Source: an uncultured Candidatus Saccharibacteria bacterium (GTDB lineage: Bacteria; Patescibacteriota; Minisyncoccia; Phycocordibacterales; PALSA-1337). From it: 64,000 nucleotides of DNA. The stretch lies in assembly GCA_964459225.1 (NCBI GenBank), contig CAYWKB010000001.1, positions 32,356-96,355 of the forward strand, written 5' to 3'. Below are positions 1 through 64,000 of this stretch, in pieces. Both the position numbers and the translations under genes were made by a program. How positions within the stretch are numbered: position 1 is the first letter of the stretch; every line of letters begins with the position of its first letter. The notes under the pieces are model-generated. The model saw nothing but the letters and a program-made list of their open reading frames with translations. It was not told the origin of the DNA and did no database searches.

Positions 1-251
1 CAATTAGCACCTGAAGTATCTAATGTAGCTGGATAACTATTACATCTATCAAAATATAATTCTAAGGTTAATTGTAATTGTCCGATATCAGAAATCCTTT
101 TTGCATCTCTCGCTTTTATTTTAGATGATGCTAGATTAGCTGAAACTATTGCTGTTAGTATTCCTATAATTGCTATTACCACTAGTAACTCTATTAATGT
201 GAATGCTTTATTTTTAATTGATTTATTATTTTTCAAAAGTTCTTTTTTCAT
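1..251 (-). CDS. type IV pilin/pseudopilin, N-terminal part (runs off window edge); MKKELLKNNKSIKNKAFTLIELLVVIAIIGIL...
   Basis: Reverse-strand translation from ATG (rc of 249-251) gives classic prepilin leader + FTLIELLVVIAIIGIL N-methylation/TM segment; same 16-aa motif as pilin at 53000-53473. Confidence 0.75.
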   Translation of the reverse strand, partial: MKKELLKNNKSIKNKAFTLIELLVVIAIIGILTAIVSANLASSKIKARDAKRISDIGQLQLTLELYFDRCNSYPATLDTSGAN

Positions 252-288
252 TACTGTAATTATATCAAGGAAGCACATATAAACAAAA

Positions 289-327
289 CACCCCGGGGTC
301 GTCACTTCTGTGACTTACCCCGGGGTG
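289..327 (-). terminator. GC-rich hairpin (CACCCCGGGG...CCCCGGGGTG, 10-bp stem) followed on minus strand by T-run; terminator of small GC-rich cassette
   Basis: perfect inverted repeat read directly; A-run on plus strand upstream = U-run on minus strand. Confidence 0.6.
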
Positions 328-355
328 CATAATGACTGGCGTCAATTGCGTCAGG

Positions 356-487
356 AAACTTTTCTACCAGCGAGAATTTTCTCGCTAGCTGCTTTCTGCC
401 GCGCGGCATGTTCCTCCTGCAGCTTCTTGACCTCCTCGTAGCTGATTTCGACTCTCTTGCCATTGAGTATTCTGTATAACTTGGCCA
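356..487 (-). CDS. small hypothetical protein (44 aa, MAKLYRILNGKRVEISYEEVKKLQEEHAARQKAASEKILAGRKVS) in GC-rich cassette
   Basis: clean charged/helical 44-aa ORF, ATG start, TGA stop, ~52% GC vs ~30% genome; not in ORF track (below 60 aa). Confidence 0.4.
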
Positions 488-621
488 TAACCTATTAATT
501 TACCGACCTTGAGTCTAATTGGAATGTGCTTGTGGATGCGGTCCCCAAGAATCGCATCGCCATCCCAATGGATGGACCATGTAGACCTTTTTGGTAAACA
601 CAGTAACATCTGGACAATCAT
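385..621 (-). CDS. hypothetical small ORF (first ORF of GC-rich cassette); true 3' end uncertain, overlaps next ORF out of frame, possible frameshift/pseudogene
   Basis: ORF track 78 aa; ATG at 619-621 lies ~10 nt downstream of a consensus promoter; C-terminal part is low-complexity and overlaps the 44-aa ORF. Confidence 0.3.
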   Translation of the reverse strand: MIVQMLLCLPKRSTWSIHWDGDAILGDRIHKHIPIRLKVGKLIGYGQVIQNTQWQESRNQLRGGQEAAGGTCRAAESS

Positions 622-628
622 TATAGCA

Positions 629-657
629 CCATATATTTACGTGTCAAGCAAATATAA
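629..657 (-). promoter_or_regulatory. consensus sigma70-type promoter TTGACA-16nt-TATAAT on minus strand, start codon ~10 nt after -10 (leaderless-type)
   Basis: rc of 652-657 = TTGACA, rc of 629-634 = TATAAT, 16-nt spacer; sits exactly at AT-rich/GC-rich boundary. Confidence 0.55.
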
Positions 658-671
658 CTATATGTGGAAAA

Positions 672-1823
672 CTAATTTGCACTTGTACTAGTAGCTGTGA
701 GCAATGAACTTCTTGTATAGTTATTTGAAGCATTCCACATCATCCAACTATTTAGTCCTGTATCATATGTCGCAGTGATTTGTGCTCTAACCATTTCGGG
801 GGTATAGTCCACTCTTCCAATACTAAAATCTTGTAACCATGGTCTTAATTTACTTGGAGTTGTGCTCGCAGTTACCGCTCTCTTTACTGCCATACCCATA
901 GCATATTTAATCACTTCATATGGTTTACTTGCGGGACTTTCAAAATTCATAAAACCAGTTGGATAATGTGATGGATAAACCATAGGAGCAACATAATCAA
1001 AATGTTCAAGTGCGTATTCTAATATTTGCCCTATTCCTAAATCATCAGTATTAGATGTTGTCATACCAAACAAGTCAGCTGATATTGGAATATTTTTGGC
1101 TTTGAATTCTTTTTCTAAAAATGCAAAAAATTCTTTTAATGCTATTGATTTTACTTTTCCTTCACTAAAAGGATACGAAATATCCATCATATCTCCATCT
1201 GACGGAAATCTTATATAATCAAAATTCAATTCGTCAAAACCAACCGCGTATGATTCATTACCTATTTCAACAATATAATCCCATACAGGTTTTGCCCCCA
1301 CATCTAACCAACTAACTCCCTTTCGATCTTTCCATACATTTCCATTTTTGAACTTTACGGCGTATTCTGGTTTTTTATGAACTAAATATGAATCCTGAAA
1401 TGATGATATTCTCCCAATTACATATATTCCCTTATCATGTAGGCTACCTATAAATTGTTTAATATCCGGAATTCTGTTTTCCTCTGAACCCAAATCACTA
1501 ATTAATTTATTTTCTGAATGAAATGAAACCCGACCTGTATAATCTTTAATATCTATAACCACTGCATTTAATTCAGTATCATCAATCAGCTTTACAAGAT
1601 TATCTCTTAATCTTTTATTACCCGCCACCCAACTAGACATATAAATAGCCTTCACTGAATCTGGTGTTTTGATATGAGTAACTGAAAATGGAGGTGGTAA
1701 AGATATACTGATAGCAGCATTTTGTTCAGCTTTGTATATATCACTTTCAAAAGGGAATTTTTGTATTCCGACAACTGTCGCAATTAACAATGATATTCCT
1801 ATTGTGTAAGCGATATATCTCAT
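672..1823 (-). CDS. putative glycoside-hydrolase-like TIM-barrel protein (DUF4015/COG1306-like), N-terminal membrane anchor
   Basis: 383 aa; motifs DYIRFPSDG, FDELNFDY typical of DUF4015 family; N-terminal hydrophobic segment. Confidence 0.5.
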   Translation of the reverse strand: MRYIAYTIGISLLIATVVGIQKFPFESDIYKAEQNAAISISLPPPFSVTHIKTPDSVKAIYMSSWVAGNKRLRDNLVKLIDDTELNAVVIDIKDYTGRVSFHSENKLISDLGSEENRIPDIKQFIGSLHDKGIYVIGRISSFQDSYLVHKKPEYAVKFKNGNVWKDRKGVSWLDVGAKPVWDYIVEIGNESYAVGFDELNFDYIRFPSDGDMMDISYPFSEGKVKSIALKEFFAFLEKEFKAKNIPISADLFGMTTSNTDDLGIGQILEYALEHFDYVAPMVYPSHYPTGFMNFESPASKPYEVIKYAMGMAVKRAVTASTTPSKLRPWLQDFSIGRVDYTPEMVRAQITATYDTGLNSWMMWNASNNYTRSSLLTATSTSAN

Positions 1824-2036
1824 TTAAGCATTTGTATTTTGATTATCATTTTCTGTAAATACTGAAGATGAGGAATTTGAATTTGATTTTCTTTCGTGTG
1901 GAAGATTATATGATATACCAATTATTAATATTCCTGTTATTACAGCAATAATTTTGTACCAGTCAGCTGGAAAACCAGCAAAAAGAAATACAATAACCCA
2001 GGCACCCAACAGACATAACCATTGTCTCTTTGACAT
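1824..2036 (-). CDS. small membrane protein, hypothetical
   Basis: 70 aa, two hydrophobic helices, start abuts downstream gene (1823/1824). Confidence 0.4.
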   Translation of the reverse strand: MSKRQWLCLLGAWVIVFLFAGFPADWYKIIAVITGILIIGISYNLPHERKSNSNSSSSVFTENDNQNTNA

Positions 2037-2093
2037 ATTTTTTAATTTTAAATTATTATTGCAATAATTATACTATATAAATTGAAGTTTATC

Positions 2094-2795
2094 CTAAAAT
2101 GTGGATACTATAACTACGAATTCTCCTTTTTGTTTATTTGTATCTGTTTCTAAAATATTTAAAATATCATCCGCATTTCCTTGAATTACCTCTTCATATA
2201 TTTTTGTTATTTCTCTAACAATCGTTATTTTTTTATTTGAATCTTTCAAAAATTCCCTTAGAGATTGTAATGTTTTAATTATTCTATGTGTTGATTCATA
2301 AAAAATAATAGTTCTCTGTGAATCACGAATTTCATTGAATATTGTTTCTCTACCCTTTTTGTGTGGCATAAATCCTAAAAATATAAATTCATGACTTGGA
2401 ACTCCAGAAATTGAAATAGCGGTAGTTAATGCAGATGGACCTGGCACACCTATAATCTTTAATTCACCATTTTTGATCTCATCACTGAAATTTTTTCTTA
2501 CTTCACTTATAAGCATTGAGCCAGGGTCTGAAATACCTGGAGTACCAGCATCAGTTACTAAAGCAATATTTTTACCCTCTTTTATTTTTTCAAATATTAT
2601 TTCAACCTTAGCTTCACCACTTTGTGCATGATAACTCATCATTTGAGTATTAATATTGTACTTTTCAAATATTCTTTTTGTAACTCTAGTATCTTCACAT
2701 AGCACAATATCAACTTCCCCTAAAATCCTTATTGCTCTTAGTGTTATATCCTCAAGATTTCCAATAGGTGTACCGATTACATAAAAAGTAGACAT
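2094..2795 (-). CDS. rsmI: 16S rRNA (cytidine1402-2'-O)-methyltransferase RsmI
   Basis: YVIGTPIGNLEDITLRA...LCEDTR motif, tetrapyrrole-methylase fold, 233 aa. Confidence 0.85.
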   Translation of the reverse strand: MSTFYVIGTPIGNLEDITLRAIRILGEVDIVLCEDTRVTKRIFEKYNINTQMMSYHAQSGEAKVEIIFEKIKEGKNIALVTDAGTPGISDPGSMLISEVRKNFSDEIKNGELKIIGVPGPSALTTAISISGVPSHEFIFLGFMPHKKGRETIFNEIRDSQRTIIFYESTHRIIKTLQSLREFLKDSNKKITIVREITKIYEEVIQGNADDILNILETDTNKQKGEFVVIVSTF

Positions 2796-2822
2796 AAATA
2801 TATAATATACTACACTATCTAT

Positions 2823-4016
2823 ATGGCAAGCTTAGTATACATAGCAAGGGATATTGAAAGGGCTTTGGGAGCAGAGCCTATTGGTGATTATTATATTATT
2901 ACAAATAAGACTAGTTATTCAGTATCAATTAAAAATAAATACAATGAAAATGTTTATCTAATTGATAAGGGTGAAATACTGGATACATTTGAACTTTTGT
3001 CTTTGGATGAAGTTCAAGAAATAATAAAAAAATTAAATGCAGATGTTTTGGTATTTAAAAACACAATTCATATACAGCAATATTGTAAAGAAAAAAACAT
3101 AAAACTACTTAATCCCGATGCAAATTTATCAGAAAAAGTTGAAAACAAAATCACTCAGGTGTCTTGGCTTTCTGAATTATCATCATTACTTCCTAAACAT
3201 TTTATATCTACAGTTAGAGAAATCGATGAAAATAAATTAGTAGAAAATAAAGTATTGATTTTTCAATGGTCTCATGGACATACAGGAAATGGAACTATTT
3301 TGATTTCAAATATAAATGAATTAAATGATTTAAAAAAGAAATTCCCTTATAGAGAAGTCAGGGTAACAGAATACATAAAAGGCCCAATGTTTACCGCAAA
3401 TATTGTAGTTACAGATACTGTAATATTACTTGGAAATATTAGTTATCAAATTACTGGAATGCTACCTTTTACCGAAAATGCTTTTAGTACAATAGGAAAT
3501 GACTGGAGTGTTCCGCATACTATTTTGACTGAAAATCACATTAAGTCTTTTGAATCAATTGCAGAAAAAGTGGGGCAAAAAATGCAAAAAGAAAATTGGC
3601 GAGGGCTTTTTGGTATTGATGTTATATACGATGAAGAAAGAGATGAATTAAAATTAATTGAAATAAATGCAAGACAACCAGCATCAACAACTTATGAATC
3701 ACAGCTTCAAGCAAAATTTAAAATTCATGGAATACCAGGATCAACAGTATTTGAGGCACATGTAAATGCTCTATTAAAAAATGGAAAAGTATTACCACTT
3801 ATACCCATAAATGACGGCGCACAAATATTGCAAAGAGTGACAAAGTTAACTCGTAAAGTTGATACAAGTAAACTCACAAATGCAGGATATAAAGTAATAC
3901 AATATGATGAAATAAAAGATAATTCTGATCTAGTAAGAATACAAAGCGATAAAGGTATCATGGAAGTTCATAATAAATTTAATAAGAGAGGAAAAGAAAT
4001 AATTACTCTAATCTAA
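2823..4016 (+). CDS. ATP-grasp domain protein (unknown ligase)
   Basis: GIDVIYDEERDELKLIEINARQP ATP-grasp C-domain signature; 397 aa. Confidence 0.55.
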   Translation: MASLVYIARDIERALGAEPIGDYYIITNKTSYSVSIKNKYNENVYLIDKGEILDTFELLSLDEVQEIIKKLNADVLVFKNTIHIQQYCKEKNIKLLNPDANLSEKVENKITQVSWLSELSSLLPKHFISTVREIDENKLVENKVLIFQWSHGHTGNGTILISNINELNDLKKKFPYREVRVTEYIKGPMFTANIVVTDTVILLGNISYQITGMLPFTENAFSTIGNDWSVPHTILTENHIKSFESIAEKVGQKMQKENWRGLFGIDVIYDEERDELKLIEINARQPASTTYESQLQAKFKIHGIPGSTVFEAHVNALLKNGKVLPLIPINDGAQILQRVTKLTRKVDTSKLTNAGYKVIQYDEIKDNSDLVRIQSDKGIMEVHNKFNKRGKEIITLI

Positions 4017-4798
4017 ATAAACCAAGACAATCTCCTTACTTCGGTTGTAGATTTCTTTGCTCTCGTATGTGTGTAGTTTTCTTCTCCTTGTTTATCATTT
4101 TCTATCCATCTTTGTTCAACAATATTTTTATTTATATCGACTATTTCTATTTTACCTTCATGTATACCGTGACCGTATTCACCATCAGTTGGCCATGCTA
4201 TTGAATGTGTATAGTGCAATATTGTAGGAATAAAGTTTTGATATTCGATTTGGTAAATAATCAAAACATGATCTCTTTCTTTTCCTGATACATCGTTACT
4301 ATTTGTCATTGTAATAATGTCACCGACTTGAATATCTTTTGTATGAATACTTATACTATTATCGTTATGAGCAAAAGTTCTAACATCAGTGTTTTCGATA
4401 GGCCTTATTTTTGATTTTATTTTTCCCAAAAATCCACCAGCAAAAGGAAACGCCAAATGCTTATCTATTGTGCCCTTGCCTTTATTTTTTGATTCCTCAT
4501 TTAAGATGTAGTATGCATAACCTGAGCAATCTATACCAATATCATTGTCTACTAGTATTTTTTTTAAATCCTCTGAGTCAATTTCTTTTGAATTTATTTT
4601 ATTTAATATCAAAATATGCTCAATTTCAGAAAAAATTTCTTTAGGACTTCCCTTGCCAACATTTACCCTAAGTGCTGCCCTTTTAGAACCTCTGCGATTA
4701 TTGAAATACGGAATAGAACAAATAGCGTTGCCGATACGGAATTCTTTATACTGTGCAATGATATCCATTGCATCTTTTGATAGTAATTTTGTATTCAT
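4013..4798 (-). CDS. NlpC/P60-like papain-fold cysteine peptidase domain protein (cytoplasmic, no signal peptide)
   Basis: DCSGYAYYI (catalytic Cys context) followed by GDIITMT...RDHVLIIYQ (His context) mirrors NlpC/P60 Cys/His arrangement. Confidence 0.4.
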   Translation of the reverse strand: MNTKLLSKDAMDIIAQYKEFRIGNAICSIPYFNNRRGSKRAALRVNVGKGSPKEIFSEIEHILILNKINSKEIDSEDLKKILVDNDIGIDCSGYAYYILNEESKNKGKGTIDKHLAFPFAGGFLGKIKSKIRPIENTDVRTFAHNDNSISIHTKDIQVGDIITMTNSNDVSGKERDHVLIIYQIEYQNFIPTILHYTHSIAWPTDGEYGHGIHEGKIEIVDINKNIVEQRWIENDKQGEENYTHTRAKKSTTEVRRLSWFI

Positions 4799-4864
4799 AT
4801 TGTATGTAATATACTATCATATTTTAACTAGAATAATCACTAGTTTTATGATATTCTAATTTGC

Positions 4865-5992
4865 ATGATAAGCATACTTGAAGGATCAGCAAACCTTTCA
4901 TATATATTGAGTTTTTCCGTTTGGGCTTTTATTGTAGCCTTATTATTTTCTCCTGTACTAATTCATTTTTTGTATAAATATAAGGTTTTTAAGGGACAAA
5001 AAGTTGAATTAAAAAATATAGACTCACAAAGAGGAAAGGATAAAACTCCAGTAATGGGAGGATTGCTGGTTATATTAACTGTCGCAATTATTACTTATTT
5101 ATATAATTGGTCTAGAAGTTATACTTGGGTACCCATAAGTGTCATGCTTATATCTGCATCACTTGGAGCTATTGATGACTTATTAAATATCTATGGAGCA
5201 GAAAGAAGGTCAAGGAAATTGTCTCAAATATTTACCCTAATAAAAGTTCACAAGGAATTCAAAATGAGACTTTGGTATATCATCACATTGCCATGGTCAA
5301 TATTTAAAAGAACATCAGTATGGCTTGGCTCAAGAACAAATCGAGGTATTTTTGTTCATGAAAAATTATTTTTGCAATTTATAGCTGGATCAATAACTGC
5401 CTGGTGGATATATGACAAACTTGGCACAGCTTGGCATTATTTATATTTACCTTTTGGTCATGATTTTTATTTAGGATTTTATATTATACCCGTCATAATC
5501 CTTATTGTTATGTTTACAGCAAATGCAGTTAATATTGGTGATGGAATGGATGGACTTGCGGGTGGTATGCTTATTTCTTCTTTTAGTGCACTTACAATAC
5601 TAAGTTGGTTAAATGGTTTTGGTGAAATCGCAGCATTAAATGCAACAGTTGTGGGTGCGCTCGCTATATATACTTATTATAATATTAAACCAGCGAGATT
5701 TATGATGGGTGACGTAGGTTCATTGGGTTTAGGTGCACTCTTTGCCGTAAACACAATAGCAATCGGTGAAATTGGATCAATATTTTTCTTAGGATTTTTA
5801 TTTTATATTGAAGCGTTTAGTGTATTGGTACAGGTTGCCGGTAAATATATTTTAGGTAAAAAAATATTTAAAATGGCACCAATACATCACCATTTTGAAT
5901 TAAAAGGCTGGAGTGAAGAAAAGACCATAATGCGTTTTTGGATTATACACTTTATCTTTGTAGTATTTGGAGTTTGGCTTGCATTACAATAA
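4865..5992 (+). CDS. mraY: phospho-N-acetylmuramoyl-pentapeptide transferase MraY
   Basis: KTPVMGGL, DDLLNI, NAVNIGDGMDGLAGG, HHHFEL motifs. Confidence 0.85.
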   Translation: MISILEGSANLSYILSFSVWAFIVALLFSPVLIHFLYKYKVFKGQKVELKNIDSQRGKDKTPVMGGLLVILTVAIITYLYNWSRSYTWVPISVMLISASLGAIDDLLNIYGAERRSRKLSQIFTLIKVHKEFKMRLWYIITLPWSIFKRTSVWLGSRTNRGIFVHEKLFLQFIAGSITAWWIYDKLGTAWHYLYLPFGHDFYLGFYIIPVIILIVMFTANAVNIGDGMDGLAGGMLISSFSALTILSWLNGFGEIAALNATVVGALAIYTYYNIKPARFMMGDVGSLGLGALFAVNTIAIGEIGSIFFLGFLFYIEAFSVLVQVAGKYILGKKIFKMAPIHHHFELKGWSEEKTIMRFWIIHFIFVVFGVWLALQ

Positions 5993-6641
5993 TTTCTTTA
6001 TGAAATATTTACATTGGAAAGAAGAAAAAATAACAGACGCAACGCCAGAATTTATATCAAAAATGTATGATAGCGGATATGTATTTACAAGAATACAAAA
6101 AGGCATAATGCATCAAACAAGAAGCGTTAGAGTTAATTTAAATAAATTTGATTTATCTAGTGAAAATAGAAGGATTTTAAAAAAAGGTCAGGAAGTGTCT
6201 ATTGATATTCATGATATCCCCTACAATAATTATGATTGGAAAATAGGTAAAATAGCAAAAGACTTTTACGATACAAAAGCACCTGGAGATTTTTCGGTAA
6301 ACAAAATAAAAGAGATAATCACCACAGATCATAATTTTAATACCCTGATAGATTTCAATAAAGTAGGTTATACGATATGCTATATGAATAATGAAATATT
6401 ACATTATTCATATCCATTTTATGATTTAAACAATTCACCAAAAGATATGGGTTTGATTATGATGACCAAAACTATTTCAGAAATGAAAACACGCGGATTA
6501 AAATATGTATATCTTGGATCATTACAAAGGACAAATGATACATATAAATTACAATTTGGAGGTATGGAATGGTTTGATGGAACAAAGTGGAGTGAGGATT
6601 TGGAGGAGGTTAAAAAGATACTATTACCAATTCACGAATAG
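5967..6641 (+). CDS. aminoacyl-tRNA--substrate transferase-like protein (Bpt/ATE C-domain-like, GNAT fold); probable real start ATG at 5998-6000
   Basis: C-terminal KYVYLGSLQRTNDTYKLQFGGMEWFDGTKW matches Y.YLG...YK..F...W core of arginyl/leucyl-tRNA protein transferases; overlaps/abuts mraY stop. Confidence 0.45.
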   Translation: MEFGLHYNNFFMKYLHWKEEKITDATPEFISKMYDSGYVFTRIQKGIMHQTRSVRVNLNKFDLSSENRRILKKGQEVSIDIHDIPYNNYDWKIGKIAKDFYDTKAPGDFSVNKIKEIITTDHNFNTLIDFNKVGYTICYMNNEILHYSYPFYDLNNSPKDMGLIMMTKTISEMKTRGLKYVYLGSLQRTNDTYKLQFGGMEWFDGTKWSEDLEEVKKILLPIHE

Positions 6642-6892
6642 AGTTCGCTGTGACTGCCGATTGCATATAATAAACATGCATCCTTATTTATTTTTTTATA
6701 TATCACTCTTATATCACTAGTAATATTGATGCTTCTATATTCTGAATAGACTCCATGTAATTTATGGTTATTAAGTATTGGATTATATTCATCATCCAAG
6801 AAAAAATCTAATTTCTTACTAAAATTACTTTTATCCTTTTTAGAAAGCTTTTTAAATGATTTTTTGAATTTACTAGAATAAGCTAAGAACAT
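6632..6892 (-). CDS. yafQ: type II toxin, YafQ/RelE-family mRNA interferase
   Basis: HKLHGVYSEYRSINITSDIRVIYKK...LLYAIGSHSELY matches YafQ/RelE catalytic region; directly downstream of DinJ-like antitoxin. Confidence 0.7.
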   Translation of the reverse strand: MFLAYSSKFKKSFKKLSKKDKSNFSKKLDFFLDDEYNPILNNHKLHGVYSEYRSINITSDIRVIYKKINKDACLLYAIGSHSELYS

Positions 6893-6894
6893 TA

Positions 6895-7164
6895 TTATTT
6901 ACCCGATAAACTTTTAATAAAATCCTTACTACCCTTGTGAAATTTTATTTTCCCCTCATTAAGTTCTTTATCTGTCTCCTCAATTATTTTTCTAAGATAT
7001 GGGGACGGGTTATAGGAAGCAGAAAAGACTACTTCTCTATCCCTAACGAATTGCCTGAGAAATGAATTAATAACTGTACTCAATGGCACACCAATCTCTT
7101 CAGCAACCTCTTGAGCTGTATCTTTTATTACTTTATCCGTTTTAATTGTTAAAAGTGTTTTCAT
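6895..7164 (-). CDS. dinJ: type II antitoxin, RelB/DinJ family (start at ATG 7162-7164; ORF track extended to TTG at 7179)
   Basis: MKTLLTIKTDKVIKDTAQEVAEEIGVPLSTVINSFLRQFVRDREV = RHH DinJ signature. Confidence 0.7.
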   Translation of the reverse strand: MKTLLTIKTDKVIKDTAQEVAEEIGVPLSTVINSFLRQFVRDREVVFSASYNPSPYLRKIIEETDKELNEGKIKFHKGSKDFIKSLSGK

Positions 7165-7169
7165 AAATT

Positions 7170-7187
7170 TATATACCAAAGTATATA
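7170..7187. promoter_or_regulatory. palindrome TATATAC-caaa-GTATATA immediately upstream of dinJ start: likely TA operator/promoter
   Basis: perfect 7-bp inverted repeat, 5 nt from antitoxin ATG. Confidence 0.45.
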
Positions 7188-7307
7188 CAATGGTATGATT
7201 TAGTCAAATATCATTTGAATTATAATAATATCAATTCATGAAGCACACTCCTCAACACAGACTTTGTCAATAGCACTTCATTCACTTTTTTACCTTATAA
7301 TAAACTC

Positions 7308-8711
7308 ATGTCATCACCAAAACACATACATATAGTCGGCATAGCCGGTGTAGCAACAAGCGCTATCGCTATTGCTTTTCATAAAACTGGATGGAAAGTT
7401 ACAGGTTCTGATAAGGGATTTTTCCCTCCTGTTTCAACCGAATTAGAAAAAAATAATATTTCATTTTATGCTGGTTGGCATCCTGAAAATATTGCAAATT
7501 TTGAAAAAAAGCCTGATCTCATAATGACCGGTGGAAGTGGAACAAGCGCATCAAATCCTGAAGTTATTTATGCAAAGGAAAATAATATTCCAGTGTATGA
7601 CTATCCTCGAATTCTTGAAAAATATTTCATTAAAAAGAACTCTATCGTGACTGTTGGAACCTGGGGGAAAACCACTTCTTCTTCCCTGCTTTCATTTATC
7701 TTAATTCAAGCAGGTATGGATCCATCGTATTTTACTGGAGGTCTTTCGCTTTCACATGACACTGGTGCTATTTCAGATAGCGATTGGAGTGTTGTTGAGG
7801 GTGATGAATATCAAGTCTCTATTTCTGATAAAAGACCGAAGTTTGTTTATTATGCACCAACACATTTGCTCCTGACATCTGTTTCTTGGGATCACGCTGA
7901 CCTTTACCCCACAGAAGCAGATTATTTTAAGGTTTTTTATGATTTAGTTGAAAAGCCTAATCTGATTGTTGCTTGTAATGATGACGCAGGTGTAAATACG
8001 GTAATCAAAAATAGTAAGAAAAAAATAATTACATACGGTAAAACTGAGGAAGCAAATTATTATTTTCATTCTATTTCACATAATAAGGACGGACTTAAAT
8101 TTAAAATTAAAAGTGCTTCAGAAGAATACGATATTCAAACACCAATGCTCGGACGTTTTAATGCCGAAAATATCACTGGGGTCTTTGCGATGGCAAAAGA
8201 AATCGGAATTCCAACAGACAAAATAATAAAAGCGATTTCTGATTTTAAAGGAATCAAAAGAAGATTTGAAAAAAGACTCGAAACGGATATTACTGTTTTT
8301 GATTGTCATGCACCCACAGCTGAAAAGGCAATGTCAATACTCGAAAGTCTCAGAGAGGTTTATAGCAAAAACATAATTGCAGTTTATGAACCAAATATAG
8401 GAGGTAGACAGAGAAGTTCGGCTTCAATGTATGACAATGCTTTCAAAAATGCAGATGTTGTAATAATTCCTCGCCTAAGTAAATTAAAAATAGATGAAAA
8501 AGCTACAGAACAACCAATGGAAGGAAATGAATTGGCTTCAGTTATTTCAAAAACACATTCTAATACAAAATTTATTGAAAACGATGAACTTGTTATAAAA
8601 ACATTAGTTGAAATTGCAAAAAAAGACGATGTAATCGTCTATCTTGGTTCGCACGGTTTTAGAGGAATGATCGAAGAAACTATTACTTCCCTTCGTCAAC
8701 AATTGAAGTAG
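7308..8711 (+). CDS. murC: UDP-N-acetylmuramate--L-alanine ligase MurC (Mur ligase family)
   Basis: IHIVGIAGVATSAIAIAF...TGSD N-terminal Rossmann, GTWGKTTSSSLL P-loop; TATAAT (7296-7301) 6 nt before ATG. Confidence 0.7.
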   Translation: MSSPKHIHIVGIAGVATSAIAIAFHKTGWKVTGSDKGFFPPVSTELEKNNISFYAGWHPENIANFEKKPDLIMTGGSGTSASNPEVIYAKENNIPVYDYPRILEKYFIKKNSIVTVGTWGKTTSSSLLSFILIQAGMDPSYFTGGLSLSHDTGAISDSDWSVVEGDEYQVSISDKRPKFVYYAPTHLLLTSVSWDHADLYPTEADYFKVFYDLVEKPNLIVACNDDAGVNTVIKNSKKKIITYGKTEEANYYFHSISHNKDGLKFKIKSASEEYDIQTPMLGRFNAENITGVFAMAKEIGIPTDKIIKAISDFKGIKRRFEKRLETDITVFDCHAPTAEKAMSILESLREVYSKNIIAVYEPNIGGRQRSSASMYDNAFKNADVVIIPRLSKLKIDEKATEQPMEGNELASVISKTHSNTKFIENDELVIKTLVEIAKKDDVIVYLGSHGFRGMIEETITSLRQQLK

Positions 8712-8847
8712 CAACTGTATCACTTTCTATTTTATCTACTGATAATGTTATACCGCAATGATTGCACTCTATAACCATACCTTCGTTTAGCTTTGGATAT
8801 CTTGTAATATCTATTTCATTTTTACATTCTGGACAAATTGATTTCAT
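8683..8847 (-). CDS. small zinc-ribbon protein (54 aa, CPEC...19 aa...CNHC), LysW-like architecture, acidic C-terminus
   Basis: MKSICPECKNEIDITRYPKLNEGMVIECNHCGITLSVDKIESDTVATSIVDEGK; not in ORF track (<60 aa); 3' end overlaps murC 3' end by 29 nt on the opposite strand. Confidence 0.4.
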   Translation of the reverse strand: MKSICPECKNEIDITRYPKLNEGMVIECNHCGITLSVDKIESDTVATSIVDEGK

Positions 8848-8904
8848 ATTTTTTATATTATTTAATTAATTCTAATATTACATAAAATGGTGTAATATAT
8901 CAAT

Positions 8905-9789
8905 ATGCTAACAAAACAAGATGAGTACAAAGATTTAGCAAAAGTCTTGGGTATTAACAAATTAATACTTAAAAGAGAAGACTTGCACCCATACGGTTCT
9001 CATAAAGGCAGATCAATTCCTAAAATGATTGATTTGTATTTATCGAAAGGTATTAGGCATTTTGCTATTTCTTCATCTGGTAATGCAGCTCTCGCGGCGG
9101 CATTTTATATAAATAAATTAAATTCAGAAAATAAATTAGGCGAAAATGAAAAAATTAATTTAAATATACTTGTCGGTCAAAATATAAATAAGAAAAAACT
9201 ACACAAAATAGAACCTTTTAAAAGCGAAAATATAAATATAACAATGCATGATAGACCATTGCAGACATTGTTTAATATTTTAAAAGATCAAAATATAGTC
9301 GGACTTAGACAATCAACAGATGATAATGCCCTTTTGGGTTATAGAGAATTAGCAGAAGAATTAGAAAAAATAAATGATCTTGAAGCTATTTTTATTGGGA
9401 CATCATCTGGCACAACAGCACAAGCATTGGCAGAATACTTTATACAAAAAAATAAAAAAGTTGAAATTCATATAGTTCAAACAACTTCTTGTCATCCTAT
9501 AGCAATTAATTATGTGGATTCAGTACAGGAAGAAATATCAGTAGCAGATGCAATAGTAGATCAAACTGCAATTAGAAAAGATAAAATTATTGAATTAATA
9601 AATAAATGCAATGGATCAGGATGGATTGCGACAAATGAACAAATAAAAAGCGCCGAAGAAATGACCAAAAAATACGCAAATCTTGAAATTTCAAATAATA
9701 GTGCATTATCAATCGCTGGTCTTATGCAAGCAGTTTACACAGGAAAGGAATGGGCTGGATCAGTAGTTTGTGTTATATGTGGTGATTAG
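8905..9789 (+). CDS. PLP-dependent enzyme, fold-type II (Trp-synthase-beta/threonine dehydratase superfamily)
   Basis: HPYGSHKGR (S-x-K PLP-lysine context), glycine-rich SSGNAA loop; 294 aa. Confidence 0.5.
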   Translation: MLTKQDEYKDLAKVLGINKLILKREDLHPYGSHKGRSIPKMIDLYLSKGIRHFAISSSGNAALAAAFYINKLNSENKLGENEKINLNILVGQNINKKKLHKIEPFKSENINITMHDRPLQTLFNILKDQNIVGLRQSTDDNALLGYRELAEELEKINDLEAIFIGTSSGTTAQALAEYFIQKNKKVEIHIVQTTSCHPIAINYVDSVQEEISVADAIVDQTAIRKDKIIELINKCNGSGWIATNEQIKSAEEMTKKYANLEISNNSALSIAGLMQAVYTGKEWAGSVVCVICGD

Positions 9790-11082
9790 TTAGAGATTTC
9801 TAATCGCTCTTACAAATACTTCCCCTCTATGTTTGCGTGAATTATAAATACCCACAGCATCAAATGCTGGACTAAATAATACAATGTCACCTTTGCTTGA
9901 ATTATTGAAAGCAATTGATACAGCATCATCTATATCAAATGCATGGAGTACATTGACTTCATTTATTTTGTCTATAACACTTCTATATCCAATGGTTCCA
10001 CTTCCTGGTAATACAATTATATTTTTTACATAATTTGATAATTCCTTTAATAAAAAATTATAGTCATGACCTGTATATGAACCACCTATTATAATAGAAA
10101 TATTTTTATTATTTGATAATGATTTTAATGCCAAAATAGTTGAATGTGGTGATATGGATGAAGAATCATTATAAAACTCTATACTATTAACCTTCTTTAT
10201 GGCTTCAATACGTCCTTTAAGACCCAAAAAGCCCTGTATAACCTCTTTTGCTATGTCTTTTGATACCTTGAACAATTCACTGGTTTGTAGGGCTAAAGAG
10301 GCATTTTCCCTGTCATAAGCAACCTTTCTATGTGAAATCCAATCACTTGGAATACTGCTACTTCTTGTCCTTAATATCTTTGCCCTAATTTCAATTTCAT
10401 CCTTAACTAAATCGATAACATTATCAGAGGCAATAATAAAGTTATTGTATGTTTGGAATTCTAATATTTTTGAAGAGATCTTTGATGTTAGTACTGCAAC
10501 ATGAGGACTAATACGAATTTCATGATAATAAGGTATGAGATTTTCTTGAATGCGAACAATAACAACATCGCCTTTTTTAATCTTTTTTAAGTGTGTGAGT
10601 ACGCCATTTGATGTATCTGAGTCAATAACAAAAAGCCCCTGATCCTCATAATCAACAAAAGACTTTTTAAGCATTTGATGTATCAAATGAGCAACTGTGC
10701 TTTTACCGTACACACCAAGAACACCGATGATTGTAACTGTTGGAACTAATTTAAAAAATAATATCTCAGCATATTCAATCTGTATACCTGCCTCAATTGC
10801 CTTTTTAAGGAAATGAGATTTTTTAGAGATATCAGAGGAAAGTATTATGAGATCCGAATCAAGTAAATCATTTTGATTTATCTTCCCATAACTAACTTTA
10901 TTCAAATTTAAATCAATTAAATCTGAGGCGATATCTTCTAACTTTGATTCACTTCTCATATCATACACAGAAACAATTGATTTATTTTTTGCAAGAAACT
11001 TTATATCAGCCAACATCTCTCCATGTGGACCTAGTCCTATTACTGATATTTTTTTATCTTTAAAAAAGTCTTTGTATATCAC
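9790..11082 (-). CDS. murD: UDP-N-acetylmuramoylalanine--D-glutamate ligase MurD (Mur ligase)
   Basis: KKISVIGLGPHG N-terminus, IIGVLGVYGKST P-loop, 430 aa. Confidence 0.65.
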   Translation of the reverse strand: MIYKDFFKDKKISVIGLGPHGEMLADIKFLAKNKSIVSVYDMRSESKLEDIASDLIDLNLNKVSYGKINQNDLLDSDLIILSSDISKKSHFLKKAIEAGIQIEYAEILFFKLVPTVTIIGVLGVYGKSTVAHLIHQMLKKSFVDYEDQGLFVIDSDTSNGVLTHLKKIKKGDVVIVRIQENLIPYYHEIRISPHVAVLTSKISSKILEFQTYNNFIIASDNVIDLVKDEIEIRAKILRTRSSSIPSDWISHRKVAYDRENASLALQTSELFKVSKDIAKEVIQGFLGLKGRIEAIKKVNSIEFYNDSSSISPHSTILALKSLSNNKNISIIIGGSYTGHDYNFLLKELSNYVKNIIVLPGSGTIGYRSVIDKINEVNVLHAFDIDDAVSIAFNNSSKGDIVLFSPAFDAVGIYNSRKHRGEVFVRAIRNL

Positions 11083-11089
11083 AATATCA

Positions 11090-11407
11090 TTATAGCAAAT
11101 CGTAATCTTTAATTGATTTTGGATTAACGATCAGACCTTTTACCTTTATTAATTCCTGTAAAAGCGCCTGCATTTTTATCGTTTCCTCATCGCTTATATT
11201 TTCAAACATAGCAAATGAAGCGAACTTTCTCAAGAAAAGATTATACACATCATTAAAATACTTTTCTAGCAAGTCTACATCATGTAATTCAATTTCTCCG
11301 TCTTTTATCATTTCTATATTATTTGGTCTTTTTACACCTTCAAAATATAGGAAATCATCAGACAAAATGCCCTGAATAATAGGTATATTCATTGAATATG
11401 TTTTCAT
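11090..11407 (-). CDS. hypothetical protein
   Basis: 105-aa ORF co-directional with murD/radC. Confidence 0.35.
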   Translation of the reverse strand: MKTYSMNIPIIQGILSDDFLYFEGVKRPNNIEMIKDGEIELHDVDLLEKYFNDVYNLFLRKFASFAMFENISDEETIKMQALLQELIKVKGLIVNPKSIKDYDLL

Positions 11408-11419
11408 ATTTTTTATTAT

Positions 11420-11998
11420 TTAATAATTAGCTTTTATATTTTCGTAATTATTTCTAGTAATTATTATGTGATCTAGTATTCTAATACCCAATATCTTCCC
11501 TGCTTTAATCAATTGTTCTGTTATCTCAATGTCTTGTGTGCTTGGAGTACTAACATCTGATGGATGATTATGAGCAAGTATAATAGCAACCGCCCCATAC
11601 TCAATCGCTGGACGGAATACTTCTCGAGGATGTGCTATGTTTGAGTTTATTGTTCCAACTGAAATCAATTCATCATGAACAATACGATTATGGCTATTTA
11701 GATATAGACCGCGGAAATGCTCCTTTGAGAGATTTTTCATATCACTTAAATATCCGAAAGCGTCTTCAGCTGTACGAATAGTTACAAAACCTCTAGAATT
11801 ATGTGAGTAGTATCTCCTGCCTAACTCACCACATGCTACAATTTGGCATGATTTAACGATTGGAATATTTGACTCTTCTGATAATCTTTTTGGATTTCTT
11901 TCTTCTATTATACTTTTTTCACCATAATCTCTAACAAGTCTATTGACCATTTCGAGCACACCCTCTGATTTTGTGCCTGAATTTAAAACAATTGCCAT
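11420..11998 (-). CDS. radC: RadC-family JAB-domain protein (UPF0758)
   Basis: LAHNHPSDVSTPSTQD JAMM-like motif, 192 aa. Confidence 0.8.
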   Translation of the reverse strand: MAIVLNSGTKSEGVLEMVNRLVRDYGEKSIIEERNPKRLSEESNIPIVKSCQIVACGELGRRYYSHNSRGFVTIRTAEDAFGYLSDMKNLSKEHFRGLYLNSHNRIVHDELISVGTINSNIAHPREVFRPAIEYGAVAIILAHNHPSDVSTPSTQDIEITEQLIKAGKILGIRILDHIIITRNNYENIKANY

Positions 11999-12200
11999 TA
12001 ACTCTTGTAATGATAATGTTTCTGGACCGTATTTGATTATCTTTTCCCTTGGTTGCTCATCCCTTGGTATATCATGTATTTTTAGAACATACTCTTTATT
12101 GATATTATCTAATACTAAATCAGTATTTATATTTTTGTATTTAATAAATTTTTAATTTTATTTTAATAATTTATAGCCATATTAATTATTACTCAAACAA

Positions 12201-12224
12201 AAAATGCCCACAAGAGCATTTTTT
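12201..12224 (-). terminator. hairpin AAAATGC-ccacaaga-GCATTTT with flanking T/A runs; terminator of pyk
   Basis: inverted repeat read directly, 95 nt downstream of pyk stop. Confidence 0.5.
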
Positions 12225-12249
12225 GTAAAAATTTTATCAAAATTTTATC

Positions 12250-12261
12250 TTATGTGGATAA
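12250..12261. promoter_or_regulatory. 12-mer TTATGTGGATAA (rc TTATCCACATAA = perfect DnaA-box consensus TTATCCACA); copy 1 of 3; second near-box TGTGGGATAAC at 12289-12299
   Basis: exact 12-mer also at 43497-43508 and 53537-53548, all intergenic, same orientation. Confidence 0.5.
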
Positions 12262-12318
12262 CTTGTTTTGATTTATCAAAACAGAAATCCCCTTGTGGGA
12301 TAACTGGGATAAGTAATA

Positions 12319-13734
12319 CTATATTGTCTCAATCAACATCATATTTGTCTCCAAAACCTTACCGAAAGGCATTCCTGATGCGATCACCACCTTATCACCC
12401 TTTGCTGCTAATTTTGATTTAATAGCTGTCTTTCTAACTACTGACATTATCTGTATGATACTTGAAAACTTTGGTACCAACACTGCATAACATCCAAATG
12501 TTAATGCTAGTTTATTTGCTGTTGTTTGATTTGAAGTTAATGCAATTATTCTTTCTGCTGGCTTATATCTTGCTATCATTCTTGCTGTTCTTCCTGATTC
12601 TGTTAATGCGACTATAAACTTTGCCTCAACACCATGTGATGCTTGTACTGCAGATTGTGATGTTATATCTGTTATACCGTGTAGATCTTGGTATTCTGCT
12701 ATTACGTCTTTTGTAAATACTTCTTTTTCAACTCTCAATGCTACACGTGTCATCATTGAAACTGCTTCAACCGGGAAATCTCCGAGTGTTGTTTCTTCTG
12801 AAAGCATTATTGCGTCAGTTCCGTCAATTATTGCATTTGCAATGTCTGAAACTTCTGCACGAGTAGGTACTGGACTCTTTATCATTGATTCCAACATTTG
12901 TGTTGCTGTTATAACAGGCTTTCCTACTGCATTACATTTTTGTATAAGCATTTTTTGTACCAATGGAACTTCTTCTGCTGGTATTTCAATTGCCAAGTCT
13001 CCACGTGCAACCATAAGACCATCAGAAAGTTTGATAATTTCATCGATATTTTCCAATGCTTCTGGTGTTTCAATCTTTGCGATAATTCCAGCCTTACTCT
13101 TTACCTTATCAAGTATTCCTCTTAGCTCTGTAATATCTGAAGGTCTACGTACAAATGAAAGAGCAATAAAATCGACTTTATTTTTAATTCCAAATTCTAG
13201 ATCCGCACGATCTTTTTCTGTGATTGAACTTATAGATAGATATGCACCTGGAAGATTTACTCCTCTTTTATTTTTGATTTCACCACCGACAATAACCTTA
13301 GTAATAACATTATTACCCTTTATATCTGTAATTTGTAATTTCTTTTTACCATCATGCAAAAGAACATAACCACCAACTTTTACTTCCTTTGGTAATAATG
13401 GATAGTTTACATATACTCTTTCCTCATTTCCCATTACCTTATCTGTTGTTAGGGTAAATGTCTGTCCCTCTTTTAAAACAATTAATCCTTTTTCAAATTC
13501 ACCAATTCTAATCTTTGGTCCTCCAAGATCTTGAAGTATGGCTATATTTTTACCTGTCTTTTCAACTACCTTTCTTAGATTTTCGACTCTGTTTTGATGT
13601 TCAGCAAAGTCTCCATGAGAAAAGTTAAGTCTCATTACATTCATTCCTGCATCAACAAGATCCTTTAACTTTTCTACCGTTTCAGTTGCTGGACCTATAG
13701 TACAAACTATCTTTGTTTTCTTGCCGTTATTCAT
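12319..13734 (-). CDS. pyk: pyruvate kinase
   Basis: KIVCTIGPA...MNVMRLNFSHG, 471 aa. Confidence 0.9.
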   Translation of the reverse strand: MNNGKKTKIVCTIGPATETVEKLKDLVDAGMNVMRLNFSHGDFAEHQNRVENLRKVVEKTGKNIAILQDLGGPKIRIGEFEKGLIVLKEGQTFTLTTDKVMGNEERVYVNYPLLPKEVKVGGYVLLHDGKKKLQITDIKGNNVITKVIVGGEIKNKRGVNLPGAYLSISSITEKDRADLEFGIKNKVDFIALSFVRRPSDITELRGILDKVKSKAGIIAKIETPEALENIDEIIKLSDGLMVARGDLAIEIPAEEVPLVQKMLIQKCNAVGKPVITATQMLESMIKSPVPTRAEVSDIANAIIDGTDAIMLSEETTLGDFPVEAVSMMTRVALRVEKEVFTKDVIAEYQDLHGITDITSQSAVQASHGVEAKFIVALTESGRTARMIARYKPAERIIALTSNQTTANKLALTFGCYAVLVPKFSSIIQIMSVVRKTAIKSKLAAKGDKVVIASGMPFGKVLETNMMLIETI

Positions 13735-13832
13735 TTTCTTATTGAAATTAATATTACTTATCTATAAATATATGGTTAATAATACGAAATGACATATTAC
13801 TATAAAATACGTCATTTTGCAAAATAGAATTA

Positions 13833-15152
13833 TTATTTAATATATTTCTTATTTATTGTAATTGAAAAGTAACCTAATGAAATAAATAAGAATCCAAGAA
13901 TAACTAAAGAGACAGGCCAGCCTATTGAGTTTGCAAAATATTCATTTGTTATATAAGAAGCAAAAGCAAGCAAAGATACAGTACTAGCGATCAATATAAT
14001 TAAACTTCTAACATATATTGATAACGCGAAGCTAAAAATAACAAGTATTAGGAAAAATATTTGCCAAGGTAATGATCCAAATATCTCTGAAAATGCAGAT
14101 CCGAGTAGACCAATAATACCTAATAAGTTTAGCGGCTTAATTAGAACCGCATTCCAAGTATCTTTAAATGAATATGATAACAATAAATAAACCGCACCGA
14201 TAACCATTGTTAGATAAACATAAATATGTGTTTCTGGACCAAGATAAGATCCCAATGTCGCACTAAGTATTGAATATAATAGAGCAGAACCATTTAAAAT
14301 AGCGAGTAAGGTTAATCTTGTATCTTTAAGACGGGTGTTAAGTGAAAGATAAAGGAAAAATATAGTTCCAAGAGAAAGAACTAATGGCCATACTGAATGT
14401 CTATAACCATATGAATAAATATTTATATATTGAATATAAACCGCTATCTGTATTCCAAAAACACCAAACAGATTAAGTATTCTTACAAGCTTATCATTCC
14501 ATCCATTTTTAAATGAATATGCTAAAAACATATACGACATACCTATAATTATAGTAAGATATGCGTACAAATTATAATAACTATTTAACATTCCTTTTGT
14601 GATAGCTTCTACCAAAAGATAGATAAATGCTGTCCCATTTGCGATAGTAAAGAAAGTCAAAATAACACTTTTATGTATTGAATTTATTATTAAATAAAAT
14701 GCAAAAATTAATCCAAAAGTAATCGCTAATGGCCATTCTGGTGGTTGTCCAGTACTAAACTCCATAAGAGTTACAAGAGCACCTCCAGGTATTAACATTC
14801 CTCCAATAAAATGGAATATTTTACCAACATCACTCTCTTTATTACTCTTATGTAAAAGTGATCCACCACCAGTAATAACTAGACCCATTCCGAGAGTAAT
14901 CAATATTCTTCCAAATGATCCTATGTAATACCATATTTGATAAGTAAATAAGATAACCCCAACGATAACAATAATTGCACCCAAAACATATAGTAACTTT
15001 GTAACAGAACTTGATGTAATAGCTGTTGAGTTTTTTAAAGGTAATTCACTTTTTATAGCATTAATTTTAGAAAGATTCACCACTTCATCGTGATTAATCT
15101 CGCCTGTATTAATTTTATTTGAGAGCTCATTTAATAATTGTTCTTTATTCAT
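13833..15152 (-). CDS. polytopic membrane protein, hypothetical
   Basis: 439 aa, >10 hydrophobic helices. Confidence 0.45.
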   Translation of the reverse strand: MNKEQLLNELSNKINTGEINHDEVVNLSKINAIKSELPLKNSTAITSSSVTKLLYVLGAIIVIVGVILFTYQIWYYIGSFGRILITLGMGLVITGGGSLLHKSNKESDVGKIFHFIGGMLIPGGALVTLMEFSTGQPPEWPLAITFGLIFAFYLIINSIHKSVILTFFTIANGTAFIYLLVEAITKGMLNSYYNLYAYLTIIIGMSYMFLAYSFKNGWNDKLVRILNLFGVFGIQIAVYIQYINIYSYGYRHSVWPLVLSLGTIFFLYLSLNTRLKDTRLTLLAILNGSALLYSILSATLGSYLGPETHIYVYLTMVIGAVYLLLSYSFKDTWNAVLIKPLNLLGIIGLLGSAFSEIFGSLPWQIFFLILVIFSFALSIYVRSLIILIASTVSLLAFASYITNEYFANSIGWPVSLVILGFLFISLGYFSITINKKYIK

Positions 15153-15173
15153 AAAAATATTTTATTTTAAATA

Positions 15174-15770
15174 TTAATTTCTATCTGGAATTACCCAACC
15201 TAAAAATTTAAAGTTATTTTGATAATTATATCTATCGTTAATATCAATTAAATTTAATTTTGACTTACTCTTACCTTTTGTAAGGTAATAACCATAAGAT
15301 GAATAACCGCCACCCACAAAAGGAAATATAAAATAATCACCTCTTCTGTCGTATGAACTAGAAATGGTAATTTGATCAGGGGAAGTTAATAAATCACTCA
15401 AAGTCATGATTTGAGCCTCTTTTAAAGATATTTCCCTACTTTCATTTTTTTGGGTGTCATGAAAAAAAATATGTTCTGAATATTTTTCGATAGAAACATC
15501 TTTATCATCTTTACCATTTTTATTCACTAATAATTTACCGTCAACAACAGAATATATTTCTTTTGAATAATCATTACAGTTATATGGATAGTGATTGTTA
15601 TTATCCATGCACATTGAATAAATAAAATTATAATTAGTCTTTATAAAAGCTGAAGGAATATAAGTTACACAAACAACTACAACAATTAGTATTATCGGTA
15701 AGGAAAAAGCCAAAAACAATGCGAAATTATCTTTTAAGATTTTTTTCATATTAACGATATTATAACACAA
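15174..15770 (-). CDS. membrane-anchored hypothetical protein
   Basis: 198 aa, N-terminal TM helix. Confidence 0.4.
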   Translation of the reverse strand: MCYNIVNMKKILKDNFALFLAFSLPIILIVVVVCVTYIPSAFIKTNYNFIYSMCMDNNNHYPYNCNDYSKEIYSVVDGKLLVNKNGKDDKDVSIEKYSEHIFFHDTQKNESREISLKEAQIMTLSDLLTSPDQITISSSYDRRGDYFIFPFVGGGYSSYGYYLTKGKSKSKLNLIDINDRYNYQNNFKFLGWVIPDRN

Positions 15771-15825
15771 ATTAGATTTATATTCTATATTTGAATCATT
15801 AATCTAAATATATATACATTATCCT

Positions 15826-15846
15826 TTGTGCGCGTGCTAGGATTCG
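15826..15846. repeat. 21-bp direct repeat identical to 16703-16723 (3' end of tRNA-Ile): attR-like duplicate
   Basis: ttgtgcgcgtgctaggattcg exact match at both sites, 856 bp apart. Confidence 0.7.
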
Positions 15847-15869
15847 GTCACAAAAATTTTAGTATATAT

Positions 15870-16703
15870 CTATCCTTGAGGTAATTTTAATTCTCCAATA
15901 CCTTCAACCATATCTCTTATCTTATCAGAAAATTGTGGATAGGCAGTTACACTAGCTTCGAATCTAAGATCCAGCGTCTTACCATTACCATCCATAAAAT
16001 ATAGGTCTGTAATATGTTTAAAATCACCTGTGTATGCTGCAATATGATAGATTCGTGTGCTATTTTCCATCTGAATACTGATCATGTCCTTTGTGGCTTT
16101 ATTAAGTATTATCTCACTAATTATCATTTCATTCTTTGGAATATCATTTATCATAGTAAGATAAATATTTTCAGCGTTATTTGATTCGGTGCTTGTACTT
16201 ACATCATATATAATATCTGAAAAATCATCATAGTTTTCCCTTACCTTAGGGGTAAATTTCATACCCTCAGATCCGTATTTACCCATTACCCAATTATTGG
16301 CGAGCCAATTTGGAACAGACCATGCAAACGCACCATGAGCGAAATACCCCACTATATTACTAATATTTTGATCTCTCTTTTCTTCAAATAAATACGAGTA
16401 CTTACCTTGAATATTTGTTGTTGATGCCGTAATACCATCATATGTCGGTGCAACATTTCTAATTCTAAAAAATTTTTGCTGAGAATCAATTACCTCAGAA
16501 AAACTCTCACCAGACTTATGAACTTGTGGGGTCTGTTCAACTATATTTGTTTTTGATATCTGAATTAAATCCGTGGTAGTTGTGGCTATTTCATTAACTA
16601 CACTTTGCTTATTTACAAAAGAAATATAGTGAATAGAACCAATCAACAAAAATACAATAACTACTAGTAGGAAAATCACAGTATAAAGTATTTTATTTTT
16701 CAT
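15870..16703 (-). CDS. secreted/membrane-anchored hypothetical protein (single cargo gene between tRNA-Ile and its 3'-end duplicate)
   Basis: ORF track ORF extended through tRNA; real start MKNKILYTVIFLLVV at 16701-16703 with signal-anchor. Confidence 0.5.
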   Translation of the reverse strand: MKNKILYTVIFLLVVIVFLLIGSIHYISFVNKQSVVNEIATTTTDLIQISKTNIVEQTPQVHKSGESFSEVIDSQQKFFRIRNVAPTYDGITASTTNIQGKYSYLFEEKRDQNISNIVGYFAHGAFAWSVPNWLANNWVMGKYGSEGMKFTPKVRENYDDFSDIIYDVSTSTESNNAENIYLTMINDIPKNEMIISEIILNKATKDMISIQMENSTRIYHIAAYTGDFKHITDLYFMDGNGKTLDLRFEASVTAYPQFSDKIRDMVEGIGELKLPQG

Positions 16704-16705
16704 TG

Positions 16706-16778
16706 TGCGCGTGCTAGGATTCGAACCTAGGACCCCACCAGTATCAGTGGTGTGCTCTACCAACTGAGCTACACGCGC
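16706..16778 (-). tRNA. tRNA-Ile (anticodon GAT)
   Basis: GCGCGTG acceptor, GCTCAGTTGGTAGAGC D-arm, anticodon loop CTGATAC, GGTTCGAATCC T-arm; no encoded CCA. Confidence 0.85.
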
Positions 16779-16846
16779 ATACATTAAATCCCGTATTTAC
16801 CGTCAAAATATATCAAAAATCATTACTAATAGCAATTATAAAGTTT

Positions 16847-16875
16847 AAAGGTCGCGAGTGTAAGTCGCGACCTTT
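16847..16875. terminator. perfect 11-bp-stem hairpin AAAGGTCGCGA-gtgtaag-TCGCGACCTTT with T-rich flanks (bidirectional terminator-like)
   Basis: read directly. Confidence 0.5.
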
Positions 16876-16904
16876 GTTTGTGTTTGTTCATTTGTTTGTT
16901 TTTT

Positions 16905-17129
16905 CTACCAAGGGGTTACGATACTGATAGCAAGACTTGTTATTGGTAATGTCACAAATGCTATAAACATAAGTGCACAGAACACAACCTTTGACGCAGG
17001 CTGTCTGTCAAACCAGTTAATAACTCTCCTCCAAATTGGCTTTCTGGAGAGAAAATTATCACCGCCTAGCAATAGTACCCCTTGTAAAGGAGATAACGAT
17101 GAGCTTTTCATACCTTTAACTTTATACAC
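16905..17129 (-). CDS. small membrane protein, hypothetical
   Basis: 74 aa, C-terminal TM. Confidence 0.35.
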   Translation of the reverse strand: MYKVKGMKSSSLSPLQGVLLLGGDNFLSRKPIWRRVINWFDRQPASKVVFCALMFIAFVTLPITSLAISIVTPW

Positions 17130-17174
17130 CCTAATATTGATTATGTCAAATAAATTAAGTTATTAATCATTAAT

Positions 17175-17206
17175 AAAAAAGCACCCAGCATGGTCAATGC
17201 GGGTGC
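17175..17206 (-). terminator. hairpin GCACCC-N14-GGGTGC followed (minus strand) by TTTTTT
   Basis: read directly, 30 nt after stop of 17234-18316 ORF. Confidence 0.55.
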
Positions 17207-17233
17207 TTGTTATCATCGGAGGATGATGTTTAT

Positions 17234-18316
17234 TTAGTGAACTCCATCATCGGAATGATCGTAGAGGTCAAACTTAATTCTCATTCTACCATCAATTGGT
17301 AACTTACCCTTTTTCGGTAGTAAATACCCTACATGATTATCTCTAGGCAGCATGATTGCTCCAAATCCATGCTGAAATCCTTTACTTACTAGTGAGGGGT
17401 ACTTCGTTTTCCATTTCTCATGCTCATCTTCAGGATGAATACAAAGAGAAAAATTAGACGAACTTCCTCCTCCCTGCATTGAATTAATGTGAAGTGTTGG
17501 GATATCAAATCTCCAAGTGGCTACCCTATGTTGCTGGTCACGAGGAATACATCCAAGAACATCATTTTGTCGTTCCCCGTGAAGTAGCATTCCAAATAAG
17601 TAGCGTCTGACAGCGACAATATTATTCTGATCACTGTTATAAAGCCGTAAAAGGACTTCATCGCGTGCTCCATAAGACAATACTTTTGTTAAACACCCAT
17701 CACCCCTCCACCATTTTGTAGCGTTATAGCTCTGCATGAGACCTTGAAATCTATTTTCGTGGGAAAATCTTGTAGTCTTTTCCCATTCAGACAAGTTTTC
17801 CTCAAGATCAGGCAATATACTATAGAGTTTACTTAACACATCATCAGTGTGTTTAGCATGTCGATTTCGAGCAAACTTCTCCAGATCATCAACAGAGTGT
17901 GTAAGACCCCATATAATCATTGGTAATGTGATATATGGATCAAAGATGACTGCTGTGACTGGTGTAGTCTGATCTAGTGGAAATGATTCACCTTCAATCG
18001 TTTTTCCATATACTAGTGCATTGTACAATTCACTATAAGCATGTTCATGACCATCACGCCTAAGCTTAGCCAACAGACTCAGCATAACCCCAACACTTTT
18101 ACCATGATCGCTCCAGTCGCTTACCACCTTAGATGGTAGTGTGTTCACTCCTAAAAATGAATAGGAAGATTTACGGAAATACCGCCTACAATATTTAAAC
18201 GCATTATTATCGGTAAGTTTTTCGCGAAGCAGTTCCAACTGCTTCTCTCTACTTTTTTTACTAGGTGCAAAGACTCCAGGCAATTGATTCATAAAAAAAT
18301 CCATCTGAAGTGACAT
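17234..18316 (-). CDS. hypothetical protein, compositionally atypical (GC ~40%, Trp/His/Arg-rich)
   Basis: 360-aa ORF without recognisable motifs; GC clearly above genome background; located just downstream of 16S terminator. Confidence 0.45.
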   Translation of the reverse strand: MSLQMDFFMNQLPGVFAPSKKSREKQLELLREKLTDNNAFKYCRRYFRKSSYSFLGVNTLPSKVVSDWSDHGKSVGVMLSLLAKLRRDGHEHAYSELYNALVYGKTIEGESFPLDQTTPVTAVIFDPYITLPMIIWGLTHSVDDLEKFARNRHAKHTDDVLSKLYSILPDLEENLSEWEKTTRFSHENRFQGLMQSYNATKWWRGDGCLTKVLSYGARDEVLLRLYNSDQNNIVAVRRYLFGMLLHGERQNDVLGCIPRDQQHRVATWRFDIPTLHINSMQGGGSSSNFSLCIHPEDEHEKWKTKYPSLVSKGFQHGFGAIMLPRDNHVGYLLPKKGKLPIDGRMRIKFDLYDHSDDGVH

Positions 18317-18440
18317 CTCTTGCGAGATTGCCGATTGTCTAATCTATCTCTTGCGACATAGATGAGGACTGTAAACCACCATACACACGTATAGTGAAAT
18401 CCATTAACATAGTACTCTCATATAAATATTTGTAAATACC

Positions 18441-18478
18441 AAAACAAAAACCACTCTTTTGGAGTGGCTTTTGTTAAT
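18441..18478. terminator. hairpin CCACTC-tttt-GGAGTGG flanked by A- and T-runs (bidirectional); ends 16S transcription unit
   Basis: read directly. Confidence 0.5.
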
Positions 18479-18669
18479 ATTAACTGTTCTTTATTTTGTT
18501 CCGTTCATCCGGTCAGTATCTCTATAGAGGATACCGACCTATGTCCTTTATCTCGCGGACTGAGTGTTCACTTTTAGGATGTAGAACAATAATCCTTGTT
18601 TATCTTACGATAAAAATCGACTCGGTTAGAAATATTTACGCCGAAGCAATAAATAATTTCGTATGATCA

Positions 18670-20289
18670 AATTGAAATAATCCACGAGCAGCTTCCGCTA
18701 CCCGTGCCTTGTTACGACTTACTCCCTGTCATTGAGCTTACCTTAGGCCACGACAAGCGTAGACTTCGGGTATTCCCAACTCCCTTGAGTTGACGGGCGG
18801 TGAGTACAAGACTTGAGAACGTATTCACCGCAGTATAGCTGACCTGCGATTACTAGCAATTCCAACTTCATGAGGTCGAGTTGCAGACCTCAATCCGAAC
18901 TGGGGATAGCTTTATAAGGATTTGCTCCATCTTTCGACTTTGCGTCCTGTTGTACTATCCATTGTATCACGTGTGTAGCCCAGGGTATAAGGGACATGCT
19001 GACCTGGCGTCATCCTCACCTTCCTCCCACGACGCAGCAAACAATTTTACAGAGGTTAGGAAAAATTGGTTCACATCACTTGCGTGCGTAGTAACTTTTT
19101 ATATCTCTTACGAGCTATAAAAAGTTCTCCGCACCGGATGTTCACTCAATTTTTCATCATCTCAACAAAATTCCGCACTGTGTCGTGGGCAGTCTCGCCT
19201 GACAAATATAACAGACAACGAGGGTTGCGTTCGTTACCCCACTGAAGGGAACAACTCAAGCCACGAACTGACGACGGCCATGCATCACCTGACTAACTGT
19301 CTTGCGACGCCAAAAGTTTCTTCTTGGCTTCAGCTAGATTAAACCCTGGTAAGGTTCTTCGTTTATCATCGAATTAAACCACATGATCCACTGCTTGTGC
19401 AAGTCCCCGTCTATTCCTTTGAGTTTTAACCTTGCGGTCGTACTACCCAGGCGCTTCTCTTAACGCGTTAGCTACGCCACTCAGAGGGTCGATACTCCGA
19501 ATAGCTAGAGAAGATCGTTTAGGGCGTGGACTACTGGGGTATCTAATCCCATTCGCGACCCACGCTTTCTTGTTTCAGTGTCAGGAGTGCTCTAGTCTGC
19601 TGCCTTCGCTTTTGGTGTTCCCCATAATATCAACGCATTTTACCGCTACACTATGAGTTCCGCAGACCTCTCGCATCCTCTAGTCATACCGTTTCCCTTG
19701 CATGCCCCCGGTTAAGCCGAAGAATTTAACAAGAGACTAATATAACCACCTACACAACCTTTACGCCCAATGATTCCGGATAACGCTTGAGGCACTCGTA
19801 TTACCGCTGCTGCTGGCACGAGTTTAGCAACCTCTTATTCGCCAAGTACTATCAATAAACTTTCTCCCTGGCAAAAGAACTTTACATGCCTAAGCACTTC
19901 ATCGTTCACGCGGCGTCGCTCCGTCAGACTTTCGTCCATTGCGGAAGATTCTCGACTGCGGCCACCCGTAGGTGTATGGACCGTGTCTCAGTTCCATCGG
20001 TGGGGGTCACCCTCTCAGGTCCCCTAGGCGTCATAGCCTTGGTGAGCTTTTACCTCACCAACTAGCTGATACCGAGCAGGCTCATCTTGAAGCGATAAAT
20101 CTTTAGTCTTTCGACACCATCAAGTATTAACTCATCTTTCGATGAGGTATTCCTGACTTCAAGGTTGATACCTACTTATTACTACCTCGTCTGCCACTGA
20201 CTATATATTGCTATACAGCCCGTTTGACTTGCATGCCTTATCCACGCCGCCAGCGTTCATCCTGAGCTAGGATCAAACTCTTAACTAAA
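18670..20289 (-). rRNA. rrs: 16S rRNA (about 1620 nt) with ~140-nt AT-rich expansion in helix 40 (plus coords ~19030-19175) and non-canonical 3' tail lacking CCUCC
   Basis: rc matches AGAGTTTGATCCTAGCTCAG (20262-20281), GTATTACCGCTGCTGCTGGCAC, GGACTACTGGGGTATCTAATCC, ACGGGCGGTGAGTACAAG, CCTTGTTACGACTT; flanking leader/trailer complementarity (18481-18507 vs 20290-20330). Confidence 0.9.
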
Positions 20290-20535
20290 ATGAACGGAAC
20301 AAAATAGAAAACAGTAATACTTAAATTATAGCTTTTATCTTGATCTTGTTTTAGATGATATAGAGTTCAAACTTCGCTCCCGTTAATGTGAATAAATTAA
20401 CTTGGAATCATTTTAAAATAAACATTAAACTTGCACGCATTCAATATCATTTGAATTCGAATACGTTCTTTAATGCACAACTTACTAAATTGTCGAAAAA
20501 CTCATTAAATTCGCCTTACTTAAGGCGTAGGTAGT

Positions 20536-20563
20536 ATTCTACTCGAAGTAATTTTAAAGTCAA
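20536..20563 (-). promoter_or_regulatory. candidate 16S promoter TTGACT-16nt-TAGAAT on minus strand, ~250 nt upstream of mature 5' end
   Basis: rc of 20558-20563 = TTGACT, rc of 20536-20541 = TAGAAT. Confidence 0.4.
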
Positions 20564-20585
20564 GCGAAAATGTATATTTATACCA

Positions 20586-20801
20586 TTAAGCAATCAATCC
20601 CTGCTCTTTCAACAATTTCAAAGCCTCTTCAGCTTTTTCTTTTGAAACATAAATATGTTGTGATGTTGCTGCAGTTGTTGTACCTTTCCATAACAGAGAA
20701 TCCACTGCTGGAGCATATGTTGCATGTATTCCTACACCATCCAAATAACCAACTATAATTTGCGCATTTACAATTCCTGAAGCTGTAACGATTTGTTTCA
20801 T
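20586..20801 (-). CDS. small hypothetical protein
   Basis: 71-aa ORF. Confidence 0.35.
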   Translation of the reverse strand: MKQIVTASGIVNAQIIVGYLDGVGIHATYAPAVDSLLWKGTTTAATSQHIYVSKEKAEEALKLLKEQGLIA

Positions 20802-21319
20802 TACTTTAATTTATTTTTAAGTAAACTTATTATACTATAAAAATAATCTTTAGTTCTTGATTTTTTATTCTCTTCTTTAATAAAAAGATGCACTGGTATG
20901 ATAATATTTGCCAACAGTATTAATATTGCTATAAATATTACTATACTATAGATAGGATGAATAATTATTGAAAGTGGATACTTTAATATACCCCAAAAGG
21001 ATAGTCCTAAAAATAAGGATGGATAAAATGAATGATAGATCAAATATAACACATAAAACCAGGCACTCTTAATTTTATAAGCAAACAAAATCAGTTGAAT
21101 TGTAATCAAGGACATAAATAATTCAAATCCGACGAAAAAATATATAAAATAAGATAAGGGTGAATCATCTATATCAGCCGAGATCACATCTGCCGGTGTA
21201 TTCAAATAACCAAAAGTAGTGTTGTAAACACCGTAACAAATAACTAAAATAATATGTAGGGTTGTAATAATAAATATTATATTAATTATACTATTTAATT
21301 TTGGACTAATTTTATTCAT
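20801..21319 (-). CDS. polytopic membrane protein, hypothetical
   Basis: 172 aa, 4-5 TM helices. Confidence 0.4.
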   Translation of the reverse strand: MNKISPKLNSIINIIFIITTLHIILVICYGVYNTTFGYLNTPADVISADIDDSPLSYFIYFFVGFELFMSLITIQLILFAYKIKSAWFYVLYLIYHSFYPSLFLGLSFWGILKYPLSIIIHPIYSIVIFIAILILLANIIIPVHLFIKEENKKSRTKDYFYSIISLLKNKLK

Positions 21320-21323
21320 AGTA

Positions 21324-22232
21324 TCATTTCTTTTTTCCCTTATTTTTTTCCTGCCATTTCCATATTGTTACAAGTAATGGTGAGCCTAGGAACACTGATG
21401 AATATGTTCCTGCAACTATACCGATTATGAGCGCCAAAGAAAAATGTTGTGTTGACTCACCACCAACAAAATAAAGTACAATTAGAGCCAATAATGTAGT
21501 TAATGAGGTATTTATTGATCTTGTGAATGTCTGACTAATACTTTCCCCTACAATTTGGTCAAATGGCTTCTTTGAATTACCTTCTTTTAGATTTTCTCTT
21601 ACTCTATCGAATACAACTATTGTATCGTGAACTGAAAAGCCTAGAACTACTAGAAGTGCGGTAACAAAGAGAGTATCTACTTCATATCCCTTATAATGTC
21701 CTAATATTGAAAATGCTCCTGTAGGTATTATCACATCGTGAATTAGTGCAATGATAGCTACAAAGCCATATTTCCATGAAGAAATCGGCAAAGACACATG
21801 TCTAAAGGCATAAGCAATAAACAAAACGATAGCTAATATTACAAAGACAATTGATGTTAGAGACTTAATCAATGCTTCAGTTCCTAGTATAGGACCTATT
21901 GAATCAAATCTTTTTTCGTTTATTGAAACTTTACCGTATTCACCTATTACACTTATTAATTTATTTTTTTCACTTTGATCAATAGATTTCATCTTGATTA
22001 TATAGCCCTTTTCCCCTGTTGCTCTTATTGAAGCATCATAATTTAAAGGTGAAATCATTGAAGATAGTGCTGATTGTTCTGGTCTTGCATCTGTATATTC
22101 GATTTCAAGTATTGATCCACCCTTAAAATCTATACCAGGATTTAAGCCCCACTTTGCCACAGCAATTCCAGATACAATAACGAGTATCGCTGATAATGTG
22201 TAGAAAAGTTTTCTGTATTTTACGACAAACAT
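21324..22232 (-). CDS. secF: protein-export membrane protein SecF
   Basis: 302 aa, SecF topology and GPILG/FD.I motifs, immediately downstream of secD. Confidence 0.85.
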   Translation of the reverse strand: MFVVKYRKLFYTLSAILVIVSGIAVAKWGLNPGIDFKGGSILEIEYTDARPEQSALSSMISPLNYDASIRATGEKGYIIKMKSIDQSEKNKLISVIGEYGKVSINEKRFDSIGPILGTEALIKSLTSIVFVILAIVLFIAYAFRHVSLPISSWKYGFVAIIALIHDVIIPTGAFSILGHYKGYEVDTLFVTALLVVLGFSVHDTIVVFDRVRENLKEGNSKKPFDQIVGESISQTFTRSINTSLTTLLALIVLYFVGGESTQHFSLALIIGIVAGTYSSVFLGSPLLVTIWKWQEKNKGKKK

Positions 22233-22233
22233 A

Positions 22234-23622
22234 TTATTTATTTAAATTATTAGTAATTGTTCTAGTAAATCCGTTACTTACCAAAAATGTTGATATTTTA
22301 TTGGTCTTTTTTGGTGCTACAGAGTATAAGAATACTCTAGAAGCAGTAATAGCTGTAAACATACTTACAAGCACTCCGATTAGGAATACTAGTGCAAATC
22401 CAGTAATTACTGATGTACTACCAAAATAATAGAGAATTAAGCCCGTAATAATACTTGATGTATTTGAATCACGTATTGAAAGCCATGCTCTAGCAAAGCC
22501 TTCGTGCATCGCTTCACTTATTCCCTTTCCTCTTCTTAATTCCTCTTTCATTCTTTCAAAGATAAGCACATTTGCATCCACCGCCATTCCGATTGAAAGT
22601 ATAAACCCTGCTATTCCTGCAGCCGTTAGAGTAACTGGTAGCATTTTAAATACAAACAACATTATAAGTGTATAAACAGCAAGTGATACAACAGCAATAA
22701 AGCCAGGTAGTCTGTACCAGATTATCAAAAATATACCTATAACAATTAGTGATATTACTCCAGCTCTAATTCCCCCATTTAAAGCACTTTGTCCAAGTGA
22801 TGCTCCCACAGTTTGAGTTGAAATTAATTCGATAGGTACTGGCAATGCACCGTAATTTAGATTTCTTACTAATAACTTTGCCTCATCAATATTAAAGGCA
22901 CCAGATATAACCGCCTTACCATCTCTTATTTCATCCCTGACAGTTGGTAATGATATAGGACTTCCATCTAAGAATATTCCTACAATATTACCCACATTTT
23001 CCTTTGTGACTTTTGCAAACAAATTTCTACCTTCTGAATTAAAACTTAATGATACTGAAGGCTCACCCGTTGTTTGATTGAATTCGAGTGTTGCTCTTTC
23101 AAGCATTCTACCTGTAATGCCAGTTGGCTTAAACAATTTCATCATTTCCTTTGTCTTTTCCTCATCAGTAGCACTACTATCTTTATATTTCGTATTAAAC
23201 GCTTCTGAATCTTCTTTATTTAAAACCTGAAATTCAAGAACTGGTGTCTGACCTATCATACTTATTGCCTCATCAATGTTTGTAACACCAGGTAATTCGA
23301 CTATAAGCTTTTCTTGAGCTTCTTTTGTACCAAGAACACCCGCTTGTTCAACTTGCACAATTGGTTCACTTACACCAAAAACATTCACTCTTTTTTCAAT
23401 AACATCTCTTAATGCCTGCATTGAAACCCTAACCTCAGAAGAGGCTATCTTTGAAACATCAGCTTTATACACCAAATGTGTACCGCCATTTAAATCCAAT
23501 CCTAGTTTAAAGGGTCTACTTAGATTTGATTCTGTATTAACTATTTGTGAATAATATGTAAACCAACCAATGACTAATGAAATAATAATCAGAAATACGG
23601 CAATAATTCTTGTTTTAAGCAT
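22234..23622 (-). CDS. secD: protein-export membrane protein SecD
   Basis: LGLDLNGGTHLVYKAD, 462 aa. Confidence 0.85.
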   Translation of the reverse strand: MLKTRIIAVFLIIISLVIGWFTYYSQIVNTESNLSRPFKLGLDLNGGTHLVYKADVSKIASSEVRVSMQALRDVIEKRVNVFGVSEPIVQVEQAGVLGTKEAQEKLIVELPGVTNIDEAISMIGQTPVLEFQVLNKEDSEAFNTKYKDSSATDEEKTKEMMKLFKPTGITGRMLERATLEFNQTTGEPSVSLSFNSEGRNLFAKVTKENVGNIVGIFLDGSPISLPTVRDEIRDGKAVISGAFNIDEAKLLVRNLNYGALPVPIELISTQTVGASLGQSALNGGIRAGVISLIVIGIFLIIWYRLPGFIAVVSLAVYTLIMLFVFKMLPVTLTAAGIAGFILSIGMAVDANVLIFERMKEELRRGKGISEAMHEGFARAWLSIRDSNTSSIITGLILYYFGSTSVITGFALVFLIGVLVSMFTAITASRVFLYSVAPKKTNKISTFLVSNGFTRTITNNLNK

Positions 23623-23667
23623 AATAGGTCTATTATAGAGATTTAATTGCTTTTTGCAATAATAAAG

Positions 23668-25047
23668 CTATCTACCGACAAATGTAACAAGTACTTTTAA
23701 TGTTCTAAGTGCAATCTTTAAATCAAGGGAAAGTGATCTATGTTTAATATAATAAAGGTCATAAGATAGCTTATTTGCTGTCTCGACTATATCTATACCA
23801 TGATGAGGATGCATTTCATGATAAATTTGTGCCCAACCAGAAAGTCCAGGTTTAATACTATGACGAATAGTGTAATTTGGTATTTGTTCAGTGTATTTAT
23901 TTACTGCATCTCTGAATTCTGGTCTAGGGCCAATGAGTGATATATCACCTTTAATAACATTCCATAATTGTGGTAGTTCATCTATTCTTGTTTTTCTTAA
24001 AAATGAACCAACAACTGTGACTTTATTTTCCTTTTGACCCCATTTACCATCATCATTTGCTATATTCATAGTTCTGAACTTAACAATATTTATCATTTTA
24101 TCGTATTGTCCTACTCTAGTTTGATAGCTGAATATTTCACCATCATCCTCAATTTTAATTGCAATGATAACAAACGGATAAATAACAAGCGAAATAATAC
24201 CCAAAACAGAGGCAATAATAATATCCATTAGCCTTTTAATACCATCATAAACGAGCTTTGGTGCCATTGATGACATATGTTCAATAAACCAAGTATTACC
24301 AATCATTGAAACTGGTATACGATCAAAAATATTTTCATATATTTTACCTATTCCATAAAACAAAACGCCTTGTAGAGCAATTCCATAAAGTGAAGGAATA
24401 ATCGCACTTACCCTTTTATCATTCGTATCTAGAACAACTAAACTTATATCATATTGTGAAATTGTGCTTTTAATTTCCTTTAATAATTCCTGACTATTAT
24501 CATTTGGTATAATTGTTTTAATAAAATTAATATCATATCTAGAATTACTATTAACTTCATTTTCTAATTCTTTTGACTCATTTGTATTTGCTATCAAAAT
24601 GGCTTTTTGAACCTTATCCCCTTTTTTATCTGAACTAAATTTATAAACAAAAAATATTCTCCAACAATAAATCAGAATGAGTGATAGTACTAAGAAAAGA
24701 AATAGAACAAATTTAGGGGCAATAGAAAAATTTGGAATAAAATAAAAGAAAGCGATACCAACAATAGTATTTACTAATTGTACATTTAGTAGTGTTAGGG
24801 GTAATTTATTTCTTAATAAAATAGTATGCTTTTCGTATAAACCTGCAATAAAATACACCAAGATAAATGCAATAAACAAAATTGAAAAAGGAATGATATG
24901 TAGCTCTAAAAGATTTAGAGAAGGAAATTCACCATATCTAAGTACCAAGGTCAGTACAAGTGACGCTAATAACACCAATATATCCCCAATAAACAGTATT
25001 ATATGGTCTTTTCGGTGAAATCTATTCATATGCGATATAATACACAA
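23668..25047 (-). CDS. polyprenyl-phosphate sugar phosphotransferase (bacterial sugar transferase, WbaP/WcaJ-like)
   Basis: KRLMDIIIASVLG...FRTM...IDELPQLWNVIKGDISLIGPRPE. Confidence 0.8.
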   Translation of the reverse strand: MCIISHMNRFHRKDHIILFIGDILVLLASLVLTLVLRYGEFPSLNLLELHIIPFSILFIAFILVYFIAGLYEKHTILLRNKLPLTLLNVQLVNTIVGIAFFYFIPNFSIAPKFVLFLFLVLSLILIYCWRIFFVYKFSSDKKGDKVQKAILIANTNESKELENEVNSNSRYDINFIKTIIPNDNSQELLKEIKSTISQYDISLVVLDTNDKRVSAIIPSLYGIALQGVLFYGIGKIYENIFDRIPVSMIGNTWFIEHMSSMAPKLVYDGIKRLMDIIIASVLGIISLVIYPFVIIAIKIEDDGEIFSYQTRVGQYDKMINIVKFRTMNIANDDGKWGQKENKVTVVGSFLRKTRIDELPQLWNVIKGDISLIGPRPEFRDAVNKYTEQIPNYTIRHSIKPGLSGWAQIYHEMHPHHGIDIVETANKLSYDLYYIKHRSLSLDLKIALRTLKVLVTFVGR

Positions 25048-25075
25048 AAATCAAGAAAAATGGTACTCTTTTAGT

Positions 25076-26245
25076 ATGAAGGTGCTTTTACTTATCACCA
25101 AATCAAATATGGGTGGCGCACAGAGATATGTATACGATATCGCCACAAATTTACCTAAAGACATCTATGAAGTAGAGGTTATGGCGGGAGGTAATGGGCC
25201 ACTTATTGAAAGCCTGCAATCCGCTGGAATAAAAGCTTCAGGAAATTTACCTGTAGGTAGAGATATAAATCTCATTCAAGATATAAAATCTTTTTTTGAA
25301 TTATTTAAAATAATAAGAGAAAAAAAGCCAGATGTATTACATGTAAATAGTTCTAAAATAGGCGGCATCGGAGCATTTATTGGTAGATTACTTGGAATTA
25401 AAAACATAATATTTACCGCTCATGGTTTTGCATTCAATGAAGACAGAAGTCGTCTTTCTAAATTAATTATTAAGTTCTTCCATTGGTTAACTATTTTCCT
25501 TTCTCATAAAACTATATTAGTTTCAGAAGCCTTAAAATATCAAATAGCAGATTGGCCATACATAGAAGGCAAATTATATGTAATTCGTAATGGTTTAGAT
25601 AGCAAAGCAGTATATTCTAAAATAAATGCTAGGTATGAATTAGGGAAAATCAATAAAGACTTTGATAAAATAATTAAAGAAAATAAAAACACAATTATAA
25701 TAGGCAGTGTCGGTGAATTGCATCACATAAAAGGCTATGAATACGCTATTAGAGCTATTTCAAACTTAATAAAAGATATTAGAAAGAGTAGCCCCGATAA
25801 AAAAATAATCTATACAATATTTGGTGAAGGTGAAGACAGAATTAACATAGAAAAAGAAATACATTATCAAGAATTAAAAGACTCAGTAATATTATTTGGT
25901 AATATCAAAGACGCATTTCAATATATGAAGGCATTTGATATTTACCTTATGCCATCCATATCAGAAGGATTACCATATGCCCTTCTTGAGGCGGGTATTG
26001 TTGGTCTTCCGGTTGTTGCTAGTGCAGTAGGTGGAATACCTGAAGTTGTGGAGGATATGAAAACTGGTGTATTAATACAATCTAAAAAACCAAAAGAAAT
26101 TCAGCATGCATTAGAATTCTACATATCACACAAAAAGATTCAGGGTGATCATGCAAAATTGTTAATGACTAATATTCAGAACAATTTTTCTATTTCAAAA
26201 ATGCTTGAAAATACAATCAAAGTATACAATACTAAGCACCAATAA
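25076..26245 (+). CDS. glycosyltransferase family 4 (GT-B)
   Basis: EGLPYALLEAGIVGLPVVASAVGGIPEVV motif. Confidence 0.75.
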   Translation: MKVLLLITKSNMGGAQRYVYDIATNLPKDIYEVEVMAGGNGPLIESLQSAGIKASGNLPVGRDINLIQDIKSFFELFKIIREKKPDVLHVNSSKIGGIGAFIGRLLGIKNIIFTAHGFAFNEDRSRLSKLIIKFFHWLTIFLSHKTILVSEALKYQIADWPYIEGKLYVIRNGLDSKAVYSKINARYELGKINKDFDKIIKENKNTIIIGSVGELHHIKGYEYAIRAISNLIKDIRKSSPDKKIIYTIFGEGEDRINIEKEIHYQELKDSVILFGNIKDAFQYMKAFDIYLMPSISEGLPYALLEAGIVGLPVVASAVGGIPEVVEDMKTGVLIQSKKPKEIQHALEFYISHKKIQGDHAKLLMTNIQNNFSISKMLENTIKVYNTKHQ

Positions 26246-27395
26246 ATTCATTTTTCATATCGTCTTTATGGGCTGTTCTTCTATATCTTCTCATACCCAT
26301 TAATATTCCGAGTCCAGTGAATTCTGTTAGTAAATGCGTACCACCATAACTCAAAAAAGGTAGCGTGGTTCCAGTAACAGGAAGCAATTGAATATTCATA
26401 CCAATATTAATAAAAAAGTGCACAACAATAAGTATCGCAACACCTGTACCAAATAATATTTCAAAATTCGAATCTCCTCTCATGCTGTTTCGTACTATTC
26501 TCCATATAACTATACCGAAAAGTGAAAATACAATAATCACTCCGATAAATCCCCATTCTTCTGCAAATGCTGCAAAAATAAAGTCAGTTTGATATTCAGG
26601 TAGGAATTTTAATCTAGACTGTGTGCCATATCCAACACCCTTGCCCCATATTTGCCCTGACCCCACCGCAATTGTCGATTGATAGGCATTATAGCCAGTA
26701 CCATGTATATCTGCCATAGGATTTATGAAGTTCAATATTCTATTTTTCTGATATTCCTTGAAGCCAAAATTCCATAGCCCTATAAACATCATAATTCCCA
26801 GCAAAATCATACCTAAAAGATGTTTTTTGGATAAACCCGATACGAATATCATTCCTAGCCATATAAAAAATATTATAATTGCAGAACCAAAGTCAGGCTG
26901 TATCAATACCAAAAGGAAAATCGTAAATGCATATATACCAGATATAAATATATGTTTTAAATCAGCAATTTCTATATGTCTTCTTGAAAAATACTTTGCT
27001 AAAATGATTATCACAACAAGCTTAATTGGGTCTGATGGCTGAAATGACAGTAGTCCAAAATCAAACCACGATATCGCTCCTTTTGTTACTTTTGCAACAA
27101 AAAATAGCAGCACAAGAAGGAAACATGATCCAAAAAAAAGAGTTACAGAAACCCATGTCTTTCTTAAAAATCTAAAATCTATAAAACTCAGACTAAAAAA
27201 TATTATAAGGGAAATACAAATCCAAATTGACTGCTTTTCAAAATAACTACCATCTCCAACAAATGAATTCATAGTGATAAGTCCAGCACCAAGTAGTGGT
27301 AAAGTAGCTAGGAAAAGTATCCAGTCTATACCCGCCTTATCACCATTATTCATTATTGAATAACTTCCAAATAGTCTTTCAAAAATATTTTTCAT
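26232..27395 (-). CDS. ftsW: SEDS-family peptidoglycan polymerase/lipid II flippase (FtsW/RodA)
   Basis: 10-TM SEDS pattern, 387 aa. Confidence 0.75.
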   Translation of the reverse strand: MKNIFERLFGSYSIMNNGDKAGIDWILFLATLPLLGAGLITMNSFVGDGSYFEKQSIWICISLIIFFSLSFIDFRFLRKTWVSVTLFFGSCFLLVLLFFVAKVTKGAISWFDFGLLSFQPSDPIKLVVIIILAKYFSRRHIEIADLKHIFISGIYAFTIFLLVLIQPDFGSAIIIFFIWLGMIFVSGLSKKHLLGMILLGIMMFIGLWNFGFKEYQKNRILNFINPMADIHGTGYNAYQSTIAVGSGQIWGKGVGYGTQSRLKFLPEYQTDFIFAAFAEEWGFIGVIIVFSLFGIVIWRIVRNSMRGDSNFEILFGTGVAILIVVHFFINIGMNIQLLPVTGTTLPFLSYGGTHLLTEFTGLGILMGMRRYRRTAHKDDMKNEFIGA

Positions 27396-27411
27396 AATAT
27401 ATTCCTACAAA

Positions 27412-28179
27412 CTAATTAGGTATCAAATTGAGAAGCACATCTTGTCTTACAACCTGACCATTTCTCGAAACTGGCCATGTAAATACTGCTGTTTCTTTTG
27501 AATTTTTTGATATATTATCGACTTTTGTTTGTGAAAAACCGATAACATTATCATCAATATCATACAATATTACTGATACCAGTATATTTGTATATGGATA
27601 TAATGTTTTATTTTCTAATATAATTTGCAAACTTGATGTCTTATCATCCTCCTCATATTTCTTATCAATTATTGATATCCCTGCTAATTGATCATTTGAT
27701 TTAAACCATAGCGGTGAATTAATAAATTCAAAAGTAGCCGTTTTCGGAATACTATTGTTTACCTTTATTGCATTTTCAAAAGCCAATGAATCCCTATGTG
27801 GGTAAAGATTTACCTTACCCAATCTCTCAGTTATCAAAACCCCTTCTGCATCATAAAGTGAAATCTTATATGGTACTTTTATTGCACCCCCTATTATATT
27901 TGGATTTATGATATATGACGAAGCATTATATAATCCGTTTGCTAACTTTTCGAGTTTTGCTCCTCCCCATTTTATCCGTGGTGGCAAAAATGCACTTTGA
28001 CAAAGTCTTTTGCATGACCCTCCACAATCTAATCCTGTTTCGTCTCCATTTTGTTTACCATCAAAGCAAGTTGGTGCTTTATAAAAAAGCTTGAATAAAG
28101 GAACTATGATAAGTACTCCTAATAATATTATTGCTGATCCTGCATATGTTAATTTTCTTTTTGTTGACCAGGTTGCCAT
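27412..28179 (-). CDS. membrane-anchored Cys-rich hypothetical protein
   Basis: 255 aa, N-terminal TM, CFDGKQNGDETGLDCGGSCKRLC. Confidence 0.4.
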   Translation of the reverse strand: MATWSTKRKLTYAGSAIILLGVLIIVPLFKLFYKAPTCFDGKQNGDETGLDCGGSCKRLCQSAFLPPRIKWGGAKLEKLANGLYNASSYIINPNIIGGAIKVPYKISLYDAEGVLITERLGKVNLYPHRDSLAFENAIKVNNSIPKTATFEFINSPLWFKSNDQLAGISIIDKKYEEDDKTSSLQIILENKTLYPYTNILVSVILYDIDDNVIGFSQTKVDNISKNSKETAVFTWPVSRNGQVVRQDVLLNLIPN

Positions 28180-28291
28180 GGCTTAAGTATATAGTATTTG
28201 AGCTGTTTACTGTACTATTGACTTTATGTACTATATATGGTATCATATTAATAGTCAGAGGTTGGACAACTAAAACTTAAATTTAGAATGT

Positions 28292-29116
28292 ATGAGAGTC
28301 CTAATGTTCATTGTCATGGTGGTGGCGGTCGCAACAATAAACTGCACTGCGGATCCAATAGTACGAGCACCTCGCGTGAGTGAGAAGCTCAAAGAGAAAA
28401 TAGACTACTACAAAAAGGTAGCCGAGGGTCAAAAATACCCGAATCATTTTGTATCAGTCGAGGGGCAGTGGTCAAATGAGTACTCGTCTGCTCAAGAACT
28501 GCCAGACTACTTCGTAGTCAAAGCATCTAATCGTGATGGGGGGCGAATCCTAAAAATGTCCCCCATCGGGACGGTATTTGGCGGAATGTCAGTACCACCA
28601 GTATTCACGGATGTGCTAACTGGAGAAGTGTTTTTTCCTTCACTCCAGACACAAGATGTCCGCAATGGTCCATATGACTATACAAGTACCGACGGAAGAC
28701 TACTGGAAAACTATTTCCAGTACGGATCATTGGTGATCCATGGTGATGTTTACAATATTGTCATCGCCTATGCAGACACACCCCGCTATCCCACAGTCTC
28801 AATGACATGGGGAGCCGAATCAGATCTAATGCATGCCGGAACAATAATTGATACATTCGATGATGTCTCAGTTGAGGATCCGGCAACAGAAACAGAGGTC
28901 TGGTTGCATAATTCAAAAGGAGAAGTTGGTCTATCGGATGGGTTATATCTGTTGGTCTCATCACCAAAAGAAGTAGCACAACTACGAATTGAAACATCAA
29001 CCGATTTAAAAAGTTGGCGAGAAATGACAGTACAACCATATTATATATTTGGTGATGTTATTGTCTACCAAATCCCTTCGGCTAATCTAGGATTCTTTAG
29101 AGCAAAAGAGCTCTGA
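28292..29116 (+). CDS. secreted hypothetical protein, GC-rich (~47%) relative to genome
   Basis: signal peptide MRVLMFIVMVVAVATINCTADP; composition anomaly. Confidence 0.45.
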   Translation: MRVLMFIVMVVAVATINCTADPIVRAPRVSEKLKEKIDYYKKVAEGQKYPNHFVSVEGQWSNEYSSAQELPDYFVVKASNRDGGRILKMSPIGTVFGGMSVPPVFTDVLTGEVFFPSLQTQDVRNGPYDYTSTDGRLLENYFQYGSLVIHGDVYNIVIAYADTPRYPTVSMTWGAESDLMHAGTIIDTFDDVSVEDPATETEVWLHNSKGEVGLSDGLYLLVSSPKEVAQLRIETSTDLKSWREMTVQPYYIFGDVIVYQIPSANLGFFRAKEL

Positions 29117-29140
29117 GAAAGACCGGAATTAGCTCAAACA

Positions 29141-29177
29141 AAAAAGCGCATTGATCATTATGATCTCTGCGCTTTTC
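29141..29177. terminator. hairpin AAAAGCGCA-N17-TGCGCTTTT (nested GATCAT/ATGATC inner stem)
   Basis: read directly, 25 nt after stop. Confidence 0.55.
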
Positions 29178-29213
29178 CTTTTACCTTAAACTTGACCAGG
29201 TTGCTATTTGAAT

Positions 29214-30128
29214 TTATTGTATACCTCTTTCTAACCTCACATTTTCTTGTATTTGTGCACCACTATTATCTCTACTGTATTTTAAAGATTGGACAACAAT
29301 AATTGGTACTATCGTTATTAGTAATATTGAAATTATTACACCATAAACAGTTAACGCTACAAATACTTTTTTCTGTTTTTTTAATTTTTCATCTGGCACA
29401 ACCTCAATCTTAATAGATTTCAATGAACTATATATTTTATAAATTAAAATAAAATATATCGATGATATCATGATTGGCACAAATTGATTTATAATTCCAA
29501 ACATAATCTCGGCATACTTTGGAAACATTGAAAAATGAACTAATATTATCTGAGGAACAATTATTACAAGTATAAAGAAAAAAGATATAAGAGAAGCAAC
29601 TAGAGTGACATTAAATACATTAACAGCATTTCCCTTAATATAATTATAACTTGCAATTAATGCTTGATATCCCTTTTTTTCTTCTTTAACTAAAACGACT
29701 TGTACCAACATCAGGTACATTCCAAGTATTAGAGCAGGAAGTATGAATGGCACAAATGAACCCATAACTACTATTGCCATTATTAGGGAAATTAAGAGTA
29801 CACTAGGAAGCTTTTTAAACGCGTATTTATATGATTCATTTAATGAAAAATTATTATTTTCAATATCCGACATAGATTTATAAAATATAATTGGTAATAA
29901 AATATTTATAAATGCTGACAACATCGAAATTATAAATGACACAAATGAAGATATTGATTCAATACCAGTCTCAAAACTTGGACCACTTGTTAGTGTCTGA
30001 GATACACCTATCAATAGAGGCACTAACATTATTGATAATATTATTTTGAAATTATCTCTGTAGTAGATTACTGACTCTTTAATTATTTGTGTAATTTTTG
30101 GAAAACTTCCAATTGTGTTTGTGTCCAT
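29214..30128 (-). CDS. polytopic membrane protein, hypothetical
   Basis: 304 aa, ~8 TM helices. Confidence 0.4.
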   Translation of the reverse strand: MDTNTIGSFPKITQIIKESVIYYRDNFKIILSIMLVPLLIGVSQTLTSGPSFETGIESISSFVSFIISMLSAFINILLPIIFYKSMSDIENNNFSLNESYKYAFKKLPSVLLISLIMAIVVMGSFVPFILPALILGMYLMLVQVVLVKEEKKGYQALIASYNYIKGNAVNVFNVTLVASLISFFFILVIIVPQIILVHFSMFPKYAEIMFGIINQFVPIMISSIYFILIYKIYSSLKSIKIEVVPDEKLKKQKKVFVALTVYGVIISILLITIVPIIVVQSLKYSRDNSGAQIQENVRLERGIQ

Positions 30129-30206
30129 TTTATTTTTATTATTTTTTTCTATTATAACAAAAATAACACTATTTCTCCATAGTGTCTGTGTTGTTTTAAT
30201 TGAATA

Positions 30207-30321
30207 CTTTGTACTGGCGACTAGCTACTTTCCCCTTCATATGAGTATCATCGCCGCAACTGCGTTTCACTTCCGTGTTCGGAATGGGAACGGGTGTTTC
30301 CACAGCGCCAAATCACCAGAA
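30207..30321 (-). rRNA. rrf: 5S rRNA
   Basis: rc contains GCGTTTCACTTCCGTGTTCGGAATGGGAACGGGTGTTTCC matching conserved 5S core. Confidence 0.8.
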
Positions 30322-30720
30322 CAAAAAATTCAATCTGTTGATAAAAATTCAGATAAACAAAAGCTTATCGAATTTTAATAAATAAAGGTTTGTGCTTGTT
30401 ATAGACAAGTAATTGTGGTTCTTAAATTTCCTAATAGGATCGACGGATTAGTACTTCTCAGCTTAACATATTACTATGCGTACACCTAAAGCCTATCAAC
30501 GTAATCATCTCTTACGGGTCTCAAACGATTCCTAATCTTGGGGTTGGCTTCCTTCTTAGATGCTTTCAGAAGTTATCCATTCCGAACATAGCTACACTGC
30601 GATGCTCTTGGCAGAACAGCAGTCACACCAGAGGTTCGTTCAATTTGGTCCTCTCGTACTAAAATCAAATCCCCTCAAGAATCAACGCCTGCAGTAGATA
30701 GGAGACCAACCTGTCTCACG

Positions 30721-31276
30721 CTTGTTATCATAGATTACTCTATGCAATGGACTATAGCTTCACCTTCTTACGAAGGTTGTTAACGTTTAGTCTCTACGGG
30801 TGTTTATGAGTTTTGAAGAGAAGGCGAGACACAAGTTCCTGAGCTTTCGCCCCTCGTCCCCTAGGGGACTCTTAGGCGTGATTCCTTCGGATACGCCTAG
30901 CAATACATGTGCCTCACCAAAATTTGAGAACAAAAATTCTCTACAAAACTCACAAACTTCCCTCGGTATTATCCCTTTTTCATGGACTTCCACCGATTTT
31001 AGTTAACTTGATCTTTCTTATATTACTATAAGTGACCGCCGTGTTTGATTGATCTACTTCCTATACTTTTATTTTGTATAAATGTTACTTTATACTTTTC
31101 TTAAACGAAAAACTCGAAGTGATTCAGACTGTTCAATTGTTATAATTGCTTTACAAAATTATATTTCTCAAAATACTCGCATACTTTTCTGCTGAAAAGT
31201 TGCTCTTCTCGGCGCCAAGCGCCTGCGAAAGGTATTTTTCGAAACAAATTTTGCTCCGCTTAGTCATCACAACTAA
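30721..31276 (-). ncRNA. group I-like intron in 23S at E. coli position ~2593 (between ...AGACCGU and CGUGAGACAG), ~556 nt, no convincing homing-endonuclease ORF
   Basis: exon sequences contiguous in E. coli are split here; 5' exon ends in U, insertion ends in G; internal GCGG can pair with exon CCGU (P1 with U.G); known hotspot for group I introns. Confidence 0.55.
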
Positions 31277-31942
31277 ACGGTCTGAACCCAGCTCGCGTAA
31301 CTTTTTAATTGGCGAACAGCCAAACCCTTGGAAGCTTCTCCACCTCCAGGATAAGTTGAGCCGACATCGAGGTGCCGAACTGCGCCGTCGCTATGAACGC
31401 TTAGGCGCAACCAGCCTGTTATCCCTAGAGTAGCTTTTGGTCCGATAATCTTCCCCCGCGTCTAATGCGTAAGGTCGGTTCACTATGTTCTGCTTTCGCA
31501 TCTGTTCGACAAGTACGTCTTACAGTCAAGCCAGCTTATGCCATTACACTATCGGCACGGTTTCCATTCGCGCCTAGCTGACCTTAATAAACTCCTCCGT
31601 TACTTTTTAGGAGGATAGCGCCCCACTAAAACTGCCCGCCAGATTCTGTCTCTTGCCGTTTTTGCCGTCAAGGTTAGAATATATATTTTTTAAGAATGGT
31701 ATTTCACTGTCGGATCCATCTTCCCCGAAAGAAAAACTTCAAATCCTCCCATCTACGCTACGCATAAAAAACATATAGTCAAAATCAAGTTGCAGTAAAG
31801 CTTCTAGGGTCTTTTCGTCTAACTGCAGGTAATCGGCATCTTCACCGATATTGTATTTTCACCGAGCAAGTCTCCGAGACAGTTCTCCAGACATTACACT
31901 ATTCGTGCGCGTCAGAACTTACCTGACAAGGAATTTCGCTCT

Positions 31943-32194
<252 letters not shown>

Positions 32195-32997
32195 CAGGGC
32201 TTACAACAGTCAGCTTGATATAATCGCACCGCCGTTGTTTGACCTTCTGGCATTGGTCAAGTGTCACCCCCTATACATCCTCTTACGAGTTCGCAGGGAG
32301 CTGTGTTTTTGATAAACAGTTGCCAGAGATACTTTAGCTGCGGCCCTTCTTGCGAAGGGCAAGCCTTATTCCGAAGTTACGGCTGATTTTTTGCCGAGTT
32401 CCTTGGAGACCTCTCACTCGTTCGCCTTGGTCTACTCGACCTGAACACCTGTGTCGGTTTGCGGTACGGTTCCTGCATAGATAAGTTTAGAAGATTTTCT
32501 TGGAAGCGCGCTTTATAACATCTAAAAGGGCGAACCCCTCTATTTTCACTCTACTCGGAATTGTCATCAAAGACATTACCCGGATTTTCCTGGGTAAATT
32601 CCCTATAGCATGAACTCAAATCCAATAATGAGCGTCATATACTGCACTCCGTCCCTTCATCACTCTATACAAAAGTCATGGAATATTAACCATGTGTCCA
32701 TCGGGTGCGGTTTTCACCATCCCCTTAGGCCCGACTAACCCTTGGCTGATTTACATAGCCAAGGAAACCTTGTTCTTTCGGCGTGCCGGATTCTCACCGG
32801 CATTGTGGTTACTTGTGCCAACATTCTTACTTCCAAACGCTCCAGCATGGCTCACGCCTTTGCCTTCAACGCAGATTGGAATACTCTCCTACCACTGTAT
32901 ATTATCGAAATAAAATACAATCCTCAGTTTCGGTATCATGTTTAACCCCGATTATCTGCGGCGCAGAATCTCTCGATGAGTGAGCTGTTACGCTTTC

Positions 32998-33029
<32 letters not shown>

Positions 33030-33602
33030 TCATTGTTTGAGAAATTCAACCACCTTAAGCGTACTTAACATGAATTTAGGGACCTTAAATGGAGATCTAG
33101 GCTGTTTCCTTTTTGACGTATGGAGCTTAGCCCCCACCGTCTAACTGCTGAATAATTTAACCTCTGTATTCGGAGTTTGATAGGTCTCGTGATCTTTCGA
33201 CCTGTCGAGACCTTCCAGTGCTCTACCCCAGAGGGGTACATTCAACGCTAGCCCAAAAGCTATTTCGGAGAGAACCAGCTATTACCAGATTCGATTAGCT
33301 TATCACTCCTTACCTCAAGTCATCGCAGAGAATTGCACAACTCTAGCGTTCGGACCTCCCTTTCCACTTCTGAAAAGTTCATCCTGCTCAAGGCAAGCTC
33401 ATCTGGCTTCGGGTCTGATGCATACTACGAACGCGCTATTCACACTCGGTTTCCCTGTGGCTCCAGTCTCTCGACCTTAGCCTGCAGCATGCTTCAACTC
33501 GTTGGCTCATTCTTCAATAGGCACGCAGTCGAGGTATTGCTACCTCTTCTACTCCTTGTAAATATATGGTTTCAGGTCTATTTCATCGCCCTTACCGGGC
33601 TG

Positions 33603-33642
<40 letters not shown>

Positions 33643-34545
33643 TTCTAGAATATTTAGCCTTACCGGTTAGTTCCGGCAGATTCCCCCGAGCTATTCGTGT
33701 CTCGAGGTACTCAAGAATAGGAACAAAAAAGATCTTTTGATTTCGACTACAGGGCTATCACCTTCTGGGGCTAAGCTTTCCAGCTTATTCTTCTATCAAA
33801 AAATTTTGTAACTTTTCTGTTATAAATAACACGTTCCTACCTTACTACCCCCAACCTTTATCGCACGATAGGACATGAGAGACATTGCTGTCCCCCAAAA
33901 TTCCTATAGCACGATAAAGGTTGAGTTTGGGCTCTTCCGCTTTCGCTCGCCGCTACTTACGAAATTCTTATTTAGTCTCTATTCCTCCAGGTACTGAAAT
34001 GTTTTACTTCCCTGGGTGCGCATTCAAATATCAAGTACTTGAATTCTGACTCGAGGTCAGAGGGTTTCCCCATTCGGAGTCTTCCGGATCAAAGGTTGCT
34101 AGGCACCTCCCCGGAAAATATCGTCGCCATGCCACGTCCTTCATCGCTTCTTAGAAGCCTAGGCATCCACCATATACTCTTAAATTTCCCATTAGGAAAT
34201 CTAAAAACCACAATTATTTGTCTACAACTTACAACATACTATTTAATGTATATATTCGAAAAAACCCTAACATATATACATCTTATAGTATTACCTTTAT
34301 TTATCACTCAGTAACTTCCTGATTGTTGAAATTACTGAGTTATTTAATTGTCAATGTTTCTGTCATTATGTTATTGAATTTTTCATTTCAATTTTACAAA
34401 AAAATCGCTTTATTAAGCGACCTTTCCTAACACCGTTTTAAAGCGTTATTATGGCCGTTTAAATAGTGAAGTTTTTAACATATTTCTGTGTAAGGGATAG
34501 TGTATACGAAGGTGAAATTAAAGTCAATAGCGATACATAAAATAG

Positions 34546-34578
34546 AACAAAAAACACACATTTCTGTGTGCTTTTTGT
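34546..34578 (-). terminator. hairpin CACACA-tttc-TGTGTG + T-run; terminator for 34602-35294 gene
   Basis: read directly. Confidence 0.5.
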
Positions 34579-34601
34579 TTGATAATTAATTTAAAATTAA
34601 A

Positions 34602-35294
34602 TTACTCTTTATCTGAAATAGCTCTGATTGTCTTTTCAACTATCTCTCCCGCTGCCTCCTTTCCTCCTAATCCAAATGACAATCCTAGTGCTAGAGCAAT
34701 AGCTACTATTATTCCCATAAACAATGTATTTAGAAGTGTTTGAGCAATACCTAGTTGGTATAATGCTGCTAAGACTGCAAATACCCATATTGACCACTTT
34801 GCTACTGCGCCAAGCATTAATGCTGACTTAATATGTGCAGCACGTGCTGAAGCAACAACTATTCTGTGTACTGCATCAGCTATAACTGCTGATACCATAA
34901 TTACAAGAACTGCTACTATAACATTTGGTAAATATGAAAGAACAACACTCTTTAGAAAATCATTTACTTGCTGTAGTCCTAGAACATCAAATGATGCAAC
35001 CAAGAAAACCACAATGATAAACCACTTTATAAGTGATCCAACAAATCTTCCTGAGTTAAGCTTATGTCCTGATCTCTCAACAACATCCTCTAGACCTGCT
35101 GTCTTAAGAGCTTGATCTATTTTGAATGTCTTAAATAGACCTTCGATTAATTTTTCAACTAATGCTGCCAATATCCAACCGATAGCAAAAATGATTATCG
35201 CTATTACAAGTGTTGGTAAAAAGTCTGCAATACCAAACCATATACTTTGTAATGACTGTGTAAATACGACACCCCAATTTTCTACAAAATTCAT
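34602..35294 (-). CDS. membrane protein with tandem conserved-TM-helix repeats (mechanosensitive-channel-associated type)
   Basis: 230 aa, repeated hydrophobic helix units. Confidence 0.4.
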   Translation of the reverse strand: MNFVENWGVVFTQSLQSIWFGIADFLPTLVIAIIIFAIGWILAALVEKLIEGLFKTFKIDQALKTAGLEDVVERSGHKLNSGRFVGSLIKWFIIVVFLVASFDVLGLQQVNDFLKSVVLSYLPNVIVAVLVIMVSAVIADAVHRIVVASARAAHIKSALMLGAVAKWSIWVFAVLAALYQLGIAQTLLNTLFMGIIVAIALALGLSFGLGGKEAAGEIVEKTIRAISDKE

Positions 35295-35348
35295 AATTTA
35301 AATTAAATTAGCCTTGTTAATAATTACTAATACAATAATTATAACATT

Positions 35349-35975
35349 TTATTTATTTAGAATTCCAAGCTTATCCACAAGTATAGTATGTGGTGAATCT
35401 AAAATATCTCTAATCAATCTATCGTGAATACCTAACCTGTATTCAAAATCTGTAGTTTCAAATGCTGAATATGCTATTTCCCTCCCTATTTCTGATTCTA
35501 TATTTTTAATAACGATTTCTAATTTACTCATATTTAAATCATCTCCAACTATAAGCAAATCGACTCTAGAATCCCATTCTTGTATAAAAAGACCTGAAGC
35601 GAGGAATAATTTCATCTTTCCTGCTGTGCCAATTTTTCTAACCAAACTATCATCTGCATGTAGACTTGCTGTAATTAAGAGATTTTTAAGTGATTGTAAA
35701 TAAGGAAATTTTGTATCTAAAACATAGCCGACATCATTTAACTTTTTTATAACAACCTTTTTACCCTTTTTCTGATGTATCTCTCTAGTAATATTTCTCT
35801 TTTTAATTAGACCAATATTTAGCAGTATTGTGATTTCCTTTTTTATGTCTTTTATATTTGATTTTGACCTTTCTACAATATCAACAATCGGATATGCTAT
35901 ATCAGTATTAAATAGGAACATTCTCATTATTTTGACCTTGGTGGCGTTTCCGAATAACTTTTCTAGTATTTCCAT
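35349..35975 (-). CDS. hypothetical protein, possible winged-helix regulator
   Basis: 208 aa, N-terminal HTH-like segment. Confidence 0.3.
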   Translation of the reverse strand: MEILEKLFGNATKVKIMRMFLFNTDIAYPIVDIVERSKSNIKDIKKEITILLNIGLIKKRNITREIHQKKGKKVVIKKLNDVGYVLDTKFPYLQSLKNLLITASLHADDSLVRKIGTAGKMKLFLASGLFIQEWDSRVDLLIVGDDLNMSKLEIVIKNIESEIGREIAYSAFETTDFEYRLGIHDRLIRDILDSPHTILVDKLGILNK

Positions 35976-35988
35976 ATTTCACATAATA

Positions 35989-36023
35989 ACAAAAAACCAC
36001 CGTGATGTCAGGTGGTTTTTTGT
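35989..36023. terminator. hairpin AACCACC-gtgatgtca-GGTGGTT + T6; terminator after rplL
   Basis: read directly. Confidence 0.6.
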
Positions 36024-36038
36024 TGTATAATATTTTAT

Positions 36039-36419
36039 TTATTTATATTCTACCTTACCTCCAGCTTCCTCTATTTTCTTCTTTAGTACATCTGCATCCT
36101 CTTTCTTCATTCCGTCCTTTACTAATATTGGAGCTCCATCAACCATATCCTTTGCCTCCTTTAGTCCAAGACCTAATGCTTCCTTTACAACCTTTATAAC
36201 AGCGATCTTTTGATCACCTGCTGCTGTTAAGTGAAGTGCAACAGTTGATTTTTCATCTGATGCGGCTGCTGCAACTGGTGCTGCAACTGCTACCGCGGCT
36301 GCTGAAACACCGAATTTCTTTTCTAATAATTTAACTAATTCATTTAGATCAAGAACTGACATAGTCTCAATAGACTCTACAATTGACTTGAACTTTGCTG
36401 GTACTTCTACTGTTTCCAT
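36039..36419 (-). CDS. rplL: 50S ribosomal protein L7/L12
   Basis: Ala-rich hinge + C-terminal [40 protein letters not shown]. Confidence 0.9.
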
Positions 36420-36462
36420 TTTTTTAATTTTAATTTAATAATTTATAATTTCAATTTTAAAC

Positions 36463-36954
36463 CTAAGCTGTCTTTTTCTTTGCTATTTGATCAAGTGCCA
36501 TTACAAATCCTTGTATTGGTGAATTTATAACGTTTACAAACATACCACGAAGTGTATTTACAGAAGGTATTAGGGCTATTCCCATCATTTCCTCCTTTGT
36601 CATATACTTACCATCAAATACTCCCCCGAGAATAGTTATATTGCCCTTATATTTCTTTTGGAATTCATATACCTCACGTGCAGGTGCGATAAGATCTGGA
36701 CCAAATGCTAGACCTACCTCTCCTGTAAGTTCAGGTAATATTCCTTCTATTTTCTTTGATTCAAGAGCCTTTCTTGTAAGACTTTTCTTTGATACAAAAA
36801 ATCCTACATTTTCACTCTTCAATTTTCTACGTACCAATGTAGTATCTCCCACATTTAATCCGTGAAAATTAACAAAGATCATAGAGTTGGCGTCCTTAAC
36901 TATACTTTGGAGTTTTTCAAGTATTTCCTTTTTCTCTACTTTTGTTCTTGCCAT
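36463..36954 (-). CDS. rplJ: 50S ribosomal protein L10
   Basis: 163 aa L10 pattern, upstream of rplL; ~180-nt leader upstream (36955-37140) is candidate L10-leader autoregulatory region. Confidence 0.85.
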   Translation of the reverse strand: MARTKVEKKEILEKLQSIVKDANSMIFVNFHGLNVGDTTLVRRKLKSENVGFFVSKKSLTRKALESKKIEGILPELTGEVGLAFGPDLIAPAREVYEFQKKYKGNITILGGVFDGKYMTKEEMMGIALIPSVNTLRGMFVNVINSPIQGFVMALDQIAKKKTA

Positions 36955-37141
36955 TTTATTTAATTATTTAATAACTAGCGACCTTTATAAGGATATAGAG
37001 TGGTTCTATTTAAAAATAGAAGAACCTCGGAAGGATATTAAAGGGATATTCCCATACCTTCTGTCTCTGGCCTTATGAAATATAAGTTAACAAAATAGAG
37101 CAGATTAGTCAAACTTTGTCGCGTATTACAAAATAAGAATA

Positions 37142-39910
37142 CTATTTATTTTGAATTTCTATATCTTTTATCATTTTTTCAATCCCCGTAATGGTCTTTG
37201 TGAATTCCGAGTTATTAAGCTTTATTTCTTTGATTTTAATGTTGGTAGTAATCATGGTGTTATCGGGTTTATAACCATTTTTTCTTAATTTAGTCTCAAG
37301 CCTGCTGATTTTCATAAGTAGGCTATTGACTCTTTTATCTTCATTCACCCTAATAGAAAATAGTATCTTTTTCAATGTAGCAATATAGGTAGATAGATCA
37401 GAAATTGGTCCCAATTTACTTTCTGAAATCAAATCATCTGATTTATTAATAAAATCAATTGTGTTATTACCATCAATATCTATCTTTATTTGCGAACTAC
37501 TTGCAAAGTCTATTGTACTTGTAGCGAGTTCGATTTCGGCTATTGAATTTGTAGTTATTGGCATATCACTAAAATTAATCGAAGTTATTGTATTATCATT
37601 TTGTATTACTCTTGCATCGACAGAAAAAGGGGCTGTGTCCAAACCTTTCAACTTAATCTTATACTGCATTCCATCGTATGGAAGTATTAACATTTTTACC
37701 CTACCATACTCCTCATAATACGAGTCTGGTATATCGGTATCATATTTATTAATATCATTTGAAATACTCAGATTATCTACAGCTCTTCCTGTATGATTAC
37801 CATCCTCATCATATGCATCAATACTTACCGGTGAATGAACCTTAACACTTAGATACTTTGTATCATCAACTGGTTTAGTAGCTGAAAAATATGAGTCATA
37901 GGTGTTAGCAATTTGATTATTTACGGTCACTAAACTATTTATTTTTTCAATCAATTCATCTGAATTAAATATATTTGAATGATTAATACTTAATTTCTTA
38001 GCAGTCTTTAATTTTTTTAAATTTAGATATTCAGTATTTGAACCGTTTATAAAATCACTCATATTTATAACAGTTCCGTCACCATCATTCGTGAAAATAG
38101 GATTAAATTCAATGGGACATTTTAATACAAAACAGTGCGGCTCTCTTTGATACTCAATACCTTGAGTTGTGATATTGCCCCATCCTTTAATATTTACTAT
38201 TTTTGTGGAGCTTGAAATCAACAAATTATCTAAGGTATTGTGTAAATTTTCACTTTCGGTGAGTAAGGTTTTATTTAATAATAGAGGAATATTTATATCA
38301 TCAGTGTTTTTAAGAGAAAAAGAATTACCAATTAAAAAATCCTTAATCTGCGTATAACCGGACAAAACCTTGCTCGAAGTAGCGCTACTATATGAATCTA
38401 TAATCTTAATATCTTTATTATTATCAAATATTTTTAATGATGGTAGCAAACCATATGCACCAGGCAAGTTTTGTGAAAATTTTCTGGATTTATTCTCAGT
38501 TAAAAATATTCCCCCAAGTATAGACTGACCATAGCCATGCAACATTCCTAATAGAGCCTGTGGTGTACCGAGATCAGGCACAGCAACAAAAATTATCTTA
38601 TCTATAGTATCACCCCTACCCTTATCATTTAATTTCTTTATAAGTGCCTTTGTAAATAAACCACCATTACTATGAGAAATTATAGTTACCTTACCCGTCT
38701 TTGATGTTGAAGCCATGCTATATACACTGTTTATCACATTATTATCAATTAATGAAAAAACATTATATCTCCAATCATATGGTATTGATTTCCATGAATT
38801 TATATTTTTATTTTCAACAATATGATTTAAATAGTCAATTAAATTGGAATATATACTTTTAACACCGTATGCTTTATCAATAATATCCTTAGCGTATATT
38901 CCACTATTTATACTTTGCCCCTTAACATTCATACTTAAAATATCTATATCCTTTTCCCTATTTGGCTCCCATAGCATATTTGTACTAGTGCCTAATACAC
39001 CCTTATCATCTTTATATAATCTAGTCGCTTGTATGCCGGGTATAAAAATTATATTTGAGCAACATATATCAGGAGATACAATATTGTCTTTCCAGGGACT
39101 ATAGATAACGTCTCCTAGTATAATATCGCCAAATTGATCATTTTTAATTGTATCTTGTGTATTTGGTCCCTTAGCATTACCCCACCAATTGTCTTCAGCA
39201 AATACAGGATTTGTCGACGAATTGTCTATTGCATAATTTTGATTATCAAATAAATTTGAATTAGAAATGTTAATAATATTTTGATAAATATCTAAATCAT
39301 ATTGACCATCTTCCCTTGCCATTATTACAGCATTTCCAATACCACCTATTTCAGATTTTATATTATTCTTAACCTGGAATACCTGACCTTCGTATTCTGA
39401 TTTTATACCGTTAATATTATTATTTATTGTACTATTATCTATTTTTAAATTACTACCTCTTGAAATAATGGCATTTTTTGAATTTTTAATTATTGAGTTT
39501 GTAATTGTGGTTGTACTTTTTTCTAAAATCAATTCTGAATTATCAAAAACCGCGTATTTAATTACTGAATTATTTGAAACCAGATTGATTTCACCCAAAT
39601 CTTTAAACAAAACTTCATTATCTTTACTGCCATTAATGTTAATGCCTCCATCTACTGTGATTGCCACCCTATCATTTTCATCATTTTTTAAAGATTCAAT
39701 TTTAACACCGCTATCAATATTTAATTTATATTTATCAGGAATATATATTGATTCATCAATAATATATGGACTACCACTGTCTTTCCACTCCAAATTATCT
39801 AATATGTTTGCAGAGTTGATATGAGTAAGTGCCGAAACCATCTTTAGTGGAAATAACAATATAAAGAAAGTAATTATAGAAATGATTATATATGGATTTT
39901 TGATTTTCAT
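37142..39910 (-). CDS. large secreted protein: N-terminal right-handed beta-helix repeats + alpha/beta-hydrolase lipase/esterase domain (LCAT/PGAP1-like, HSNGG nucleophile elbow) + C-terminal extension
   Basis: 922 aa; signal peptide; parallel beta-helix repeat signatures (NSIIKNSKNAIISRGSNLKIDNSTINNN); IISHSNGGL = GxSxG. Confidence 0.55.
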   Translation of the reverse strand: MKIKNPYIIISIITFFILLFPLKMVSALTHINSANILDNLEWKDSGSPYIIDESIYIPDKYKLNIDSGVKIESLKNDENDRVAITVDGGININGSKDNEVLFKDLGEINLVSNNSVIKYAVFDNSELILEKSTTTITNSIIKNSKNAIISRGSNLKIDNSTINNNINGIKSEYEGQVFQVKNNIKSEIGGIGNAVIMAREDGQYDLDIYQNIINISNSNLFDNQNYAIDNSSTNPVFAEDNWWGNAKGPNTQDTIKNDQFGDIILGDVIYSPWKDNIVSPDICCSNIIFIPGIQATRLYKDDKGVLGTSTNMLWEPNREKDIDILSMNVKGQSINSGIYAKDIIDKAYGVKSIYSNLIDYLNHIVENKNINSWKSIPYDWRYNVFSLIDNNVINSVYSMASTSKTGKVTIISHSNGGLFTKALIKKLNDKGRGDTIDKIIFVAVPDLGTPQALLGMLHGYGQSILGGIFLTENKSRKFSQNLPGAYGLLPSLKIFDNNKDIKIIDSYSSATSSKVLSGYTQIKDFLIGNSFSLKNTDDINIPLLLNKTLLTESENLHNTLDNLLISSSTKIVNIKGWGNITTQGIEYQREPHCFVLKCPIEFNPIFTNDGDGTVINMSDFINGSNTEYLNLKKLKTAKKLSINHSNIFNSDELIEKINSLVTVNNQIANTYDSYFSATKPVDDTKYLSVKVHSPVSIDAYDEDGNHTGRAVDNLSISNDINKYDTDIPDSYYEEYGRVKMLILPYDGMQYKIKLKGLDTAPFSVDARVIQNDNTITSINFSDMPITTNSIAEIELATSTIDFASSSQIKIDIDGNNTIDFINKSDDLISESKLGPISDLSTYIATLKKILFSIRVNEDKRVNSLLMKISRLETKLRKNGYKPDNTMITTNIKIKEIKLNNSEFTKTITGIEKMIKDIEIQNK

Positions 39911-39955
39911 ATGAAGTTAATTAAGCTATTAATTAACTTATATTAATCTATACCG

Positions 39956-40001
39956 ATGAAATCCAAATAAAATCGAAATAAAATCTAAATGAAATTTTTA
40001 T
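39956..40001. repeat. intergenic repeat element copy A (core AATAAAATCTAAATGAAATTTTTAT, preceded by TGAAATCC...ATAAAAT, with TGAAATCC/GGATTTCA inverted repeat)
   Basis: 25-nt core identical to 50371-50395. Confidence 0.6.
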
Positions 40002-40223
40002 CAGGATTTCATTTTGTACTTTCCAATTAATGGGATTTGATTAAATGATGTGTCGTTAAATATGAAAGATGATTATTTACCTGTCTGCAAAACCTTAACT
40101 TGTTGTGAGTTTAAACTAGTACTGTATTGACCAACAAAAAGCATCATTAAAAAACTTGCACATAATATAAAACTGAAACCTAAAATAAATTTAAAAAAGT
40201 TTTGATCAAAAGGGTTTTTCATA

Positions 40224-41216
40224 TTATTTACGTAAACTATTAACATAATTATATACTATTGCTGACAATTCAGATATAACAGATTCTAATTCTTTAAAGT
40301 CATGACCTTTAGTCATAATACATATTAGGTATGGTCTTTGTGGATAATATACTATTCCACAATCATGTAGCTCTCTATCTTGTACCTTATTATCCTCTAA
40401 TTCATAAGTATGTTCACCAAATTTATGAGCTACAACAATATCTTTTGGAATACCAGAAATTATACCTTTATTAAAGGTGGTCTTTGTTAGTAAATCTAAT
40501 GCCTTTTCAGACATTTCTCTTGATAGATATGTAGAGTTATACAATGCCCTAAGTAGGGATGAATACGATCTAGGTGACATAAACCCATCTACATCATCCA
40601 AATTATTTGCTAGTGGCAACTGAAATGTTTTATATGCCTTATTAAAAATGTTTTCACTATCCTGTTTATCAAATATACTAAGTACAGTATTGTCAGAATA
40701 TATAATCATCTGCTTTATCAGCTCGTCAAATGTGTAATTTCCAACACTTAATATTTTTTCTGGTGGATAATTTTGCCCATAGTCTTTATCGTATTTATAA
40801 AACAACTTCTTTGAGAGCAAACCTTCTACATCCTGTGATTGTCTGTAATAACTCATCATTCCCAAGACTTTTAACATACTTGATGGATGATATTTAAAAT
40901 CCTCATTAACTCCAGTCCAGTGACCAGAGTTCATGTCTCTATAATATACTGAGATTGACTCAGCCTTATTTTCTTTTGTGCTTTTTTTAATATAATTCTG
41001 TAAATCACTATCTAAAACACTAAACTCATCTTCATAAAAAAGCTTACTGATTCTATAGAATAATAGTGGGTTTATATACTTATAATCTTTTGAATTTTCT
41101 CTGACTTCAACTGGTATTGGTGCTTTATATTCAGTTCTACAATAAATAATCCCAATAAATATTCCGACTATAAGAATGGTAATAAATGATAGTATTTGTA
41201 TTCCGGTTTTTTTCAT
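40224..41216 (-). CDS. class A beta-lactamase-like serine hydrolase, membrane-anchored
   Basis: HPSSMLK (S-x-x-K), YSDN (SDN), HKFGE (KTG-like) motifs; N-terminal TM. Confidence 0.55.
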   Translation of the reverse strand: MKKTGIQILSFITILIVGIFIGIIYCRTEYKAPIPVEVRENSKDYKYINPLLFYRISKLFYEDEFSVLDSDLQNYIKKSTKENKAESISVYYRDMNSGHWTGVNEDFKYHPSSMLKVLGMMSYYRQSQDVEGLLSKKLFYKYDKDYGQNYPPEKILSVGNYTFDELIKQMIIYSDNTVLSIFDKQDSENIFNKAYKTFQLPLANNLDDVDGFMSPRSYSSLLRALYNSTYLSREMSEKALDLLTKTTFNKGIISGIPKDIVVAHKFGEHTYELEDNKVQDRELHDCGIVYYPQRPYLICIMTKGHDFKELESVISELSAIVYNYVNSLRK

Positions 41217-41360
41217 ATTTTCTTTATAACTGTATTTATATTTAGATAATTATATACCTATTATTACAATACACAATCAAAACTTTAGACAAAACAAAAA
41301 CCACCCGTTAAGGTGGCTTTTGTACATCATTTTAACCCGATGTTAGGAGATTAGAGTGAA

Positions 41361-43262
41361 TTAGAACGCAACTAGAGGTGTAGTCAATGACTCTAGACCA
41401 TAAGTTATACTGTATGTTCTTGGAGTTGCAATGTTTGTAAGATCTGTAAAGTAAACTGAACTGATCTTAACTGTACCTGTCTTTGTTGTGTTATCACGTG
41501 TTGTATCGATTGTACTCTGGTATGTGAATGTTCTTGATCCACCAGCTGGGATAACATACATTGTTGATGTATCTCCTGAAACAACTGCCTCAGACACAAC
41601 TGTGTTTGCCCATGGTTGAGTTGTTGTAGCTGCAAATGTTGTTGTTGTTCCTAGAGCGATGTTTCCATCCTTTGAAACATACAAATCATTTGTACCTGTG
41701 TTGTTAAACTTGAATGTGAATGCGAATGTCTTCTTAACAACAGCTGAGTTACCGTTATCAACAGGAGTAACTACTACTGGTGACACTATACCTGTAACTG
41801 AAGCTCCGTTTGAAAGGAATGTCAAGTCACTTGATGTAACTGTATTAGCTCCTGAAGCTGTAACTGTTGTGTAATTACTATCAACACCAACAATGTTTGT
41901 TGTGTTTACTGTAATTGTTGTTGAAGCTATTGCTCCGTTTACAAAATCATCCTGATCAGCAACGTCTGCCATCAATGTGATTGTCTTCCATGAATCTTGT
42001 GGTAGATCTATTGTTAGATTTGAGAACACAGATGATGTAGCAACTGAATCTACATTGTACTTTGTAGCACCGTCAACAATGTACAATCTCTTGAACATAG
42101 TTGAGAAAGCTCTGTTTCTACCATTATCCTTCAATGTGAAAGTTAATGTGTTGATTGTAGAAGCTCTATTTTCTGACTTAAAGTCATATCTTCCAAGAAC
42201 AACATTTGATGTTTCACCAGATGTTGATGTTGTTTGTATACCTGTTGAAGGTGAATTTGGAGCGATCTTTACAAGGATGTTTCCTGTTGATCCTGATGAT
42301 GACAGTGTAGCTGTTCTACCTGTTGTACCAGAAACAGCAACTGTTCCTAGACCGATTGAATCTGTGTATCCCTTTCCGTTAAGAGTTCTGATTGAACCAT
42401 TTGGAACTGATACTATTACAGAAACATCTGATGATAGCTTGTCTGTTGTAGACAATACTGTTCCAGAAACAACCATTGTTCTGTCTGTACCTGGTGTAAC
42501 AACTGCATTGATACCTTCGAATCTTACTAGGTAGTCTGATCCAACTGTAATTTCAGTTGCGTCAGCTGCACTTGAAAGAGCCTTTGTAGCAACTACTGTT
42601 CCGTTACTATCCTTCAATGTAATTGTACTGAAGTACAACCATGGACGTGTATTGAATCTTACATCGAATCTTGTAACTGAAACTGGAGCAGCTGTAGCTT
42701 GAAGCTTAACAGCAACCAAGTCCTTTGTCTCACCCTTCTTTATTGTTACGTTTGATGCATAACTTGATAGAGAAGCTGTAAGAGATCCGTCTGTACCATC
42801 CATTACTAGAGCAGTTGGAGTAACTGGTGTTACTACTGTTCCTGGATTAGCTGTACATGTAAATCCTACTGGACATGCTGTTGTTGAAACTGTTGCTGAT
42901 GTTCCATTTAGAACTCCTCTTGTAAGAGGTCCTACGAATCCTGTACTTGGAAGACCAACACTAGCTTGATATGCAGAAACTGCTGACTTTGTCTGTGAAC
43001 CAAAGTATCCTGGAGCTACTGCCTTTGAACTAACAGCCTTGATATCAAAGCCCTTGCTTATAAGAAATGCTTGTAGAGCAGATACGTCTGCACCTGTACT
43101 ACCAACACTTAGATTTGCGTTATATGCTGCATTAACTGATGCTGCTCCTACGAGTGCAACTGTCAAAGCTATAACACTTGAAACTATAGTTTTCTTCATA
43201 ATAAATTTTATAATTAAATAATCTTTCTTTCGGTTAATTAATAATGTTGAAAGAAAAATCAT
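41361..43262 (-). CDS. cell-surface protein: signal peptide + peptidoglycan-binding domain (PG_binding_1-like) + long Thr/Ser/Val-rich beta-rich region; likely real start MKKTIVSS at ~43202
   Basis: GSTGADVSALQAFLISKGF...YFGSQTKSAVSAYQASVGL repeat pair typical of PG-binding domain; 633 aa. Confidence 0.5.
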   Translation of the reverse strand: MIFLSTLLINRKKDYLIIKFIMKKTIVSSVIALTVALVGAASVNAAYNANLSVGSTGADVSALQAFLISKGFDIKAVSSKAVAPGYFGSQTKSAVSAYQASVGLPSTGFVGPLTRGVLNGTSATVSTTACPVGFTCTANPGTVVTPVTPTALVMDGTDGSLTASLSSYASNVTIKKGETKDLVAVKLQATAAPVSVTRFDVRFNTRPWLYFSTITLKDSNGTVVATKALSSAADATEITVGSDYLVRFEGINAVVTPGTDRTMVVSGTVLSTTDKLSSDVSVIVSVPNGSIRTLNGKGYTDSIGLGTVAVSGTTGRTATLSSSGSTGNILVKIAPNSPSTGIQTTSTSGETSNVVLGRYDFKSENRASTINTLTFTLKDNGRNRAFSTMFKRLYIVDGATKYNVDSVATSSVFSNLTIDLPQDSWKTITLMADVADQDDFVNGAIASTTITVNTTNIVGVDSNYTTVTASGANTVTSSDLTFLSNGASVTGIVSPVVVTPVDNGNSAVVKKTFAFTFKFNNTGTNDLYVSKDGNIALGTTTTFAATTTQPWANTVVSEAVVSGDTSTMYVIPAGGSRTFTYQSTIDTTRDNTTKTGTVKISSVYFTDLTNIATPRTYSITYGLESLTTPLVAF

Positions 43263-43496
43263 TTATAAACTGATAAACCTACTGATAATTGATAATCTAA
43301 TTTCACCATTTCCCAATGCCTTGTTATCGACACAAGGCAAAAGGATTAGGCTATAAGGATTTTAGTCTGAATTTCTATCTTTAACTAACAATAAAGGTAT
43401 GGGTAAATTCGGTATTTATAACTCAATTAAATTGTCAACGAACCAAAACCGTAACTGCAGAATATTATACATCTAAATGTACGTAAACTGCAAAAG

Positions 43497-43508
43497 TTAT
43501 GTGGATAA
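43497..43508. promoter_or_regulatory. TTATGTGGATAA 12-mer (DnaA-box containing), copy 2
   Basis: exact match to 12250-12261 and 53537-53548. Confidence 0.5.
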
Positions 43509-43675
43509 CTAGGGGTTTTTGGCCATAAAGACCACATCGGTATATTACACAAAATAAGGTCGAAAGTCAATAATATACAGCTCATAATATATATAGTGTG
43601 GGATCAATTGATAATATGGCTAATTTAAGCCATATACCGGTATTTAAGATCAGGATATGATCTTGTAATCAGAGT

Positions 43676-44335
43676 CTATATTAATGAATACTTACTCCAT
43701 CTCCTTTCCCCCTCTTTCTTGATTAAACCCCTAGTAACCATATCTGTCAGCTCCCTTTGTATGGTCTTTTCACTGCAATCTGTTATCACTTTAACGAAAT
43801 CTTTTATGGTCAGATTTGAATTATTTTTTAATAGATTTATTATACTTTCCTGCCTATCTTTTTTAGGCATTTTGCCTATAGTATTTGAAGTATTTTTAAC
43901 ATTAAAACTTGATGATTTATTTTGATTATTTTTAAAATTATCTATAGACATTTCACCACTATTGTCAGTAGCAAAATAACTATTTGAAAGTACATATCCA
44001 GATAGCTCCTCCAGTGAATTGCGATTTTTCTCAATGTAAAGTTTTAATTGATTTAATTCAGTAGAGATTACATTAGTATTCATTATTGAAACCTGCTTTG
44101 ATAACTCCAAAATCTTAAGTAATGAATTAATCTTATTCAAAGAATTAATAAAAAGGTTATAAGCATAGTCCTTTTCGCTTGTTATTGGTGAATACATAAT
44201 ATGAGAATTAGAGACAAAGCTTATTGCCTCCTCGCGTATCTCCCACTTAATACAGTCACTGTCTTTTATGTTGTCTGTGATTAAATATATTGCAGATACG
44301 ATTCTTTCTGACTTTTGTACTATATAATTACTCAT
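43676..44335 (-). CDS. putative transcriptional regulator with C-terminal winged-helix HTH
   Basis: C-terminus KDRQESIINLLKNNSNLTIKDFVKVITDCSEKTIQRELTDMVTRGLIKKEG = DeoR/HTH_11-like. Confidence 0.4.
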   Translation of the reverse strand: MSNYIVQKSERIVSAIYLITDNIKDSDCIKWEIREEAISFVSNSHIMYSPITSEKDYAYNLFINSLNKINSLLKILELSKQVSIMNTNVISTELNQLKLYIEKNRNSLEELSGYVLSNSYFATDNSGEMSIDNFKNNQNKSSSFNVKNTSNTIGKMPKKDRQESIINLLKNNSNLTIKDFVKVITDCSEKTIQRELTDMVTRGLIKKEGERRWSKYSLI

Positions 44336-44508
44336 GTCTTTAATAAAATATATTATGTCTTTTTTGATTACAAAATTAAGTAATCAATGTCTTTTATAGC
44401 AAAATCAATATTTTATATGTCCATTATATAAAGGACGCAATCATATTGCAAAGAAATAATATTCTATGACATGCACAGTGAATAATTACAATGGTTATTT
44501 GATATAAT

Positions 44509-46743
44509 ATGTTATTATTATTTAATAAATATATGGCAAATAAAAAGAAAATTATTGATAGTGGTATTCCAGTAAAAAAGGAAACCAAACAAACTGTCTT
44601 TGCGGTATTGTTTTTTGTTCTAGCATTGCTATCAATATTATCTGCCATAGATGCTGCCGGTAAAGTTGGTACTTATGCATACAAACACCTAGCAATACTA
44701 TTTGGAATGGGTTATTTCCTTATACCTATTTCTTTTATAATGACCGCTATCGCTTTTATTATGGGTGTTAAAGCGGAATTCAAAATATCAAAAATAATAA
44801 GTATATTTCTGTTTTTCTTTTCTGGTTTAGGACTTATGGGACTACTTGTTGCAAATGAGGGCGGAATTGTTGGTAAATGGATACTATATCCTTTTATTAA
44901 TTTATTTGATGTTTATGCAACCGCAGCGATACTTATAGCATGTATATGTATTTCAGTGATTATAACTTTTGAAATGCATATAACGGCTGAGAGTTTAAAA
45001 TTTTGGAAATGGTTCCATAGGGATGAGGATGAATTAGAGTCAGTGGATACTGTTGATATTGAAGATGATGAATTTTCTGATATCAAATCAGAAAACCGCA
45101 TCAACAAAGCAGTGCAGGATGTAGAAAATAATATAAAGAAAAATGAAAAAGCAGAAAAGATAGCAAAAGATGAGGTTCAAGATATTGTAATGAGTAAATC
45201 ATATATCAATAAAGAGTTTACTCCTCCACCACTTTCATTACTTGAAAAAGACAAGGGTAAACCAGAAACTGGAGATATAAAAGCTAATGCAAATATAATA
45301 AAAAGAACTCTACAAAATTTCGGTATCAGTGTTGAAATGGATGAAATATCTATTGGACCCTCAGTTACAAGATATGCATTAAAGCCCGCTGAAGGCGTTA
45401 AACTCTCAAAAATAGTCGGACTAAATAATGATCTTGCCTTGGCACTTGCCGCACATCCGATAAGAATAGAGGCCCCCATACCAGGCAAATCACTAGTCGG
45501 TATCGAAATTCCAAATACCACAAAGACCACAGTGGGACTTGCAACACTTTTGGGTTCTGATGAATATCAAGGTTCAGATAAACCATTACTTATTTCACTG
45601 GGTAAAGGTATTTCAGGTAAATCATTTTTTTCAAATCTTGCAAAAGCACCACATATGCTTATAGCGGGTACAACTGGTTCTGGTAAATCAGTAACAATTC
45701 ACGCGATTATAACCTCTTTGCTATTTAGAAATTCTCCTGAAAATCTAAAATTCATAATGATTGATCCTAAAAGAGTTGAATTAACTTTGTACAATAAAAT
45801 CCCTCATCTCTTAACACCAGTTATAACTGATGCAAAAAAGGCAATTTTGGCACTAAAGTGGGCGGCAAAGGAAATGAGTAGAAGATACGATATATTAGAA
45901 AAAAACACAGTAAGGGATATTGATTCATATCACAAAACTGTTTTGGCTCCAGCATTAAAAAACAAAAAGTCAGGCGATGATGAAACCAAATTACCTGAAT
46001 CGATGCCTTATATCGTAATCGTATTGGATGAATTGGCCGATATTATGCAGACATATCCAAGAGAGCTTGAATCAGCAATAGTAAGACTTGCACAAATGAG
46101 CCGTGCTGTTGGTATACATTTAATACTATCAACACAAAGACCTAGTGTTAATGTTATTACAGGGTTAATCAAAGCAAATGTACCAACAAGAGTTGCGCTT
46201 CAAGTTTCTGCACAGATAGACTCAAGAACTATTTTGGATACTGGAGGAGCTGAAAAGCTATTGGGTGCAGGAGATATGCTCTATCTTGGCTCTGAAATGT
46301 CAAAACCACAGAGATTACAATCAGCATATATCACTGAGCGTGAAGTTAAAGAGGTAGTTAAATATCTTGCTGACACATATAAAGATGAAATTATGGGTGA
46401 AATAAATCTAGCAGTACCTGAGGCTGGCAAAGATGCCATATTTGAGGCAAATTTTGATTCTGATAGCGAAGATTTAGGAGATGAAGATGAATTACTAGGT
46501 CAGGCAAAACAAATTGTAGTTGAAAGCGGCAAGGCATCTACTTCATGGTTACAAAGGAAATTAGGCATAGGATATTCAAGGGCTGCCAAATTAATTGATT
46601 TACTTGAGAGTAAAGGTATAGTTGGTCCTGCCAATGGTTCAAAACCAAGAGAAGTTTATGGAAATGATTCTCCATCTCAATCAACTGAAGATATATCAAG
46701 TACAGGCGAAGACACAATACAATCAAATCGTGATAGTATCTAA
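44509..46743 (+). CDS. ftsK: DNA translocase FtsK/SpoIIIE (N-terminal TM, motor domain, C-terminal gamma domain); start possibly MANKKK at 44536
   Basis: GTTGSGKSV Walker A, DELAD, gamma-domain WLQRKLGIGYSRAAKLIDLLE. Confidence 0.85.
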   Translation: MLLLFNKYMANKKKIIDSGIPVKKETKQTVFAVLFFVLALLSILSAIDAAGKVGTYAYKHLAILFGMGYFLIPISFIMTAIAFIMGVKAEFKISKIISIFLFFFSGLGLMGLLVANEGGIVGKWILYPFINLFDVYATAAILIACICISVIITFEMHITAESLKFWKWFHRDEDELESVDTVDIEDDEFSDIKSENRINKAVQDVENNIKKNEKAEKIAKDEVQDIVMSKSYINKEFTPPPLSLLEKDKGKPETGDIKANANIIKRTLQNFGISVEMDEISIGPSVTRYALKPAEGVKLSKIVGLNNDLALALAAHPIRIEAPIPGKSLVGIEIPNTTKTTVGLATLLGSDEYQGSDKPLLISLGKGISGKSFFSNLAKAPHMLIAGTTGSGKSVTIHAIITSLLFRNSPENLKFIMIDPKRVELTLYNKIPHLLTPVITDAKKAILALKWAAKEMSRRYDILEKNTVRDIDSYHKTVLAPALKNKKSGDDETKLPESMPYIVIVLDELADIMQTYPRELESAIVRLAQMSRAVGIHLILSTQRPSVNVITGLIKANVPTRVALQVSAQIDSRTILDTGGAEKLLGAGDMLYLGSEMSKPQRLQSAYITEREVKEVVKYLADTYKDEIMGEINLAVPEAGKDAIFEANFDSDSEDLGDEDELLGQAKQIVVESGKASTSWLQRKLGIGYSRAAKLIDLLESKGIVGPANGSKPREVYGNDSPSQSTEDISSTGEDTIQSNRDSI

Positions 46744-46745
46744 GC

Positions 46746-47102
46746 ATGAATAGATATGAATTCAAGAAATTAATAGCTGCTGTTATTTTTGTCCTAATTA
46801 CTTTTTTTATACTTGGATATGTGTATTTTGCATCAAGAGACTATATCAAAGGCCCATCGATTGAAATAACTGAACCAGAAAACGGTATATCAACAAGCAC
46901 ATCAACAGTAAAGGTTCTAGGTAAGGCACTTAGGATTAAAGAAATAACATTAAATGGTAAACCCCTACTTATCGATAAACAAGGAAACTTCAATGAAACA
47001 CTTTTACTTGCCCCTGGTTACAATGTTTCAATGATAAATGCTATAGATAAATTTAATAGAACTATTGAATACAAATTAGAACTTGTCTATAAAAAAGATT
47101 AG
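46746..47102 (+). CDS. membrane-anchored hypothetical protein
   Basis: 118 aa, N-terminal TM. Confidence 0.35.
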   Translation: MNRYEFKKLIAAVIFVLITFFILGYVYFASRDYIKGPSIEITEPENGISTSTSTVKVLGKALRIKEITLNGKPLLIDKQGNFNETLLLAPGYNVSMINAIDKFNRTIEYKLELVYKKD

Positions 47103-47157
47103 TAGATTGTAGTAGAATATATGTAGTACCCTGGAATTATTTTTAATAACTATACAT

Positions 47158-48276
47158 ATGGCAAAGAAAACAAAAGACGTAAAGGAAGAATTGAATGAAG
47201 TTGAAGAAAAATTTGAAGAATTAGATAGTGAAGGTGAAGAAATAAAAAATAGCAAAAACAAAAAGGAACAGAAAAAAATAGATCATGCAGGTGGTATAAA
47301 CTCTACTCTTGATGCAATACGTTCAAAGTTCGGCGATGAGTCTATAATGAAGCTTGGTGATAAGCCAAAGGTAAATGTAAATGCAATTCCTACAGGCTCA
47401 ATAGGACTTGATGCAGCACTTGGTATAGGAGGAATGCCTAGAGGAAGAATAGTCGAAATATTCGGCCCAGAATCATCTGGAAAGACAACATTATCATTAC
47501 ATGTAATCGCTGAAGCACAAAAGCTTGGTGGTATATGTGCTTTTATTGATGCTGAGCATGCTATGGATCCAGATTATGCAAAGAGACTTGGTGTTAAAAC
47601 AGAAGAATTACTAATATCACAACCAGATACAGGAGAACAAGCCCTTGGTATTGTTGAAAGTCTTGTGAATTCAGGAAAAATGGACGTGATAGTGATAGAC
47701 TCTGTCGCAGCCCTTACTCCAAAAGATGAAATCGAGGGAGATATGGGAGCATTTCATGTTGGAAAGCAGGCAAGACTTATGTCACAAGCTCTAAGGAAAC
47801 TCACAAGTATAGTAGCAAAGTCAAAGACAGTTGTGATATTCATCAATCAAATAAGAATGCAAATAGGAGTTATGTTCGGTAATCCAGAGACAACACCAGG
47901 AGGCAAAGCATTAAAATTTTATACTTCAGTAAGATTAGATATACGTAGAATAGCACAAATCAAAAAAGGAGAAGAAATAATGGGAGGTAGAGTGCGTGTG
48001 AAAGTAGTTAAAAACAAAGTCGCTGCCCCATTTAGGCAAACTGAATTTGATTTAATGTACAATGAAGGAATATCACAGGAAGGTGAAATCATAGCTCTAG
48101 GTGAAAAGATGGGTATAATAACAAAATCAGGTACATCATATTCATATAAAAAGGAAAACGATGAGGTTAAACTAGGTAGAGGATATGATGCGACAAGACA
48201 GTTTTTAAAGGAAAATACACCCATCAAAAACGAAATCCTAAAGAAAATAAGAGTAGAACTTGCACAAGCCAAATAA
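47158..48276 (+). CDS. recA: recombinase RecA with ~45-aa acidic/lysine-rich N-terminal extension
   Basis: [10 protein letters not shown] Walker A, full RecA core; extension [28 protein letters not shown]. Confidence 0.9.
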
Positions 48277-48287
48277 TGGTGTAATAT

Positions 48288-48875
48288 GTGAATACTATGT
48301 CAATGTTAGAATATAATGAAGTTGTAGAAAGGAAATATATAGTTATGGATGGTCAGCCTTATGAGGTTATTTCTTCTCATGTTTTCAGAAAACAACAGAG
48401 AAAGCCTGTTAATGCTACTAAGCTTAAAAATCTTTTTAGTGGAAAGGTAACAGAATATTCATTCCATGTATCTGAAAAGGTTGAAGAGGCAGAAATAGAA
48501 TCAAGAGAGGTTAAGTATTTATACGAAAATAAAGGAAAAGGTGAATATTGGTTTTGCCTACCAACAGATCCTAGTAAGAGATTTAGTTTTACAGGCGACA
48601 AAGTTGGTAATCAAATCAAATACATTAAGCCAAATACAATAATCACAGAATTAATGTTCCGTGAACAAACTATTGGTTTTAAAATCCCTATAGTAGTAGA
48701 GCTTAAGGTTACAGAAGCCCCACCAAATGTTAAAGGTGATAGTGCAACAGGTGGAAATAAAATCATTACACTTGAGACAGGAGCAACAATAAACGCACCA
48801 CTCTTTGTAAATGAAGGCGATATCGTTAGAGTAAATACTGAAACTGAAGAATATAAAGATAGAGTGGGTAAATAA
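48288..48875 (+). CDS. efp: elongation factor P-like protein (EF-P fold), loop lacking canonical KPGKG
   Basis: three-domain EF-P pattern (GQPYEV..., KLKNLFSG); loop reads QQRKPVNATK. Confidence 0.6.
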   Translation: MNTMSMLEYNEVVERKYIVMDGQPYEVISSHVFRKQQRKPVNATKLKNLFSGKVTEYSFHVSEKVEEAEIESREVKYLYENKGKGEYWFCLPTDPSKRFSFTGDKVGNQIKYIKPNTIITELMFREQTIGFKIPIVVELKVTEAPPNVKGDSATGGNKIITLETGATINAPLFVNEGDIVRVNTETEEYKDRVGK

Positions 48876-48885
48876 CATATAAGTA

Positions 48886-48920
48886 AAACAAAAACCGAGA
48901 TTATCTCGGTTTTTGTTTTG
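48886..48920. terminator. hairpin AACCGAGAT-tatc-TCGGTT + T-run, bidirectional between efp and rpsR
   Basis: read directly. Confidence 0.6.
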
Positions 48921-48940
48921 TTTGTATTCCCTTTTTACTA

Positions 48941-49144
48941 TTACATTGCTACATATGGAAGTAATCCCATAAATCTAGCTCTCTTAACTGCAATAGATAA
49001 TTGTCTTTGACTTCTTGCACATACTCCTGTCTTTTTCCTACTAATCATACGAGCATGAGGATTAAGAAACTTTTTTAGTATTTCAGTATCCTTATAGTCT
49101 ATATGCTTAATATTGTTTTGTAAAAAATAACACTGTTTATTCAT
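48941..49144 (-). CDS. rpsR: 30S ribosomal protein S18
   Basis: 67 aa, ...KKTGVCARSQRQLSIAVKRARFMGLLPY. Confidence 0.85.
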   Translation of the reverse strand: MNKQCYFLQNNIKHIDYKDTEILKKFLNPHARMISRKKTGVCARSQRQLSIAVKRARFMGLLPYVAM

Positions 49145-49167
49145 ATTTTTAATTTATTTTAATAATT

Positions 49168-49632
49168 TTAGAATGGTATATCATCTGGATTAATTTCTTC
49201 TTCTGGATAATCTATTGTATCTACTGGAGCATTATCCTTTGTATTATCTTCAGATGCTGGCATTCCCTTTGCATCCTTTGATGGAGATGATGCTACTGCA
49301 CCTGAACTCTTTGGACCAAACTGTATTTTATCTGCTACTATTTCTGTTCTGTACTTTTTTTGTCCATCCTGACCGTCCCATGTTCGTGTTTGAAGTCTTC
49401 CTTCAACATATACTCCACTTCCTCTCTTTAAGTATTGTCCGACTATTTCAGCCTGACGACCAAATACAACAATATTGTGGAAATCAGCTGCTTCTTTTTT
49501 TGCACCTGATTGATCCTTCCAAACACGATTTGTTGCTACACTAAATGAGCAAACTTTACTTCCTGATGGCAATGCTTTTATTTCTGGATCTTTGGTTATA
49601 TTTCCATAGATCATTACTTTGTTTAAGTACAT
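49168..49632 (-). CDS. ssb: single-stranded DNA-binding protein
   Basis: OB-fold core, C-terminal acidic tail ending DDIPF. Confidence 0.85.
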   Translation of the reverse strand: MYLNKVMIYGNITKDPEIKALPSGSKVCSFSVATNRVWKDQSGAKKEAADFHNIVVFGRQAEIVGQYLKRGSGVYVEGRLQTRTWDGQDGQKKYRTEIVADKIQFGPKSSGAVASSPSKDAKGMPASEDNTKDNAPVDTIDYPEEEINPDDIPF

Positions 49633-49658
49633 ATTTTTTAGAGTTAAGTTAATAAAAA

Positions 49659-50147
49659 CTACGCCTCTTTCACCATAGCATCAATACTTTTATCCATTTC
49701 TTCAGTTAATACAACTGGAGCTGCTTCTACACCCTCCACAACCTCTACATTTACATCTGCTTGAGGTTCTGGCATTGGCTCTGTAGACTTTTTGCCCAAA
49801 TATGTATTTTCCTTAACTGTTGTTATAAGCAACATACGGAGCATATTTACATTTTCCTCAAATGCCTTTTTAACAGCTTCGATTTCCTTTGTGTCTAGCT
49901 CAAATTTGAACCATCCAAAGTATCCCTTATCAAATCTATGATTTGTAGGGCCTATCTTTTTAATCATTGTATAGGCCAATGTTCTAAGCTCTGGAGCTTC
50001 TTCCCCTATAAATTGAGCGTTCTTTTTTGTTAAAATTTCTTTTAACTTTAAGACCTCAGACTCAACTTTTTCTTCTGGTATGCTTGAAACAAGCAAATAA
50101 CCTATTTCATATACCTGAGACTTACTTTCCTTTAAATTTTCCTTCAT
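49659..50147 (-). CDS. rpsF: 30S ribosomal protein S6 with extended acidic C-terminus
   Basis: YEIGYLL...RTLAY motif; rpsF-ssb-rpsR synteny. Confidence 0.75.
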   Translation of the reverse strand: MKENLKESKSQVYEIGYLLVSSIPEEKVESEVLKLKEILTKKNAQFIGEEAPELRTLAYTMIKKIGPTNHRFDKGYFGWFKFELDTKEIEAVKKAFEENVNMLRMLLITTVKENTYLGKKSTEPMPEPQADVNVEVVEGVEAAPVVLTEEMDKSIDAMVKEA

Positions 50148-50350
50148 TTGTTTATACCTAATGGTAATAGTGACAGTAATTTACCCTCATTTCTAAAAGA
50201 AATTTAGTAAAGCATGGCCCGTGCTATTGCCAAGACTGTTCACGTTATGTAGTTGATAAAATGCACGTAAATGCAGATTAACATGTTAATTGATGGAAAT
50301 CAAGGTATTAACCATGGTGAAATGGTTAAATAAACGATAACAAATTGAAA

Positions 50351-50395
50351 TGAAATCCGTATAAAATATTAATAAAATCTAAATGAAATTTTTAT
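50351..50395. repeat. intergenic repeat element copy B (TGAAATCC..ATAAAAT..AATAAAATCTAAATGAAATTTTTAT)
   Basis: 25-nt core identical to 39977-40001; flanking ATAAAATCT/AGATTTTAT inverted repeat. Confidence 0.6.
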
Positions 50396-50425
50396 TAAGA
50401 TTTTATCCTGATCAAAAGTTATTAT

Positions 50426-51253
50426 TTAACTTAGTTTAAATAATTCCTTTGCATTATTGACTATTTGATTTAGTACCATTTCCCTATCTTCCCCTCTTAT
50501 ATCGGCAATTGCATGTGCAATTTCGATAACATGACTTGGTTCATTCCTCATCATATGACCGCGCTTCCTATACGGTAATGGGGTTACATATGGCGCATCT
50601 GTTTCAGACATAATCATATTAAGTGGAGCACTTTTAACTATTTCATCGTAATCTCTCACAAAAGTTATCACACCTGTAAATGAAATTCTAAATCCTAAAT
50701 CTATAAAAGCTTTTGCTTCATCAAGTGATCCAGCAAAAAAGTGTGCATCACCGTGAACCTTTGCATGTTTTTTAAGTATTTCCAATGCATCATTGTATGC
50801 ATTTTCCTTTTTATCTAAGCTACTTCTTAGATGTAACATAAGTGGTTTATTTACTTCATTAGCTAATTGTATTTGTTTTTCAAAAACCTTTTTTTGTAAA
50901 TCTTTATCTATTCCCTTTTCCTCGTTGTATTTATTTTTAAAATAATCAAAACCACATTCACCAATTCCTACAACTTTATTATGTTCTGCTAATTTCTTAT
51001 ATTCATGATAGGCAAATTCACCATCAATTACTTCGCATGGTATTTCAACTGGATGCAATCCTATAATTGCCCATATTCCCTCATTTTGTTCTGCTATTTC
51101 CACTGCCCTTTTAGATGATTGTAGATTTGTACCGACAATTATTATTCCGACACCTTTTTCCTTACATCTATCTATAACCTCCTGTCTATCCAAATTAAAA
51201 TCATCAAAATTTATATGACAATGTATATCTATGTATTTCATCTTATCTATCAC
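50426..51253 (-). CDS. tatD: TatD-family metal-dependent hydrolase/DNase
   Basis: IDIHCHINFDDF..., 275 aa TIM-barrel hydrolase pattern. Confidence 0.75.
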   Translation of the reverse strand: MIDKMKYIDIHCHINFDDFNLDRQEVIDRCKEKGVGIIIVGTNLQSSKRAVEIAEQNEGIWAIIGLHPVEIPCEVIDGEFAYHEYKKLAEHNKVVGIGECGFDYFKNKYNEEKGIDKDLQKKVFEKQIQLANEVNKPLMLHLRSSLDKKENAYNDALEILKKHAKVHGDAHFFAGSLDEAKAFIDLGFRISFTGVITFVRDYDEIVKSAPLNMIMSETDAPYVTPLPYRKRGHMMRNEPSHVIEIAHAIADIRGEDREMVLNQIVNNAKELFKLS

Positions 51254-51551
51254 CTGCTTTAACTTCTAAAAAATCCGATGATACGTATTCAACTTTGTTT
51301 GAGGACCTAAATATATTTTTGATATCCTGATATGCACCTATAACATTTGCGGTTAGAGTTGAAACTGGAGTTTCGACTGTATTTCCATCTGGTAACTTTT
51401 TGACAATTATTTGAGAAGTATTTTGATTTACTGAAATCATCCATCCAGCAAACAAAATAAAGGAAAAAGAAAAAGACACAAGAAAAGCAAATCTCTTTTT
51501 GATATGTTCTGGTTTTTCTCTTAAATTTTCAATAAAATTATTTAAACTCAT
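51243..51551 (-). CDS. membrane-anchored hypothetical protein
   Basis: 102 aa, TM after N-terminal basic region. Confidence 0.35.
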   Translation of the reverse strand: MSLNNFIENLREKPEHIKKRFAFLVSFSFSFILFAGWMISVNQNTSQIIVKKLPDGNTVETPVSTLTANVIGAYQDIKNIFRSSNKVEYVSSDFLEVKAGDR

Positions 51552-51554
51552 ATT

Positions 51555-52202
51555 TTAATCTTGTGATGATTGAAGTAGCATAATGTCTCCTTCTTTGCCT
51601 TCCAAATCCTTTTTCTTTAAAGTTAATTTGGCTTCTGGAGCTGGATTTTCACCTGCCTCCTTCAAAAATACTTTCAAAGCATCCTTTGAGCCGATTTCGC
51701 CATAATGCATTGGTATAATTATCTTAGGTTGCAAAGACACTGCAAACTTATATGCACGCGCAGGATCAAGTACTCCCTCACCACCAATAGGTACAAAAAG
51801 TATATCAATCTCATCAAGCGCCTCTATTGTTTCTGCTTTTAATTCAGTGACATTTATTGCACCTAGGAAGCAAATATTCATATTTTCAAGAGAAACAGTA
51901 TAAATAGTATTTATCGCATCACCATCACCCTTTATATCGTATCCTGACACTGATGGTAGACCTTTTATAAACACACCACCAACTTCGTATTCACCTGGGC
52001 CCTTTATAACAAAGGGCTTTTTGTCGCCATGAGTTACTTGATCAATGCCATTAAAATCCTCGTGATATCTGCTTATAAGCACAATATCAGCACCAAAACG
52101 CTTTGGACTTAGCTTTGACTCCTTTGAAATAGGATTAAAAGCTAGTGTTGTATCACCAAATTGCACCTTTAAAAATTCAGCTCCGAAATATGTAATAATC
52201 AT
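51555..52202 (-). CDS. metallo-beta-lactamase-fold hydrolase (UlaG/UPF0173-like)
   Basis: 215 aa, MBL-like beta-sandwich pattern. Confidence 0.45.
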   Translation of the reverse strand: MIITYFGAEFLKVQFGDTTLAFNPISKESKLSPKRFGADIVLISRYHEDFNGIDQVTHGDKKPFVIKGPGEYEVGGVFIKGLPSVSGYDIKGDGDAINTIYTVSLENMNICFLGAINVTELKAETIEALDEIDILFVPIGGEGVLDPARAYKFAVSLQPKIIIPMHYGEIGSKDALKVFLKEAGENPAPEAKLTLKKKDLEGKEGDIMLLQSSQD

Positions 52203-52250
52203 AATACTGTCATTTTAGCATAAAAATATGTTATCGTTAAACATATCAAT

Positions 52251-52925
52251 ATGCAGGAAAATACATGGGAAAATGAATACAGAGACCCCAAACTCATTAG
52301 TTTAAGTAATGAGCCAGCTAAGTGCGTAAAGGATTTTGTTAGATTTATAAGAAAGGATAGAAATCTCGAATTATCTAATTTAAATATTCTTGACCTGGGC
52401 TGTGGCAATGGCAAAAATAGCTTTTATATAAGTGAGCACGGTTTAAATAATAAAGTTTGTGGTATTGATATTTCAGAAACCGCAATCAAATACGCTCGTG
52501 AATTAAATAACAATGGTAATTTTATAAAAGGAAGTATTGGAAATAAATTACCTTTTGATAATGAGAGCTTTGATATTGTTTTAGATATCACCTCTTCAAA
52601 TTCACTTAGCGAGACTGAGAGACAAGTATATTTAAATGAAATAAAAAGAGTTATTAAGCCTAGTGGATATTTATTTATAAGAACACTTTGTAAAGACGGT
52701 GATCAAAATGCAAAAAATCTAATTGAAACATTTCCAGGAAAAGAAAAAGATACATATATAATGCCAGATATTAATCTGACCGAGAGAGTTTGGAGTAAGG
52801 AAGATTTACTCAACTATTATAGCGATTTTGAATTATTATATTTAAAAAAAGAAACACATTACACTAAATTTAATAATAGGTCTTATAAGAGGAATTTTTG
52901 GATAGGGTGTTTTGTTAGAAAGTAA
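52251..52925 (+). CDS. class I SAM-dependent methyltransferase
   Basis: ILDLGCGNGKNS motif I. Confidence 0.7.
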   Translation: MQENTWENEYRDPKLISLSNEPAKCVKDFVRFIRKDRNLELSNLNILDLGCGNGKNSFYISEHGLNNKVCGIDISETAIKYARELNNNGNFIKGSIGNKLPFDNESFDIVLDITSSNSLSETERQVYLNEIKRVIKPSGYLFIRTLCKDGDQNAKNLIETFPGKEKDTYIMPDINLTERVWSKEDLLNYYSDFELLYLKKETHYTKFNNRSYKRNFWIGCFVRK

Positions 52926-52952
52926 TTTATAGAACAATTAAATTATACAAAC

Positions 52953-52980
52953 AAAAATCCCGCCATAAGCGGGAGATTTG
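52953..52980. terminator. hairpin ATCCCGC-cataa-GCGGGAG-AT with flanking A/T runs (bidirectional, between MTase and pilin)
   Basis: read directly. Confidence 0.55.
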
Positions 52981-52999
52981 TAATATCTTTTAAAAAATA

Positions 53000-53473
53000 T
53001 TATGAACAGACCACAACTCCGCTACCTAAGTTTGCATTTCTTGATTCTGATTTACCTGAACTATCAACACACCAGAAACCTCCACTTGGAAGATTAGCTG
53101 ACACTGCCCATGCTGTTGCAGTTGCCTGACAACTTAGCAATGTTCCATTTGGCCATGCTCCTGCTGTACCAGTTACGGCAATCAAACCTGAAGCATTATC
53201 GATAAACATTCCACCAGTACATGGTAGAGCGGGTAAAGCCATAACTGAAGCAGCGTAACCATTATTATTCGCATTAGCAAACAGCTCAGCACCTGTTCTT
53301 ACAGTTGCAAGTTGCTCTTTAACTTTTGTATCACTAGCCTTGTTTCTCGCAGTTGAAAGTGAAGCCAAAACTACTGATGACAAGATACCGATGATTGCTA
53401 TAACAACTAGCAACTCGATCAATGTAAAACCTCTTTGTAAATATGTTTTATTCATAACGTATAAATTAACCAA
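53000..53473 (-). CDS. pilA: type IV major pilin (PilA-like); likely start MNKTYLQRGFTLIEL (7th codon of track ORF)
   Basis: GFTLIELLVVIAIIGIL class III signal + two C-terminal Cys. Confidence 0.85.
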   Translation of the reverse strand: MVNLYVMNKTYLQRGFTLIELLVVIAIIGILSSVVLASLSTARNKASDTKVKEQLATVRTGAELFANANNNGYAASVMALPALPCTGGMFIDNASGLIAVTGTAGAWPNGTLLSCQATATAWAVSANLPSGGFWCVDSSGKSESRNANLGSGVVVCS

Positions 53474-53536
53474 AAACTTATTAATAATTAAACTTATAGC
53501 TATAAGTATAGCAAATATAGAAATGTCTGTTAAACG

Positions 53537-53548
53537 TTATGTGGATAA
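53537..53548. promoter_or_regulatory. TTATGTGGATAA 12-mer (DnaA-box containing), copy 3, ~65-85 nt upstream of pilin start
   Basis: exact match to copies at 12250 and 43497. Confidence 0.5.
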
Positions 53549-53559
53549 ACTGTGCTTAT

Positions 53560-54768
53560 TTATTGTGCACTTGCAACGTTGTATATAGGTATAAGCACAG
53601 ATGCAAGAAGCACTGCTACTCCAGCACCGAGCATTACTATCATGGCAGGCTCTATAAGATCAACTAGAGCATCCACAGCAGTAGTTACCTCTCTTGAGTA
53701 AAACCTAGCTAATGTTTTTAATATATTTCCCAACTCTCCTGACTCTTCACCCACTTTCATCATTTGAATCATAATACCTGGTATTTCACCATTACCTGAA
53801 AGTGCCTCAGATACTGGCTTTCCTGCCTTTACAGCCTCAACTGATTCGCTTAATATCTTATTGTATATACTGTTGTTTATAACTGATGATGTAAGCTCTA
53901 ATGCTCTTATCATAGGGATTCCTGCAGCAAGCATTGTGTTCATATTGTCTGACAATCTTGACCAATATAATTTCCTAAATAGATTACCAATATATGGTAC
54001 TGCTAATTTAAATTTATCGAACATCAATGCACCTACTGGAGTTTTGATGTATTTATAAAGGAAAAATCCTCCAATAATAGCAACTCCAAGCACTATAAAA
54101 CCATAAGACACAAAGAAATTACTAATACCCAAAACTATCTGTGTGTATATCGGTATCTCTTGTCCTGAATCAACCAAGATAGAGCTTATCTTTGGTATAA
54201 CCATAGTGAACATAAGTATCATAACTGTAATAAATGTAAAGATAACGAATGCCGGATATATAAGCGCACTTTTTGCTTTTGAAACTAGCTCATATGTTCG
54301 GTCAAGATAATCTGCAAGATATGTAAATGTCTCATTTAACTTTCCAGATTCTTCACCTGCCTTTACCATACTAACGTAAAATTCTGAAAAGACTTTTGGA
54401 TGCTTCCCTAATGCTGCAGATATTTGACTACCTGATTGCAGGTCATCTGAAATTGTTATTAGTTTTGCACCTAGTACTTTGTTTTCACTTTCACTTGCCA
54501 AAAGTCTAAATATTCTAAGAGCTGAAACTTGTGCTTCAAAGAGTGTTGCTAATTGTCTTGAAAGTATCACAACATCCTTGTTTGATACTCTATCGAGCCA
54601 ATTGATATTCATATTCAGAAAGCCCTTTGCTTTGTCTGCTTCAACAATTGATGAAACAACTAGCCCCCTGCGTTGAAGTGATGCTATGGCAATATCTACA
54701 TTTGCCGCATCTATTGACCCTGACTTTATTGAACCATCTTGTTCTATTGTTTTATAATTAAAAAGCAT
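53560..54768 (-). CDS. pilC: type IV pilus assembly platform protein PilC (GspF family)
   Basis: 402 aa, duplicated GspF domain pattern. Confidence 0.85.
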   Translation of the reverse strand: MLFNYKTIEQDGSIKSGSIDAANVDIAIASLQRRGLVVSSIVEADKAKGFLNMNINWLDRVSNKDVVILSRQLATLFEAQVSALRIFRLLASESENKVLGAKLITISDDLQSGSQISAALGKHPKVFSEFYVSMVKAGEESGKLNETFTYLADYLDRTYELVSKAKSALIYPAFVIFTFITVMILMFTMVIPKISSILVDSGQEIPIYTQIVLGISNFFVSYGFIVLGVAIIGGFFLYKYIKTPVGALMFDKFKLAVPYIGNLFRKLYWSRLSDNMNTMLAAGIPMIRALELTSSVINNSIYNKILSESVEAVKAGKPVSEALSGNGEIPGIMIQMMKVGEESGELGNILKTLARFYSREVTTAVDALVDLIEPAMIVMLGAGVAVLLASVLIPIYNVASAQ

Positions 54769-54783
54769 AAATAAATTATATCA

Positions 54784-55842
54784 TTAAATCATTCTCTCCA
54801 ATGTCTTTGGATTAAATGAATTCAAATAAGCATTTTCAACAGATATTTCCCCTCTTCTTACAAGCTCTGCCAATGATCTGTTCATATCTATCATTCCTTC
54901 GCCTGAACTTGTTTCTATAACTGTATTTATTTCATGTATTCTTTTTTCTCTTATTAGATTTGCAACCGCACTATTACTTATGAGTAATTCATATGCAGGA
55001 ATTAGTCCACCTGAAATACGAGGGATTAATCTTTGTGAAAATATACCAGTCAAACTTCCTGCAAGTTGTACACGTATTTGATCTTGTTGACCACTTGGGA
55101 ATGAGTCAATAATACGATTGATTGTCTGTGCTGCGTTGTTTGTATGCAAAGTTGAAAAAACCAAATGCCCAGTTTCAGCGGCCGTAACCGCAGTTGCCAT
55201 AGTGTTGTTATCGCGCATTTCCCCCACCAAGCACACATCAATATCCTGTCTAAACATTGAGACTAATGCTCCGTTAAAATCAGGGGTGTCGCTTCTCACC
55301 TCTCTTTGATCGATTATAGATTTCTTTGATTCAAATAAATATTCTATTGGATCTTCAATGGTTAAAATATGTTCGCTTCTTGTTTGATTTATTAATTCAA
55401 TAAGTGATGCAAGAGTTGTAGTCTTTCCCTGTCCTATTGGACCCACAACCATAAAAAATCCCTGCTGTTTCCTAGTAAAAGTTTCAAGTATTGGAGGCAG
55501 ATTTAATTCAGCCAATGTCCTTATTGCTTTTGGTATAAGTCTAAGAGCGATAGAGATCACTCCTTGATGATAAAATGCATTTCCACGGAAACGTGTATTT
55601 GTTAGACTGTATGCAAAATCCACCTCTCTATTGTCCATTAATAGCTTTTGATTTTCTTCATTTAAAAATACTTTTAAAAAACCCTTCATATCCTCAGAGG
55701 TTAGCTCTGCTTTTTTAACTAGTGGTATGAGGCCACCAGATACACGCACAAGTGGATGTCTACCATCAGATAAGTGCAAATCCGATGCTCCCTCTTTTAC
55801 TAGCATGTCCACAAGTTCTTCAATTTGTTTTTTGTATTCCAT
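54784..55842 (-). CDS. pilT: twitching-motility retraction ATPase PilT
   Basis: 352 aa, GPIGQGKTTT Walker A. Confidence 0.8.
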   Translation of the reverse strand: MEYKKQIEELVDMLVKEGASDLHLSDGRHPLVRVSGGLIPLVKKAELTSEDMKGFLKVFLNEENQKLLMDNREVDFAYSLTNTRFRGNAFYHQGVISIALRLIPKAIRTLAELNLPPILETFTRKQQGFFMVVGPIGQGKTTTLASLIELINQTRSEHILTIEDPIEYLFESKKSIIDQREVRSDTPDFNGALVSMFRQDIDVCLVGEMRDNNTMATAVTAAETGHLVFSTLHTNNAAQTINRIIDSFPSGQQDQIRVQLAGSLTGIFSQRLIPRISGGLIPAYELLISNSAVANLIREKRIHEINTVIETSSGEGMIDMNRSLAELVRRGEISVENAYLNSFNPKTLERMI

Positions 55843-55859
55843 ATTTTTAAATGATTATT

Positions 55860-56258
55860 TTATTTACTTTTTTTCAAAGAATCGTATATCTTCATAACCT
55901 CACCCATAACTTCCGACGGAACCGTAGTTGCCTTTATTATATACCCATCTGCATTTAATTTCTTTGCTTTTGCAATATCATCTGGTAATCCCTGATTTGT
56001 AAGCATTATTATTACAGTATTTTTGATTAATTCTTCCTTTCTAATCGTACCTAAAAGCTCTATACCATTGATACCTGGTATCACCACATCTATAAGCATT
56101 ATATCTGGTGACAATCCATCCCTTAGCATTTTTAATGCTGTTTCCCCATCCTGTGCTGTATGAATATCAAAATTATTTTTTGAAAACTTAATAATATACA
56201 TATCAAGCAAAAACTTATCGTCATCTACAAATAGTATTGAAAGTTTTTTGTTTTCCAT
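55860..56258 (-). CDS. stand-alone response-regulator receiver domain (CheY/PilH-like)
   Basis: ILFVDDD...LIDVVIPGINGIEL... Confidence 0.75.
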   Translation of the reverse strand: MENKKLSILFVDDDKFLLDMYIIKFSKNNFDIHTAQDGETALKMLRDGLSPDIMLIDVVIPGINGIELLGTIRKEELIKNTVIIMLTNQGLPDDIAKAKKLNADGYIIKATTVPSEVMGEVMKIYDSLKKSK

Positions 56259-56276
56259 AATGTATTGATTATATCA

Positions 56277-57992
56277 TTAAAGTTTATTCACTTCTTCAAA
56301 AGGTATTGCTCTTTCAAAAGCTTTTATCATTGCATCCTCTTTCATTGTTAGCATTCCTTTTTGTCTTAATAACTGACTAATTTCCATTTCTGTTGGACTT
56401 TTGAGTATTGCATTTTCAATATCCTTATCCATTTTAAATACTTCAAATACAGCCATTCTTCCTCTTGTACCTCTTGGACAATCTGAAGTTGGGTTTATAG
56501 CATATACTGTATCTGAAAATGGTATTTCCTTTTTGTATTGTTCAGGTAAATCTGCAAATTGTTTATCTATTATCATTTTAATACTTCCTTCAACTGGTAC
56601 AGGTTTTCCTCCGCCTGTTGGTAGCTTACCGACTAGTCTTTGTCCAATTGCAAGTATAAGTGTTGGCGCGATAAGATATGGATCAACTCCCATGTCTATA
56701 AGACGAGGTATAACTCCTGCAACATTATTTGTGTGTAGAGTTGAAAACACAAGGTGGCCGGTAAGCGCAGCTTGCACTGCAAGCTGCGCAGTTTCTTTAT
56801 CTCGAATCTCTCCCACCATGATTACATCTGGGTCCTGACGAAGTGTTGTTCTAAGTCCAGATGCAAATGTATAACCAATTTCAGGATGAACTTGTGACTG
56901 ACTTACGCCATCCATATTGTATTCGATAGGGTCTTCAAGTGAGAGCACATTTGAACCTTCCTTATCAACATCATTTAACATGGAATACAGTGTGGTTGAC
57001 TTACCGGATCCTGTAGGGCCTGTTATAAGTATAAGTCCGTATGGTCTTTGAATTGCATTTTTAATTGCATCCAGATTTTTCTTAGTTAAACCCATTTCAT
57101 CCAATCTCTTTACGCCCTTTTCTTGATCCAAAATACGCATCACGACCTTTTCACCGTAATACGCTGGGAATGTTGATACACGAAAATCTATTTTTCTTCC
57201 ATCAATACGTGCTGAAAATCTTCCGTCTTGTGGCTTTCTTTTTTCATCCAATTTCATATTTGAAAGAACTTTAATACGCGCAACCACAGCATCATGCACT
57301 TGTGGTGGAAGCACCAAACTAGTATTTAAAGTTCCATCAACACGGAATCTTACACGTATTTTGTCACGCATATGTTCAATATGCACATCTGATGCTTCCC
57401 CTTCGGTTGCATATCTAACAATTGTCGCCACTATCTTAACAACTGGCGCATCCTCAATAATTATTGCATCTGTTTTCTTTTCTACCTTACTATCTTTTGT
57501 GTTTATTGCATCATTTACATCAACTGAAAGTACTGATTCGAGCTCTGTTAATGCTTTTGAAACCTCACCACCGATGCCTTTATATGATTTTATTACCTTA
57601 TCAAAATCTTCAGATGTTATTAAAAATACTTTATATGGAATATTATTTTTAGCAGTAATAAAGTTAAGTGCATCTCTCGCTTCTATATTGTCCGGATTAA
57701 CTATTCCAACCTCCAATGTGCCATCCTTTAAACCTATAGGTACAAATTTGTAATGTAATGCTGATTCTTCTGGTACATAATCCAATGCTTCAAAAGGAAC
57801 CGAAGCATCTGCCAAACTTCTAACTGGTATATTTAAATATTCTCCATGAGCAGCAAGAATATCAGTAGGTAATACTCCCTGTTCTTGTAAAGCTTGATCT
57901 ATAGTTGCACCATCTGCAACTCTCTTATCAATCTCTTTTATTGCATCTTTTGTTATAAGATTTTTTTCTAATAAGATGTCAATTACACTCAT
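56277..57992 (-). CDS. pilB: type IV pilus assembly ATPase PilB (GspE family)
   Basis: GPTGSGKSTTLYSML Walker A, 571 aa. Confidence 0.85.
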   Translation of the reverse strand: MSVIDILLEKNLITKDAIKEIDKRVADGATIDQALQEQGVLPTDILAAHGEYLNIPVRSLADASVPFEALDYVPEESALHYKFVPIGLKDGTLEVGIVNPDNIEARDALNFITAKNNIPYKVFLITSEDFDKVIKSYKGIGGEVSKALTELESVLSVDVNDAINTKDSKVEKKTDAIIIEDAPVVKIVATIVRYATEGEASDVHIEHMRDKIRVRFRVDGTLNTSLVLPPQVHDAVVARIKVLSNMKLDEKRKPQDGRFSARIDGRKIDFRVSTFPAYYGEKVVMRILDQEKGVKRLDEMGLTKKNLDAIKNAIQRPYGLILITGPTGSGKSTTLYSMLNDVDKEGSNVLSLEDPIEYNMDGVSQSQVHPEIGYTFASGLRTTLRQDPDVIMVGEIRDKETAQLAVQAALTGHLVFSTLHTNNVAGVIPRLIDMGVDPYLIAPTLILAIGQRLVGKLPTGGGKPVPVEGSIKMIIDKQFADLPEQYKKEIPFSDTVYAINPTSDCPRGTRGRMAVFEVFKMDKDIENAILKSPTEMEISQLLRQKGMLTMKEDAMIKAFERAIPFEEVNKL

Positions 57993-58003
57993 GTTTTTAT
58001 TTA

Positions 58004-58363
58004 TTATCTCTTTGAAGTACTGACACTAGATTCAGTAACTCCTGGAATAGGGGCAAATGGATTTGGTCTACCAATATTTTGTTCTGGAATTGCGACTGTA
58101 TAATCTACAAGTGATTTATATACAGAAGTTTTAAATATTGAATCATTTATTTCTAGTGAACTTATTTGATTTAATAATTTTACAACTCTGTCACTTGCTG
58201 CTTTTGCTTCATTTGATTCTGAATCTCCTGATGTTTCAAGTGATGAAATACTATCTGAGCTTGGTTTACCCTTAAAATAAAAGAAAAGCATAATACTAAT
58301 AAAAATAATCACTATTAGTATTATCATTGTTCCCTTTGAATTTTGTGATTGATTTTGTTGCAT
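58004..58363 (-). CDS. pilus assembly membrane protein (PilP-like position), hypothetical
   Basis: 119 aa, N-terminal TM; within pil cluster. Confidence 0.35.
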   Translation of the reverse strand: MQQNQSQNSKGTMIILIVIIFISIMLFFYFKGKPSSDSISSLETSGDSESNEAKAASDRVVKLLNQISSLEINDSIFKTSVYKSLVDYTVAIPEQNIGRPNPFAPIPGVTESSVSTSKR

Positions 58364-58367
58364 AATA

Positions 58368-58961
58368 TTATTGTTTTAACCAATATGTTTTTATTTCAAC
58401 ATCATATGTGTAAGCACCTGACTCCCCAACTGTTAACTGTATTTTTGATACATCCATAATTCTAAGACTTGCCTCCAAATCAGTTAAAAAGTCCTTGAAC
58501 GCTTCATAATTACTTACAACAGTAAATGTAAGTGTCATAGTATTGTACACTGACTGATTTGACGCTGAAGCATTTGCACCTAACTGCTGAGCACTCGCTA
58601 TTGAAGCTTGATTACTTAATCCTGCTGAATCATTTGCATTTGATGCCACTGTTTTAACATTTTTAACGACTATTCCATGTTTTGCCGCAACTGAATTTGT
58701 ATCAATAATTAATCTAACATTATCAATATTATCTGGGATTAATTTTTCTAGATTTTCCCTATCAACAATATCGAGTTTATTGTAATTTGCTATAACATTA
58801 TCTCTAACTTTTATAAGTTTTTGTGAATTATCCAATGCTTGTGCATATACAGCATTTACCGCTCTTACAGATTTGATTTCATCAAATTTGATTCTAGTAA
58901 AAGTAAAGTACACTCCTATTGCCAAGACTATTAGTATGATTGGTGTAAGATTTTTATTCAT
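58368..58961 (-). CDS. PilO-like pilus assembly protein
   Basis: 197 aa, N-TM + coiled coil; cluster position. Confidence 0.45.
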   Translation of the reverse strand: MNKNLTPIILIVLAIGVYFTFTRIKFDEIKSVRAVNAVYAQALDNSQKLIKVRDNVIANYNKLDIVDRENLEKLIPDNIDNVRLIIDTNSVAAKHGIVVKNVKTVASNANDSAGLSNQASIASAQQLGANASASNQSVYNTMTLTFTVVSNYEAFKDFLTDLEASLRIMDVSKIQLTVGESGAYTYDVEIKTYWLKQ

Positions 58962-58962
58962 A

Positions 58963-59610
58963 TTAATTTGATTCTTGATTATCTGTTACAGTCATTGATT
59001 CCTCTAATTTCCTCTCATAGGAAACTTCAGACGGATCTACATAGGCGGTAAATGTAAAGTTTACATTTCCAAAATCATCTAGTACAAGATCAGACATCAC
59101 AGGATTTTTAATTATTTTATTTTTACCAAACTTTGATGATTGACCAAAGACATCTGATTGAAATGCAATTGCACTAAAACTACTTCCTATACCCTTCATA
59201 ACTATTTTAATTAAATCCCCGTCTTTAGCTGGTGCTGTATATGTAAATGTTTTAAATCTTATTCCCTCAATAGTTAATGAACTAATTATATTAAATATTT
59301 CGGATACTGCTAGGTGATTTTTCAAAAGCTTTTTACCTAAATCTATTTTAGTATTTACTTTTTTGAGCTTTTCAATTGTCTTTGTATCAAAAGCTTCTTC
59401 TGCTTTTCTTAGATTTGCTATATAGCTTTCCTGACTTTTAGTTAAAATACTTTTCCAAACAACAGCTCCAATAGCAACAGAAAGAGAAACAATAAAGATC
59501 AAAACAGAGATAAACATAAAGATGCTTATGTTTGCACCTCCCTTTACGACTTTTTGTTCTGCAAGTATTGGCTTCTTAGGAATGAACGATGTTTGGAATT
59601 TTGTATCCAT
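58963..59610 (-). CDS. PilN-like pilus assembly protein
   Basis: 215 aa, basic N-terminus + single TM; downstream of pilM. Confidence 0.45.
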   Translation of the reverse strand: MDTKFQTSFIPKKPILAEQKVVKGGANISIFMFISVLIFIVSLSVAIGAVVWKSILTKSQESYIANLRKAEEAFDTKTIEKLKKVNTKIDLGKKLLKNHLAVSEIFNIISSLTIEGIRFKTFTYTAPAKDGDLIKIVMKGIGSSFSAIAFQSDVFGQSSKFGKNKIIKNPVMSDLVLDDFGNVNFTFTAYVDPSEVSYERKLEESMTVTDNQESN

Positions 59611-59628
59611 TGCAATAATTATAGTTGA

Positions 59629-60771
59629 TTATTCTATTTCAGACAATCGTCTTAATGCACACCCTATCGCAACCGCAAATTCTGGACCCGCTTCACTGAA
59701 TTGTTCATTCAAAAATGCTGGAGTTTCTAGTTTACTAAATGGATTTGCATAGATTATTTCGGTTTGAAAGCTTATCTTTGCTAAGTCAACAAAACCTTTT
59801 AACAATACACCTCCTCCTGTAAGTATTACTTTACTGATATTTTTAGAGTACTTTTTTTGATATGCAAACATTGTTGTATTTGCCTCATAAAAAATATAAT
59901 CCAAATTAACAGTTATGATTTCAGTTAATTCTTTGTATTCTGGGCCTCCTTTTAGACCGTACGCCCTCTTCATACTTTCAGCTTCATTTACACTTATGCT
60001 TAATGATTTTGAAATGGCCAAAGTAATATCTTGTGCACCACGATTGATAATATGTGATGATTTCAATAAACCTCTTTCAATAATGTATAGCTTAGTTGAT
60101 CTCGCCCCCATATCCACAACCATCATTGCATTTACGCCAGGCTCAACAACTGCGCGTATTGAACTAAATATTTCAATTTCGAAAAAAGATGTTTGAAGTC
60201 CTGTTGATGTAACAATTGATTGATAGTTATTTACATACTCATTGTGAATAGCAACAACCAAAACATCCTGTGATTGATTTACTGCTTTATTATTTTCATC
60301 CCTTTTTTCAATATCAGGATCCTCTGGTGGATAATTGTCTTCACGTGGAATAATAGAATAATCAAGCATTACCTCACTCATTGGAACTGGAATATATTTG
60401 CGCGCTTCAAGAGCGATGACTTCTGGTAATTGCTTTTCAGGTACTGGCGGAATAGTTATAAAACTAATTAGACTAGATGATAGTGGCAATGCCATACCAG
60501 ATTCAGTTGTTGTAGTCTTTGCTTCACGCAAAATATCTTTTAATGCCTCAATAATCTTGTCATTAGTGAGACTTGTTGATCTACCCACCTCGATTCCAGC
60601 ATAAGGACCTAGGGCTAGTTCACCATAAGTTTCAAGTACTGCCTTGCCCCTTTTCTTTTTGATTTGTACAACTTTTATAGCAGATGAACCAATATCAATA
60701 CCCAAAACGCTTTGACTTTTTTTAGAAAACAATGACATCACACTGCCAAATAAGTCTTTTATAGAATTCAT
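59629..60771 (-). CDS. pilM: type IV pilus assembly protein PilM (actin-like ATPase)
   Basis: VLGIDIGSSAIKVVQI N-terminus; TATAAT 8 nt before ATG. Confidence 0.8.
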   Translation of the reverse strand: MNSIKDLFGSVMSLFSKKSQSVLGIDIGSSAIKVVQIKKKRGKAVLETYGELALGPYAGIEVGRSTSLTNDKIIEALKDILREAKTTTTESGMALPLSSSLISFITIPPVPEKQLPEVIALEARKYIPVPMSEVMLDYSIIPREDNYPPEDPDIEKRDENNKAVNQSQDVLVVAIHNEYVNNYQSIVTSTGLQTSFFEIEIFSSIRAVVEPGVNAMMVVDMGARSTKLYIIERGLLKSSHIINRGAQDITLAISKSLSISVNEAESMKRAYGLKGGPEYKELTEIITVNLDYIFYEANTTMFAYQKKYSKNISKVILTGGGVLLKGFVDLAKISFQTEIIYANPFSKLETPAFLNEQFSEAGPEFAVAIGCALRRLSEIE

Positions 60772-60804
60772 AAAATATATTATAGCATAATTATATAGTG
60801 TAAA

Positions 60805-61443
60805 ATGACTGCAATGAATAAAATTATCGAAATAGTACTAGATTATATTTTCCCTCCAAACACTGAGGAGTTGTTATTACGTAATCTGAACGAACAACAA
60901 GTCTATACTAAATACAGGCAATACAATAATGATCATCCATTAACACATAGTATTTTCCCATATAAAGACAAATTTATTAAAGAATTAGTCTGGCAAATAA
61001 AATACAAAAGAAATCAACATGCAATAAAATGTGCAGGCTATGCATTGTACAGTGAAATTATTAAATATATTAATGAAAATAAAATAGAAAAAGTTGTACT
61101 GATACCAATTCCTATTTCAAAAGCAAGACGAAATGAAAGAGGCTACAATCAATGTGAATTAATAATAGATGAAATTATTAAATACGATACCGACAATATA
61201 TTAAAAAAAGATTATACAAGTTTAATCAGATCAAAAGATATTGATAAACAAACGCATAAAAATAGAAATGAGAGATTAGAAAATTCAAAAGATATTTTTG
61301 AATTAAAAAATAATTTACCCAATGATTATCAAATCATAATAATAGATGATGTAACAACCACAGGTAGTACATTGGCAAATGTTCGAAATGCAATAAATAA
61401 ATCAGGAGAAAGAGATGTATTGGCTTTTACTTTGGCTCATTAA
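60805..61443 (+). CDS. comF: ComF-family phosphoribosyltransferase-domain protein (no N-terminal Zn finger)
   Basis: IPIPISKARRNERGYNQ and IIIIDDVTTTGSTL PRTase motifs. Confidence 0.75.
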   Translation: MTAMNKIIEIVLDYIFPPNTEELLLRNLNEQQVYTKYRQYNNDHPLTHSIFPYKDKFIKELVWQIKYKRNQHAIKCAGYALYSEIIKYINENKIEKVVLIPIPISKARRNERGYNQCELIIDEIIKYDTDNILKKDYTSLIRSKDIDKQTHKNRNERLENSKDIFELKNNLPNDYQIIIIDDVTTTGSTLANVRNAINKSGERDVLAFTLAH

Positions 61444-61711
61444 CCTTTTTCTTATTCCAAATATCTACCACAAAATACAAATATATAAGCTCAAGAATTC
61501 CCATAGTATTTATTAGAAGTAGTGCAATAAACCATCCCTTTTCATTTCTTTTTGCTGCATGCCATAATGCATAACCCTTAAGTATAATAGACGCAATAGT
61601 TAATAAGAAAAATAGAAAAGCTCCTAATGCAAATAGACCAAAACCCATACCAAGCATTGGTAATCCAAAACCAAATTCATGAGCACCAGCAATAAAATTA
61701 TTTGTCATCAT
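61427..61711 (-). CDS. small membrane protein, hypothetical
   Basis: 94 aa, 2-3 TM. Confidence 0.35.
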   Translation of the reverse strand: MMTNNFIAGAHEFGFGLPMLGMGFGLFALGAFLFFLLTIASIILKGYALWHAAKRNEKGWFIALLLINTMGILELIYLYFVVDIWNKKKVNEPK

Positions 61712-61754
61712 ATTTAACTATTATATCACAAATTAACATTACCCATCACAGACC

Positions 61755-61787
61755 AAACAAAAGACTAAAACAATCTAGTCTTTTGTT
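61755..61787. terminator. 13-bp-stem hairpin AAACAAAAGACTA-aaacaatc-TAGTCTTTTGTTT at AT-rich/GC-rich boundary
   Basis: read directly. Confidence 0.5.
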
Positions 61788-61940
61788 TTGTTGCGGGCAT
61801 CGTGGGTTCAGTACCAAAGCAGTGAGACACCGTAAGGGTATTTTAGCAGACTTTTGGAGGTTGAAATGAGGTATGTGGGTCGGGGTCTGCTTTACAGATT
61901 TTGACAAGTTAAAAGCCTAGCTCACGGATCGAACGTGATA

Positions 61941-62342
61941 CTAGGCTTTTTCAAACATCCAGCCGAGTCGTGTACCGAAGTTCTCCCTTACCGAGAGTTC
62001 GTCGAGACGATCCTTGAAGCTGAAAGTCCTTTCGCGCGGAATGTAGTCGCGGTTCATCCCGCTGATGCACATCACTCGAGATTGCAGAGGGCCGAGTCTT
62101 TCGAAGACATCGTGACCATTGAGACATTTGCAGCGACCTGTAGTGAACCGGCAATCGCAGAAGTCGTGGTCAAGCAGGATAAGGACAGGATCAACTTCCA
62201 GAATCTGCCTTACGATTTCATCAGCAGAAGTATCCCATTTCGGAGTGATCGTCAGGACAACTTCGAATCCGTTCTTCTGACAGGCATCCGCGAGTGGTTT
62301 TTGATATCTGATTACATCTTCGATAAGAACTGTTTTTTGCAC
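61941..62342 (-). CDS. hypothetical protein, possibly receiver-domain-like with Cys-rich insert (CDCRFTTGRCKC); GTG start preceded by perfect SD AAGGAGGTG; GC ~52%
   Basis: 133-aa ORF; rc upstream = ctgAAAGGAGGTGtctcGTG; hairpin terminator AAGCCTAG...CTAGGCTT overlaps stop (61911-61951). Confidence 0.5.
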   Translation of the reverse strand: MQKTVLIEDVIRYQKPLADACQKNGFEVVLTITPKWDTSADEIVRQILEVDPVLILLDHDFCDCRFTTGRCKCLNGHDVFERLGPLQSRVMCISGMNRDYIPRERTFSFKDRLDELSVRENFGTRLGWMFEKA

Positions 62343-62423
62343 GAGACACCTCCTTTCAGGGTTTTATTGGGTTTGAGTTCTAGTTGAATAGTAACACGTA
62401 TTTATAGTTTCGTAAAGCTTCGG

Positions 62424-62460
62424 TGCCTAGGTACTTGGGTCGCCCCACATACCTAGGCAC
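62424..62460. promoter_or_regulatory. inverted repeat GTGCCTAGGTA-N15-TACCTAGGCAC between island ORF and tRNA-Ser (operator/att-like)
   Basis: perfect 11-bp arms read directly. Confidence 0.35.
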
Positions 62461-62487
62461 TCGGGTCACTCCGATACTTTATTCTCT

Positions 62488-62577
62488 TGGCGGAAAGAGC
62501 GAGATTCGAACTCGCGGTTCCGATGAAGGAACGGCGGTTTAGTAAACCGCTGGTTTAAACCACTCACCCATCTTTCC
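62488..62577 (-). tRNA. type II tRNA, Ser identity (long variable arm, G73 discriminator, CCA encoded) with anticodon loop UUACUAA -> anticodon ACU (A34)
   Basis: GGAAAGA/TCTTTCC acceptor, 3-bp D stem, GCGGT-TTACTAA-ACCGC anticodon arm, GTTCC/GGAAC variable arm, GCGAG-TTCGAAT-CTCGC T-arm. Confidence 0.7.
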
Positions 62578-62638
62578 ATACCTTCATATACTATACAAAA
62601 TTAAGATCTTTTACAAACTCACATGATATAATATCGAA

Positions 62639-64000
62639 ATGAAAGAAAAGTTGATTTCTCTTAAACAAATATTTAATGGCGACATAGATACAAGCGAAGG
62701 CACATTACTCGAATATTCTCATGATGCAAGTCTATTTGAAATTAAACCAAAAGTAGTTGTATTTCCGAAAGACAGTAGCGATATCAAAAATCTAGTCAAA
62801 TGGGTAAATGAAAATAACAGCAAAGACAATCCCCTATCCATAACCGCAAGATGTGCAGGGACATGCATGACTGGTGGATCAATTGGTAATTCAATAATTG
62901 TTGATTTTACTAGGTATATGAATAATATTATTGAAATAAAAGATGACTATGCAATAGCCATGCCCGGTTGCTTGTATAGAGATTTTGATATTGAAACTAA
63001 AAAGCATGGTAAATACATGCCAGCATACACAGCATCGAGAGATATAAATGCAATAGGCGGAATGGTGGGCAATAATAGTGGTGGCGAAAAATCTATTAAA
63101 TACGGTAAAACAGAAAATTATATTAATTCATTAAAAGTAGTTTTGAGTGATGCGAATGAATATGAAATTAAACCTTTAAGTCTTAGTGAATTAGAAGAAA
63201 AAATAAAATCAGATAATTTTGAATCTTCAATTTACAAAAAGATTTTTGAATTAATTCAAAATAATTATGATGCGATAATGTCAGCAAAACCAAATGTATC
63301 CAAAAACTCTGCTGGATATTATCTTTGGAATATTTATGACAAAGAAAATAATAAATTTGATTTATGTAAATTGATTGTTGGCTCACAGGGAACATTAGGT
63401 ATTGTTACTGAAATAAATTTCAAAATTATCCCCTTTGAAGCATGTTCAAATATTATGGCTGTCTTTTTGCCTTCAATTGATCATGTTAGTAAACTTGTAA
63501 ATGAAATACTTCCCTATAAACCAGACAGTCTCGAAACATATGATGACAAGAGTATGATACTGGCAGTTAAATTTTTCTATGATTTTATTGAGTATTTAGG
63601 TATTTGGGGAGCAATTAAATTAGGTTTTCAATTTATTCCAGAAACTTACATGCTCGCAATCGGTGGCGTTCCAAAATTAATTTTAATGATTGAATTTACA
63701 GGCAATACAGAATCAGAAGTTAAAAATAAATTAATACAAGTAGAAAAGCATATAAAACCTTTTGGTTTCCATACTCATATAGCCCATTCAAGTGCGGAAG
63801 CAAATAAATACTGGAAAATACGCCATGAAAGTTTTAATTTATTGAGGAAGCATAGTAATGGAAAAAGAACAGCCCCATTTATTGATGACATAATAGTTAA
63901 ACCAGAATATTTACCAAAATTCCTTCCACAAATCAAAAAACTATTAGATGAATACAAATTAGATTATACGGTACAGGGGCATTTGGGTAACGGTAACTTT
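62639..64000 (+). CDS. FAD-binding oxidoreductase (FAD_binding_4/GlcD-D-lactate dehydrogenase-like), 5' part; continues beyond window
   Basis: VVVFPKDSSDIKNLVKWVNEN...ITARCAGTCMTGGSI FAD-binding motif; extended -10 TGaTATAAT ends 6 nt before ATG; absent from ORF track because it runs off the edge. Confidence 0.65.
   Translation, partial: MKEKLISLKQIFNGDIDTSEGTLLEYSHDASLFEIKPKVVVFPKDSSDIKNLVKWVNENNSKDNPLSITARCAGTCMTGGSIGNSIIVDFTRYMNNIIEIKDDYAIAMPGCLYRDFDIETKKHGKYMPAYTASRDINAIGGMVGNNSGGEKSIKYGKTENYINSLKVVLSDANEYEIKPLSLSELEEKIKSDNFESSIYKKIFELIQNNYDAIMSAKPNVSKNSAGYYLWNIYDKENNKFDLCKLIVGSQGTLGIVTEINFKIIPFEACSNIMAVFLPSIDHVSKLVNEILPYKPDSLETYDDKSMILAVKFFYDFIEYLGIWGAIKLGFQFIPETYMLAIGGVPKLILMIEFTGNTESEVKNKLIQVEKHIKPFGFHTHIAHSSAEANKYWKIRHESFNLLRKHSNGKRTAPFIDDIIVKPEYLPKFLPQIKKLLDEYKLDYTVQGHLGNGNF

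Follow-up and report, generated by a model that had tools for sequence, protein, structure and literature searches.

We found that a 64,000-nt stretch of DNA from an uncultured bacterium (hereafter the window) encodes a 16S rRNA that lacks the anti-Shine-Dalgarno (anti-SD) motif, that its genes show no enrichment of Shine-Dalgarno (SD) sequences upstream, and that many of these genes carry a TATAAT-like -10 box right next to the start codon. The interpretation we favor, to which we assign a probability of about 0.75, is that loss of the anti-SD has done away with SD pairing, that ~40-47% of the genes are expressed as leaderless mRNAs from extended -10 promoters, and that the rest rely on other SD-independent routes. 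The missing anti-SD, the lack of SDs before genes and the -10 boxes at transcription start site (TSS) distance were all part of the original prediction for this DNA, and all three were upheld by statistics and comparison. Sequence homology places the small genome in the Paceibacteria (Parcubacteria, Candidate Phyla Radiation [CPR]): the closest named SecF homologues (69-79% identity) belong to Candidatus Paceibacterota or Patescibacteria, and the SecF and MreB homologues are named as Candidatus Paceibacterota, Parcubacteria or Patescibacteria. The 23S-5S genes are not linked to the 16S gene, and unlinked rRNA genes with insertions, as in the window, are a feature that we take to be typical of CPR.

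The 16S rRNA gene, the only one visible here, lies on the minus strand at 18670-20288, aligns to the full Rfam model SSU_rRNA_bacteria (RF00177, model positions 1-1533) with a score of 1349.9 bits, and is, at 1619 nt, ~100 nt longer than those of relatives. Its end, of which the forward-strand letters of 18670-18700 are the reverse complement, reads GGAUUAUUUCAAUU where the bacterial model has GGAUCACCUCCUUU, and model positions 1520-1533 (GGAUcACCUCCUUu) align with GGAUUAUUUCAAUU ungapped and with maximal posterior probability. Helix 45 (18683-18706, minus strand) is intact, with the structure CACGGGUAGC-GGAA-GCUGCUCGUG and a GGAA loop; all 10 pairs are canonical or G-U, and the model alignment has zero non-canonical pair marks in the helix. 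The 13 nt after helix 45 (18670-18682, minus strand) read GAUUAUUUCAAUU in place of GAUCACCUCCUUU and contain no CCUCC. Since the 230-nt trailer from the 16S end to the terminator at 18441-18468 also has no CCTCC, an anti-SD displaced behind a terminal insertion is excluded. Thus, the Rfam alignment bore out the original claim of an intact helix 45 followed by a tail without the anti-SD, the check proposed with it for an unrecognised terminal insertion (SSU model alignment) revealed no gap, and the trailer scan no CCTCC. The same tail is present in five relatives (L005-L009; 16S 88-94% identical, GC 31-45%), in which GGAUUAUUUCAA is invariant and the following base is A or U. A helix-45 pattern that suits 16S genes of the window type is GTCGTAACAAGG-N10-GGAA-N9-GGAT followed by any tail. 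One AT-rich, diverged 16S-like 3' end (L002) appeared organelle-like by eye and was left out of the comparisons.

We examined the upstream regions of the 56 window ORFs of at least 80 aa, and of genes from 12-21 kb of each relative compared to the 64 kb of the window genome. SD cores (GGAG, GAGG or AGGA) were found between -20 and -1 in only 2 of the 56 ORFs, compared to 5.7 expected from random genomic 20-mers, and in 8 of 67 genes in four relatives (8.3 expected). In no gene class was there any SD enrichment, with counts at or below chance in the window and in the four relatives. Canonical initiation would show a CCUCC in the tail together with enrichment of purine-rich SDs 5-10 nt ahead of starts, and neither is present here. 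Just one ORF start is preceded by GGAGG: on the minus strand, AAGGAGGTG (62347-62355) is located 5 nt ahead of the GTG of ORF 61941-62342 (61941-62355 with its SD). As had been proposed, this sole perfect SD belongs to a GC-rich ORF. The ORF has no Pfam match, sits in an island with 50% GC that adjoins tRNA-Ser, and is probably foreign.

By contrast with these SD counts, which stood at 2 against 5.7 expected, start-proximal -10 boxes were far more frequent than in controls. We scored hexamers that match TATAAT in at least 5 of 6 positions, with A2 and T6 required, and that end 5-9 nt before the first ATG. Such hexamers precede 21 of the 56 window genes. In a control set of 2280 other ATGs the rate was 5.0% (P = 1e-13), and among the first ATGs of 185 spurious ORFs it was 5.4% (P = 5e-13), with no peak in spacing. 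In the relatives, 27 of 67 genes have a start-proximal -10 compared to 3.4% of controls (P = 3e-22). In the window and in the relatives alike, the mode of the spacing is 6 nt, and 15 of the 67 genes in relatives have exactly 6 nt. The stricter pattern TGNTAHAAT occurs 29 times in the window when both strands are counted; an ATG or GTG follows 6-9 nt after 10 of these sites, and in 9 cases it opens a gene. An unbiased 5-mer search returned ATAAT (32 vs 4.8) and TATAA (25 vs 4.0) as most enriched, and the hexamers bear the signature of an extended -10, TRTGn, with T in 55% and G in 52% at -15/-14 and a purine in 69% at -16. Enrichment of a -35 element is weak (mean best match 2.83 vs 2.59 +/- 0.12 in shuffles). 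Overall, the 56 window genes fall into 25 with a -10 at 5-10 nt, 7 that are coupled, 4 with short gaps and 20 others. Some of the 21-25 window assignments are false, because weak hexamers such as AATAAT and TAAAAT arise by chance at 31% GC; the 45%-GC relatives give a cleaner signal. We considered that the TAA within TATAAT might create the pattern as a "first ATG after stop" artefact, but the main peaks at 6, 7 and 9 nt leave this TAA out of frame, and the first ATGs of spurious ORFs, with their low and peakless frequency, also contradict it. Two further genomes, L011 and L012, contain no 16S and served upstream-motif counts only: 8 of 18 genes in the Paceibacterota lineage L012 have a start-proximal -10, while L011 (Liptonbacteria) hints at a mixed state.

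Inspection of individual genes yielded a set of candidate leaderless starts, several of which are anchored by protein domains or orthologues. At murC (7296-7310, plus strand), TATAAT at 7296-7301 is followed by 6 nt and an ATG, and residue 6 is the first of the Pfam Mur_ligase domain. A murD-like gene (11080-11097, minus strand) has TGCTATAAT, 6 nt and a GTG, with the N-terminal Pfam domain starting at residue 10 of the GTG-started protein; in L005 and L006, the GTG is at the same place with the -10 at 6-7 nt. A type IV pilin gene truncated by the window start (249-267, minus strand) has TGATATAAT 7 nt before its ATG, and the N-terminus contains FTLIELLVV. Motif and orthologues both mark secD (23620-23637, minus strand; TATAAT, 9 nt, ATG), the spacings in its orthologues being 9, 9, 9 and 6 nt. 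Orthologues also support the start of a GT4 glycosyltransferase gene (25060-25078, plus strand; TGGTACTCT, 6 nt, ATG), for which L007-L010 have the same element at 6-nt spacing before either ATG or GTG, and that of a Bac_transf gene (25027-25045, minus strand; TGTGTATTAT, 7 nt, ATG), whose 7-nt spacing is preserved in L005, L007, L008 and L009. The remaining candidates were assigned by motif, and all but the last are on the minus strand: genes for a 191-aa protein (15747-15767; TGTTATAAT, 9 nt), a 215-aa protein (52200-52220; TGCTAAAAT, 9 nt) and a 94-aa protein (61709-61728; TGATATAAT, 8 nt); pilC (54766-54783; TGATATAAT, 6 nt), with a putative internal promoter in the 15-nt gap behind pilT; a response regulator within the pilus cluster (56256-56276; TGATATAAT, 9 nt); pilM (60769-60787; TGCTATAAT, 7 nt); and an FAD-oxidase-like gene cut off by the window end (62624-62641, plus strand; TGATATAAT, 6 nt), each with an ATG start. 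Start positions were consistent with Pfam domain boundaries.

The spacings that had been proposed for murC (6 nt), secD (9 nt) and the FAD oxidase (6 nt, start at 62639) are correct, while others needed revision. The -10 of pilM is indeed start-proximal, but at 7 rather than 8-9 nt; comF has its hexamer, TATAGT, at 5 nt rather than 8-9; and the hexamer of the PLP enzyme is located at 8893-8898 as described, but reads TAATAT and matches at just 4 of 6 positions. For rsmI, the assignment is ambiguous between TATTAT at 6 nt, which would fit the proposal, and GTGTAGTAT at 11 nt, which would not. No SD precedes pyk or recA, as had been stated, yet a start-proximal -10 is missing there as well.

Comparison of orthologues in up to seven genomes showed that the spacing (6, 7 or 9 nt) is kept while the spacer sequence has diverged, and that ATG and GTG swap at the same site. 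Given this pattern, together with the TRTGn extension and an enrichment confined to ATAAT and TATAA, the sequence evidence identifies the hexamers as promoter elements and not as a ribosome-binding motif. From the sequence, we infer as follows where transcription starts and how ribosomes bind. With a 16S that lacks the anti-SD, start codons would not be selectable through SD pairing. Instead, TRTGnTATAAT promoters with a weak or absent -35 precede ~40-47% of genes, comprising most unit-opening genes and several genes inside apparent operons. RNA polymerase usually starts ~7 nt downstream of the -10, and a hexamer that ends 6-9 nt before the start would give an mRNA whose first nucleotide is the A of the AUG or precedes it by 1-3 nt; where the spacing is 9 nt, transcription may begin 1-3 nt ahead of the AUG. 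Binding of leaderless mRNAs involves their 5'-terminal AUG and initiator tRNA, and rRNA and mRNA do not pair. Since the -10 pattern is seen at only ~40-47% of genes, the others must be initiated by different SD-independent routes; we suggest that a second would be stop/start coupling across gaps of 1-4 nt, and a third would use short, G-poor leaders with 81% A+U and presumably no structure. At 20 of 56 window genes (e.g., pyk, recA and rRNA-adjacent ORFs), there is no start-proximal -10 and no tight coupling. Moreover, secD in L008 and L009 has a 26-27-nt leader without an SD, and thus leadered SD-independent initiation must also be important. Considered together, the tail, the SD counts, the -10 positions and the orthologues support the original interpretation of leaderless translation.

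We considered that the promoters might be real but close to start codons simply through genome compaction, such that transcripts would carry ordinary AU-rich leaders or very short ones, all genes would be initiated by 30S subunits on unstructured A/U-rich RNA, as in Flavobacteriia and Mycoplasma, and leaderless initiation would not be the main route. The 20 genes without a start-proximal -10 fit this explanation, as do upstream regions that are 81-86% A+T and G-poor in every gene class. It could also account for SD-less leaders, both at secD in L008 and L009 and at several window genes, including 29214-30128 and 34602-35294, with a strong TGnTATAAT 22-43 nt upstream, and spacings of 8-10 nt would give leaders of 1-4 nt. 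However, compaction alone would be expected to yield a broad distribution of spacings, not a conserved spacing around a freely changing spacer, and the sharp mode at 6 nt in the relatives sets the A of the ATG at the usual +1. Thus, we regard compaction as the sole cause as unlikely, and prefer leaderless initiation at the genes with start-proximal promoters.

We also considered that UAUAAU might act in the RNA, for instance on read-through transcripts, as a new SD-like element that pairs with the AUUAU of the tail GGAUUAUUUC. The tail complement, TGAAATAAT, does match TGnTATAAT at 8 of 9 positions, with ATAAT complementary to AUUAU; 6-9 nt is also the classical SD-to-AUG distance, and several sites lie in 11-20-nt gaps within clusters (pilC, the response regulator and pilN), where they would be present on read-through mRNA. 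In other respects the motif departs from the tail complement. Position 1 of the hexamer is T in 84% of sites, and the resulting U would be mismatched with a U in the tail; the two bases behind the hexamer are C in just 10%, while pairing with GG needs C; and the bases at -16 and -17 agree with TRTG of the promoter consensus, not with the tail complement. If a new SD had co-evolved, we expected upstream regions to pair well with the tail of their own genome, but duplex energies of the -20 to -1 regions were no better than those of shuffles (z = -1.65), and tail-complement 5-mers outside TATAAT (TGAAA, GAAAT and AATCC) were not enriched. Furthermore, the motif is found in 0 of 7 tightly coupled genes, five A-U pairs are weak, and TGnTATAAT in DNA acts as a promoter anyway and is hence absent from the transcript started there. 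We therefore consider an RNA element highly improbable and retain the promoter reading.

The 16S transcription unit is itself well conserved. Its promoter, TTGACT-N16-TAGAAT (20536-20563, minus strand), aligned in all five genomes compared, and RNAduplex predicts a pre-16S processing helix in which 27-30 nt beside the mature 5' end (20289-20315, minus strand) pair with the trailer from ~+152-163 to ~+190 (dG between -39 and -51 kcal/mol across 5 genomes); L006 and L008 show compensatory changes in this helix. The conserved promoter and the covariation in this leader-trailer helix indicate that the 16S gene is functional. The conserved trailer (18483-18669, minus strand), defined by alignment and RNAalifold, includes the 3' strand of the helix (18483-18510) and a structured RNA of ~155 nt (18511-18669) with covarying hairpins, including GGUCGGUAUCCUCUAUAGAGAUACUGACC at 18511-18539; RNAalifold found 7 pairs with compensatory changes, two of the hairpins have GNRA-type loops, and identity between genomes is 82-92% for this domain compared to 88-94% for the 16S. 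A search against Rfam returned no family match, only sub-threshold, terminator-driven hits. An intrinsic terminator, a GC hairpin followed by a T run (18441-18468, minus strand), ends the unit, and in relatives its position is kept while its sequence is not. Because the precursor helix joins the 16S 5' flank to the distal trailer, the trailer lies inside a helix-closed unit. One might ask if the ribosomes have a different tail, either because this 16S copy is inactive and one with CCUCC lies outside the 64 kb of genome seen, or because the mature 3' end lies elsewhere and exposes a different sequence for pairing; the trailer within the processing helix is unusually conserved, and its hairpin 18511-18539 carries a CCUCU. 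This is hardly credible, since the identical tail occurs at a syntenic single locus in six genomes with promoter, leader and trailer conserved, the trailer has no CCTCC, its CCUCU is base-paired in a covariation-supported stem, and genes show no enriched SD with which an anti-SD could pair. A separate and rather doubtful idea is that the ~155-nt trailer is retained on the mature SSU rRNA as an additional 3' domain, at the place of the anti-SD, and aids start-site selection or assembly.

Loss of the anti-SD in Parcubacteria has been published: Tsurumaki et al. (2022, RNA 28:1041; PMC9297842) described a subgroup without the motif, tied the loss to a group that lacks uL1, and called both its functional meaning and its association with the absence of uL1 unclear. 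The window resembles this subgroup in belonging to the same bacterial group and in having a 16S 3' end without CCUCCU. In the window, rplJ-rplL (36039-36954) is preceded by a 922-aa unknown protein and not by rplK-rplA. Their paper does not contain the word "leaderless" or describe how genes are initiated (PMC9297842); what we add to it is the placement of promoters at starts, the conservation of the tail sequence and that of the trailer. Flavobacteriia (Chryseobacterium, Elizabethkingia and Blattabacterium), Mycoplasma and Carsonella similarly have no CCUCC and no SD enrichment (Lim 2012; Amin et al. 2018, PMC6107228), and as in those bacteria (PMC6107228), no compensating new SD/anti-SD pair has evolved here. 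However, the analyses consulted assign those genomes to the class with a non-SD motif and leadered mRNAs (GeneMarkS-2 group B in the case of the FCB group), not to the class with a promoter box at TSS distance from the start. Most members of this Bacteroidetes type keep the anti-SD, and one A-rich non-SD motif precedes all of their genes, operon-internal ones included. The window shares with this type a general upstream A/U-richness, but its anti-SD is absent and its motif is TATAAT with TG, missing from the 7 coupled genes.

The placement of the -10 box is instead like that in GeneMarkS-2 group C, that is, Actinobacteria (M. tuberculosis and Streptomyces) and Deinococcus, in which it was validated as leaderless transcription through dRNA-seq (10.1101/193490; PMC4633059); leaderless genes of M. 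tuberculosis and D. deserti are recognisable by a Pribnow box located 6-8 nt from their start (10.1101/193490). A -10 box ~6-8 nt before the starts of first genes is found in the window as in group C, and both use ATG and GTG starts. In contrast, group C bacteria keep a canonical anti-SD and, in a dual model, SD-type sites at operon-internal or leadered genes, whereas in the window the anti-SD is gone, internal genes have no SD, and several cluster-internal genes carry their own start-proximal promoter. A large reliance on leaderless mRNAs without SD use, as proposed here for the window, is also known from mammalian mitochondria and haloarchaea (Haloferax volcanii, PMC3986360), although these are organelles or members of another domain with different promoters, polymerases and initiation factors. 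Mammalian mitochondrial SSU rRNA likewise lacks the anti-SD (PMC10582724), while Haloferax, unlike the window 16S, retains it.

Both components of our interpretation thus have precedents, since anti-SD loss in a Parcubacteria subgroup is published (PMC9297842) and a -10 near the start is an established annotation class for leaderless genes. In the library searched, no paper paired "leaderless" with Parcubacteria, and we found no report of anti-SD loss together with start-proximal promoters. If TSS mapping confirms our interpretation, this would be a free-standing bacterial lineage that has wholly abandoned the SD/anti-SD interaction, with a large share of its gene expression through leaderless mRNAs, often viewed as an ancestral mode of initiation, and with extra cluster-internal promoters that replace the role of SD sites at some operon-internal genes. 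It would also supply the initiation mechanism left unaddressed by Tsurumaki et al. (2022), and provide a natural test case for how the 16S 3' tail is constrained, by Era binding and 3' processing among other factors. Judging from the literature, it is plausible that the loss of Era in most CPR lifted one constraint on the GAUCACCUCC tail. For annotation of CPR genomes, gene callers that score SDs will misplace starts, and a promoter-box model, with no SD model for internal genes, would be appropriate.

We also note a different Parcubacteria MAG without the anti-SD (L001, GC 51%). A route through MreB to the 16S of its lineage was blocked by synteny that is not conserved, but the 16S tail of L001 itself reads GGAUCAAUUAAACU, and TGGTATAAT is located 6 nt before an ATG.

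The window carries a complete bacterial 16S rRNA gene (18670-20288, minus strand; Rfam, 1349.9 bits) with a tail that lacks the anti-Shine-Dalgarno (anti-SD) sequence CCUCC behind an intact helix 45, as in the original prediction. When the 3' end was re-aligned alone, helix 45 (18683-18706; CACGGGUAGC-GGAA-GCUGCUCGUG) had zero non-canonical pairs, and GGAUcACCUCCUUu (model positions 1520-1533) was aligned to GGAUUAUUUCAAUU in the window, ungapped and with maximal posterior probability. CACCUCC of the model is UAUUUCA in the window: four C have become U and one has become A. Displacement of the anti-SD by a terminal insertion, the case that could have overturned this prediction, is ruled out because CCTCC does not occur anywhere from the 16S end to the intrinsic terminator that closes the unit (18441-18468). 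The 5S (30212-30320) and 23S (30428-34196) rRNA genes lie 10 kb from the 16S; the 23S gene exceeds the bacterial model by ~840 nt and, on its own strand, contains no ORF that reaches 80 aa.

The altered tail is shared by relatives and belongs to a functional gene. The window has 31% GC and the standard genetic code, and hundreds of homologues share 69-79% identity with its SecF (21324-22232), the named ones being Candidatus Paceibacterota or Patescibacteria. The gene order secD-secF-small ORF-16S is kept in relatives, and through it we obtained the 16S of five of them (L005-L009; GC 0.31-0.45 and 16S identity 88-94%, window included). All five end in GGAUUAUUUCAA(A/U)U; the window 16S is ~100 nt longer than theirs. 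In L007 (16S, 11609-13975), the tail follows an ~850-nt insertion near the 16S 3' end. The insertion contains an ORF, and visual inspection suggests an intron whose ORF is homing-endonuclease-like. The 16S promoter (TTGACT-N16-TAGAAT, 20536-20563) is conserved, and the 27-30 nt immediately 5' of the mature 16S pair with the RNA between the 16S 3' end and the terminator (the trailer, from ~+152-163 to ~+190), with duplex energies of -39 to -51 kcal/mol and compensatory changes in L006 and L008. Thus, the 16S gene is functional. A different anti-SD-less tail, GGAUCAAUUAAACU, with the GAUCA motif kept, occurs in a second lineage, L001 (CAVRXN010000002.1, 1-260; MAG MFD02248.bin.2.6; Parcubacteria, GC 51%), whose MreB relatives carry the names Liptonbacteria, Ryanbacteria and Parcubacteria; in this genome, TGGTATAAT stands 6 nt ahead of the ATG of the adjoining response-regulator gene.

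The trailer is itself unusually conserved and structured. Trailer identity among genomes is 82-92% (window 18483-18669, minus strand; L005 13852-14050; L006 13033-13225; L007 13976-14170; L008 13730-13925), and the corresponding 16S are 88-94% identical. Its hairpins covary; an invariant CCUCUAUAGAG forms the apex of one, and two have GNRA-type loops. The trailer sits within the leader-trailer processing helix, the start of which is directly at the 16S 5' end. It matched no Rfam family. In 6/6 genomes (window and L005-L009), the predicted 3' end of the mature 16S falls within an 11-nt palindrome, TTCAA(T/A)TTGAA (window 18664-18676, minus strand), which might signal a processing site or be coincidental.

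Shine-Dalgarno (SD) sequences are likewise missing ahead of genes, as had been predicted. Among 56 non-overlapping window ORFs of at least 80 aa, called by the first-ATG rule, SD cores (GGAG, GAGG or AGGA) were present at -20 to -1 in 2, compared to 5.7 expected from random genomic 20-mers, and in four relatives with independently called genes in 8 of 67, compared to 8.3 expected. Upstream regions paired with the organism's own tail no better than shuffles did (z=-1.65). GGAGG is common within coding sequence, and the sole copy ahead of an ORF start (AAGGAGGTG, 62347-62355) precedes the GTG of the ORF at 61941-62342, in agreement with the claim of a single, foreign SD-led ORF. This ORF, whose N-terminus resembles a receiver domain but which has no Pfam match, lies in a 650-nt island of ~50% GC (61800-62480) on the 3' side of a tRNA-Ser. 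The island also has an imperfect direct repeat (gacccgagtgcctaggta / gacccaagtacctaggca) and is probably the remnant of an integrated foreign element. The adjoining tRNA-Ser (62488-62577, minus strand) has the anticodon ACU (ARAGORN) in a 7-nt loop, TTACTAA; the usual tRNA-Ser anticodon for AGY codons is GCU, and A34 there, modified or unmodified, is unusual in bacteria.

What precedes many start codons instead is a -10 box. Requiring a TATAAT match of at least 5/6, with A2 and T6, and a hexamer ending 5-9 nt before the start, we found a box in 21/56 window genes, compared to 5.0% of the 2280 other window ATGs (p=1e-13) and 5.4% of 185 first ATGs of spurious ORFs (p=5e-13). The original prediction had also included pyk and recA, which have no start-proximal box. 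Searches shifted further upstream in the same regions gave matches in 2-10 window genes. Boxes were present in 27/67 genes of the four relatives (p=3e-22 versus 3.4% of their other ATGs), 15 of them at exactly 6 nt, as were 8/12 in the two 45%-GC genomes. Unbiased 5-mer enrichment returned ATAAT (32 genes versus 4.8) and TATAA (25 versus 4.0) as top words. Conversely, there are 29 TGNTAHAAT sites on the two window strands; an ATG or GTG follows 10 of them at a distance of 6-9 nt, and in 9 of these 10 cases it opens a gene. Two of the 9 genes (type IV pilin and FAD oxidase) extend past the window ends. Pfam domain boundaries are consistent with the box-proximal starts.

The spacing between box and start is kept in orthologues while the spacer sequence drifts. 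A 6-nt spacing is shared by five genomes both at the gene before ftsW that encodes 258 aa (window, TATACT; four relatives, TGnTA(T/C)AAT) and at the GT4 glycosyltransferase gene (TGGTAC(T/C)(C/G)T), where one start site carries either ATG or GTG. For Bac_transf (TGTGTATKAT or TGGTAGTAT), the spacing is 7 nt, also in five genomes. The murD-like gene (TG/GGnTATAAT) has a GTG start conserved in three genomes, with the box 6-7 nt ahead of it. In both L007 and L008, the spacing is 6, 6 and 8 nt for the sigma factor, amidase and histidine kinase, respectively. The anti-SD-less tail and the start-proximal -10 pattern are real and conserved across the clade.

We considered that the motif might act in RNA, as an SD analogue that pairs with the new tail, since the tail complement AATTGAAATAATCC contains TGAAATAAT, an 8/9 match to TGnTATAAT. 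This is very improbable. At 84% of sites the hexamer begins with T, so that U would face U in a duplex with the tail; C occupies the next two positions after the hexamer at only 10% of sites, and tail-complement words outside TATAAT are not enriched. Moreover, the motif is absent from coupled internal genes. At -16/-17 the bases follow TRTG, as in promoters, and not the complement of the tail. Across 58 hexamer-aligned sites from five genomes, T (55%) and G (52%) stand at -15/-14 and a purine at -16 (69%); a T-rich stretch precedes them, and the -35 is weak. The element is a classical extended -10 promoter. Furthermore, divergent pairs 27-66 nt apart (e.g. 2795/2823 and 60771/60805) leave no space for a promoter plus a leader. 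From box position and spacing conservation we infer, as originally proposed, that leaderless initiation is the best-supported interpretation.

Under slightly relaxed box criteria, the 56 window genes comprise 25 with a box at 5-10 nt, 7 in tight coupling with the preceding gene (1-4-nt gap; box in 0/7), 4 with a short gap and no box, and 20 long-gap or divergent genes without a start-proximal box, such as pyk and recA. Some window genes have strong boxes 22-43 nt upstream, and secD in L008 and L009 has an SD-less leader of 26-27 nt. Given the box-less genes, the secD leader and the coupling, leaderless initiation is a major but not the sole route. Also needed are coupling or re-initiation, as well as ribosome entry on AU-rich leaders that lack structure. 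Upstream 15-mers are G-poor and 81-86% A+T in all classes (67% in the whole window). In the type IV pilus cluster (53560-60771, minus strand: pilM, pilN-like, pilO, an unnamed ORF, pilB, response regulator, pilT, pilC), pilC, the response regulator and pilN have their own start-proximal promoters in 15-18-nt gaps. Since the 11-18-nt gaps often hold a full TGnTATAAT, the cluster may be several leaderless units rather than one operon.

Two box-less starts stand apart. RecA has no start-proximal -10 box and has a ~45-aa Lys/Glu-rich N-terminal extension (47158-47290, plus strand), the Pfam RecA domain running from residue 47; its true start may be internal. The radC ORF (11420-12318 region, minus strand) encodes 192 aa, compared to 236-249 aa in relatives. 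No gene lies in the 320 nt before it, and it is without the start-proximal promoter that its orthologues have; truncation at the N-terminus, a frameshift or use of another start may explain this.

Each ingredient of this system is already known separately. A published list gives 128 anti-SD-less taxa, including Flavobacteriia, Mycoplasma and Carsonella, and SDs are absent there too (Amin et al. 2018, PMC6107228). In Parcubacteria, CCTCCT was detected in only 48%, and lineages without it overlap the uL1-lacking group, a functional association called unclear (Tsurumaki et al. 2022, PMC9297842). In the window, rplJ-rplL (36039-39910 region, minus strand) follows a gene for a 922-aa protein without a known function instead of rplK-rplA, which fits that group but does not prove uL1 absence. 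Era, which binds GAUCACCUCC, is lost in most CPR (Era review, PMC10582724); without Era, the 16S tail would be under one constraint fewer. GeneMarkS-2 'group C' (chiefly Actinobacteria and Deinococcus), whose defining feature is a Pribnow box at a distance of 6-8 nt from the start and which was compared with dRNA-seq data, uses an SD model for internal genes (10.1101/193490), whereas the window clade has no SD there. In a library with few subscription journals, we found no paper on leaderless architecture in Parcubacteria, Patescibacteria, the candidate phyla radiation or Paceibacteria. The combination of complete anti-SD loss, a promoter at the start of ~40-47% of genes, SD-less internal genes and extra within-cluster promoters appears to be new. 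In another Paceibacterota lineage (L012), 8/18 genes have a box, and a Liptonbacteria genome (L011) has a mixture that includes some good SDs, a hint that such an architecture could be common across Parcubacteria and may be older than the loss of the anti-SD.

Follow-up and report, generated by a model that had tools for sequence, protein, structure and literature searches.

The window (by which we mean the whole stretch of DNA that was analysed, 64,000 nt) carries a full-length bacterial large-subunit rRNA gene on its minus strand at 34196..30428 (Rfam, 2230.8 bits). Rfam also places a 5S rRNA gene downstream of the 23S gene at 30320..30212, and a 16S rRNA gene 10 kb beyond the 5S gene on the same strand as the 23S. 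The 23S gene is 3769 nt long, against the 2925 positions of the Rfam model, and its excess over E. coli rrl consists of about 110 nt near positions 270–310, 219 nt after U1931 and 556 nt after U2593. Split rRNA genes might suggest an organelle. This origin was rejected because the window has a G+C content of about 31% and is densely filled with bacterial genes that include those for L10, L7/L12, RodA/FtsW and SecDF; the window is a bacterial chromosome and not an organelle genome. The host of the intron described below is a CPR bacterium of the Parcubacteria/Paceibacteria type with one 23S rRNA gene. An independent assembly of the intron was sought through the neighbouring proteins, and the Logan contigs reached in this way end at the rRNA genes.

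The 556-nt segment (30721..31276, minus strand, 37.8% G+C) follows the equivalent of E. coli 23S U2593 and is inserted within helix 93 of domain V, in the peptidyl-transferase centre. On the RNA strand the two exon–intron junctions read GGGUUCAGACCGU / UUAGUUGUGAUG and GAUAACAAG / CGUGAGACAGG; put more narrowly, the 5' junction is GGGUUCAGACCGU followed by UUAGUUG, the 3' junction is AUAACAAG followed by CGUGAGACAG, and the exons joined without the intron would give GGGUUCAGACCGU followed directly by CGUGAGACAGGUUGG. In a MAFFT alignment with E. coli rrl (L002) the break follows the U of GAACGU, at column 2596 of L002, and since that copy runs 3 nt ahead of the standard numbering, the site is between U2593 and C2594. 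The 3' end of the intron was taken by eye from the sequence, because MAFFT mis-split the insert. The boundaries at 31276 and 30721 are fixed and allow no sliding, because the exon ends in U, the intron begins with U and ends with G, and the 3' exon begins with C. An earlier note on this DNA, made from its letters, had described a 556-nt split of the 23S gene at 30721..31276, placed after position 2593, with an upstream exon ending in U and an insertion ending in G; the coordinates prove exact and immovable, the alignment gives the same position, and both end bases are read in the sequence. Intron positions are used below, where intron position p is window position 31277-p.

Group I core and its relatives

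The earlier note had taken the insertion for a group I intron and named an Rfam covariance search as the way to check it. That search, run on a 601-nt stretch, aligns the full Intron_gpI model (RF00028, model positions 1–253) to 31035..30728 with 41.8 bits and an E-value of 2.6e-9, and the alignment includes textbook R (GUAGAGACUAAAC) and S (GAAGCUAUAGUCC) elements. The outcome of the check is nevertheless divided: the E-value speaks for the intron, but 41.8 bits falls under the Rfam gathering cut-off of 50 bits for Intron_gpI, and the intron is absent from the output of the whole-window Rfam runs. We attribute the sub-threshold score to two things, an insert of 130 nt in P6 and a poor alignment around P2. 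Because the score lies under the cut-off, the grounds for the group I call are three: the E-value, the covariation seen among relatives, and a model specific to the family.

Relatives were collected with an exact-pattern scan (AGACTAAA..TATAGTC..CGTGAGACAG) of one genome per bacterial species, which gave at least 119 bacterial loci with the same arrangement of R element, S element and CGUGAGACAG. Among the matches listed, every record title with a taxon in it, save one, names CPR/Patescibacteria (the rest read "bacterium" or "uncultured bacterium"), and the groups named include Parcubacteria, Paceibacterota, Moranbacteria, Nomurabacteria, Taylorbacteria and Kaiserbacteria. From the matches listed we extracted 103 introns at the same site, 233–715 nt long. 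The nearest of these listed matches, from a Ca. Taylorbacteria MAG (L091), is 87–89% identical to the window in the intron (blastn) and 95.9% identical in the flanking 23S. A family covariance model (R1), made from 42 members with the window and its closest relative L091 left out, matches 30715..30858 (71.3 bits, E 2.6e-15) and 30871..31043 (56.4 bits, E 7.9e-12); the match comes in two halves because a 154-nt extension of P6 splits it.

The core elements lie in the canonical order P3, P4, P5, P6, P7, P8, P9 with the P3/P7 pseudoknot, and compensatory changes support this arrangement. All of them are on the minus strand. P2 is a hairpin with a GUAA (GNRA) loop at 31012..31035, and is followed by the 5' strand of P3 (GUUAAC, 31002..31007). 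P4-P5-P4' occupies 30963..30996 (UCGGUG...UACCGA, with a short P5 hairpin), and its J4/5 holds conserved A residues. P6 (GGG/CCC) and its 154-nt extension (intron 321–474, 44.8% G+C) fill 30798..30962, and the extension is unique to the window. The R element at 30785..30797 contains the 5' strand of P7 (G[A]GACU) together with J6/7 and J7/3, the 3' strand of P3 (GUUAAC) lies at 30779..30784, 1 nt from P8, and P8 is the hairpin ACCUUC GUAA GAAGGU at 30762..30777. The S element at 30749..30761 contains J8/7 and the 3' strand of P7; like R, it is found in the Intron_gpI alignment and in the family alignment. Finally, 30721..30747 holds P9.0 (UUG/CAA), P9 (CAUAGA GUAA UCUAUG) and the omega-G at 30721. 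The P7/P9-type elements that the earlier note had suspected near the 3' end are present, with R/P7, P8, S/P7', P9.0 and P9 all within the last 110 nt. P7, as G[A]GACU/AGUCC, has the guanosine-binding G-C pair beside a bulged A. P7 and P3' are 4 nt apart and P3' is separated from P8 by 1 nt, which leaves no room for P7.1/P7.2; an IA-like subgroup was ruled out because these elements are missing, and an IC1-like one because P5 is short.

Covariation was assessed in an alignment of 64 sequences that begins at the guide sequence and extends into the 3' exon. The proposed structure is paired in 91.7% of cells in these 64 sequences, against 32–41% when the 3' partners are slid by 1–3 columns; 32 pairs show changes on both sides, and none of 500 shuffles matched the observed covariation score. 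Pairs with both-side changes make up 8/8 of P2, 6/6 of P3 (98.2% paired), 6/6 of P8, 5/6 of P9 (98.9% paired) and 2/3 of P9.0 (97.9% paired). P4 (98.7% paired) and P6 (100%) are nearly invariant, with one compensatory change each, and P7 is 100% paired and never varies. The invariance of P7, R and S across the family carries no information, however, because these elements formed part of the search pattern. P5 was misaligned by MAFFT and appears as a hairpin in the ten per-sequence folds that were inspected, that of the window included. A GNRA loop is found at L9 in 61 and at L2 in 45 of the 64 sequences, the terminal G is present in all 104 introns, and every base that is invariant in the family is retained in the window intron. 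With the Intron_gpI E-value, the covariation of the family and the two matches of the family-specific model pointing the same way, the insert is very probably a genuine ORF-less group I intron, a member of a large CPR family that has I-CreI-type LAGLIDADG members, and one that would be spliced as proposed below. The insert is no chance feature, and its fold is as firmly supported as analysis of sequences permits.

Open reading frames and the P6 extension

The absence of a homing-endonuclease gene, which the earlier note had reported together with spurious frames of 68 aa, holds up. The longest frames are indeed of 68 aa (30787..30993 on the minus strand and 30800..31006 on the plus strand), and neither of them matches a Pfam family at E<=10. 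The frame ends that resemble endonucleases (..IIPREV.. and ..INTRRD-stop) were set aside, as they are the ribozyme core, P4'/P6 and P6'/R, in the same frame. The tblastn search for LAGLIDADG remnants that had been suggested, made with three family endonucleases against the window intron, gave a best score of 21.2 bits, which equals the best of 20 shuffles; neither Pfam nor tblastn set against shuffles reveals a degenerate remnant in the P6 extension or elsewhere in the intron. As a positive control, the ORF of one relative (L053) matches LAGLIDADG_1 in Pfam with E 8.8e-12.

In the relatives L013, L017, L019 and L053 an ORF of 150–180 aa lies in the P6 loop and starts just after P4'/P6; the frame of L019 and L053 stops at a UAA inside the R element, and the frames of L013 and L017 continue beyond it. 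The relatives' endonuclease matches I-CreI, I-MsoI and I-CvuI over the full length, with E about 1e-25. These enzymes cut 23S rDNA at the same place as the insertion. In the window the place of the relatives' LAGLIDADG gene is occupied by the P6 extension, which folds with -72 kcal/mol (z = -7.3). We found no other copy of this extension in the window, in the related loci among the matches listed (at least 119) or in the metagenome collection, and the idea that it is a repeated or mobile element was rejected because no second copy turned up in any of these. The window intron has lost its endonuclease gene and kept its ribozyme, which is the end state of the homing cycle.

The guide sequence and a helix across the 5' splice site

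Directly 5' of P2, 100 of the 103 extracted introns carry the motif (U/A)CACGGCGG. In the window its CACG/GCGG lies at intron 234–241 (31036..31043, minus strand), and this distal copy is the predicted internal guide sequence. The GCGG would form P1 with CCGU at -4..-1 of the 5' exon (the last 13 exon nt, GGGUUCAGACCGU, lie at 31277..31289 on the minus strand and correspond to E. coli 2581–2593), giving a U(-1).G238 wobble and then G-C, C-G and C-G pairs. CACG is complementary to the first four bases of the 3' exon, CGUG (P10), and the P10 columns are 99.6% paired. The putative P1 is 4 bp long and stacked directly on P2, because the dinucleotide that follows GCGG covaries with the 3' strand of P2 and not with the exon. 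Covariation between exon and guide was considered as support for P1 and discarded, as variation in the exon is confined to position -6 and the bases following GCGG have their covarying partners in P2; since the exon bases are invariant, what speaks for P1 and P10 is conservation and not covariation.

The 5' exon has a second, longer complement in the intron. Upstream of the guide lies an element, ACAGU(C/U)UGAAUC(C/A), that is complementary to the final 13 bases of the exon, GGGUUC(G/A)GACCGU; the pattern of the element is matched by 94 of 104 introns (88 distinct sequences). Among the 88 distinct sequences, exon position -6 covaries with the element with zero exceptions (58 G-C, 30 A-U). The ten bases before the element pair with intron +1..+10 in 86.6% of cells, with many pair types, compared with 59% when strands are swapped between introns and 38–49% when they are slid. 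Opposite the splice-site U stands an A in 84% and a G in 14% (12/88); at C(-3) the facing base is A in 80%, and 91% leave C(-3) unpaired.

In the window (all features again on the minus strand) the element is ACAGUCUGAAUCA at intron 145–157 (31120..31132); it pairs with exon -1..-12, with C(-3) facing A, and 11 of 13 pairs form between element and exon. Immediately before it, intron 132–144 (UUAUAACAAUUGA, 31133..31145) pairs in minimum-free-energy folds with the first 13 intron bases (UUAGUUGUGAUGA, 31264..31276), and 9 of 10 pairs form between intron 1–10 and 135–144. The loop of this hairpin, H1, holds an A+U-rich insertion of 118 nt (intron 14–131, 31146..31263) that extends the same rod and of which, among the matches listed, only L096, L058 and L101 have a part. 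A second hairpin domain of the 5' region (intron 158–232, 31045..31119) has homologues in L091, L037, L028 and others. The helix of the window, in which exon -12..-1 and intron 1–13 are paired with intron 132–156, belongs to a minimum-free-energy structure of -73.3 kcal/mol (z = -6.9).

Conservation and covariation predict for the whole family a helix of about 23 bp, and in the window a longer one, in which the last 13 exon bases and the first 10 intron bases pair with an internal element. This helix would bury the 5' splice site, and it is part of the minimum-free-energy structure of 56 of 65 precursors in nested thermodynamic models. Forcing P1 costs about 14 kcal/mol on average over the 65 precursors in the nested model, which is unable to represent an exchange of the last four pairs only, the course that we hold to be likelier. 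As the splice site is buried in the model, efficient self-splicing may call for a helper, a pseudoknot or some rearrangement. The L1931 introns of the same genomes have a comparable element complementary to the exon, with two compensatory changes, which may point to a design shared by CPR rRNA introns in general. Our literature search found no description of such a 5' exon–intron helix in the papers that were searchable, and the portions searched of the work on CPR 23S introns (PMC11270868, with Brown et al. 2015 as cited there) contained no secondary structure, guide sequence or 5' helix.

Splicing and comparison with known introns

The features above are consistent with excision of the intron from the 23S rRNA by classical group I chemistry. 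The long helix (exon -13..-1 and intron +1..+13 against intron 132–157) would form first, during transcription, and would hold the 5' exon until GCGG displaces its last four weak pairs (U-A, G-C, CxA, C-G) before catalysis. The guide CACG/GCGG (234–241) would then align both exons with a G opposite the splice-site U, and the attack after U2593 would come from an external guanosine held in P7 by the G-C pair beside the bulged A. The terminal G and CGUG of the 3' exon would next be drawn into the site by P9.0 and P10, and ligation of the exons would restore helix 93. Lacking an endonuclease, the intron would home no more and would be inherited vertically, persisting through splicing. The uninterrupted 45-nt site is present in 28 metagenome contigs, and L139 and L137 match the window 23S minus both introns with 93% identity; the 28 contigs were rejected as evidence for splicing, since DNA of intron-less relatives and rRNA transcripts are indistinguishable in them.

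We suggest, tentatively and with more doubt than confidence, that the CPR L2593 introns are a distinct class of group I intron, without P7.1/P7.2 and with the guide 60–240 nt from the splice site across a large L1 domain. In such introns a clamp helix of at least 23 bp might keep G2581–U2593 from rRNA folding and tether the 5' exon, with GCGG invading the last four weakened pairs; the tether would be intron 145–157.

Self-splicing as proposed might instead need help. It is conceivable, though in our view unlikely, that the core is intact and either depends on a protein acting in trans, be it an RNA chaperone or a LAGLIDADG protein of maturase type, or splices only as the ribosome is assembled, the 5' site being locked in the long helix. 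The folds and the cost of forcing P1 in the nested model fit this idea, as do a P1 of just 4 bp and the loss of the endonuclease gene, proteins of this kind in general being maturases at times as well (Tsurumaki et al., PMC11270868). On the other hand, about 95 of the 103 introns in the set are also without an ORF and the core of the family is under clear purifying selection, with compensatory changes; P1 needs the exchange of the last four weak pairs only, which is beyond the reach of the nested model, and group I introns in Patescibacterial tRNA genes self-splice in vitro (PMC13011429).

The earlier note had formed P1 with a different GCGG, near the 5' end of the insertion at intron 18–21 (31256..31259, minus strand), and part of this stands: the GCGG exists and could pair with exon CCGU, U.G pair included. 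If this P1 were real, a local hairpin UUAGU/ACUAA would be followed by pairing of GCGG with CCGU, which makes 9 uninterrupted base pairs in the window, the U.G wobble of the splice site among them, and the distal CACGGCGG would have some other role. What fails is conservation. The proximal GCGG is lacking in the nearest relatives and in the family, and even L096 and L058, which share the 5' insertion of the window, have unrelated bases at its position; the minimum-free-energy fold of the 5' domain pairs intron 1–13 with 132–144 instead, and the distal motif, conserved as described, adjoins P2 and supplies P10 too. We therefore regard the proximal pairing as very unlikely and its GCGG as probably a chance match, the predicted guide being at 238–241.

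Slighter still is the chance that the long exon–intron helix is itself the catalytic P1 of a non-canonical group I intron. It is conserved and covarying, it encloses the splice site just as a normal P1 does, and 12 of the 88 members do have G facing the splice-site U; but the pair at the splice site is U-A in 84%, and a U.G wobble there is, to our knowledge, a nearly universal requirement of group I introns. J4/5, moreover, retains the conserved A residues that read this wobble, and a perfect canonical guide, with G opposite U, adjoins P2.

Least credible is an insert that is not spliced at all, whether retained in the mature 23S, as reported for the L1931 group I intron of Simkania negevensis (Everett et al. 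1999, cited in PMC11270868), or cut without ligation into a fragmented 23S by an RNase III-type process, for which the double-stranded rod of the 5' domain (z = -6.9) is superficially a suitable substrate: the insert lies inside helix 93 of the peptidyl-transferase centre and known IVS sites lie elsewhere in the 23S gene, cleavage of a rod that holds the 13 essential exon bases G2581–U2593 would destroy the rRNA, a catalytic core, terminal G, P9.0 and P1/P10 guide conserved with covariation would be senseless in an unspliced spacer, and CPR rRNA insertions are absent from transcripts according to Brown et al. 2015 as cited in PMC11270868. The RNase III-processed IVS class was set aside accordingly, helix 93 of domain V being no IVS site and the ribozyme core being complete.

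An ORF-less intron at 2593 belongs to a kind that is already described, and the finding is ordinary for CPR bacteria, in which such ORF-less 23S introns are very common. According to Tsurumaki et al. 2024 (PMC11270868), 82% of 348 CPR 23S genes have insertions, 45% of the insertions are group I introns, and 222 of the group I introns in CPR 23S genes are ORF-less; ORF-less and ORF-bearing versions are interspersed and highly similar outside the ORF. The same paper names 2593 as a recurrent LAGLIDADG_1/group I site, which bears out the earlier note in calling the position a known one. The window intron has the same host group, gene and site as the surveyed introns and does not differ from them in kind, its own features being the 154-nt P6 extension and the 118-nt insertion in the first hairpin. 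The survey used the Rfam model to call introns, and the window copy, at 41.8 against 50 bits, could be missed if the cut-off was applied.

The cyanobacterial and chloroplast L2593 introns resemble the CPR family in their site, short P5 and short P2, and in an endonuclease homologous to I-CreI/I-MsoI/I-CvuI. The chloroplast Cr.LSU intron at this site encodes I-CreI. The cyanobacterial introns (Synechococcus sp. C9, S. lividus C1 and Thermosynechococcus elongatus) are 744–748 nt long and each bears a complete ORF; their P7 region is extended by about 65 nt that form P7.1/P7.2 (Haugen et al. 2007, PMC1995217). The CPR family, in contrast, is without P7.1/P7.2, and the window intron is without an ORF. 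The L1931 intron of Simkania negevensis is likewise a bacterial 23S group I intron in a reduced genome with a single rRNA gene, but it has another site, belongs to another intron family, and its retention has been reported.

With both introns removed the mature 23S of the window would be 2994 nt long instead of 3769 nt. Both introns escape notice at the standard thresholds of Rfam. Automated pipelines would in consequence give this 23S too great a length, and primers or probes that span 1931 and 2593 would fail. The window adds another case of CPR bacteria, with their tiny genomes and single rRNA gene, tolerating introns at the catalytic centre of their ribosomes. A single feature is of wider interest, the helix that the whole family has at the splice site; if functional, it would offer a simple and mutationally tractable system in which intron folding and rRNA folding compete for an essential exon strand.

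For such a competition there are known counterparts. Woodson and Cech are said to have described, in 1991, an alternative 5' helix, P(-1), in Tetrahymena pre-rRNA, and a group I ribozyme controlled by c-di-GMP through alternative pairings was reportedly described by Lee et al. in 2010. The likeness to the CPR introns is that in both a helix of the 5' exon or splice site excludes the catalytic P1 or is exchanged for it. The CPR competitor differs from both in being intron-encoded, a 13-nt element complementary to the exon and continuous with a helix of the first intron bases. It differs further in being conserved and covarying throughout its family, and it shows no evident ligand-binding domain.

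A second group I intron in the 23S gene

The 23S gene of the window (minus strand, 34196..30428) carries, in addition to the intron after U2593, another group I intron that likewise lacks an ORF; it is 219 nt long, lies at 31941..32159 on the minus strand and follows the equivalent of E. coli U1931. It scores 26.4 bits with the Rfam Intron_gpI model (E 5.7e-5, for a search of the local stretch), and its boundaries have U as the last exon base and G as the last intron base. An intron is also present at this site in 20 of the 55 related loci that cover it. The 1931 introns of these loci carry GGACU(G/A)GGACUGU 3' of the first hairpin, the complement of exon ACGGUCC, and two compensatory changes are found in this exon-complementary element (in loci L072 and L118). 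Comparison of these sequences hints that the 1931 introns may share the exon-tether design of the L2593 introns, in which an intron element complementary to the last 5' exon bases is the proposed clamp.

In four ORF-bearing relatives of the 2593 intron (L013, L017, L019 and L053) each end of the I-CreI-like reading frame runs into the ribozyme core, and thus the same bases encode protein and form RNA. P4'/P6 translates in this frame as ..IIPREV.., and at its 3' end the frame is closed by the UAA of the R element in some of these introns and continues across R as ..PVETK.. in the others.

Other 23S sequences and the domain I segment

Two metagenome contigs of 2.0–2.6 kb that hold 23S sequence only, L139 (Ga0099778_1003616) and L137 (Ga0099772_1000734), are collinear with, and 93% identical to, the window's 23S minus both introns; they come either from relatives without the introns or from rRNA transcripts that were assembled. 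Logan contigs L003, L123 and L124, from SRR14271374 and SRR14271365, are short-read assemblies of the same organism, and their proteins are identical to those flanking the window's rRNA genes. They break at the rRNA genes: on the 5S side about 170 nt past the neighbouring protein gene, and on the 23S side about 1 kb past the protein gene there, within the 5' part of 23S. These three contigs thus give no independent assembly of the 23S gene with its introns.

Relative to E. coli, 23S domain I has about 110 nt extra (about 33811..33920, minus strand), which the Rfam alignment shows as two inserts, one of about 54 nt near model position 282 and one of about 19 nt near position 313. This excess bears no signature of an intron and is probably an expansion or IVS-type segments.

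rRNA gene order and an atypical tRNA-Ser

The rRNA genes (16705..34196, minus strand) are not linked to one another in the usual way, and their order is unusual: 23S-5S come first, then a gap of about 10 kb holding nine protein genes, 16S (20288..18670, minus strand), a 360-aa ORF without a Pfam match (17234..18316) and tRNA-Ile(GAU) (16705..16778). No tRNA-Ala lies near these genes.

A class II tRNA called as Ser lies at 62488..62577 on the minus strand (Rfam tRNA, 56.4 bits); a 'Plastid-psbI-rps4' match to the other strand at this place is the mirror image of this tRNA. The tRNA's anticodon loop is UUACUAA, which gives an ACU anticodon and places A at position 34. Such an anticodon is atypical of bacteria, in which GCU is expected.

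What the first reader, a model, noticed from the sequence alone, without database searches (positions are those of the whole stretch)
39956..50395. Two copies of a ~45-nt intergenic element with an identical 25-nt core, both in promoter regions of minus-strand operons
AATAAAATCTAAATGAAATTTTTAT is identical at 39977-40001 and 50371-50395, preceded in both by TGAAATCC-NN-ATAAAAT, and each copy is embedded in local inverted repeats. Copy A is 45-90 nt upstream of the giant secreted lipase gene. Copy B is ~200-250 nt upstream of the rpsF-ssb-rpsR operon. This is too long to be chance in 64 kb. It could be a regulator binding site, a small RNA, or a MITE-like repeat.
Basis: seen in the sequence. 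Interest (0 to 1): 0.5.

Follow-up and report, generated by a model that had tools for sequence, protein, structure and literature searches.

The report
Shared promoter-operator module in CPR bacteria
The two repeats are copies of a conserved ~74-bp promoter module (11-bp tandem repeats, an inverted arm and an extended -10 box) that in a clade of Saccharibacteria-like ultra-small bacteria sits in front of DNA-uptake/processing genes, the rpsF-ssb-rpsR operon and many small RNase-toxin-like genes, so it is probably the operator of an undescribed regulon.

Summary
The 25-mer is exact at 39977-40001 and 50371-50395, with 0 matches expected by chance. Similarity extends over 74 nt (39940-40013 and 50334-50407), functionally on the minus strand.

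About 34 related copies were found: two more elsewhere in the window's own genome, others in four Saccharibacteria-like MAGs and in metagenome contigs. Every copy with a readable downstream flank faces a co-oriented gene.

Architecture, 5'->3' on the gene strand:
- a 14-nt inverted arm
- a 9-nt spacer
- three direct 11-bp repeats (core GATTTTATC)
- 9 nt
- TAnnnT, usually preceded by TTTGn (an extended -10)

In about 22 copies the start codon lies 6-8 nt after TAnnnT, which implies leaderless mRNAs. TTTGnTAnnnT also precedes unrelated genes and a tRNA in the window, so it looks like the general promoter type there.

Downstream genes:
- DNA uptake and processing: dprA (4 genomes), rpsF-ssb-rpsR (5), comEC, a PilB-type ATPase, a pilin cluster
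- Solitary MazF-, NYN- and PBECR1-type genes, plus a small family with a weak toxin-like fold

More distant relatives keep only the -10 at the same loci.

Best reading: a primary-sigma promoter whose upstream repeat array binds a regulator. sRNA and MITE readings are not supported. No publication describing it was found.

The parts
39940..40013 (-). Copy A, whole module (74 nt). On the gene strand: arm AATGAAATCCTGAT, spacer AAAAATTTC, DR1 ATTTAGATTTTATT, DR2 region TCGATTTTAT, DR3 TTGGATTTCATC, 9 nt GGTATAGAT, -10 TAATAT.
   Evidence: nhmmer E 5e-13. The geometry is identical to the family consensus, but the TTTG of the extended -10 is missing.
39940..39945 (-). Copy A, predicted -10 hexamer TAATAT at the canonical column (9 nt after DR3 ...ATC). 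Inferred start site is about 39933, giving a ~23-nt 5' UTR to the ATG at 39910.
   Evidence: Column alignment of 19 copies. TAnnnT is present at this column in all copies. The start site is an inference.
39955..39990 (-). Copy A, three direct 11-bp repeat units (DR1-DR3).
   Evidence: spacing 11, 11.
40000..40013 (-). Copy A, distal inverted arm, complementary to DR3 (12 of 14 positions, one of them G-T).
37142..39910 (-). Gene served by copy A: 922-aa secreted alpha/beta-hydrolase-like protein. Pfam gives a weak DUF7379 hit. The syntenic gene that follows the PG_binding_1 gene in L143 carries PF02450 LCAT.
50334..50407 (-). Copy B, whole module (74 nt). On the gene strand: arm GATAAAATCTTAAT, spacer AAAAATTTC, DR1 ATTTAGATTTTATT, DR2 region AATATTTTAT, DR3 ACGGATTTCATT, TCAATTTGT, -10 TATCGT.
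   Evidence: nhmmer E 3e-15.
50334..50344 (-). Copy B, extended -10 TTTGTTATCGT. Inferred start site is about 50327.
   Evidence: The same TTTGnTAnnnT motif precedes a tRNA and other genes in the window.
50349..50384 (-). Copy B, three direct 11-bp repeat units (DR1-DR3).
50394..50407 (-). Copy B, distal inverted arm, complementary to DR1 (13 of 14). It lies 18 nt after the TatD stop codon (50426-50428).
50148..50327 (-). Conserved structured 5' leader of rpsF, downstream of copy B. It is not part of the repeat.
   Evidence: alignment of 6 genomes, 35 pairs, 5 of them with compensatory changes. No Rfam hit.
48941..50147 (-). rpsF-ssb-rpsR operon served by copy B.
   Evidence: Ribosomal_S6, SSB, Ribosomal_S18.

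Best explanation
Each copy is a promoter module read on the minus strand. RNA polymerase with the primary sigma factor uses the TAnnnT box, which in most family members is an extended -10 (TTTGnTAnnnT). There is no -35 hexamer. Transcription would start about 7 nt downstream: about 39933 for the lipase-like gene and about 50327 for the rpsF-ssb-rpsR leader.

The roughly 60 bp upstream, about -22 to -80, form a phased array. Three direct 11-bp repeats (core GATTTTATC) abut the promoter where a -35 would lie. One inverted copy sits further upstream. I infer that this array binds a sequence-specific regulator head-to-tail on one face of the helix. The arrangement resembles pho boxes for PhoB/OmpR-type regulators. 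A/T tracts contacting the alpha-CTD may also contribute. The array would put a dispersed gene set under common control.

That gene set is enriched for DNA uptake and processing functions (dprA, ssb, comEC, a PilB-type ATPase, pilins) and for solitary RNase-toxin-like genes. Many of these would be expressed as leaderless mRNAs.

Shown: the architecture, the fixed orientation and spacing, conservation at orthologous promoters, and the gene set. Inferred: the start sites, protein binding, the direction of regulation, and the physiological signal.
For: 1. Family and orientation. There are about 34 distinct copies: in the window's own genome, in four MAGs titled Saccharibacteria or Paceibacteria, and in metagenome contigs. 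Every copy with a readable downstream flank has a co-oriented ORF, apart from L125 where only a short frame follows.

2. The -10 box. TAnnnT sits at one fixed column, 9 nt after DR3, in all aligned copies, mostly preceded by TTTGn. The same TTTGnTAnnnT lies upstream of a tRNA (16817-) and several unrelated genes in the window (30161-, 35993-, 44498+, 11099-). It is therefore the general promoter type, not a special sigma site.

3. Leaderless geometry. ATG or GTG lies exactly 6-8 nt after TAnnnT in 17 of the first 29 copies and in about 22 of 36 overall. Pfam domains start at the N-termini of those ORFs.

4. Repeat array. The spacing is 11, 11. Diverged members lack the inverted arm but keep 2-5 direct GATTTTATC units abutting the -10 (L004b, L017b, L055, L103; L151 has two units in GC-richer flanks). 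L149 has four 11-nt units of a variant sequence in the same position.

5. Orthologous conservation.
- TatD|rpsF: present in the window, L003, L005, L077 and L140.
- serS|dprA: present in the window genome (L146), L156, and L153. L013 has the same el->F2->dprA order.
- More distant relatives (L143, L157, L158) keep the -10, and at rpsF the leader, but lack the array.

6. Downstream genes. NYN, PemK/MazF, ORF6N, ComEC, T2SSE and PBECR1; DprA; SSB.

7. Rate of change. Element identity at orthologous loci (74-93%) is about that of the adjacent rpsF coding sequence (72-93%). That indicates purifying selection.
Against: - There are no transcript data, so no start site is demonstrated.
- No regulator is identified. 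An A/T-rich phased array could act through DNA curvature or the alpha-CTD without any specific protein.
- The consensus scan finds no canonical -35/-10 pair on the gene strand. That is expected for a promoter without a -35, but it is not positive evidence.
- Copy A lacks the TG of the extended -10. Neither window copy has the leaderless geometry.
- The gene set is heterogeneous: a lipase-like protein, a ribosomal operon, RNase-like genes. The 'DNA-uptake regulon' theme rests on few observations per gene (comEC 1, pilB-type 1). pilB-type ATPase genes in the window carry no copy.
- The arm covaries with DR3, and 14-19-bp hairpins form. A pure double-stranded-DNA operator does not need these.
- Most copies were found with an exact 22-mer, so the apparent conservation of the core is partly ascertainment.
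Confidence: 0.6

Rival explanations
1. Portable promoter or recombination anchor. The module is a 'mobile promoter' that travels with, or captures, small accessory genes. It acts as the crossover site (homologous or site-specific) at which gene cassettes are inserted, lost or swapped. Its conservation would reflect spread and gene conversion rather than regulator binding.
For: - L005 has TatD-[el]-126-aa gene-[el]-rpsF, where the window and L003 have TatD-[el]-rpsF. The junctions fall inside the element.
- The Pth...S1 locus carries a different gene after the element in L012/L017 (MazF-like) and in L007 (an unrelated 157-aa protein).
- serS|dprA has an extra small gene between element and dprA in L153 and L013.
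- The operational definition of putative mobile promoters (50-100 nt, >=80% identity; PMC3488235) is met.
- MAG contigs break at the element.
Against: - No integrase or transposase appears in the gene tables or neighbours examined.
- There were no hits in IMG/VR, the phage collection or PLSDB beyond chance-level A/T matches.
- Attached gene families are far more diverged (35-60% amino-acid identity) than the element, so recent co-mobilisation cannot explain the similarity.
- The element is stably kept at orthologous housekeeping promoters and evolves at about the rate of the neighbouring coding sequence.
- This reading is compatible with, not exclusive of, the promoter/operator reading.
Confidence: 0.15
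2. Intergenic punctuation at RNA level. On read-through transcripts from the upstream gene, the inverted arm pairs with a direct repeat. The hairpin terminates, processes or stabilises the upstream mRNA. The promoter that follows is a separate, merely adjacent feature.
For: - Upstream ORFs end inside or at the arm in at least 7 copies. The stop codon lies within the arm in L003, L004, L008 and L014. Copy B starts 18 nt after the TatD stop.
- Hairpins of 14 bp (arm+DR1) and 19 bp (arm+DR2/3) fold better than shuffles, with z of -2.0 and -5.3. In the second type the stem is followed by CGUUUUGUU.
- Arm/DR3 covariation: G-C to U-A four times and A-U to G-C five times; score 0.157 against 0.113 in shuffles, 0 of 500 shuffles as high.
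- U-G wobbles are tolerated only on the gene strand.
Against: - The terminator scan finds none at either window copy.
- The stems are almost pure A-U. In the main type no U-tract follows directly.
- The window copies fold weakly, z of -1.0 to -2.2.
- Diverged members lack the arm altogether yet keep the repeats and the -10.
- One copy (dprA, L146) faces a divergent gene, so there is no upstream transcript to terminate.
- The covariation could reflect one or two lineage events among related sequences.
Confidence: 0.12
3. Protein-independent UP-like element. The phased A/T tracts bend DNA and contact the RNA polymerase alpha-CTD, simply making a strong constitutive promoter that has been reused.
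For: - T4 tracts recur every 11 bp between about -25 and -50.
- From memory of the E. coli UP consensus, the -57..-47 stretch matches 9 of 11 positions. This is a lead, not a test.
- A ribosomal-protein operon is among the targets.
Against: - Non-tract positions are also conserved: the G and C flanking TTTTAT, and ACGG/CAGG in DR3.
- The repeat unit changes as a unit in a distant lineage (L149).
- An inverted copy at -80 has no role in alpha-CTD binding.
- Many targets are toxin-like genes that are unlikely to be constitutively highly expressed.
Confidence: 0.1
4. Selfish miniature repeat (MITE, REP or Correia-like) that happens to land upstream of genes.
For: The element is short and carries 14-bp inverted termini-like arms. 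It is multi-copy and present in several genomes. MAG assemblies break at it.
Against: - Every copy with a readable flank has the same orientation relative to the downstream gene, and spacing to the -10 and ATG is fixed.
- No target-site duplication is visible in the flanks.
- The conserved block is asymmetric, extending beyond one 'terminus' only.
- Copy number is low: 2 per 64 kb in the window.
- No copy lies inside a gene.
- There is no match in the mobile-element collections.
Confidence: 0.03

Closest known systems
Pho-box-type promoters (PhoB/OmpR-family response regulators), from established knowledge
   Same: Direct repeats with an 11-bp period lie on one helix face. The promoter-proximal unit ends about 10 bp upstream of the -10 and takes the place of a missing -35. 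The number of units is variable (2-5).
   Different: The repeat sequence (GATTTTATC) is unrelated. An extra inverted copy lies upstream. No cognate regulator is known. Many targets are leaderless.
Putative mobile promoters / 'promoter propagation' (Matus-Garcia et al. 2012, PMC3488235)
   Same: Intergenic 5' sequences of 50-100 nt at >=80% identity lie upstream of non-homologous genes, within and between genomes.
   Different: That is an operational class with no mechanism attached. Here the internal architecture and the orthologous conservation point to regulated promoters rather than recent mobilisation.
Competence-regulon promoter boxes (ComK boxes in Bacillus, the sigma-X com/cin-box in streptococci, CRP-S sites in Pasteurellaceae), from established knowledge
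   Same: A shared cis element precedes dprA, ssb, comEC, pilus ATPase and pilin genes scattered around the genome.
   Different: None of those motifs matches. The -10 here is the housekeeping type, so an alternative sigma factor is unlikely. The set also contains a ribosomal operon and many RNase-toxin-like genes. The link to competence is inferred only from gene content.
Correia elements of Neisseria, from established knowledge
   Same: A small repeat with inverted arms that supplies outward promoter elements and can form hairpins in read-through RNA.
   Different: Correia elements insert in either orientation with a TA duplication and are present in hundreds of copies. This element has strict orientation, no duplication and low copy number.
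Leaderless-mRNA promoters (TANNNT about 7 nt upstream of the AUG, as in Actinobacteria and Deinococcus), from established knowledge
   Same: TAnnnT-N6-8-ATG geometry is found in about 22 family members.
   Different: The two window copies are not leaderless, with inferred UTRs of about 23 nt and about 180 nt. The upstream repeat array is not a feature of that class.

Membership tests
Putative mobile promoter (PMP) family, operational definition of PMC3488235 | 50-100 nt with >=80% nucleotide identity | tested here: met
   57 nt at 86% identity between copies A and B. The definition was read.
Putative mobile promoter (PMP) family, operational definition of PMC3488235 | Located upstream of non-homologous genes, within and across genomes | tested here: met
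   A lipase-like gene versus rpsF in the window. At least 12 unrelated downstream families across genomes.
Tandem-direct-repeat operator replacing -35 (PhoB/OmpR-type promoter architecture) | Two or more direct repeats at 10-11-bp period, with the proximal unit about 10 bp upstream of the -10 and no -35 hexamer | tested here: met
   Spacing 11, 11. Nine nt between DR3 and TAnnnT in all copies. No -35/-10 pair on the gene strand.
Tandem-direct-repeat operator replacing -35 (PhoB/OmpR-type promoter architecture) | Bound by a winged-helix response regulator that recruits sigma region 4 | not testable with these tools
   No binding data are available. Only a receiver-only response regulator was seen near the pilus genes.
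Extended -10 promoter of the primary sigma factor | TGn immediately upstream of a TAnnnT hexamer | tested here: met
   Copy B has TTTGTTATCGT, and most family members have the motif. Copy A lacks the TG and has TAATAT only. The motif also occurs at unrelated promoters in the window.
Leaderless mRNA promoter | Start codon 6-8 nt downstream of the -10 hexamer | tested here: not met
   Not met by the two window copies: the ATG lies 29 nt (A) and 186 nt (B) after the hexamer. Met by about 22 other family members, including dprA and the F1 gene of the same genome.
MITE / Correia-like miniature transposable element | Terminal inverted repeats delimiting the conserved unit | tested here: not met
   The inverted arm pairs with an internal repeat. 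Conservation continues 20 nt or more beyond it on one side only.
MITE / Correia-like miniature transposable element | Target-site duplication and insertion in either orientation | tested here: not met
   No duplication is visible in the flanks. Every copy with a readable downstream flank is co-oriented with the downstream gene.
Integron attC site | RYYYAAC ... GTTRRRY core sites, position 3' of cassettes in an array next to intI | tested here: not met
   No such core sites are present. The copies are dispersed at housekeeping loci. No integrase appears in the gene tables.
Intrinsic (Rho-independent) terminator | G+C-rich stem followed directly by a U-tract | tested here: not met
   No terminator-like site at either copy. 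The stems are A-U rich.
Known RNA family (Rfam 15) | Covariance-model match | tested here: not met
   No hit over the element at gathering thresholds. For copy B there was also no hit at E<=1 over 49600-50500.
Known competence boxes (ComK box AAAA-N5-TTTT pairs; com/cin-box TACGAATA at -10; CRP-S) | Match to the motif at the defining position | tested here: not met
   Inspection of the consensus. There is no AAAA-N5-TTTT dyad pair. The -10 is the housekeeping TAnnnT, not TACGAATA. The motifs were recalled from established knowledge.

The most novel reading that the evidence does not exclude
The module is the operator of a previously unknown regulon of Saccharibacteria-like CPR bacteria. Through one repeat-binding regulator, the regulon would couple DNA uptake and processing (dprA, ssb, comEC, type IV pilus ATPase and pilins) with a battery of antitoxin-less, leaderless RNase-toxin-like genes (MazF, NYN, PBECR1/BECR-like). 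That would be a competence or stress (host-detachment or phage) programme, and the first cis-regulatory code defined for this phylum. The same conserved module may also serve as the anchor at which accessory genes are exchanged by transformation.
Probability: 0.3. Interest if true: 0.8.

Novelty: new variant of a known kind. Interest (0 to 1): 0.6.

Why it matters
Almost nothing is known about transcription signals or regulons in CPR/Patescibacteria. My literature searches found no description of their promoters, start sites or operators. Published genetic work on Saccharibacteria simply borrows tuf and rpsJ upstream regions (PMC10633639).

This element gives three things:
1. A concrete, testable promoter model for the clade: an extended -10 with no -35, often leaderless.
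2. A candidate operator and a candidate regulon that includes the natural-transformation genes on which these epibionts are thought to depend. That regulon can be tested directly in the transformable Saccharibacteria strains.
3. A compact (~75 bp), portable and possibly regulatable promoter for genetic tools.

It also flags a set of solitary RNase-toxin-like genes under common control.

Tried and rejected
- **Exact-protein look-ups.** Window TatD and SSB were not on record, probably because of start-codon differences. RpsF later worked.
- **Metagenome scan.** I used a degenerate repeat-based pattern, which was a poor choice.
- **Mobile-element collections.** The IMG/VR scan and phage/plasmid BLAST gave nothing beyond chance-level A/T matches (Borreliella cp32, E 4e-3).
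- **RNA and signal scans.** Rfam at gathering and E<=1 thresholds found nothing over the element. The consensus promoter/terminator scan found nothing useful on the gene strand.
- **Arm/DR1 hairpin covariation** is uninformative, because DR1 was fixed by the search pattern.
- **Sigma-54 and Bacteroidetes-type promoter motifs** were rejected by inspection of spacing.
- **'Extreme' conservation** was rejected. It was an ascertainment effect of searching with an exact 22-mer. At orthologous loci the element diverges about as fast as the rpsF coding sequence.
- **Regulator candidates.**
  - The ORF6N protein as an autoregulated binder is pure speculation and was not tested.
  - The window itself has no ORF6N, MazF, NYN or F1 homologue.
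- **DprA upstream regions in more distant CPR** (L157, L158) have no repeat array.

Full report
**1. Observation**

The 25-mer AATAAAATCTAAATGAAATTTTTAT is present exactly twice, at 39977-40001 and 50371-50395 on the + strand. There are no near-matches at up to 3 mismatches, and none are expected in dinucleotide shuffles. The upstream TGAAATCC-NN-ATAAAAT is also shared.

The resemblance is longer than reported: 57 nt at 86% identity without gaps. Both copies are made of 11-nt tandem units, with start-to-start spacing of 11, 11. Similarity stops abruptly on both sides.

The window has about 31% G+C. It carries a 23S-5S pair and a separate 16S gene, and the 23S is about 840 nt longer than the model. 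These features fit a CPR/Patescibacteria genome.

All neighbouring genes are on the minus strand:
- Copy A lies between a conserved 57-aa ORF and a beta-lactamase-like gene on one side, and a 922-aa lipase-like gene on the other.
- Copy B lies 18 nt after the TatD stop codon and about 190 nt before rpsF-ssb-rpsR.

**2. The element is a family**

One scan of species-representative genomes with the 22-mer core gave 15 true loci. They come from three MAGs titled 'Candidatus Saccharibacteria' and one titled 'Candidatus Paceibacteria', whose loci are close orthologues of the Saccharibacteria ones. Three single hits elsewhere lack the flanking similarity and are chance matches.

A metagenome scan added 8 copies. 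A profile built from 23 copies found more diverged members.

Exact-protein look-ups placed two further copies in the window's own genome, outside the window. One lies directly upstream of dprA. The other lies upstream of a small protein I call F1.

Altogether there are about 34 distinct copies plus two variant forms. In the window itself there is no third copy at E<1.

**3. Anatomy**

The anatomy is read on the gene strand, which is the window's minus strand. The consensus is:

GATAAAATCTAAAT - AAAAATTTC - ATTTAGATTTTATC - AAAATTTTAT - ACGGATTTTATC - TCnnTTTGn - TAnnnT

In order, that is:
- a 14-nt arm
- a 9-nt spacer
- three direct repeats with an 11-bp period (core GATTTTATC)
- 9 nt
- a TAnnnT hexamer, usually preceded by TTTGn

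The arm is the reverse complement of a repeat unit.

In window coordinates:
- Copy A is 39940-40013, with -10 TAATAT at 39940-39945.
- Copy B is 50334-50407, with TTTGTTATCGT at 50334-50344.

Diverged members drop the arm but keep 2-5 direct repeats abutting the same -10 context. A distant homologue context has just two GATTTTATC units standing out from G+C-richer flanks. Another has four 11-nt units of a variant sequence.

**4. Why this is a promoter**

- Every copy with a readable downstream flank is co-oriented with a downstream ORF.
- TAnnnT occupies one fixed column in all copies, while the three inner bases vary freely. That is the signature of a -10 hexamer rather than of copy identity.
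- TTTGnTAnnnT also occurs upstream of a tRNA and of several unrelated genes in the window that lack the repeats. So it is the ordinary extended -10 of this organism, and a special sigma factor is not needed.
- In 17 of the first 29 copies, and about 22 of 36 overall, the start codon lies exactly 6-8 nt after the hexamer. This is the geometry of leaderless mRNAs. Pfam domains begin at the very N-termini of these ORFs.
- At the orthologous rpsF and lipase-like loci, a more distant genome (L143) retains '...TTCAT-N-TTTGnTAnnnT' and the rpsF leader but has no repeat array. The same holds for dprA in L157. The core promoter is therefore older, and the array is a clade-specific addition.

There is no -35 hexamer on the gene strand.

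**5. Why I infer an operator**

Repeats with a strict 11-bp period fill the space from about -22 to about -60 and replace the -35. From established knowledge, this is the layout of promoters activated by PhoB/OmpR-type regulators.

Non-A/T-tract positions within the units are conserved. The unit changes as a whole in a distant lineage.

The element is kept at orthologous promoters:
- TatD|rpsF in five genomes.
- serS|dprA in three genomes, and a fourth genome (L013) has the same el->F2->dprA order.

At these loci it diverges at about the rate of the adjacent rpsF coding sequence: 74-93% against 72-93%. That is ordinary purifying selection.

My initial impression of near-perfect conservation was an artefact of searching with an exact 22-mer. 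Within the window's genome the four copies are 74-82% identical to one another.

**6. What it controls**

| Downstream gene(s) | Where seen |
|---|---|
| dprA, directly or behind a small gene F2 | window genome, L156, L153, L013 |
| rpsF-ssb-rpsR | five genomes |
| comEC | L015 |
| PilB/T2SSE-type ATPase | L004 |
| ORF6N gene inside a pilin cluster | L004, L018 |
| PemK/MazF-like genes with no adjacent antitoxin | five |
| NYN | two |
| PBECR1 | one |
| F1 family | seven contexts |

The co-occurrence of dprA, ssb, comEC, a pilus ATPase and pilins echoes competence regulons of other phyla. The known competence boxes do not match. The theme rests on few observations, and pilB-type ATPase genes in the window have no copy. 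I rate a DNA-uptake/stress regulon at about 0.3.

**7. Rivals**

*Portable promoter or recombination anchor.* L005 carries an extra gene bounded by two copies where the window and L003 have a single copy. The Pth...S1 slot holds different genes after the element in different genomes. The operational 'putative mobile promoter' definition is met.

Against this, no recombinase is nearby and there are no phage or plasmid matches. The attached genes are far more diverged than the element. This may be a real secondary property.

*RNA hairpin or terminator.* Upstream stop codons often lie in the arm. The arm covaries with DR3. A 19-bp hairpin followed by UUUUGUU exists in one subtype.

Against this, the window copies fold weakly and have no terminator signature. 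Armless members exist. One copy faces a divergent gene.

*UP-like curvature without a specific protein.* This is possible, but it does not explain the conserved non-tract positions or the inverted arm.

*MITE, REP or sRNA.* These are contradicted by strict orientation, asymmetry, the absence of a target duplication, low copy number and the lack of any Rfam hit.

**8. Comparison with known systems, and novelty**

The element works most like a pho-box-type, -35-less promoter. It meets the operational definition of a mobile-promoter family. It is not a member of any sequence-defined family I could test (see the membership table).

Full-text searches found no description of promoters, transcription start sites, leaderless transcription or regulatory motifs in Saccharibacteria/CPR. 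I classify it as a new variant of a known kind: a new cis-regulatory module and candidate regulon in a phylum with no defined regulatory code.

**9. Verdict**

Confidence:
- about 0.8 that the module contains the functional promoter
- about 0.55 that the repeats bind a specific regulator
- about 0.3 for the competence/stress regulon

Interest is 0.6.

Noticed in passing
window 50148-50327 (-): The 5' UTR of rpsF-ssb-rpsR is a conserved structured leader. It keeps sequence blocks and four helices across 6 genomes, including a distant one. Five base pairs show compensatory changes, and one hairpin loop carries a variable-length insert. There is no Rfam match at E<=1. It is a candidate S6:S18 autoregulatory leader specific to this CPR group.
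   Followed up: partly
window 30428-34196 (-), 30212-30320 (-), 18670-20288 (-): The 23S rRNA gene spans 3769 nt against a 2925-nt model, so it carries about 840 nt of insertion(s). It is followed by 5S. The 16S gene lies about 10 kb further downstream on the same strand, so the rRNA genes are unlinked and in the order 23S-5S...16S.
   Followed up: no
window 16817 (-), 30161 (-), 35993 (-), 44498 (+), 11099 (-), 53515 (-): TTTGnTAnnnT (a T-rich extended -10) appears to be the general promoter motif of this genome. At 35993 and 11099 a start codon follows after 6-7 nt, so leaderless genes probably exist outside the element family too. The overall count of the motif is only modestly above shuffles (57 against 42 +/- 7).
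   Followed up: partly
L146 3954-4037 (-) and 9922-10003 (+); same genome as the window, outside it: There are two more copies of the element in the window's genome. One lies directly upstream of dprA (leaderless geometry, divergent from serS). The other lies upstream of a 129-aa F1-family gene. serS has its own TCTGCTATTAT-N6-ATG arrangement.
   Followed up: yes
[not shown]
   Followed up: partly
L005 5691-6361 versus L003 5003-5088 and window 50334-50407: At the TatD|rpsF junction one genome carries an extra F1 gene bounded by two copies of the element (590 bp apart), where the relatives have one copy. This is an insertion or deletion whose junctions lie inside the element.
   Followed up: partly
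L001 end (6569-6590) and L010 end (6556-6577): Two contigs of the same MAG end inside the element with identical flanks. Assemblies break at this repeat, so copy numbers in MAGs are underestimates.
   Followed up: no
window 40073-40246 (-): This 57-aa ORF (MKNPFDQ..., hydrophobic) is conserved immediately upstream of the lipase-like gene in a distant relative as well (L143 about 19050-19220). It is therefore probably a real small membrane protein gene. The beta-lactamase-like gene at 40224-41216 is absent at that position in L143.
   Followed up: no
L024, L025, L051, L060, L071, L081, L095, L099 and other metagenome loci: Many unrelated metagenome contigs, several from one coral-associated dataset, carry long satellites of 11-nt units such as nnGATTTTATn. 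They matched my degenerate pattern but share nothing else with the element.
   Followed up: no

Follow-up and report, generated by a model that had tools for sequence, protein, structure and literature searches.

A serine tRNA gene with an ACU anticodon and a GC-rich block lying directly 3' of it, two oddities of one Patescibacteria genome, are both real, and the earlier linkage of the two as signs of a common foreign origin is wrong. The best explanation, which we regard as rather probable, combines a conserved functional tRNA-Ser(ACU) decoding AGU with a separate, recently acquired non-autonomous cassette. This cassette belongs to a previously undescribed family lodging immediately behind serine tRNA genes. 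The existence, foreign nature and tRNA-Ser association of the family are shown, its members lying 3' of GCU, CGA or ACU genes in CPR genomes. The features are listed in Table 1 by their position in the window, i.e., the whole 64-kb stretch of DNA that was analysed.

Table 1. Features of the tRNA-Ser(ACU) gene, the adjoining cassette and its border.
Feature	Position	Strand	Basis or remark
tRNA-Ser(ACU) gene, type II, G73, encoded CCA	62488..62577	(-)	ARAGORN (tRNA-Ser, anticodon ACT); Rfam RF00005
Whole foreign single-gene cassette, 697 bp, directly 3' of the tRNA	61791..62487	(-)	Comparison with L064; module homology; GC
Conserved 5' module	62343..62487	(-)	Aligned with L059, L077, L076
Trailer AGAGAATAAAGTATCGGAGTGACCC, 5' module	about 62463-62487	(-)	Alignment with L059, L077, L076
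Hairpin in 5' module, 17-nt arms (GTGCCTAGGTA/TACCTAGGCAC)	62423-62460	(-)	Inverted-repeat detection
Left inverted-repeat box AGGTATGTGGGGCG, within the hairpin	62441-62454	(-)	
Promoter-like TTTACG, followed by a 17-nt spacer	62411-62416	(-)	
Promoter-like TACTAT, after the spacer	62388-62393	(-)	
SD AAGGAGGTG, 5' module	62347-62355	(-)	Upstream of the 133-aa ORF
Cargo gene, predicted 133-aa divergent stand-alone CheY-like receiver, GTG start	61941..62342	(-)	Homologues, AlphaFold2, Foldseek
Antisense 150-aa ORF, spurious	61935..62387	(+)	Called as gene in public assembly (L002)
Terminator hairpin AAAAGCCTAG...CTAGGCTTTT, 10-nt perfect arms, stop codon in its 5' arm	61911..61950	(-)	Inverted repeat
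Conserved 3' module	61791..61910	(-)	About 80% identical to L059, L077, L076
Right inverted-repeat box CGACCCACATACCT	61869-61882	(-)	
3'-module element CTGCTAAAATACCCTTACGG	61830-61849	(-)	
tRNA-Ser-3'-end-like terminus GTACTGAACCCACGATGCCCGCAA	61791-61814	(-)	
AT-rich hairpin, 16-nt arms, just beyond the cassette border, ahead of the promoter of the DUF5652 gene	61752..61791	(-)	Inverted repeat; host-like composition

The serine tRNA with anticodon ACU

The preliminary description of a tRNA-Ser with an ACU anticodon and type-II features was borne out by both ARAGORN and Rfam, where the match to RF00005 reached 56.4 bits against a gathering score of 29. The anticodon loop reads UUACUAA (anticodon ACT at 62541-62543), the cloverleaf and long variable arm were recovered by ARAGORN and in the Rfam alignment, and the 5-bp variable stem is kept across variants. 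The T-loop (GTTCGAATC), the U33/A37 context, G73 and the variable arm are canonical. G73 and the acceptor-start pairs (G1-C72, G2-C71, A3-U70), known as SerRS identity elements, do not vary among the six ACU variants and the GCU tRNAs. The anticodon lies outside the usual bacterial serine set (NGA or GCU) and is cognate to the serine codon AGU, its A34 being non-canonical.

A wobble adenosine beyond tRNA-Arg(ACG) is almost never observed in bacteria (PMC11066159), and the search for a second, canonical tRNA-Ser(GCU) was positive, the gene being found 2.25 kb away, just past the window end. Both facts would suit an artefact of sequencing or assembly, or else a pseudogene, a tRNA-Ser(GCU) copy that a mutation has recently inactivated. 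However, the sequence is identical in three other assemblies, which derive from three other sequencing runs, with 100% identity in L001 and L003. A34 is also present in 9/9 related contigs (L010, L059-L066) from different species and samples, representing five further sequence variants. Eight of these are metagenome contigs found by a pattern with N at position 34 that fixed 33 bases, most of the anticodon loop included, so that the absence of G34 variants and the breadth of the family apply to matches of this pattern; the ninth, a GTDB genome contig, was found separately. Among the six ACU variants, that of the window included, six acceptor and T-stem pairs changed on both sides, 98.7% of the cells are paired, and the covariation score of the stems was reached by 0 of 500 shuffles. 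Within one genome, the ACU tRNA is unlike the GCU tRNA all along the D, anticodon and variable arms, and is hence no recent duplicate. The reading of the ACU anticodon as an error or pseudogene is effectively refuted by these data, and its probability is practically nil.

The tRNA-Ser(GCU) gene was found near tRNA-Ser(ACU) in every contig long enough; because the window genome also has it at 2.25 kb, the ACU gene is an extra isoacceptor and not a mutated sole copy. Synteny is kept as FAD oxidase-tRNA in L060, L061 and L064 and as tRNA-DUF5652-ComF-PilM in L059. A survey of the FAD-oxidase neighbourhood in 49 GTDB genomes gave one syntenic relative only, gene order being otherwise scrambled. 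The suggestions that the tRNA is island-borne or damaged, and that its anticodon signals foreign origin or error, did not hold: the same gene in three other assemblies, A34 in species without the island, synteny and compensatory stem changes all speak against them. Judged from the sequences, tRNA-Ser(ACU) is a vertically inherited and apparently functional extra serine isoacceptor that accompanies tRNA-Ser(GCU) in a Patescibacteria clade (Paceibacteria/Minisyncoccia-like). No description of a natural bacterial tRNA-Ser(ACU) was found in the open-access literature.

Wobble adenosine is almost universally avoided, because it is converted to inosine or thought to be poor at decoding, and inosine in a split codon box would lead to missense errors. 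The codon counts of the host are 266 for AGT, 59 for AGC and 304 for AGA, the latter being its commonest arginine codon. In alignments with 36 homologues AGA and AGG fall on arginine, invariant arginine columns included, and AGT falls on serine; a reassignment of AGA/AGG to serine was rejected on these grounds, and both codons stay arginine under the standard code. Given that, and the AGU:AGC ratio of 4.5:1, the most likely role of tRNA-Ser(ACU) would be that of an AGU-specific decoder with unmodified A34. The adenosine would read AGU, a codon abundant in AT-rich genomes, by Watson-Crick pairing; tRNA-Ser(GCU) would cover AGC, and AGA/AGG would be left to arginine.

Exactly this decoding was demonstrated for an engineered tRNA with the ACU anticodon in E. 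coli, which was not deaminated, read AGU over AGC at a ratio of at least 95:5 and read AGA below detection (Schmitt, Tittle and Fisk 2024, PMC11066159). That tRNA, however, was an artificial M. jannaschii tRNA-Tyr scaffold in another host with other modification enzymes, whereas here the tRNA is a natural serine one. Encoded A34, expected to be unmodified, is likewise known from AT-rich reduced genomes in Mycoplasma tRNA-Thr(AGU) and yeast mitochondrial tRNA-Arg(ACG) (PMC11066159). Those tRNAs serve four-codon family boxes, where misreading is harmless, and are products of tRNA-set reduction, while the ACU tRNA, with its putatively unmodified A34, belongs to the split AGN box (Ser/Arg) and is an addition beside tRNA-Ser(GCU).

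An alternative fate of A34 is its conversion to inosine or another modification, with the tRNA reading AGU, AGC and possibly AGA. In bacteria, TadA converts the A34 of tRNA-Arg(ACG), and in certain lineages also that of tRNA-Leu, to inosine (PMC8266599), and U33-A34-C35 and A37 are common to the loop described here and to the TadA substrate. This outcome is nevertheless improbable: I34 would pair also with AGA, used 304 times against 266 for AGT, at invariant arginine positions, and E. coli TadA leaves the ACU anticodon unmodified (PMC11066159). Moreover, the related genome L073 possesses tRNA-Arg(GCG) instead of tRNA-Arg(ACG), a hint that I34 may be dispensable to some of these lineages. A motif scan limited to the 64-kb window revealed no TadA-like motif.

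Very improbable is a non-decoding role, for example in supplying serine to cell-envelope synthesis or in acting as a regulator or decoy. It could be advocated on the grounds that tRNA-Ser(GCU) makes the ACU tRNA redundant for AGU and that Firmicutes have non-proteinogenic tRNAs; on the other hand, the T-loop, U33/A37, G73 and variable arm are all canonical, and the anticodon loop is invariant across the variants, which fits an anticodon under selection, though most of the loop was fixed by the search pattern. If the AGU-specific decoder is true, this natural tRNA is an exception, within a split codon box, to the rule that wobble adenosine is nearly always avoided. As a conserved natural molecule it would offer a rare system for authentic in vivo A34 decoding and could reveal how bacteria with reduced genomes adapt their tRNA complement to AT-rich codon usage; annotation pipelines may mark its gene as an oddity.

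The GC-rich block and its receiver-like gene

The block had been reported as about 700 bp of 52% GC. Its size and elevated GC were confirmed, the percentage being slightly too high: about 48% over roughly 700 bp is accurate, with 0.478 in 62001-62500 against about 0.30 in the flanks and 0.333 in the whole window, and 0.42-0.54 in 100-bp bins. The strong hairpins described at its borders were recovered as well, and so was the inverted repeat (Table 1). The tRNA-linked genes around the cassette encode a FAD oxidase, a DUF5652 protein, a ComF-like protein and PilM. Neither the island nor the small inserts linked to tRNA genes nor the spacers of relatives contained an RNA family known to Rfam.

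Comparison with relatives showed the site to be empty in the sister species L064: homology ends at ...CCGCC and resumes at 61728, leaving 760 bp in the window against 146 bp in L064. The 146-bp spacer was rejected as an island homologue, its sequence being unrelated. The same syntenic slot in L059 has a different content and lacks the block, and none of the relatives seen shares the GC-rich ORF with this genome. The GC3 of the block is 0.54 against 0.22 in the host, and its ORF carries an SD in a host whose 16S rRNA has no anti-SD. Thus, the block is recently acquired foreign DNA, as had been proposed. A native, vertically inherited host gene that owes its odd composition to protein or RNA constraints might be suspected because receiver homologues are slightly GC-richer than their own flanks in 4 of 5 other contigs; this reading is contradicted by the empty site, as well as by the slot of L059, the GC3 and the solitary SD, and is barely tenable.

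The statement that this SD is the only canonical one agreed with the finding that 48 of the 49 non-overlapping ORFs of at least 120 aa in the window have no SD-like motif upstream. The absence of an anti-SD was likewise corroborated, as the 3' end of the 16S rRNA is GGAUUAUUUCAAUU, with no CCUCC, against GGAUCACCUCCUUA in E. coli. Since the donor-type SD and the GTG start meet no SD/anti-SD pairing on the host ribosome, the receiver gene may be poorly translated in this host.

The cargo protein is, according to its homologues and predicted structure, a genuine divergent (beta-alpha)5 CheY-like receiver. A word-indexed homology search with the 133-aa ORF gave no match, an exhaustive HMMER search of 1.84 billion representatives yielded five homologues with 44-52% identity, and a second search added two more; the family is very rare, with about 8 relatives among 5.8 billion protein clusters. 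E8, D9, D58, S94 and K110 are invariant in six sequences, and a CxC...CxC insert follows the putative phospho-acceptor Asp58. A profile search gave weak CheY/YycF matches, and in the profile alignment D58 was aligned with the acceptor Asp of YycF. The AlphaFold2 model has a pLDDT of 89.6 and is atypical in the regions of alpha3 and alpha4; of its top 50 Foldseek PDB matches nearly every one was a receiver domain (TM 0.5-0.64). The earlier proposal of a receiver-like fold with a Cys-rich insert was thereby upheld by Foldseek, the model and the invariant residues together.

With CheY, DivK and Spo0F (PF00072) the protein shares the fold and the positions of the acidic pocket, Asp, Ser/Thr and Lys. 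It differs from them in a Cys-rich insert of 12-15 residues after beta3, where CheY-type proteins have a normal beta3-alpha3 loop, and in giving no Pfam match above threshold; two of six family members match weakly, with a best E of 0.0009. No kinase adjoins the gene at any homologue locus.

The block had been described as having a single ORF. Mechanically this is incorrect because of the antisense 150-aa ORF, but it is right for real coding sequence: homologues do not preserve an open antisense frame, their longest open stretches being 52-149 aa, so this ORF is a spurious by-product of GC-rich coding sequence. As the wrong strand was called in the public annotation, the protein collection searched lacks the real 133-aa product, and the cassette in this way exposes an annotation error.

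Cassette architecture and mobility

Unrelated ORFs are enclosed by homologous 5' and 3' modules in L059 and L077, where the site is tRNA-Ser(GCU), and in L078/L079, where it is tRNA-Ser(CGA). Four cassettes from different genomes and tRNA-Ser isoacceptors agree in size (670-700 bp), in having one ORF and in possessing the same modules; only five or six cassettes are known, several of them on short contigs. The usual cargo is an HTH protein, in place of which the rare divergent receiver-domain gene is found here. The terminator is homologous to those of L059, L077 and L076 and is followed by the conserved TTTTAACTTGTC. The arrangement TTTACK-16/17-TAnnnT is kept in five cassettes, the window site lying under the threshold of the consensus scan; TTTACG-17-TACTAT is therefore described here as promoter-like, a putative promoter of the cassette.

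The terminus of the 3' module is one of only two matches in 64 kb to a tRNA-Ser 3'-end pattern, chosen post hoc, the other being the tRNA itself. Its similarity to the 3' end of the resident tRNA did not exceed shuffles (score 13 against a shuffle mean of 13), and no exact repeat of that 3' end was present elsewhere in the window. A stem between the two 14-nt inverted-repeat boxes, whether in RNA or in DNA, was considered and rejected, since no covariation was seen among cassettes. In L076 the junction CGCCARGAAAA..TATCGG..TGACCC occurs on both sides of the cassette as a direct repeat, scoring 27 where shuffles reached at most 22, and this junction matched the tRNA/trailer junction of the window with a score of 53 against a shuffle maximum of 25.

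Island features are present in the location at a tRNA 3' end, the absence from close relatives and the atypical composition, the integrase being lacking. No integrase or transposase was found near any cassette, and the ORF of the present one is receiver-like only. The tRNA gene 3' end is a classic integrase target, and neighbouring tRNA-Ser genes have another small GC-rich insert, in which a tRNA 3' end is duplicated, as repeated integrations would lead one to expect. Together with the missing recombinase, this might be the picture of a larger prophage or integrative element that has decayed to a relic, with the modules as leftover element ends. Such an origin deserves consideration but is unlikely: the compact size and architecture shared by four cassettes of different genomes and isoacceptors are not expected from independent decay, and no relatives of the protein or DNA were found in phage, plasmid and IMG/VR collections. 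Five IMG/VR matches to a 17-mer were rejected as chance (17-21 nt).

Because no recombinase was found, the mobilisation mechanism of the non-autonomous cassette is only inferred. Presumably a site-specific recombination system acting in trans inserts it behind tRNA-Ser genes, and the cargo of the cassette would be exchangeable between the conserved modules, with the HTH gene swapped for the receiver gene in this genome. A broader picture may be put forward tentatively, as a possibility that is doubtful at present: a Patescibacteria clade would maintain a dedicated AGU-only A34 tRNA in a split box and would offer its tRNA-Ser 3' ends for docking of recombinase-less, self-expressing cassettes, stackable and swappable in an integron-like manner via the mimic of the tRNA 3' end. 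CPR bacteria have few recognised mobile elements; the cassette family represents one route by which they acquire single regulatory genes, and it marks tRNA-Ser 3' ends as variable hotspots.

Among known systems the cassette resembles tRNA-targeted islets and CIME-type elements in its location at a tRNA 3' end, atypical composition, absence from close relatives, lack of an own recombinase and, in L076, att-like repeats. It is far smaller (0.7 kb, one gene), and its expression modules reach the start codon; moreover, unlike CIME-type elements, it has a terminus that mimics the tRNA-Ser 3' end with no exact repeat of the resident tRNA, and no parent element or integrase was found. Integron cassettes likewise consist of one ORF between conserved ends of recombination type, and their cargo too can be interchanged; the truncated upstream module together with the repeated junction in L076 hints at integron-like arrays. 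Integrons, however, rely on the attC palindrome, IntI and the attI/Pc platform, while no integrase domain was present among the neighbouring genes listed here, and, unlike integron cassettes, those described here seem to have a promoter-like site and a terminator of their own, with tRNA-Ser genes as their anchoring sites.

The ACU-anticodon serine tRNA and its host

The AT-rich composition of the window (33% GC), its unlinked 16S and 23S genes, the presence of DUF5652 and type IV pilus genes and the labels of its closest GTDB relatives (Paceibacterota, Minisyncoccia or Patescibacteria) identify its source as a CPR/Patescibacteria bacterium. About 10 kb separates the two rRNA genes, and insertions in the 23S gene total ~840 nt; no intron family was found at the Rfam gathering threshold.

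ARAGORN and Rfam agree on a tRNA-Ser with anticodon ACT. Its 7-nt anticodon loop (UUACUAA), long variable arm and G73 are as read in the preliminary description; in addition, the T-loop is canonical and the gene encodes CCA. An assembly artefact is ruled out, since the tRNA and the adjacent GC-rich island are 100% identical in three Logan assemblies of other sequencing runs (L001–L003). L001 reaches beyond the window and supplies the second, canonical tRNA-Ser(GCU), 2.25 kb away across the FAD-oxidase gene.

The suggestion that the tRNA was island-borne or damaged is refuted by conservation of A34, compensatory stem changes and synteny. In the GTDB genome contig L010, with a 79% identical FAD oxidase, this tRNA, with ACT, lies at the matching position, and a metagenome scan with a 34-nt pattern, in which position 34 was left free, returned eight contigs, all with A34. 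Six distinct sequences are known, the window included, with compensatory double changes at 6 acceptor/T-stem pairs and 98.7% of stem cells paired. The FAD oxidase, DUF5652, ComF and PilM genes tie the window by synteny to four related contigs (L059, L060, L061 and L064); RecG adjoins tRNA-Ser(GCU) in contigs L062 and L066 and likewise in L001, and in four contigs tRNA-Ser(GCU) lies 90–120 bp from the ACU gene in divergent orientation. The tRNA-Ser(ACU) is thus genuine and conserved. Within a single genome the ACU and GCU tRNAs diverge throughout their arms; a fresh mutant copy of the GCU tRNA is therefore rejected, and on sequence grounds tRNA-Ser(ACU) is an old, separate isoacceptor.

Coordinates of the features in the window and in related contigs
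Feature	Position	Strand	Remark
tRNA-Ser, anticodon ACT	62488-62577	minus	ARAGORN and Rfam
Island (cassette)	61791-62487	minus	directly behind tRNA 3' end
133-aa ORF	61941-62342	minus	cassette cargo
Antisense 150-aa ORF	61935-62387; L002:121-573	+	public gene calling
Distal tRNA-like terminus	61791-61814		
DUF5652 gene -10 region	61728		L064 homology restarts
tRNA-Ile(GAU)	16705-16778		
16S	18670-20288		1619 nt vs 1533 in model
16S 3' end	18670-18700	minus	
23S	30428-34196		3769 nt vs 2925-nt model
Second GC-rich ORF	28292-29116	+	~0.45 GC, 274 aa
Slot, 95-aa ORF	L059:1111-1398		
Slot, GC-rich spacer	L064:2335-2480		146 bp
Small insert	L001:6059-6290		~1.3-1.5 kb past window right end
Small insert	L060:2176-2340		
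Small insert	L061		
Small insert	L077:134-263		
58-aa ORF	L001:6420-6600	minus	just beyond window
tRNA-Arg(GCG)	L073:5015-5087		also L074, L075

Decoding and translation initiation

Among 13,931 host codons AGT occurs 266, AGC 59 and AGA 304 times, AGA being the commonest Arg codon in host genes. When the FAD oxidase is aligned with 36 homologues, AGA/AGG fall at Arg or Lys columns, invariant Arg columns included, and AGT at Ser columns, which indicates that the AGN box keeps its standard meaning. An inosine in place of A34 would pair with AGA too, so the host would probably not tolerate deamination. In E. coli, an engineered tRNA with the ACU anticodon escaped deamination; it preferred AGU to AGC by at least 95:5, and no reading of AGA was detectable (PMC11066159). 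The best reading is that tRNA-Ser(ACU) is probably a Watson-Crick decoder, whose unmodified A34 would pair with AGU and supplement tRNA-Ser(GCU). A natural bacterial tRNA-Ser(ACU) was not found described in a literature search over part of the journals, and for translation biology this tRNA is the more surprising of the two items studied here. The usual bacterial tRNA-Arg anticodon is ACG, read as ICG; the unusual GCG was observed in tRNA-Arg of a Patescibacteria relative with 56% GC (L073), which hints that some related lineages may do without TadA/I34.

The 16S 3' end (...GGAUUAUUUCAAUU) lacks the CCUCC anti-SD, as previously noticed, SD-like motifs are missing upstream of 48 of the 49 long host ORFs, and positions -12 to -7 before gene starts are poor in G; the host appears to start translation without SD pairing.

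The foreign island and its receiver gene

The 133-aa ORF of the island, with its GTG start and upstream AAGGAGGTG, is present as described, and its SD site, exceptional in this host, is unable to pair with the host 16S. The ~700-bp GC-rich block (0.42–0.54 GC per 100 bp vs ~0.30 in flanks) and all three hairpins were also found. The sister-species contig L064, which belongs to one species with L010, is homologous to the window across the FAD-oxidase gene and the tRNA as far as ...CCGCC and again from the -10 region of the DUF5652 gene, skipping the island; the slot holds 146 unrelated bp vs 760 bp in the window. Together with the unpairable SD and the GC3 of the ORF (0.54 vs 0.22 in host genes), this upholds the foreign origin proposed for the island. 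In L059 the order tRNA-DUF5652-ComF-PilM is kept and the slot is filled by a different, 95-aa ORF; the tRNA-Ser(ACU)-DUF5652 slot behaves as a variable hotspot. The second locally GC-rich ORF of the window, without a Pfam family or SD site, may likewise be of foreign origin.

Public gene calling leaves the 133-aa region blank or annotates the antisense ORF, whose frame is unconserved in homologues; the 133-aa ORF is the real gene, and its protein is absent from the protein collection for this reason. An exhaustive HMMER search gave five homologues (44–52% identity) and a profile search two more. This extremely rare family occurs in unrelated gene contexts on contigs of roughly 38–47% GC; E8, D9, D58, S94 and K110 are invariant, and the full CxC...CxC set behind D58 is present in four of six aligned sequences. 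The product is a receiver domain, in agreement with the fold first suggested: the AlphaFold2 model (pLDDT 89.6) matched receiver domains almost exclusively in Foldseek, and a profile search against PDB sequences gave weak CheY, YycF and DivK matches, while Pfam gave none at the thresholds used.

Cassettes and other inserts at tRNA-Ser genes

The 14-nt island box was found again 3' of tRNA-Ser(GCU) in L059. The alignment defines a conserved 5' module of ~150 nt (trailer AGARAATAAAGTATCGGAGTGAC; box TAGGTATGTGGGGYGAC; TTTACK-17-TAnnnT; CCTTGAAAGGAGGTGnnTC followed by the GTG start) and a 3' module of ~130 nt (terminator; TTTTAACTTGTC; CCCGACCCACATACCTCATTTCAA; CTGCTAMAATAYCCTTACGG; TGGTACYKAACCC...CCCGCMA), which enclose wholly unrelated ORFs, the receiver gene in the window vs a 125-aa HTH-like protein in L059. 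Further cassettes were reached through homologues of the latter: in L077 tRNA-Ser(GCU) is followed by a small insert and the cassette, in L078 and L079 tRNA-Ser(CGA) by a reduced cassette, and in L076 a truncated 3' module precedes the cassette, after which a tRNA-like end and trailer come again. In L073 the HTH gene adjoins tRNA-Ser(UGA) and only the SD region and terminator are common, so that this locus may be a donor-like native context.

Sequence comparison places the island in this cassette family, a new form of mobile DNA associated with tRNA genes. On both sides of the L076 cassette the CGCCARGAAAA..TATCGG..TGACCC junction occurs as a significant direct repeat, and it matches the tRNA/trailer junction of the window. 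The distal terminus in the window fits a tRNA-Ser 3'-end pattern picked post hoc, and its similarity to the resident tRNA is not significant. No recombinase is encoded near the island, and a search for phage, plasmid and viral relatives found none. We infer a non-autonomous cassette whose integration at the 3' ends of tRNA-Ser genes, now or once, would depend on a recombinase supplied in trans, and whose cargo would be swapped at the SD/start and terminator boundaries; possibly the island is instead a uniform remnant left by a larger element.

Right behind position 73 of tRNA-Ser (GCU or ACU) a conserved, highly structured GC-rich insert of 120–160 nt was also observed (ACGAyCTG-hairpin...GAUGAGAAAGsCGGA...GAC; folding z-scores -5 to -7; no Rfam match), and behind it the 3' part of the tRNA, beginning CGAATC, is present once more; in L001 and L077 this repeat is exact over 19 nt. 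The insert could represent a second type of small element; an unknown ncRNA or ribozyme is another possibility. Downstream of tRNA-Ser(GCU) in L001, a 58-aa ORF with a CxxC...CxxC motif and a weak DnaJ zinc-finger-like match adjoins sequence left over from the 5' module of the cassette, namely the trailer and TTTACGGAAC.
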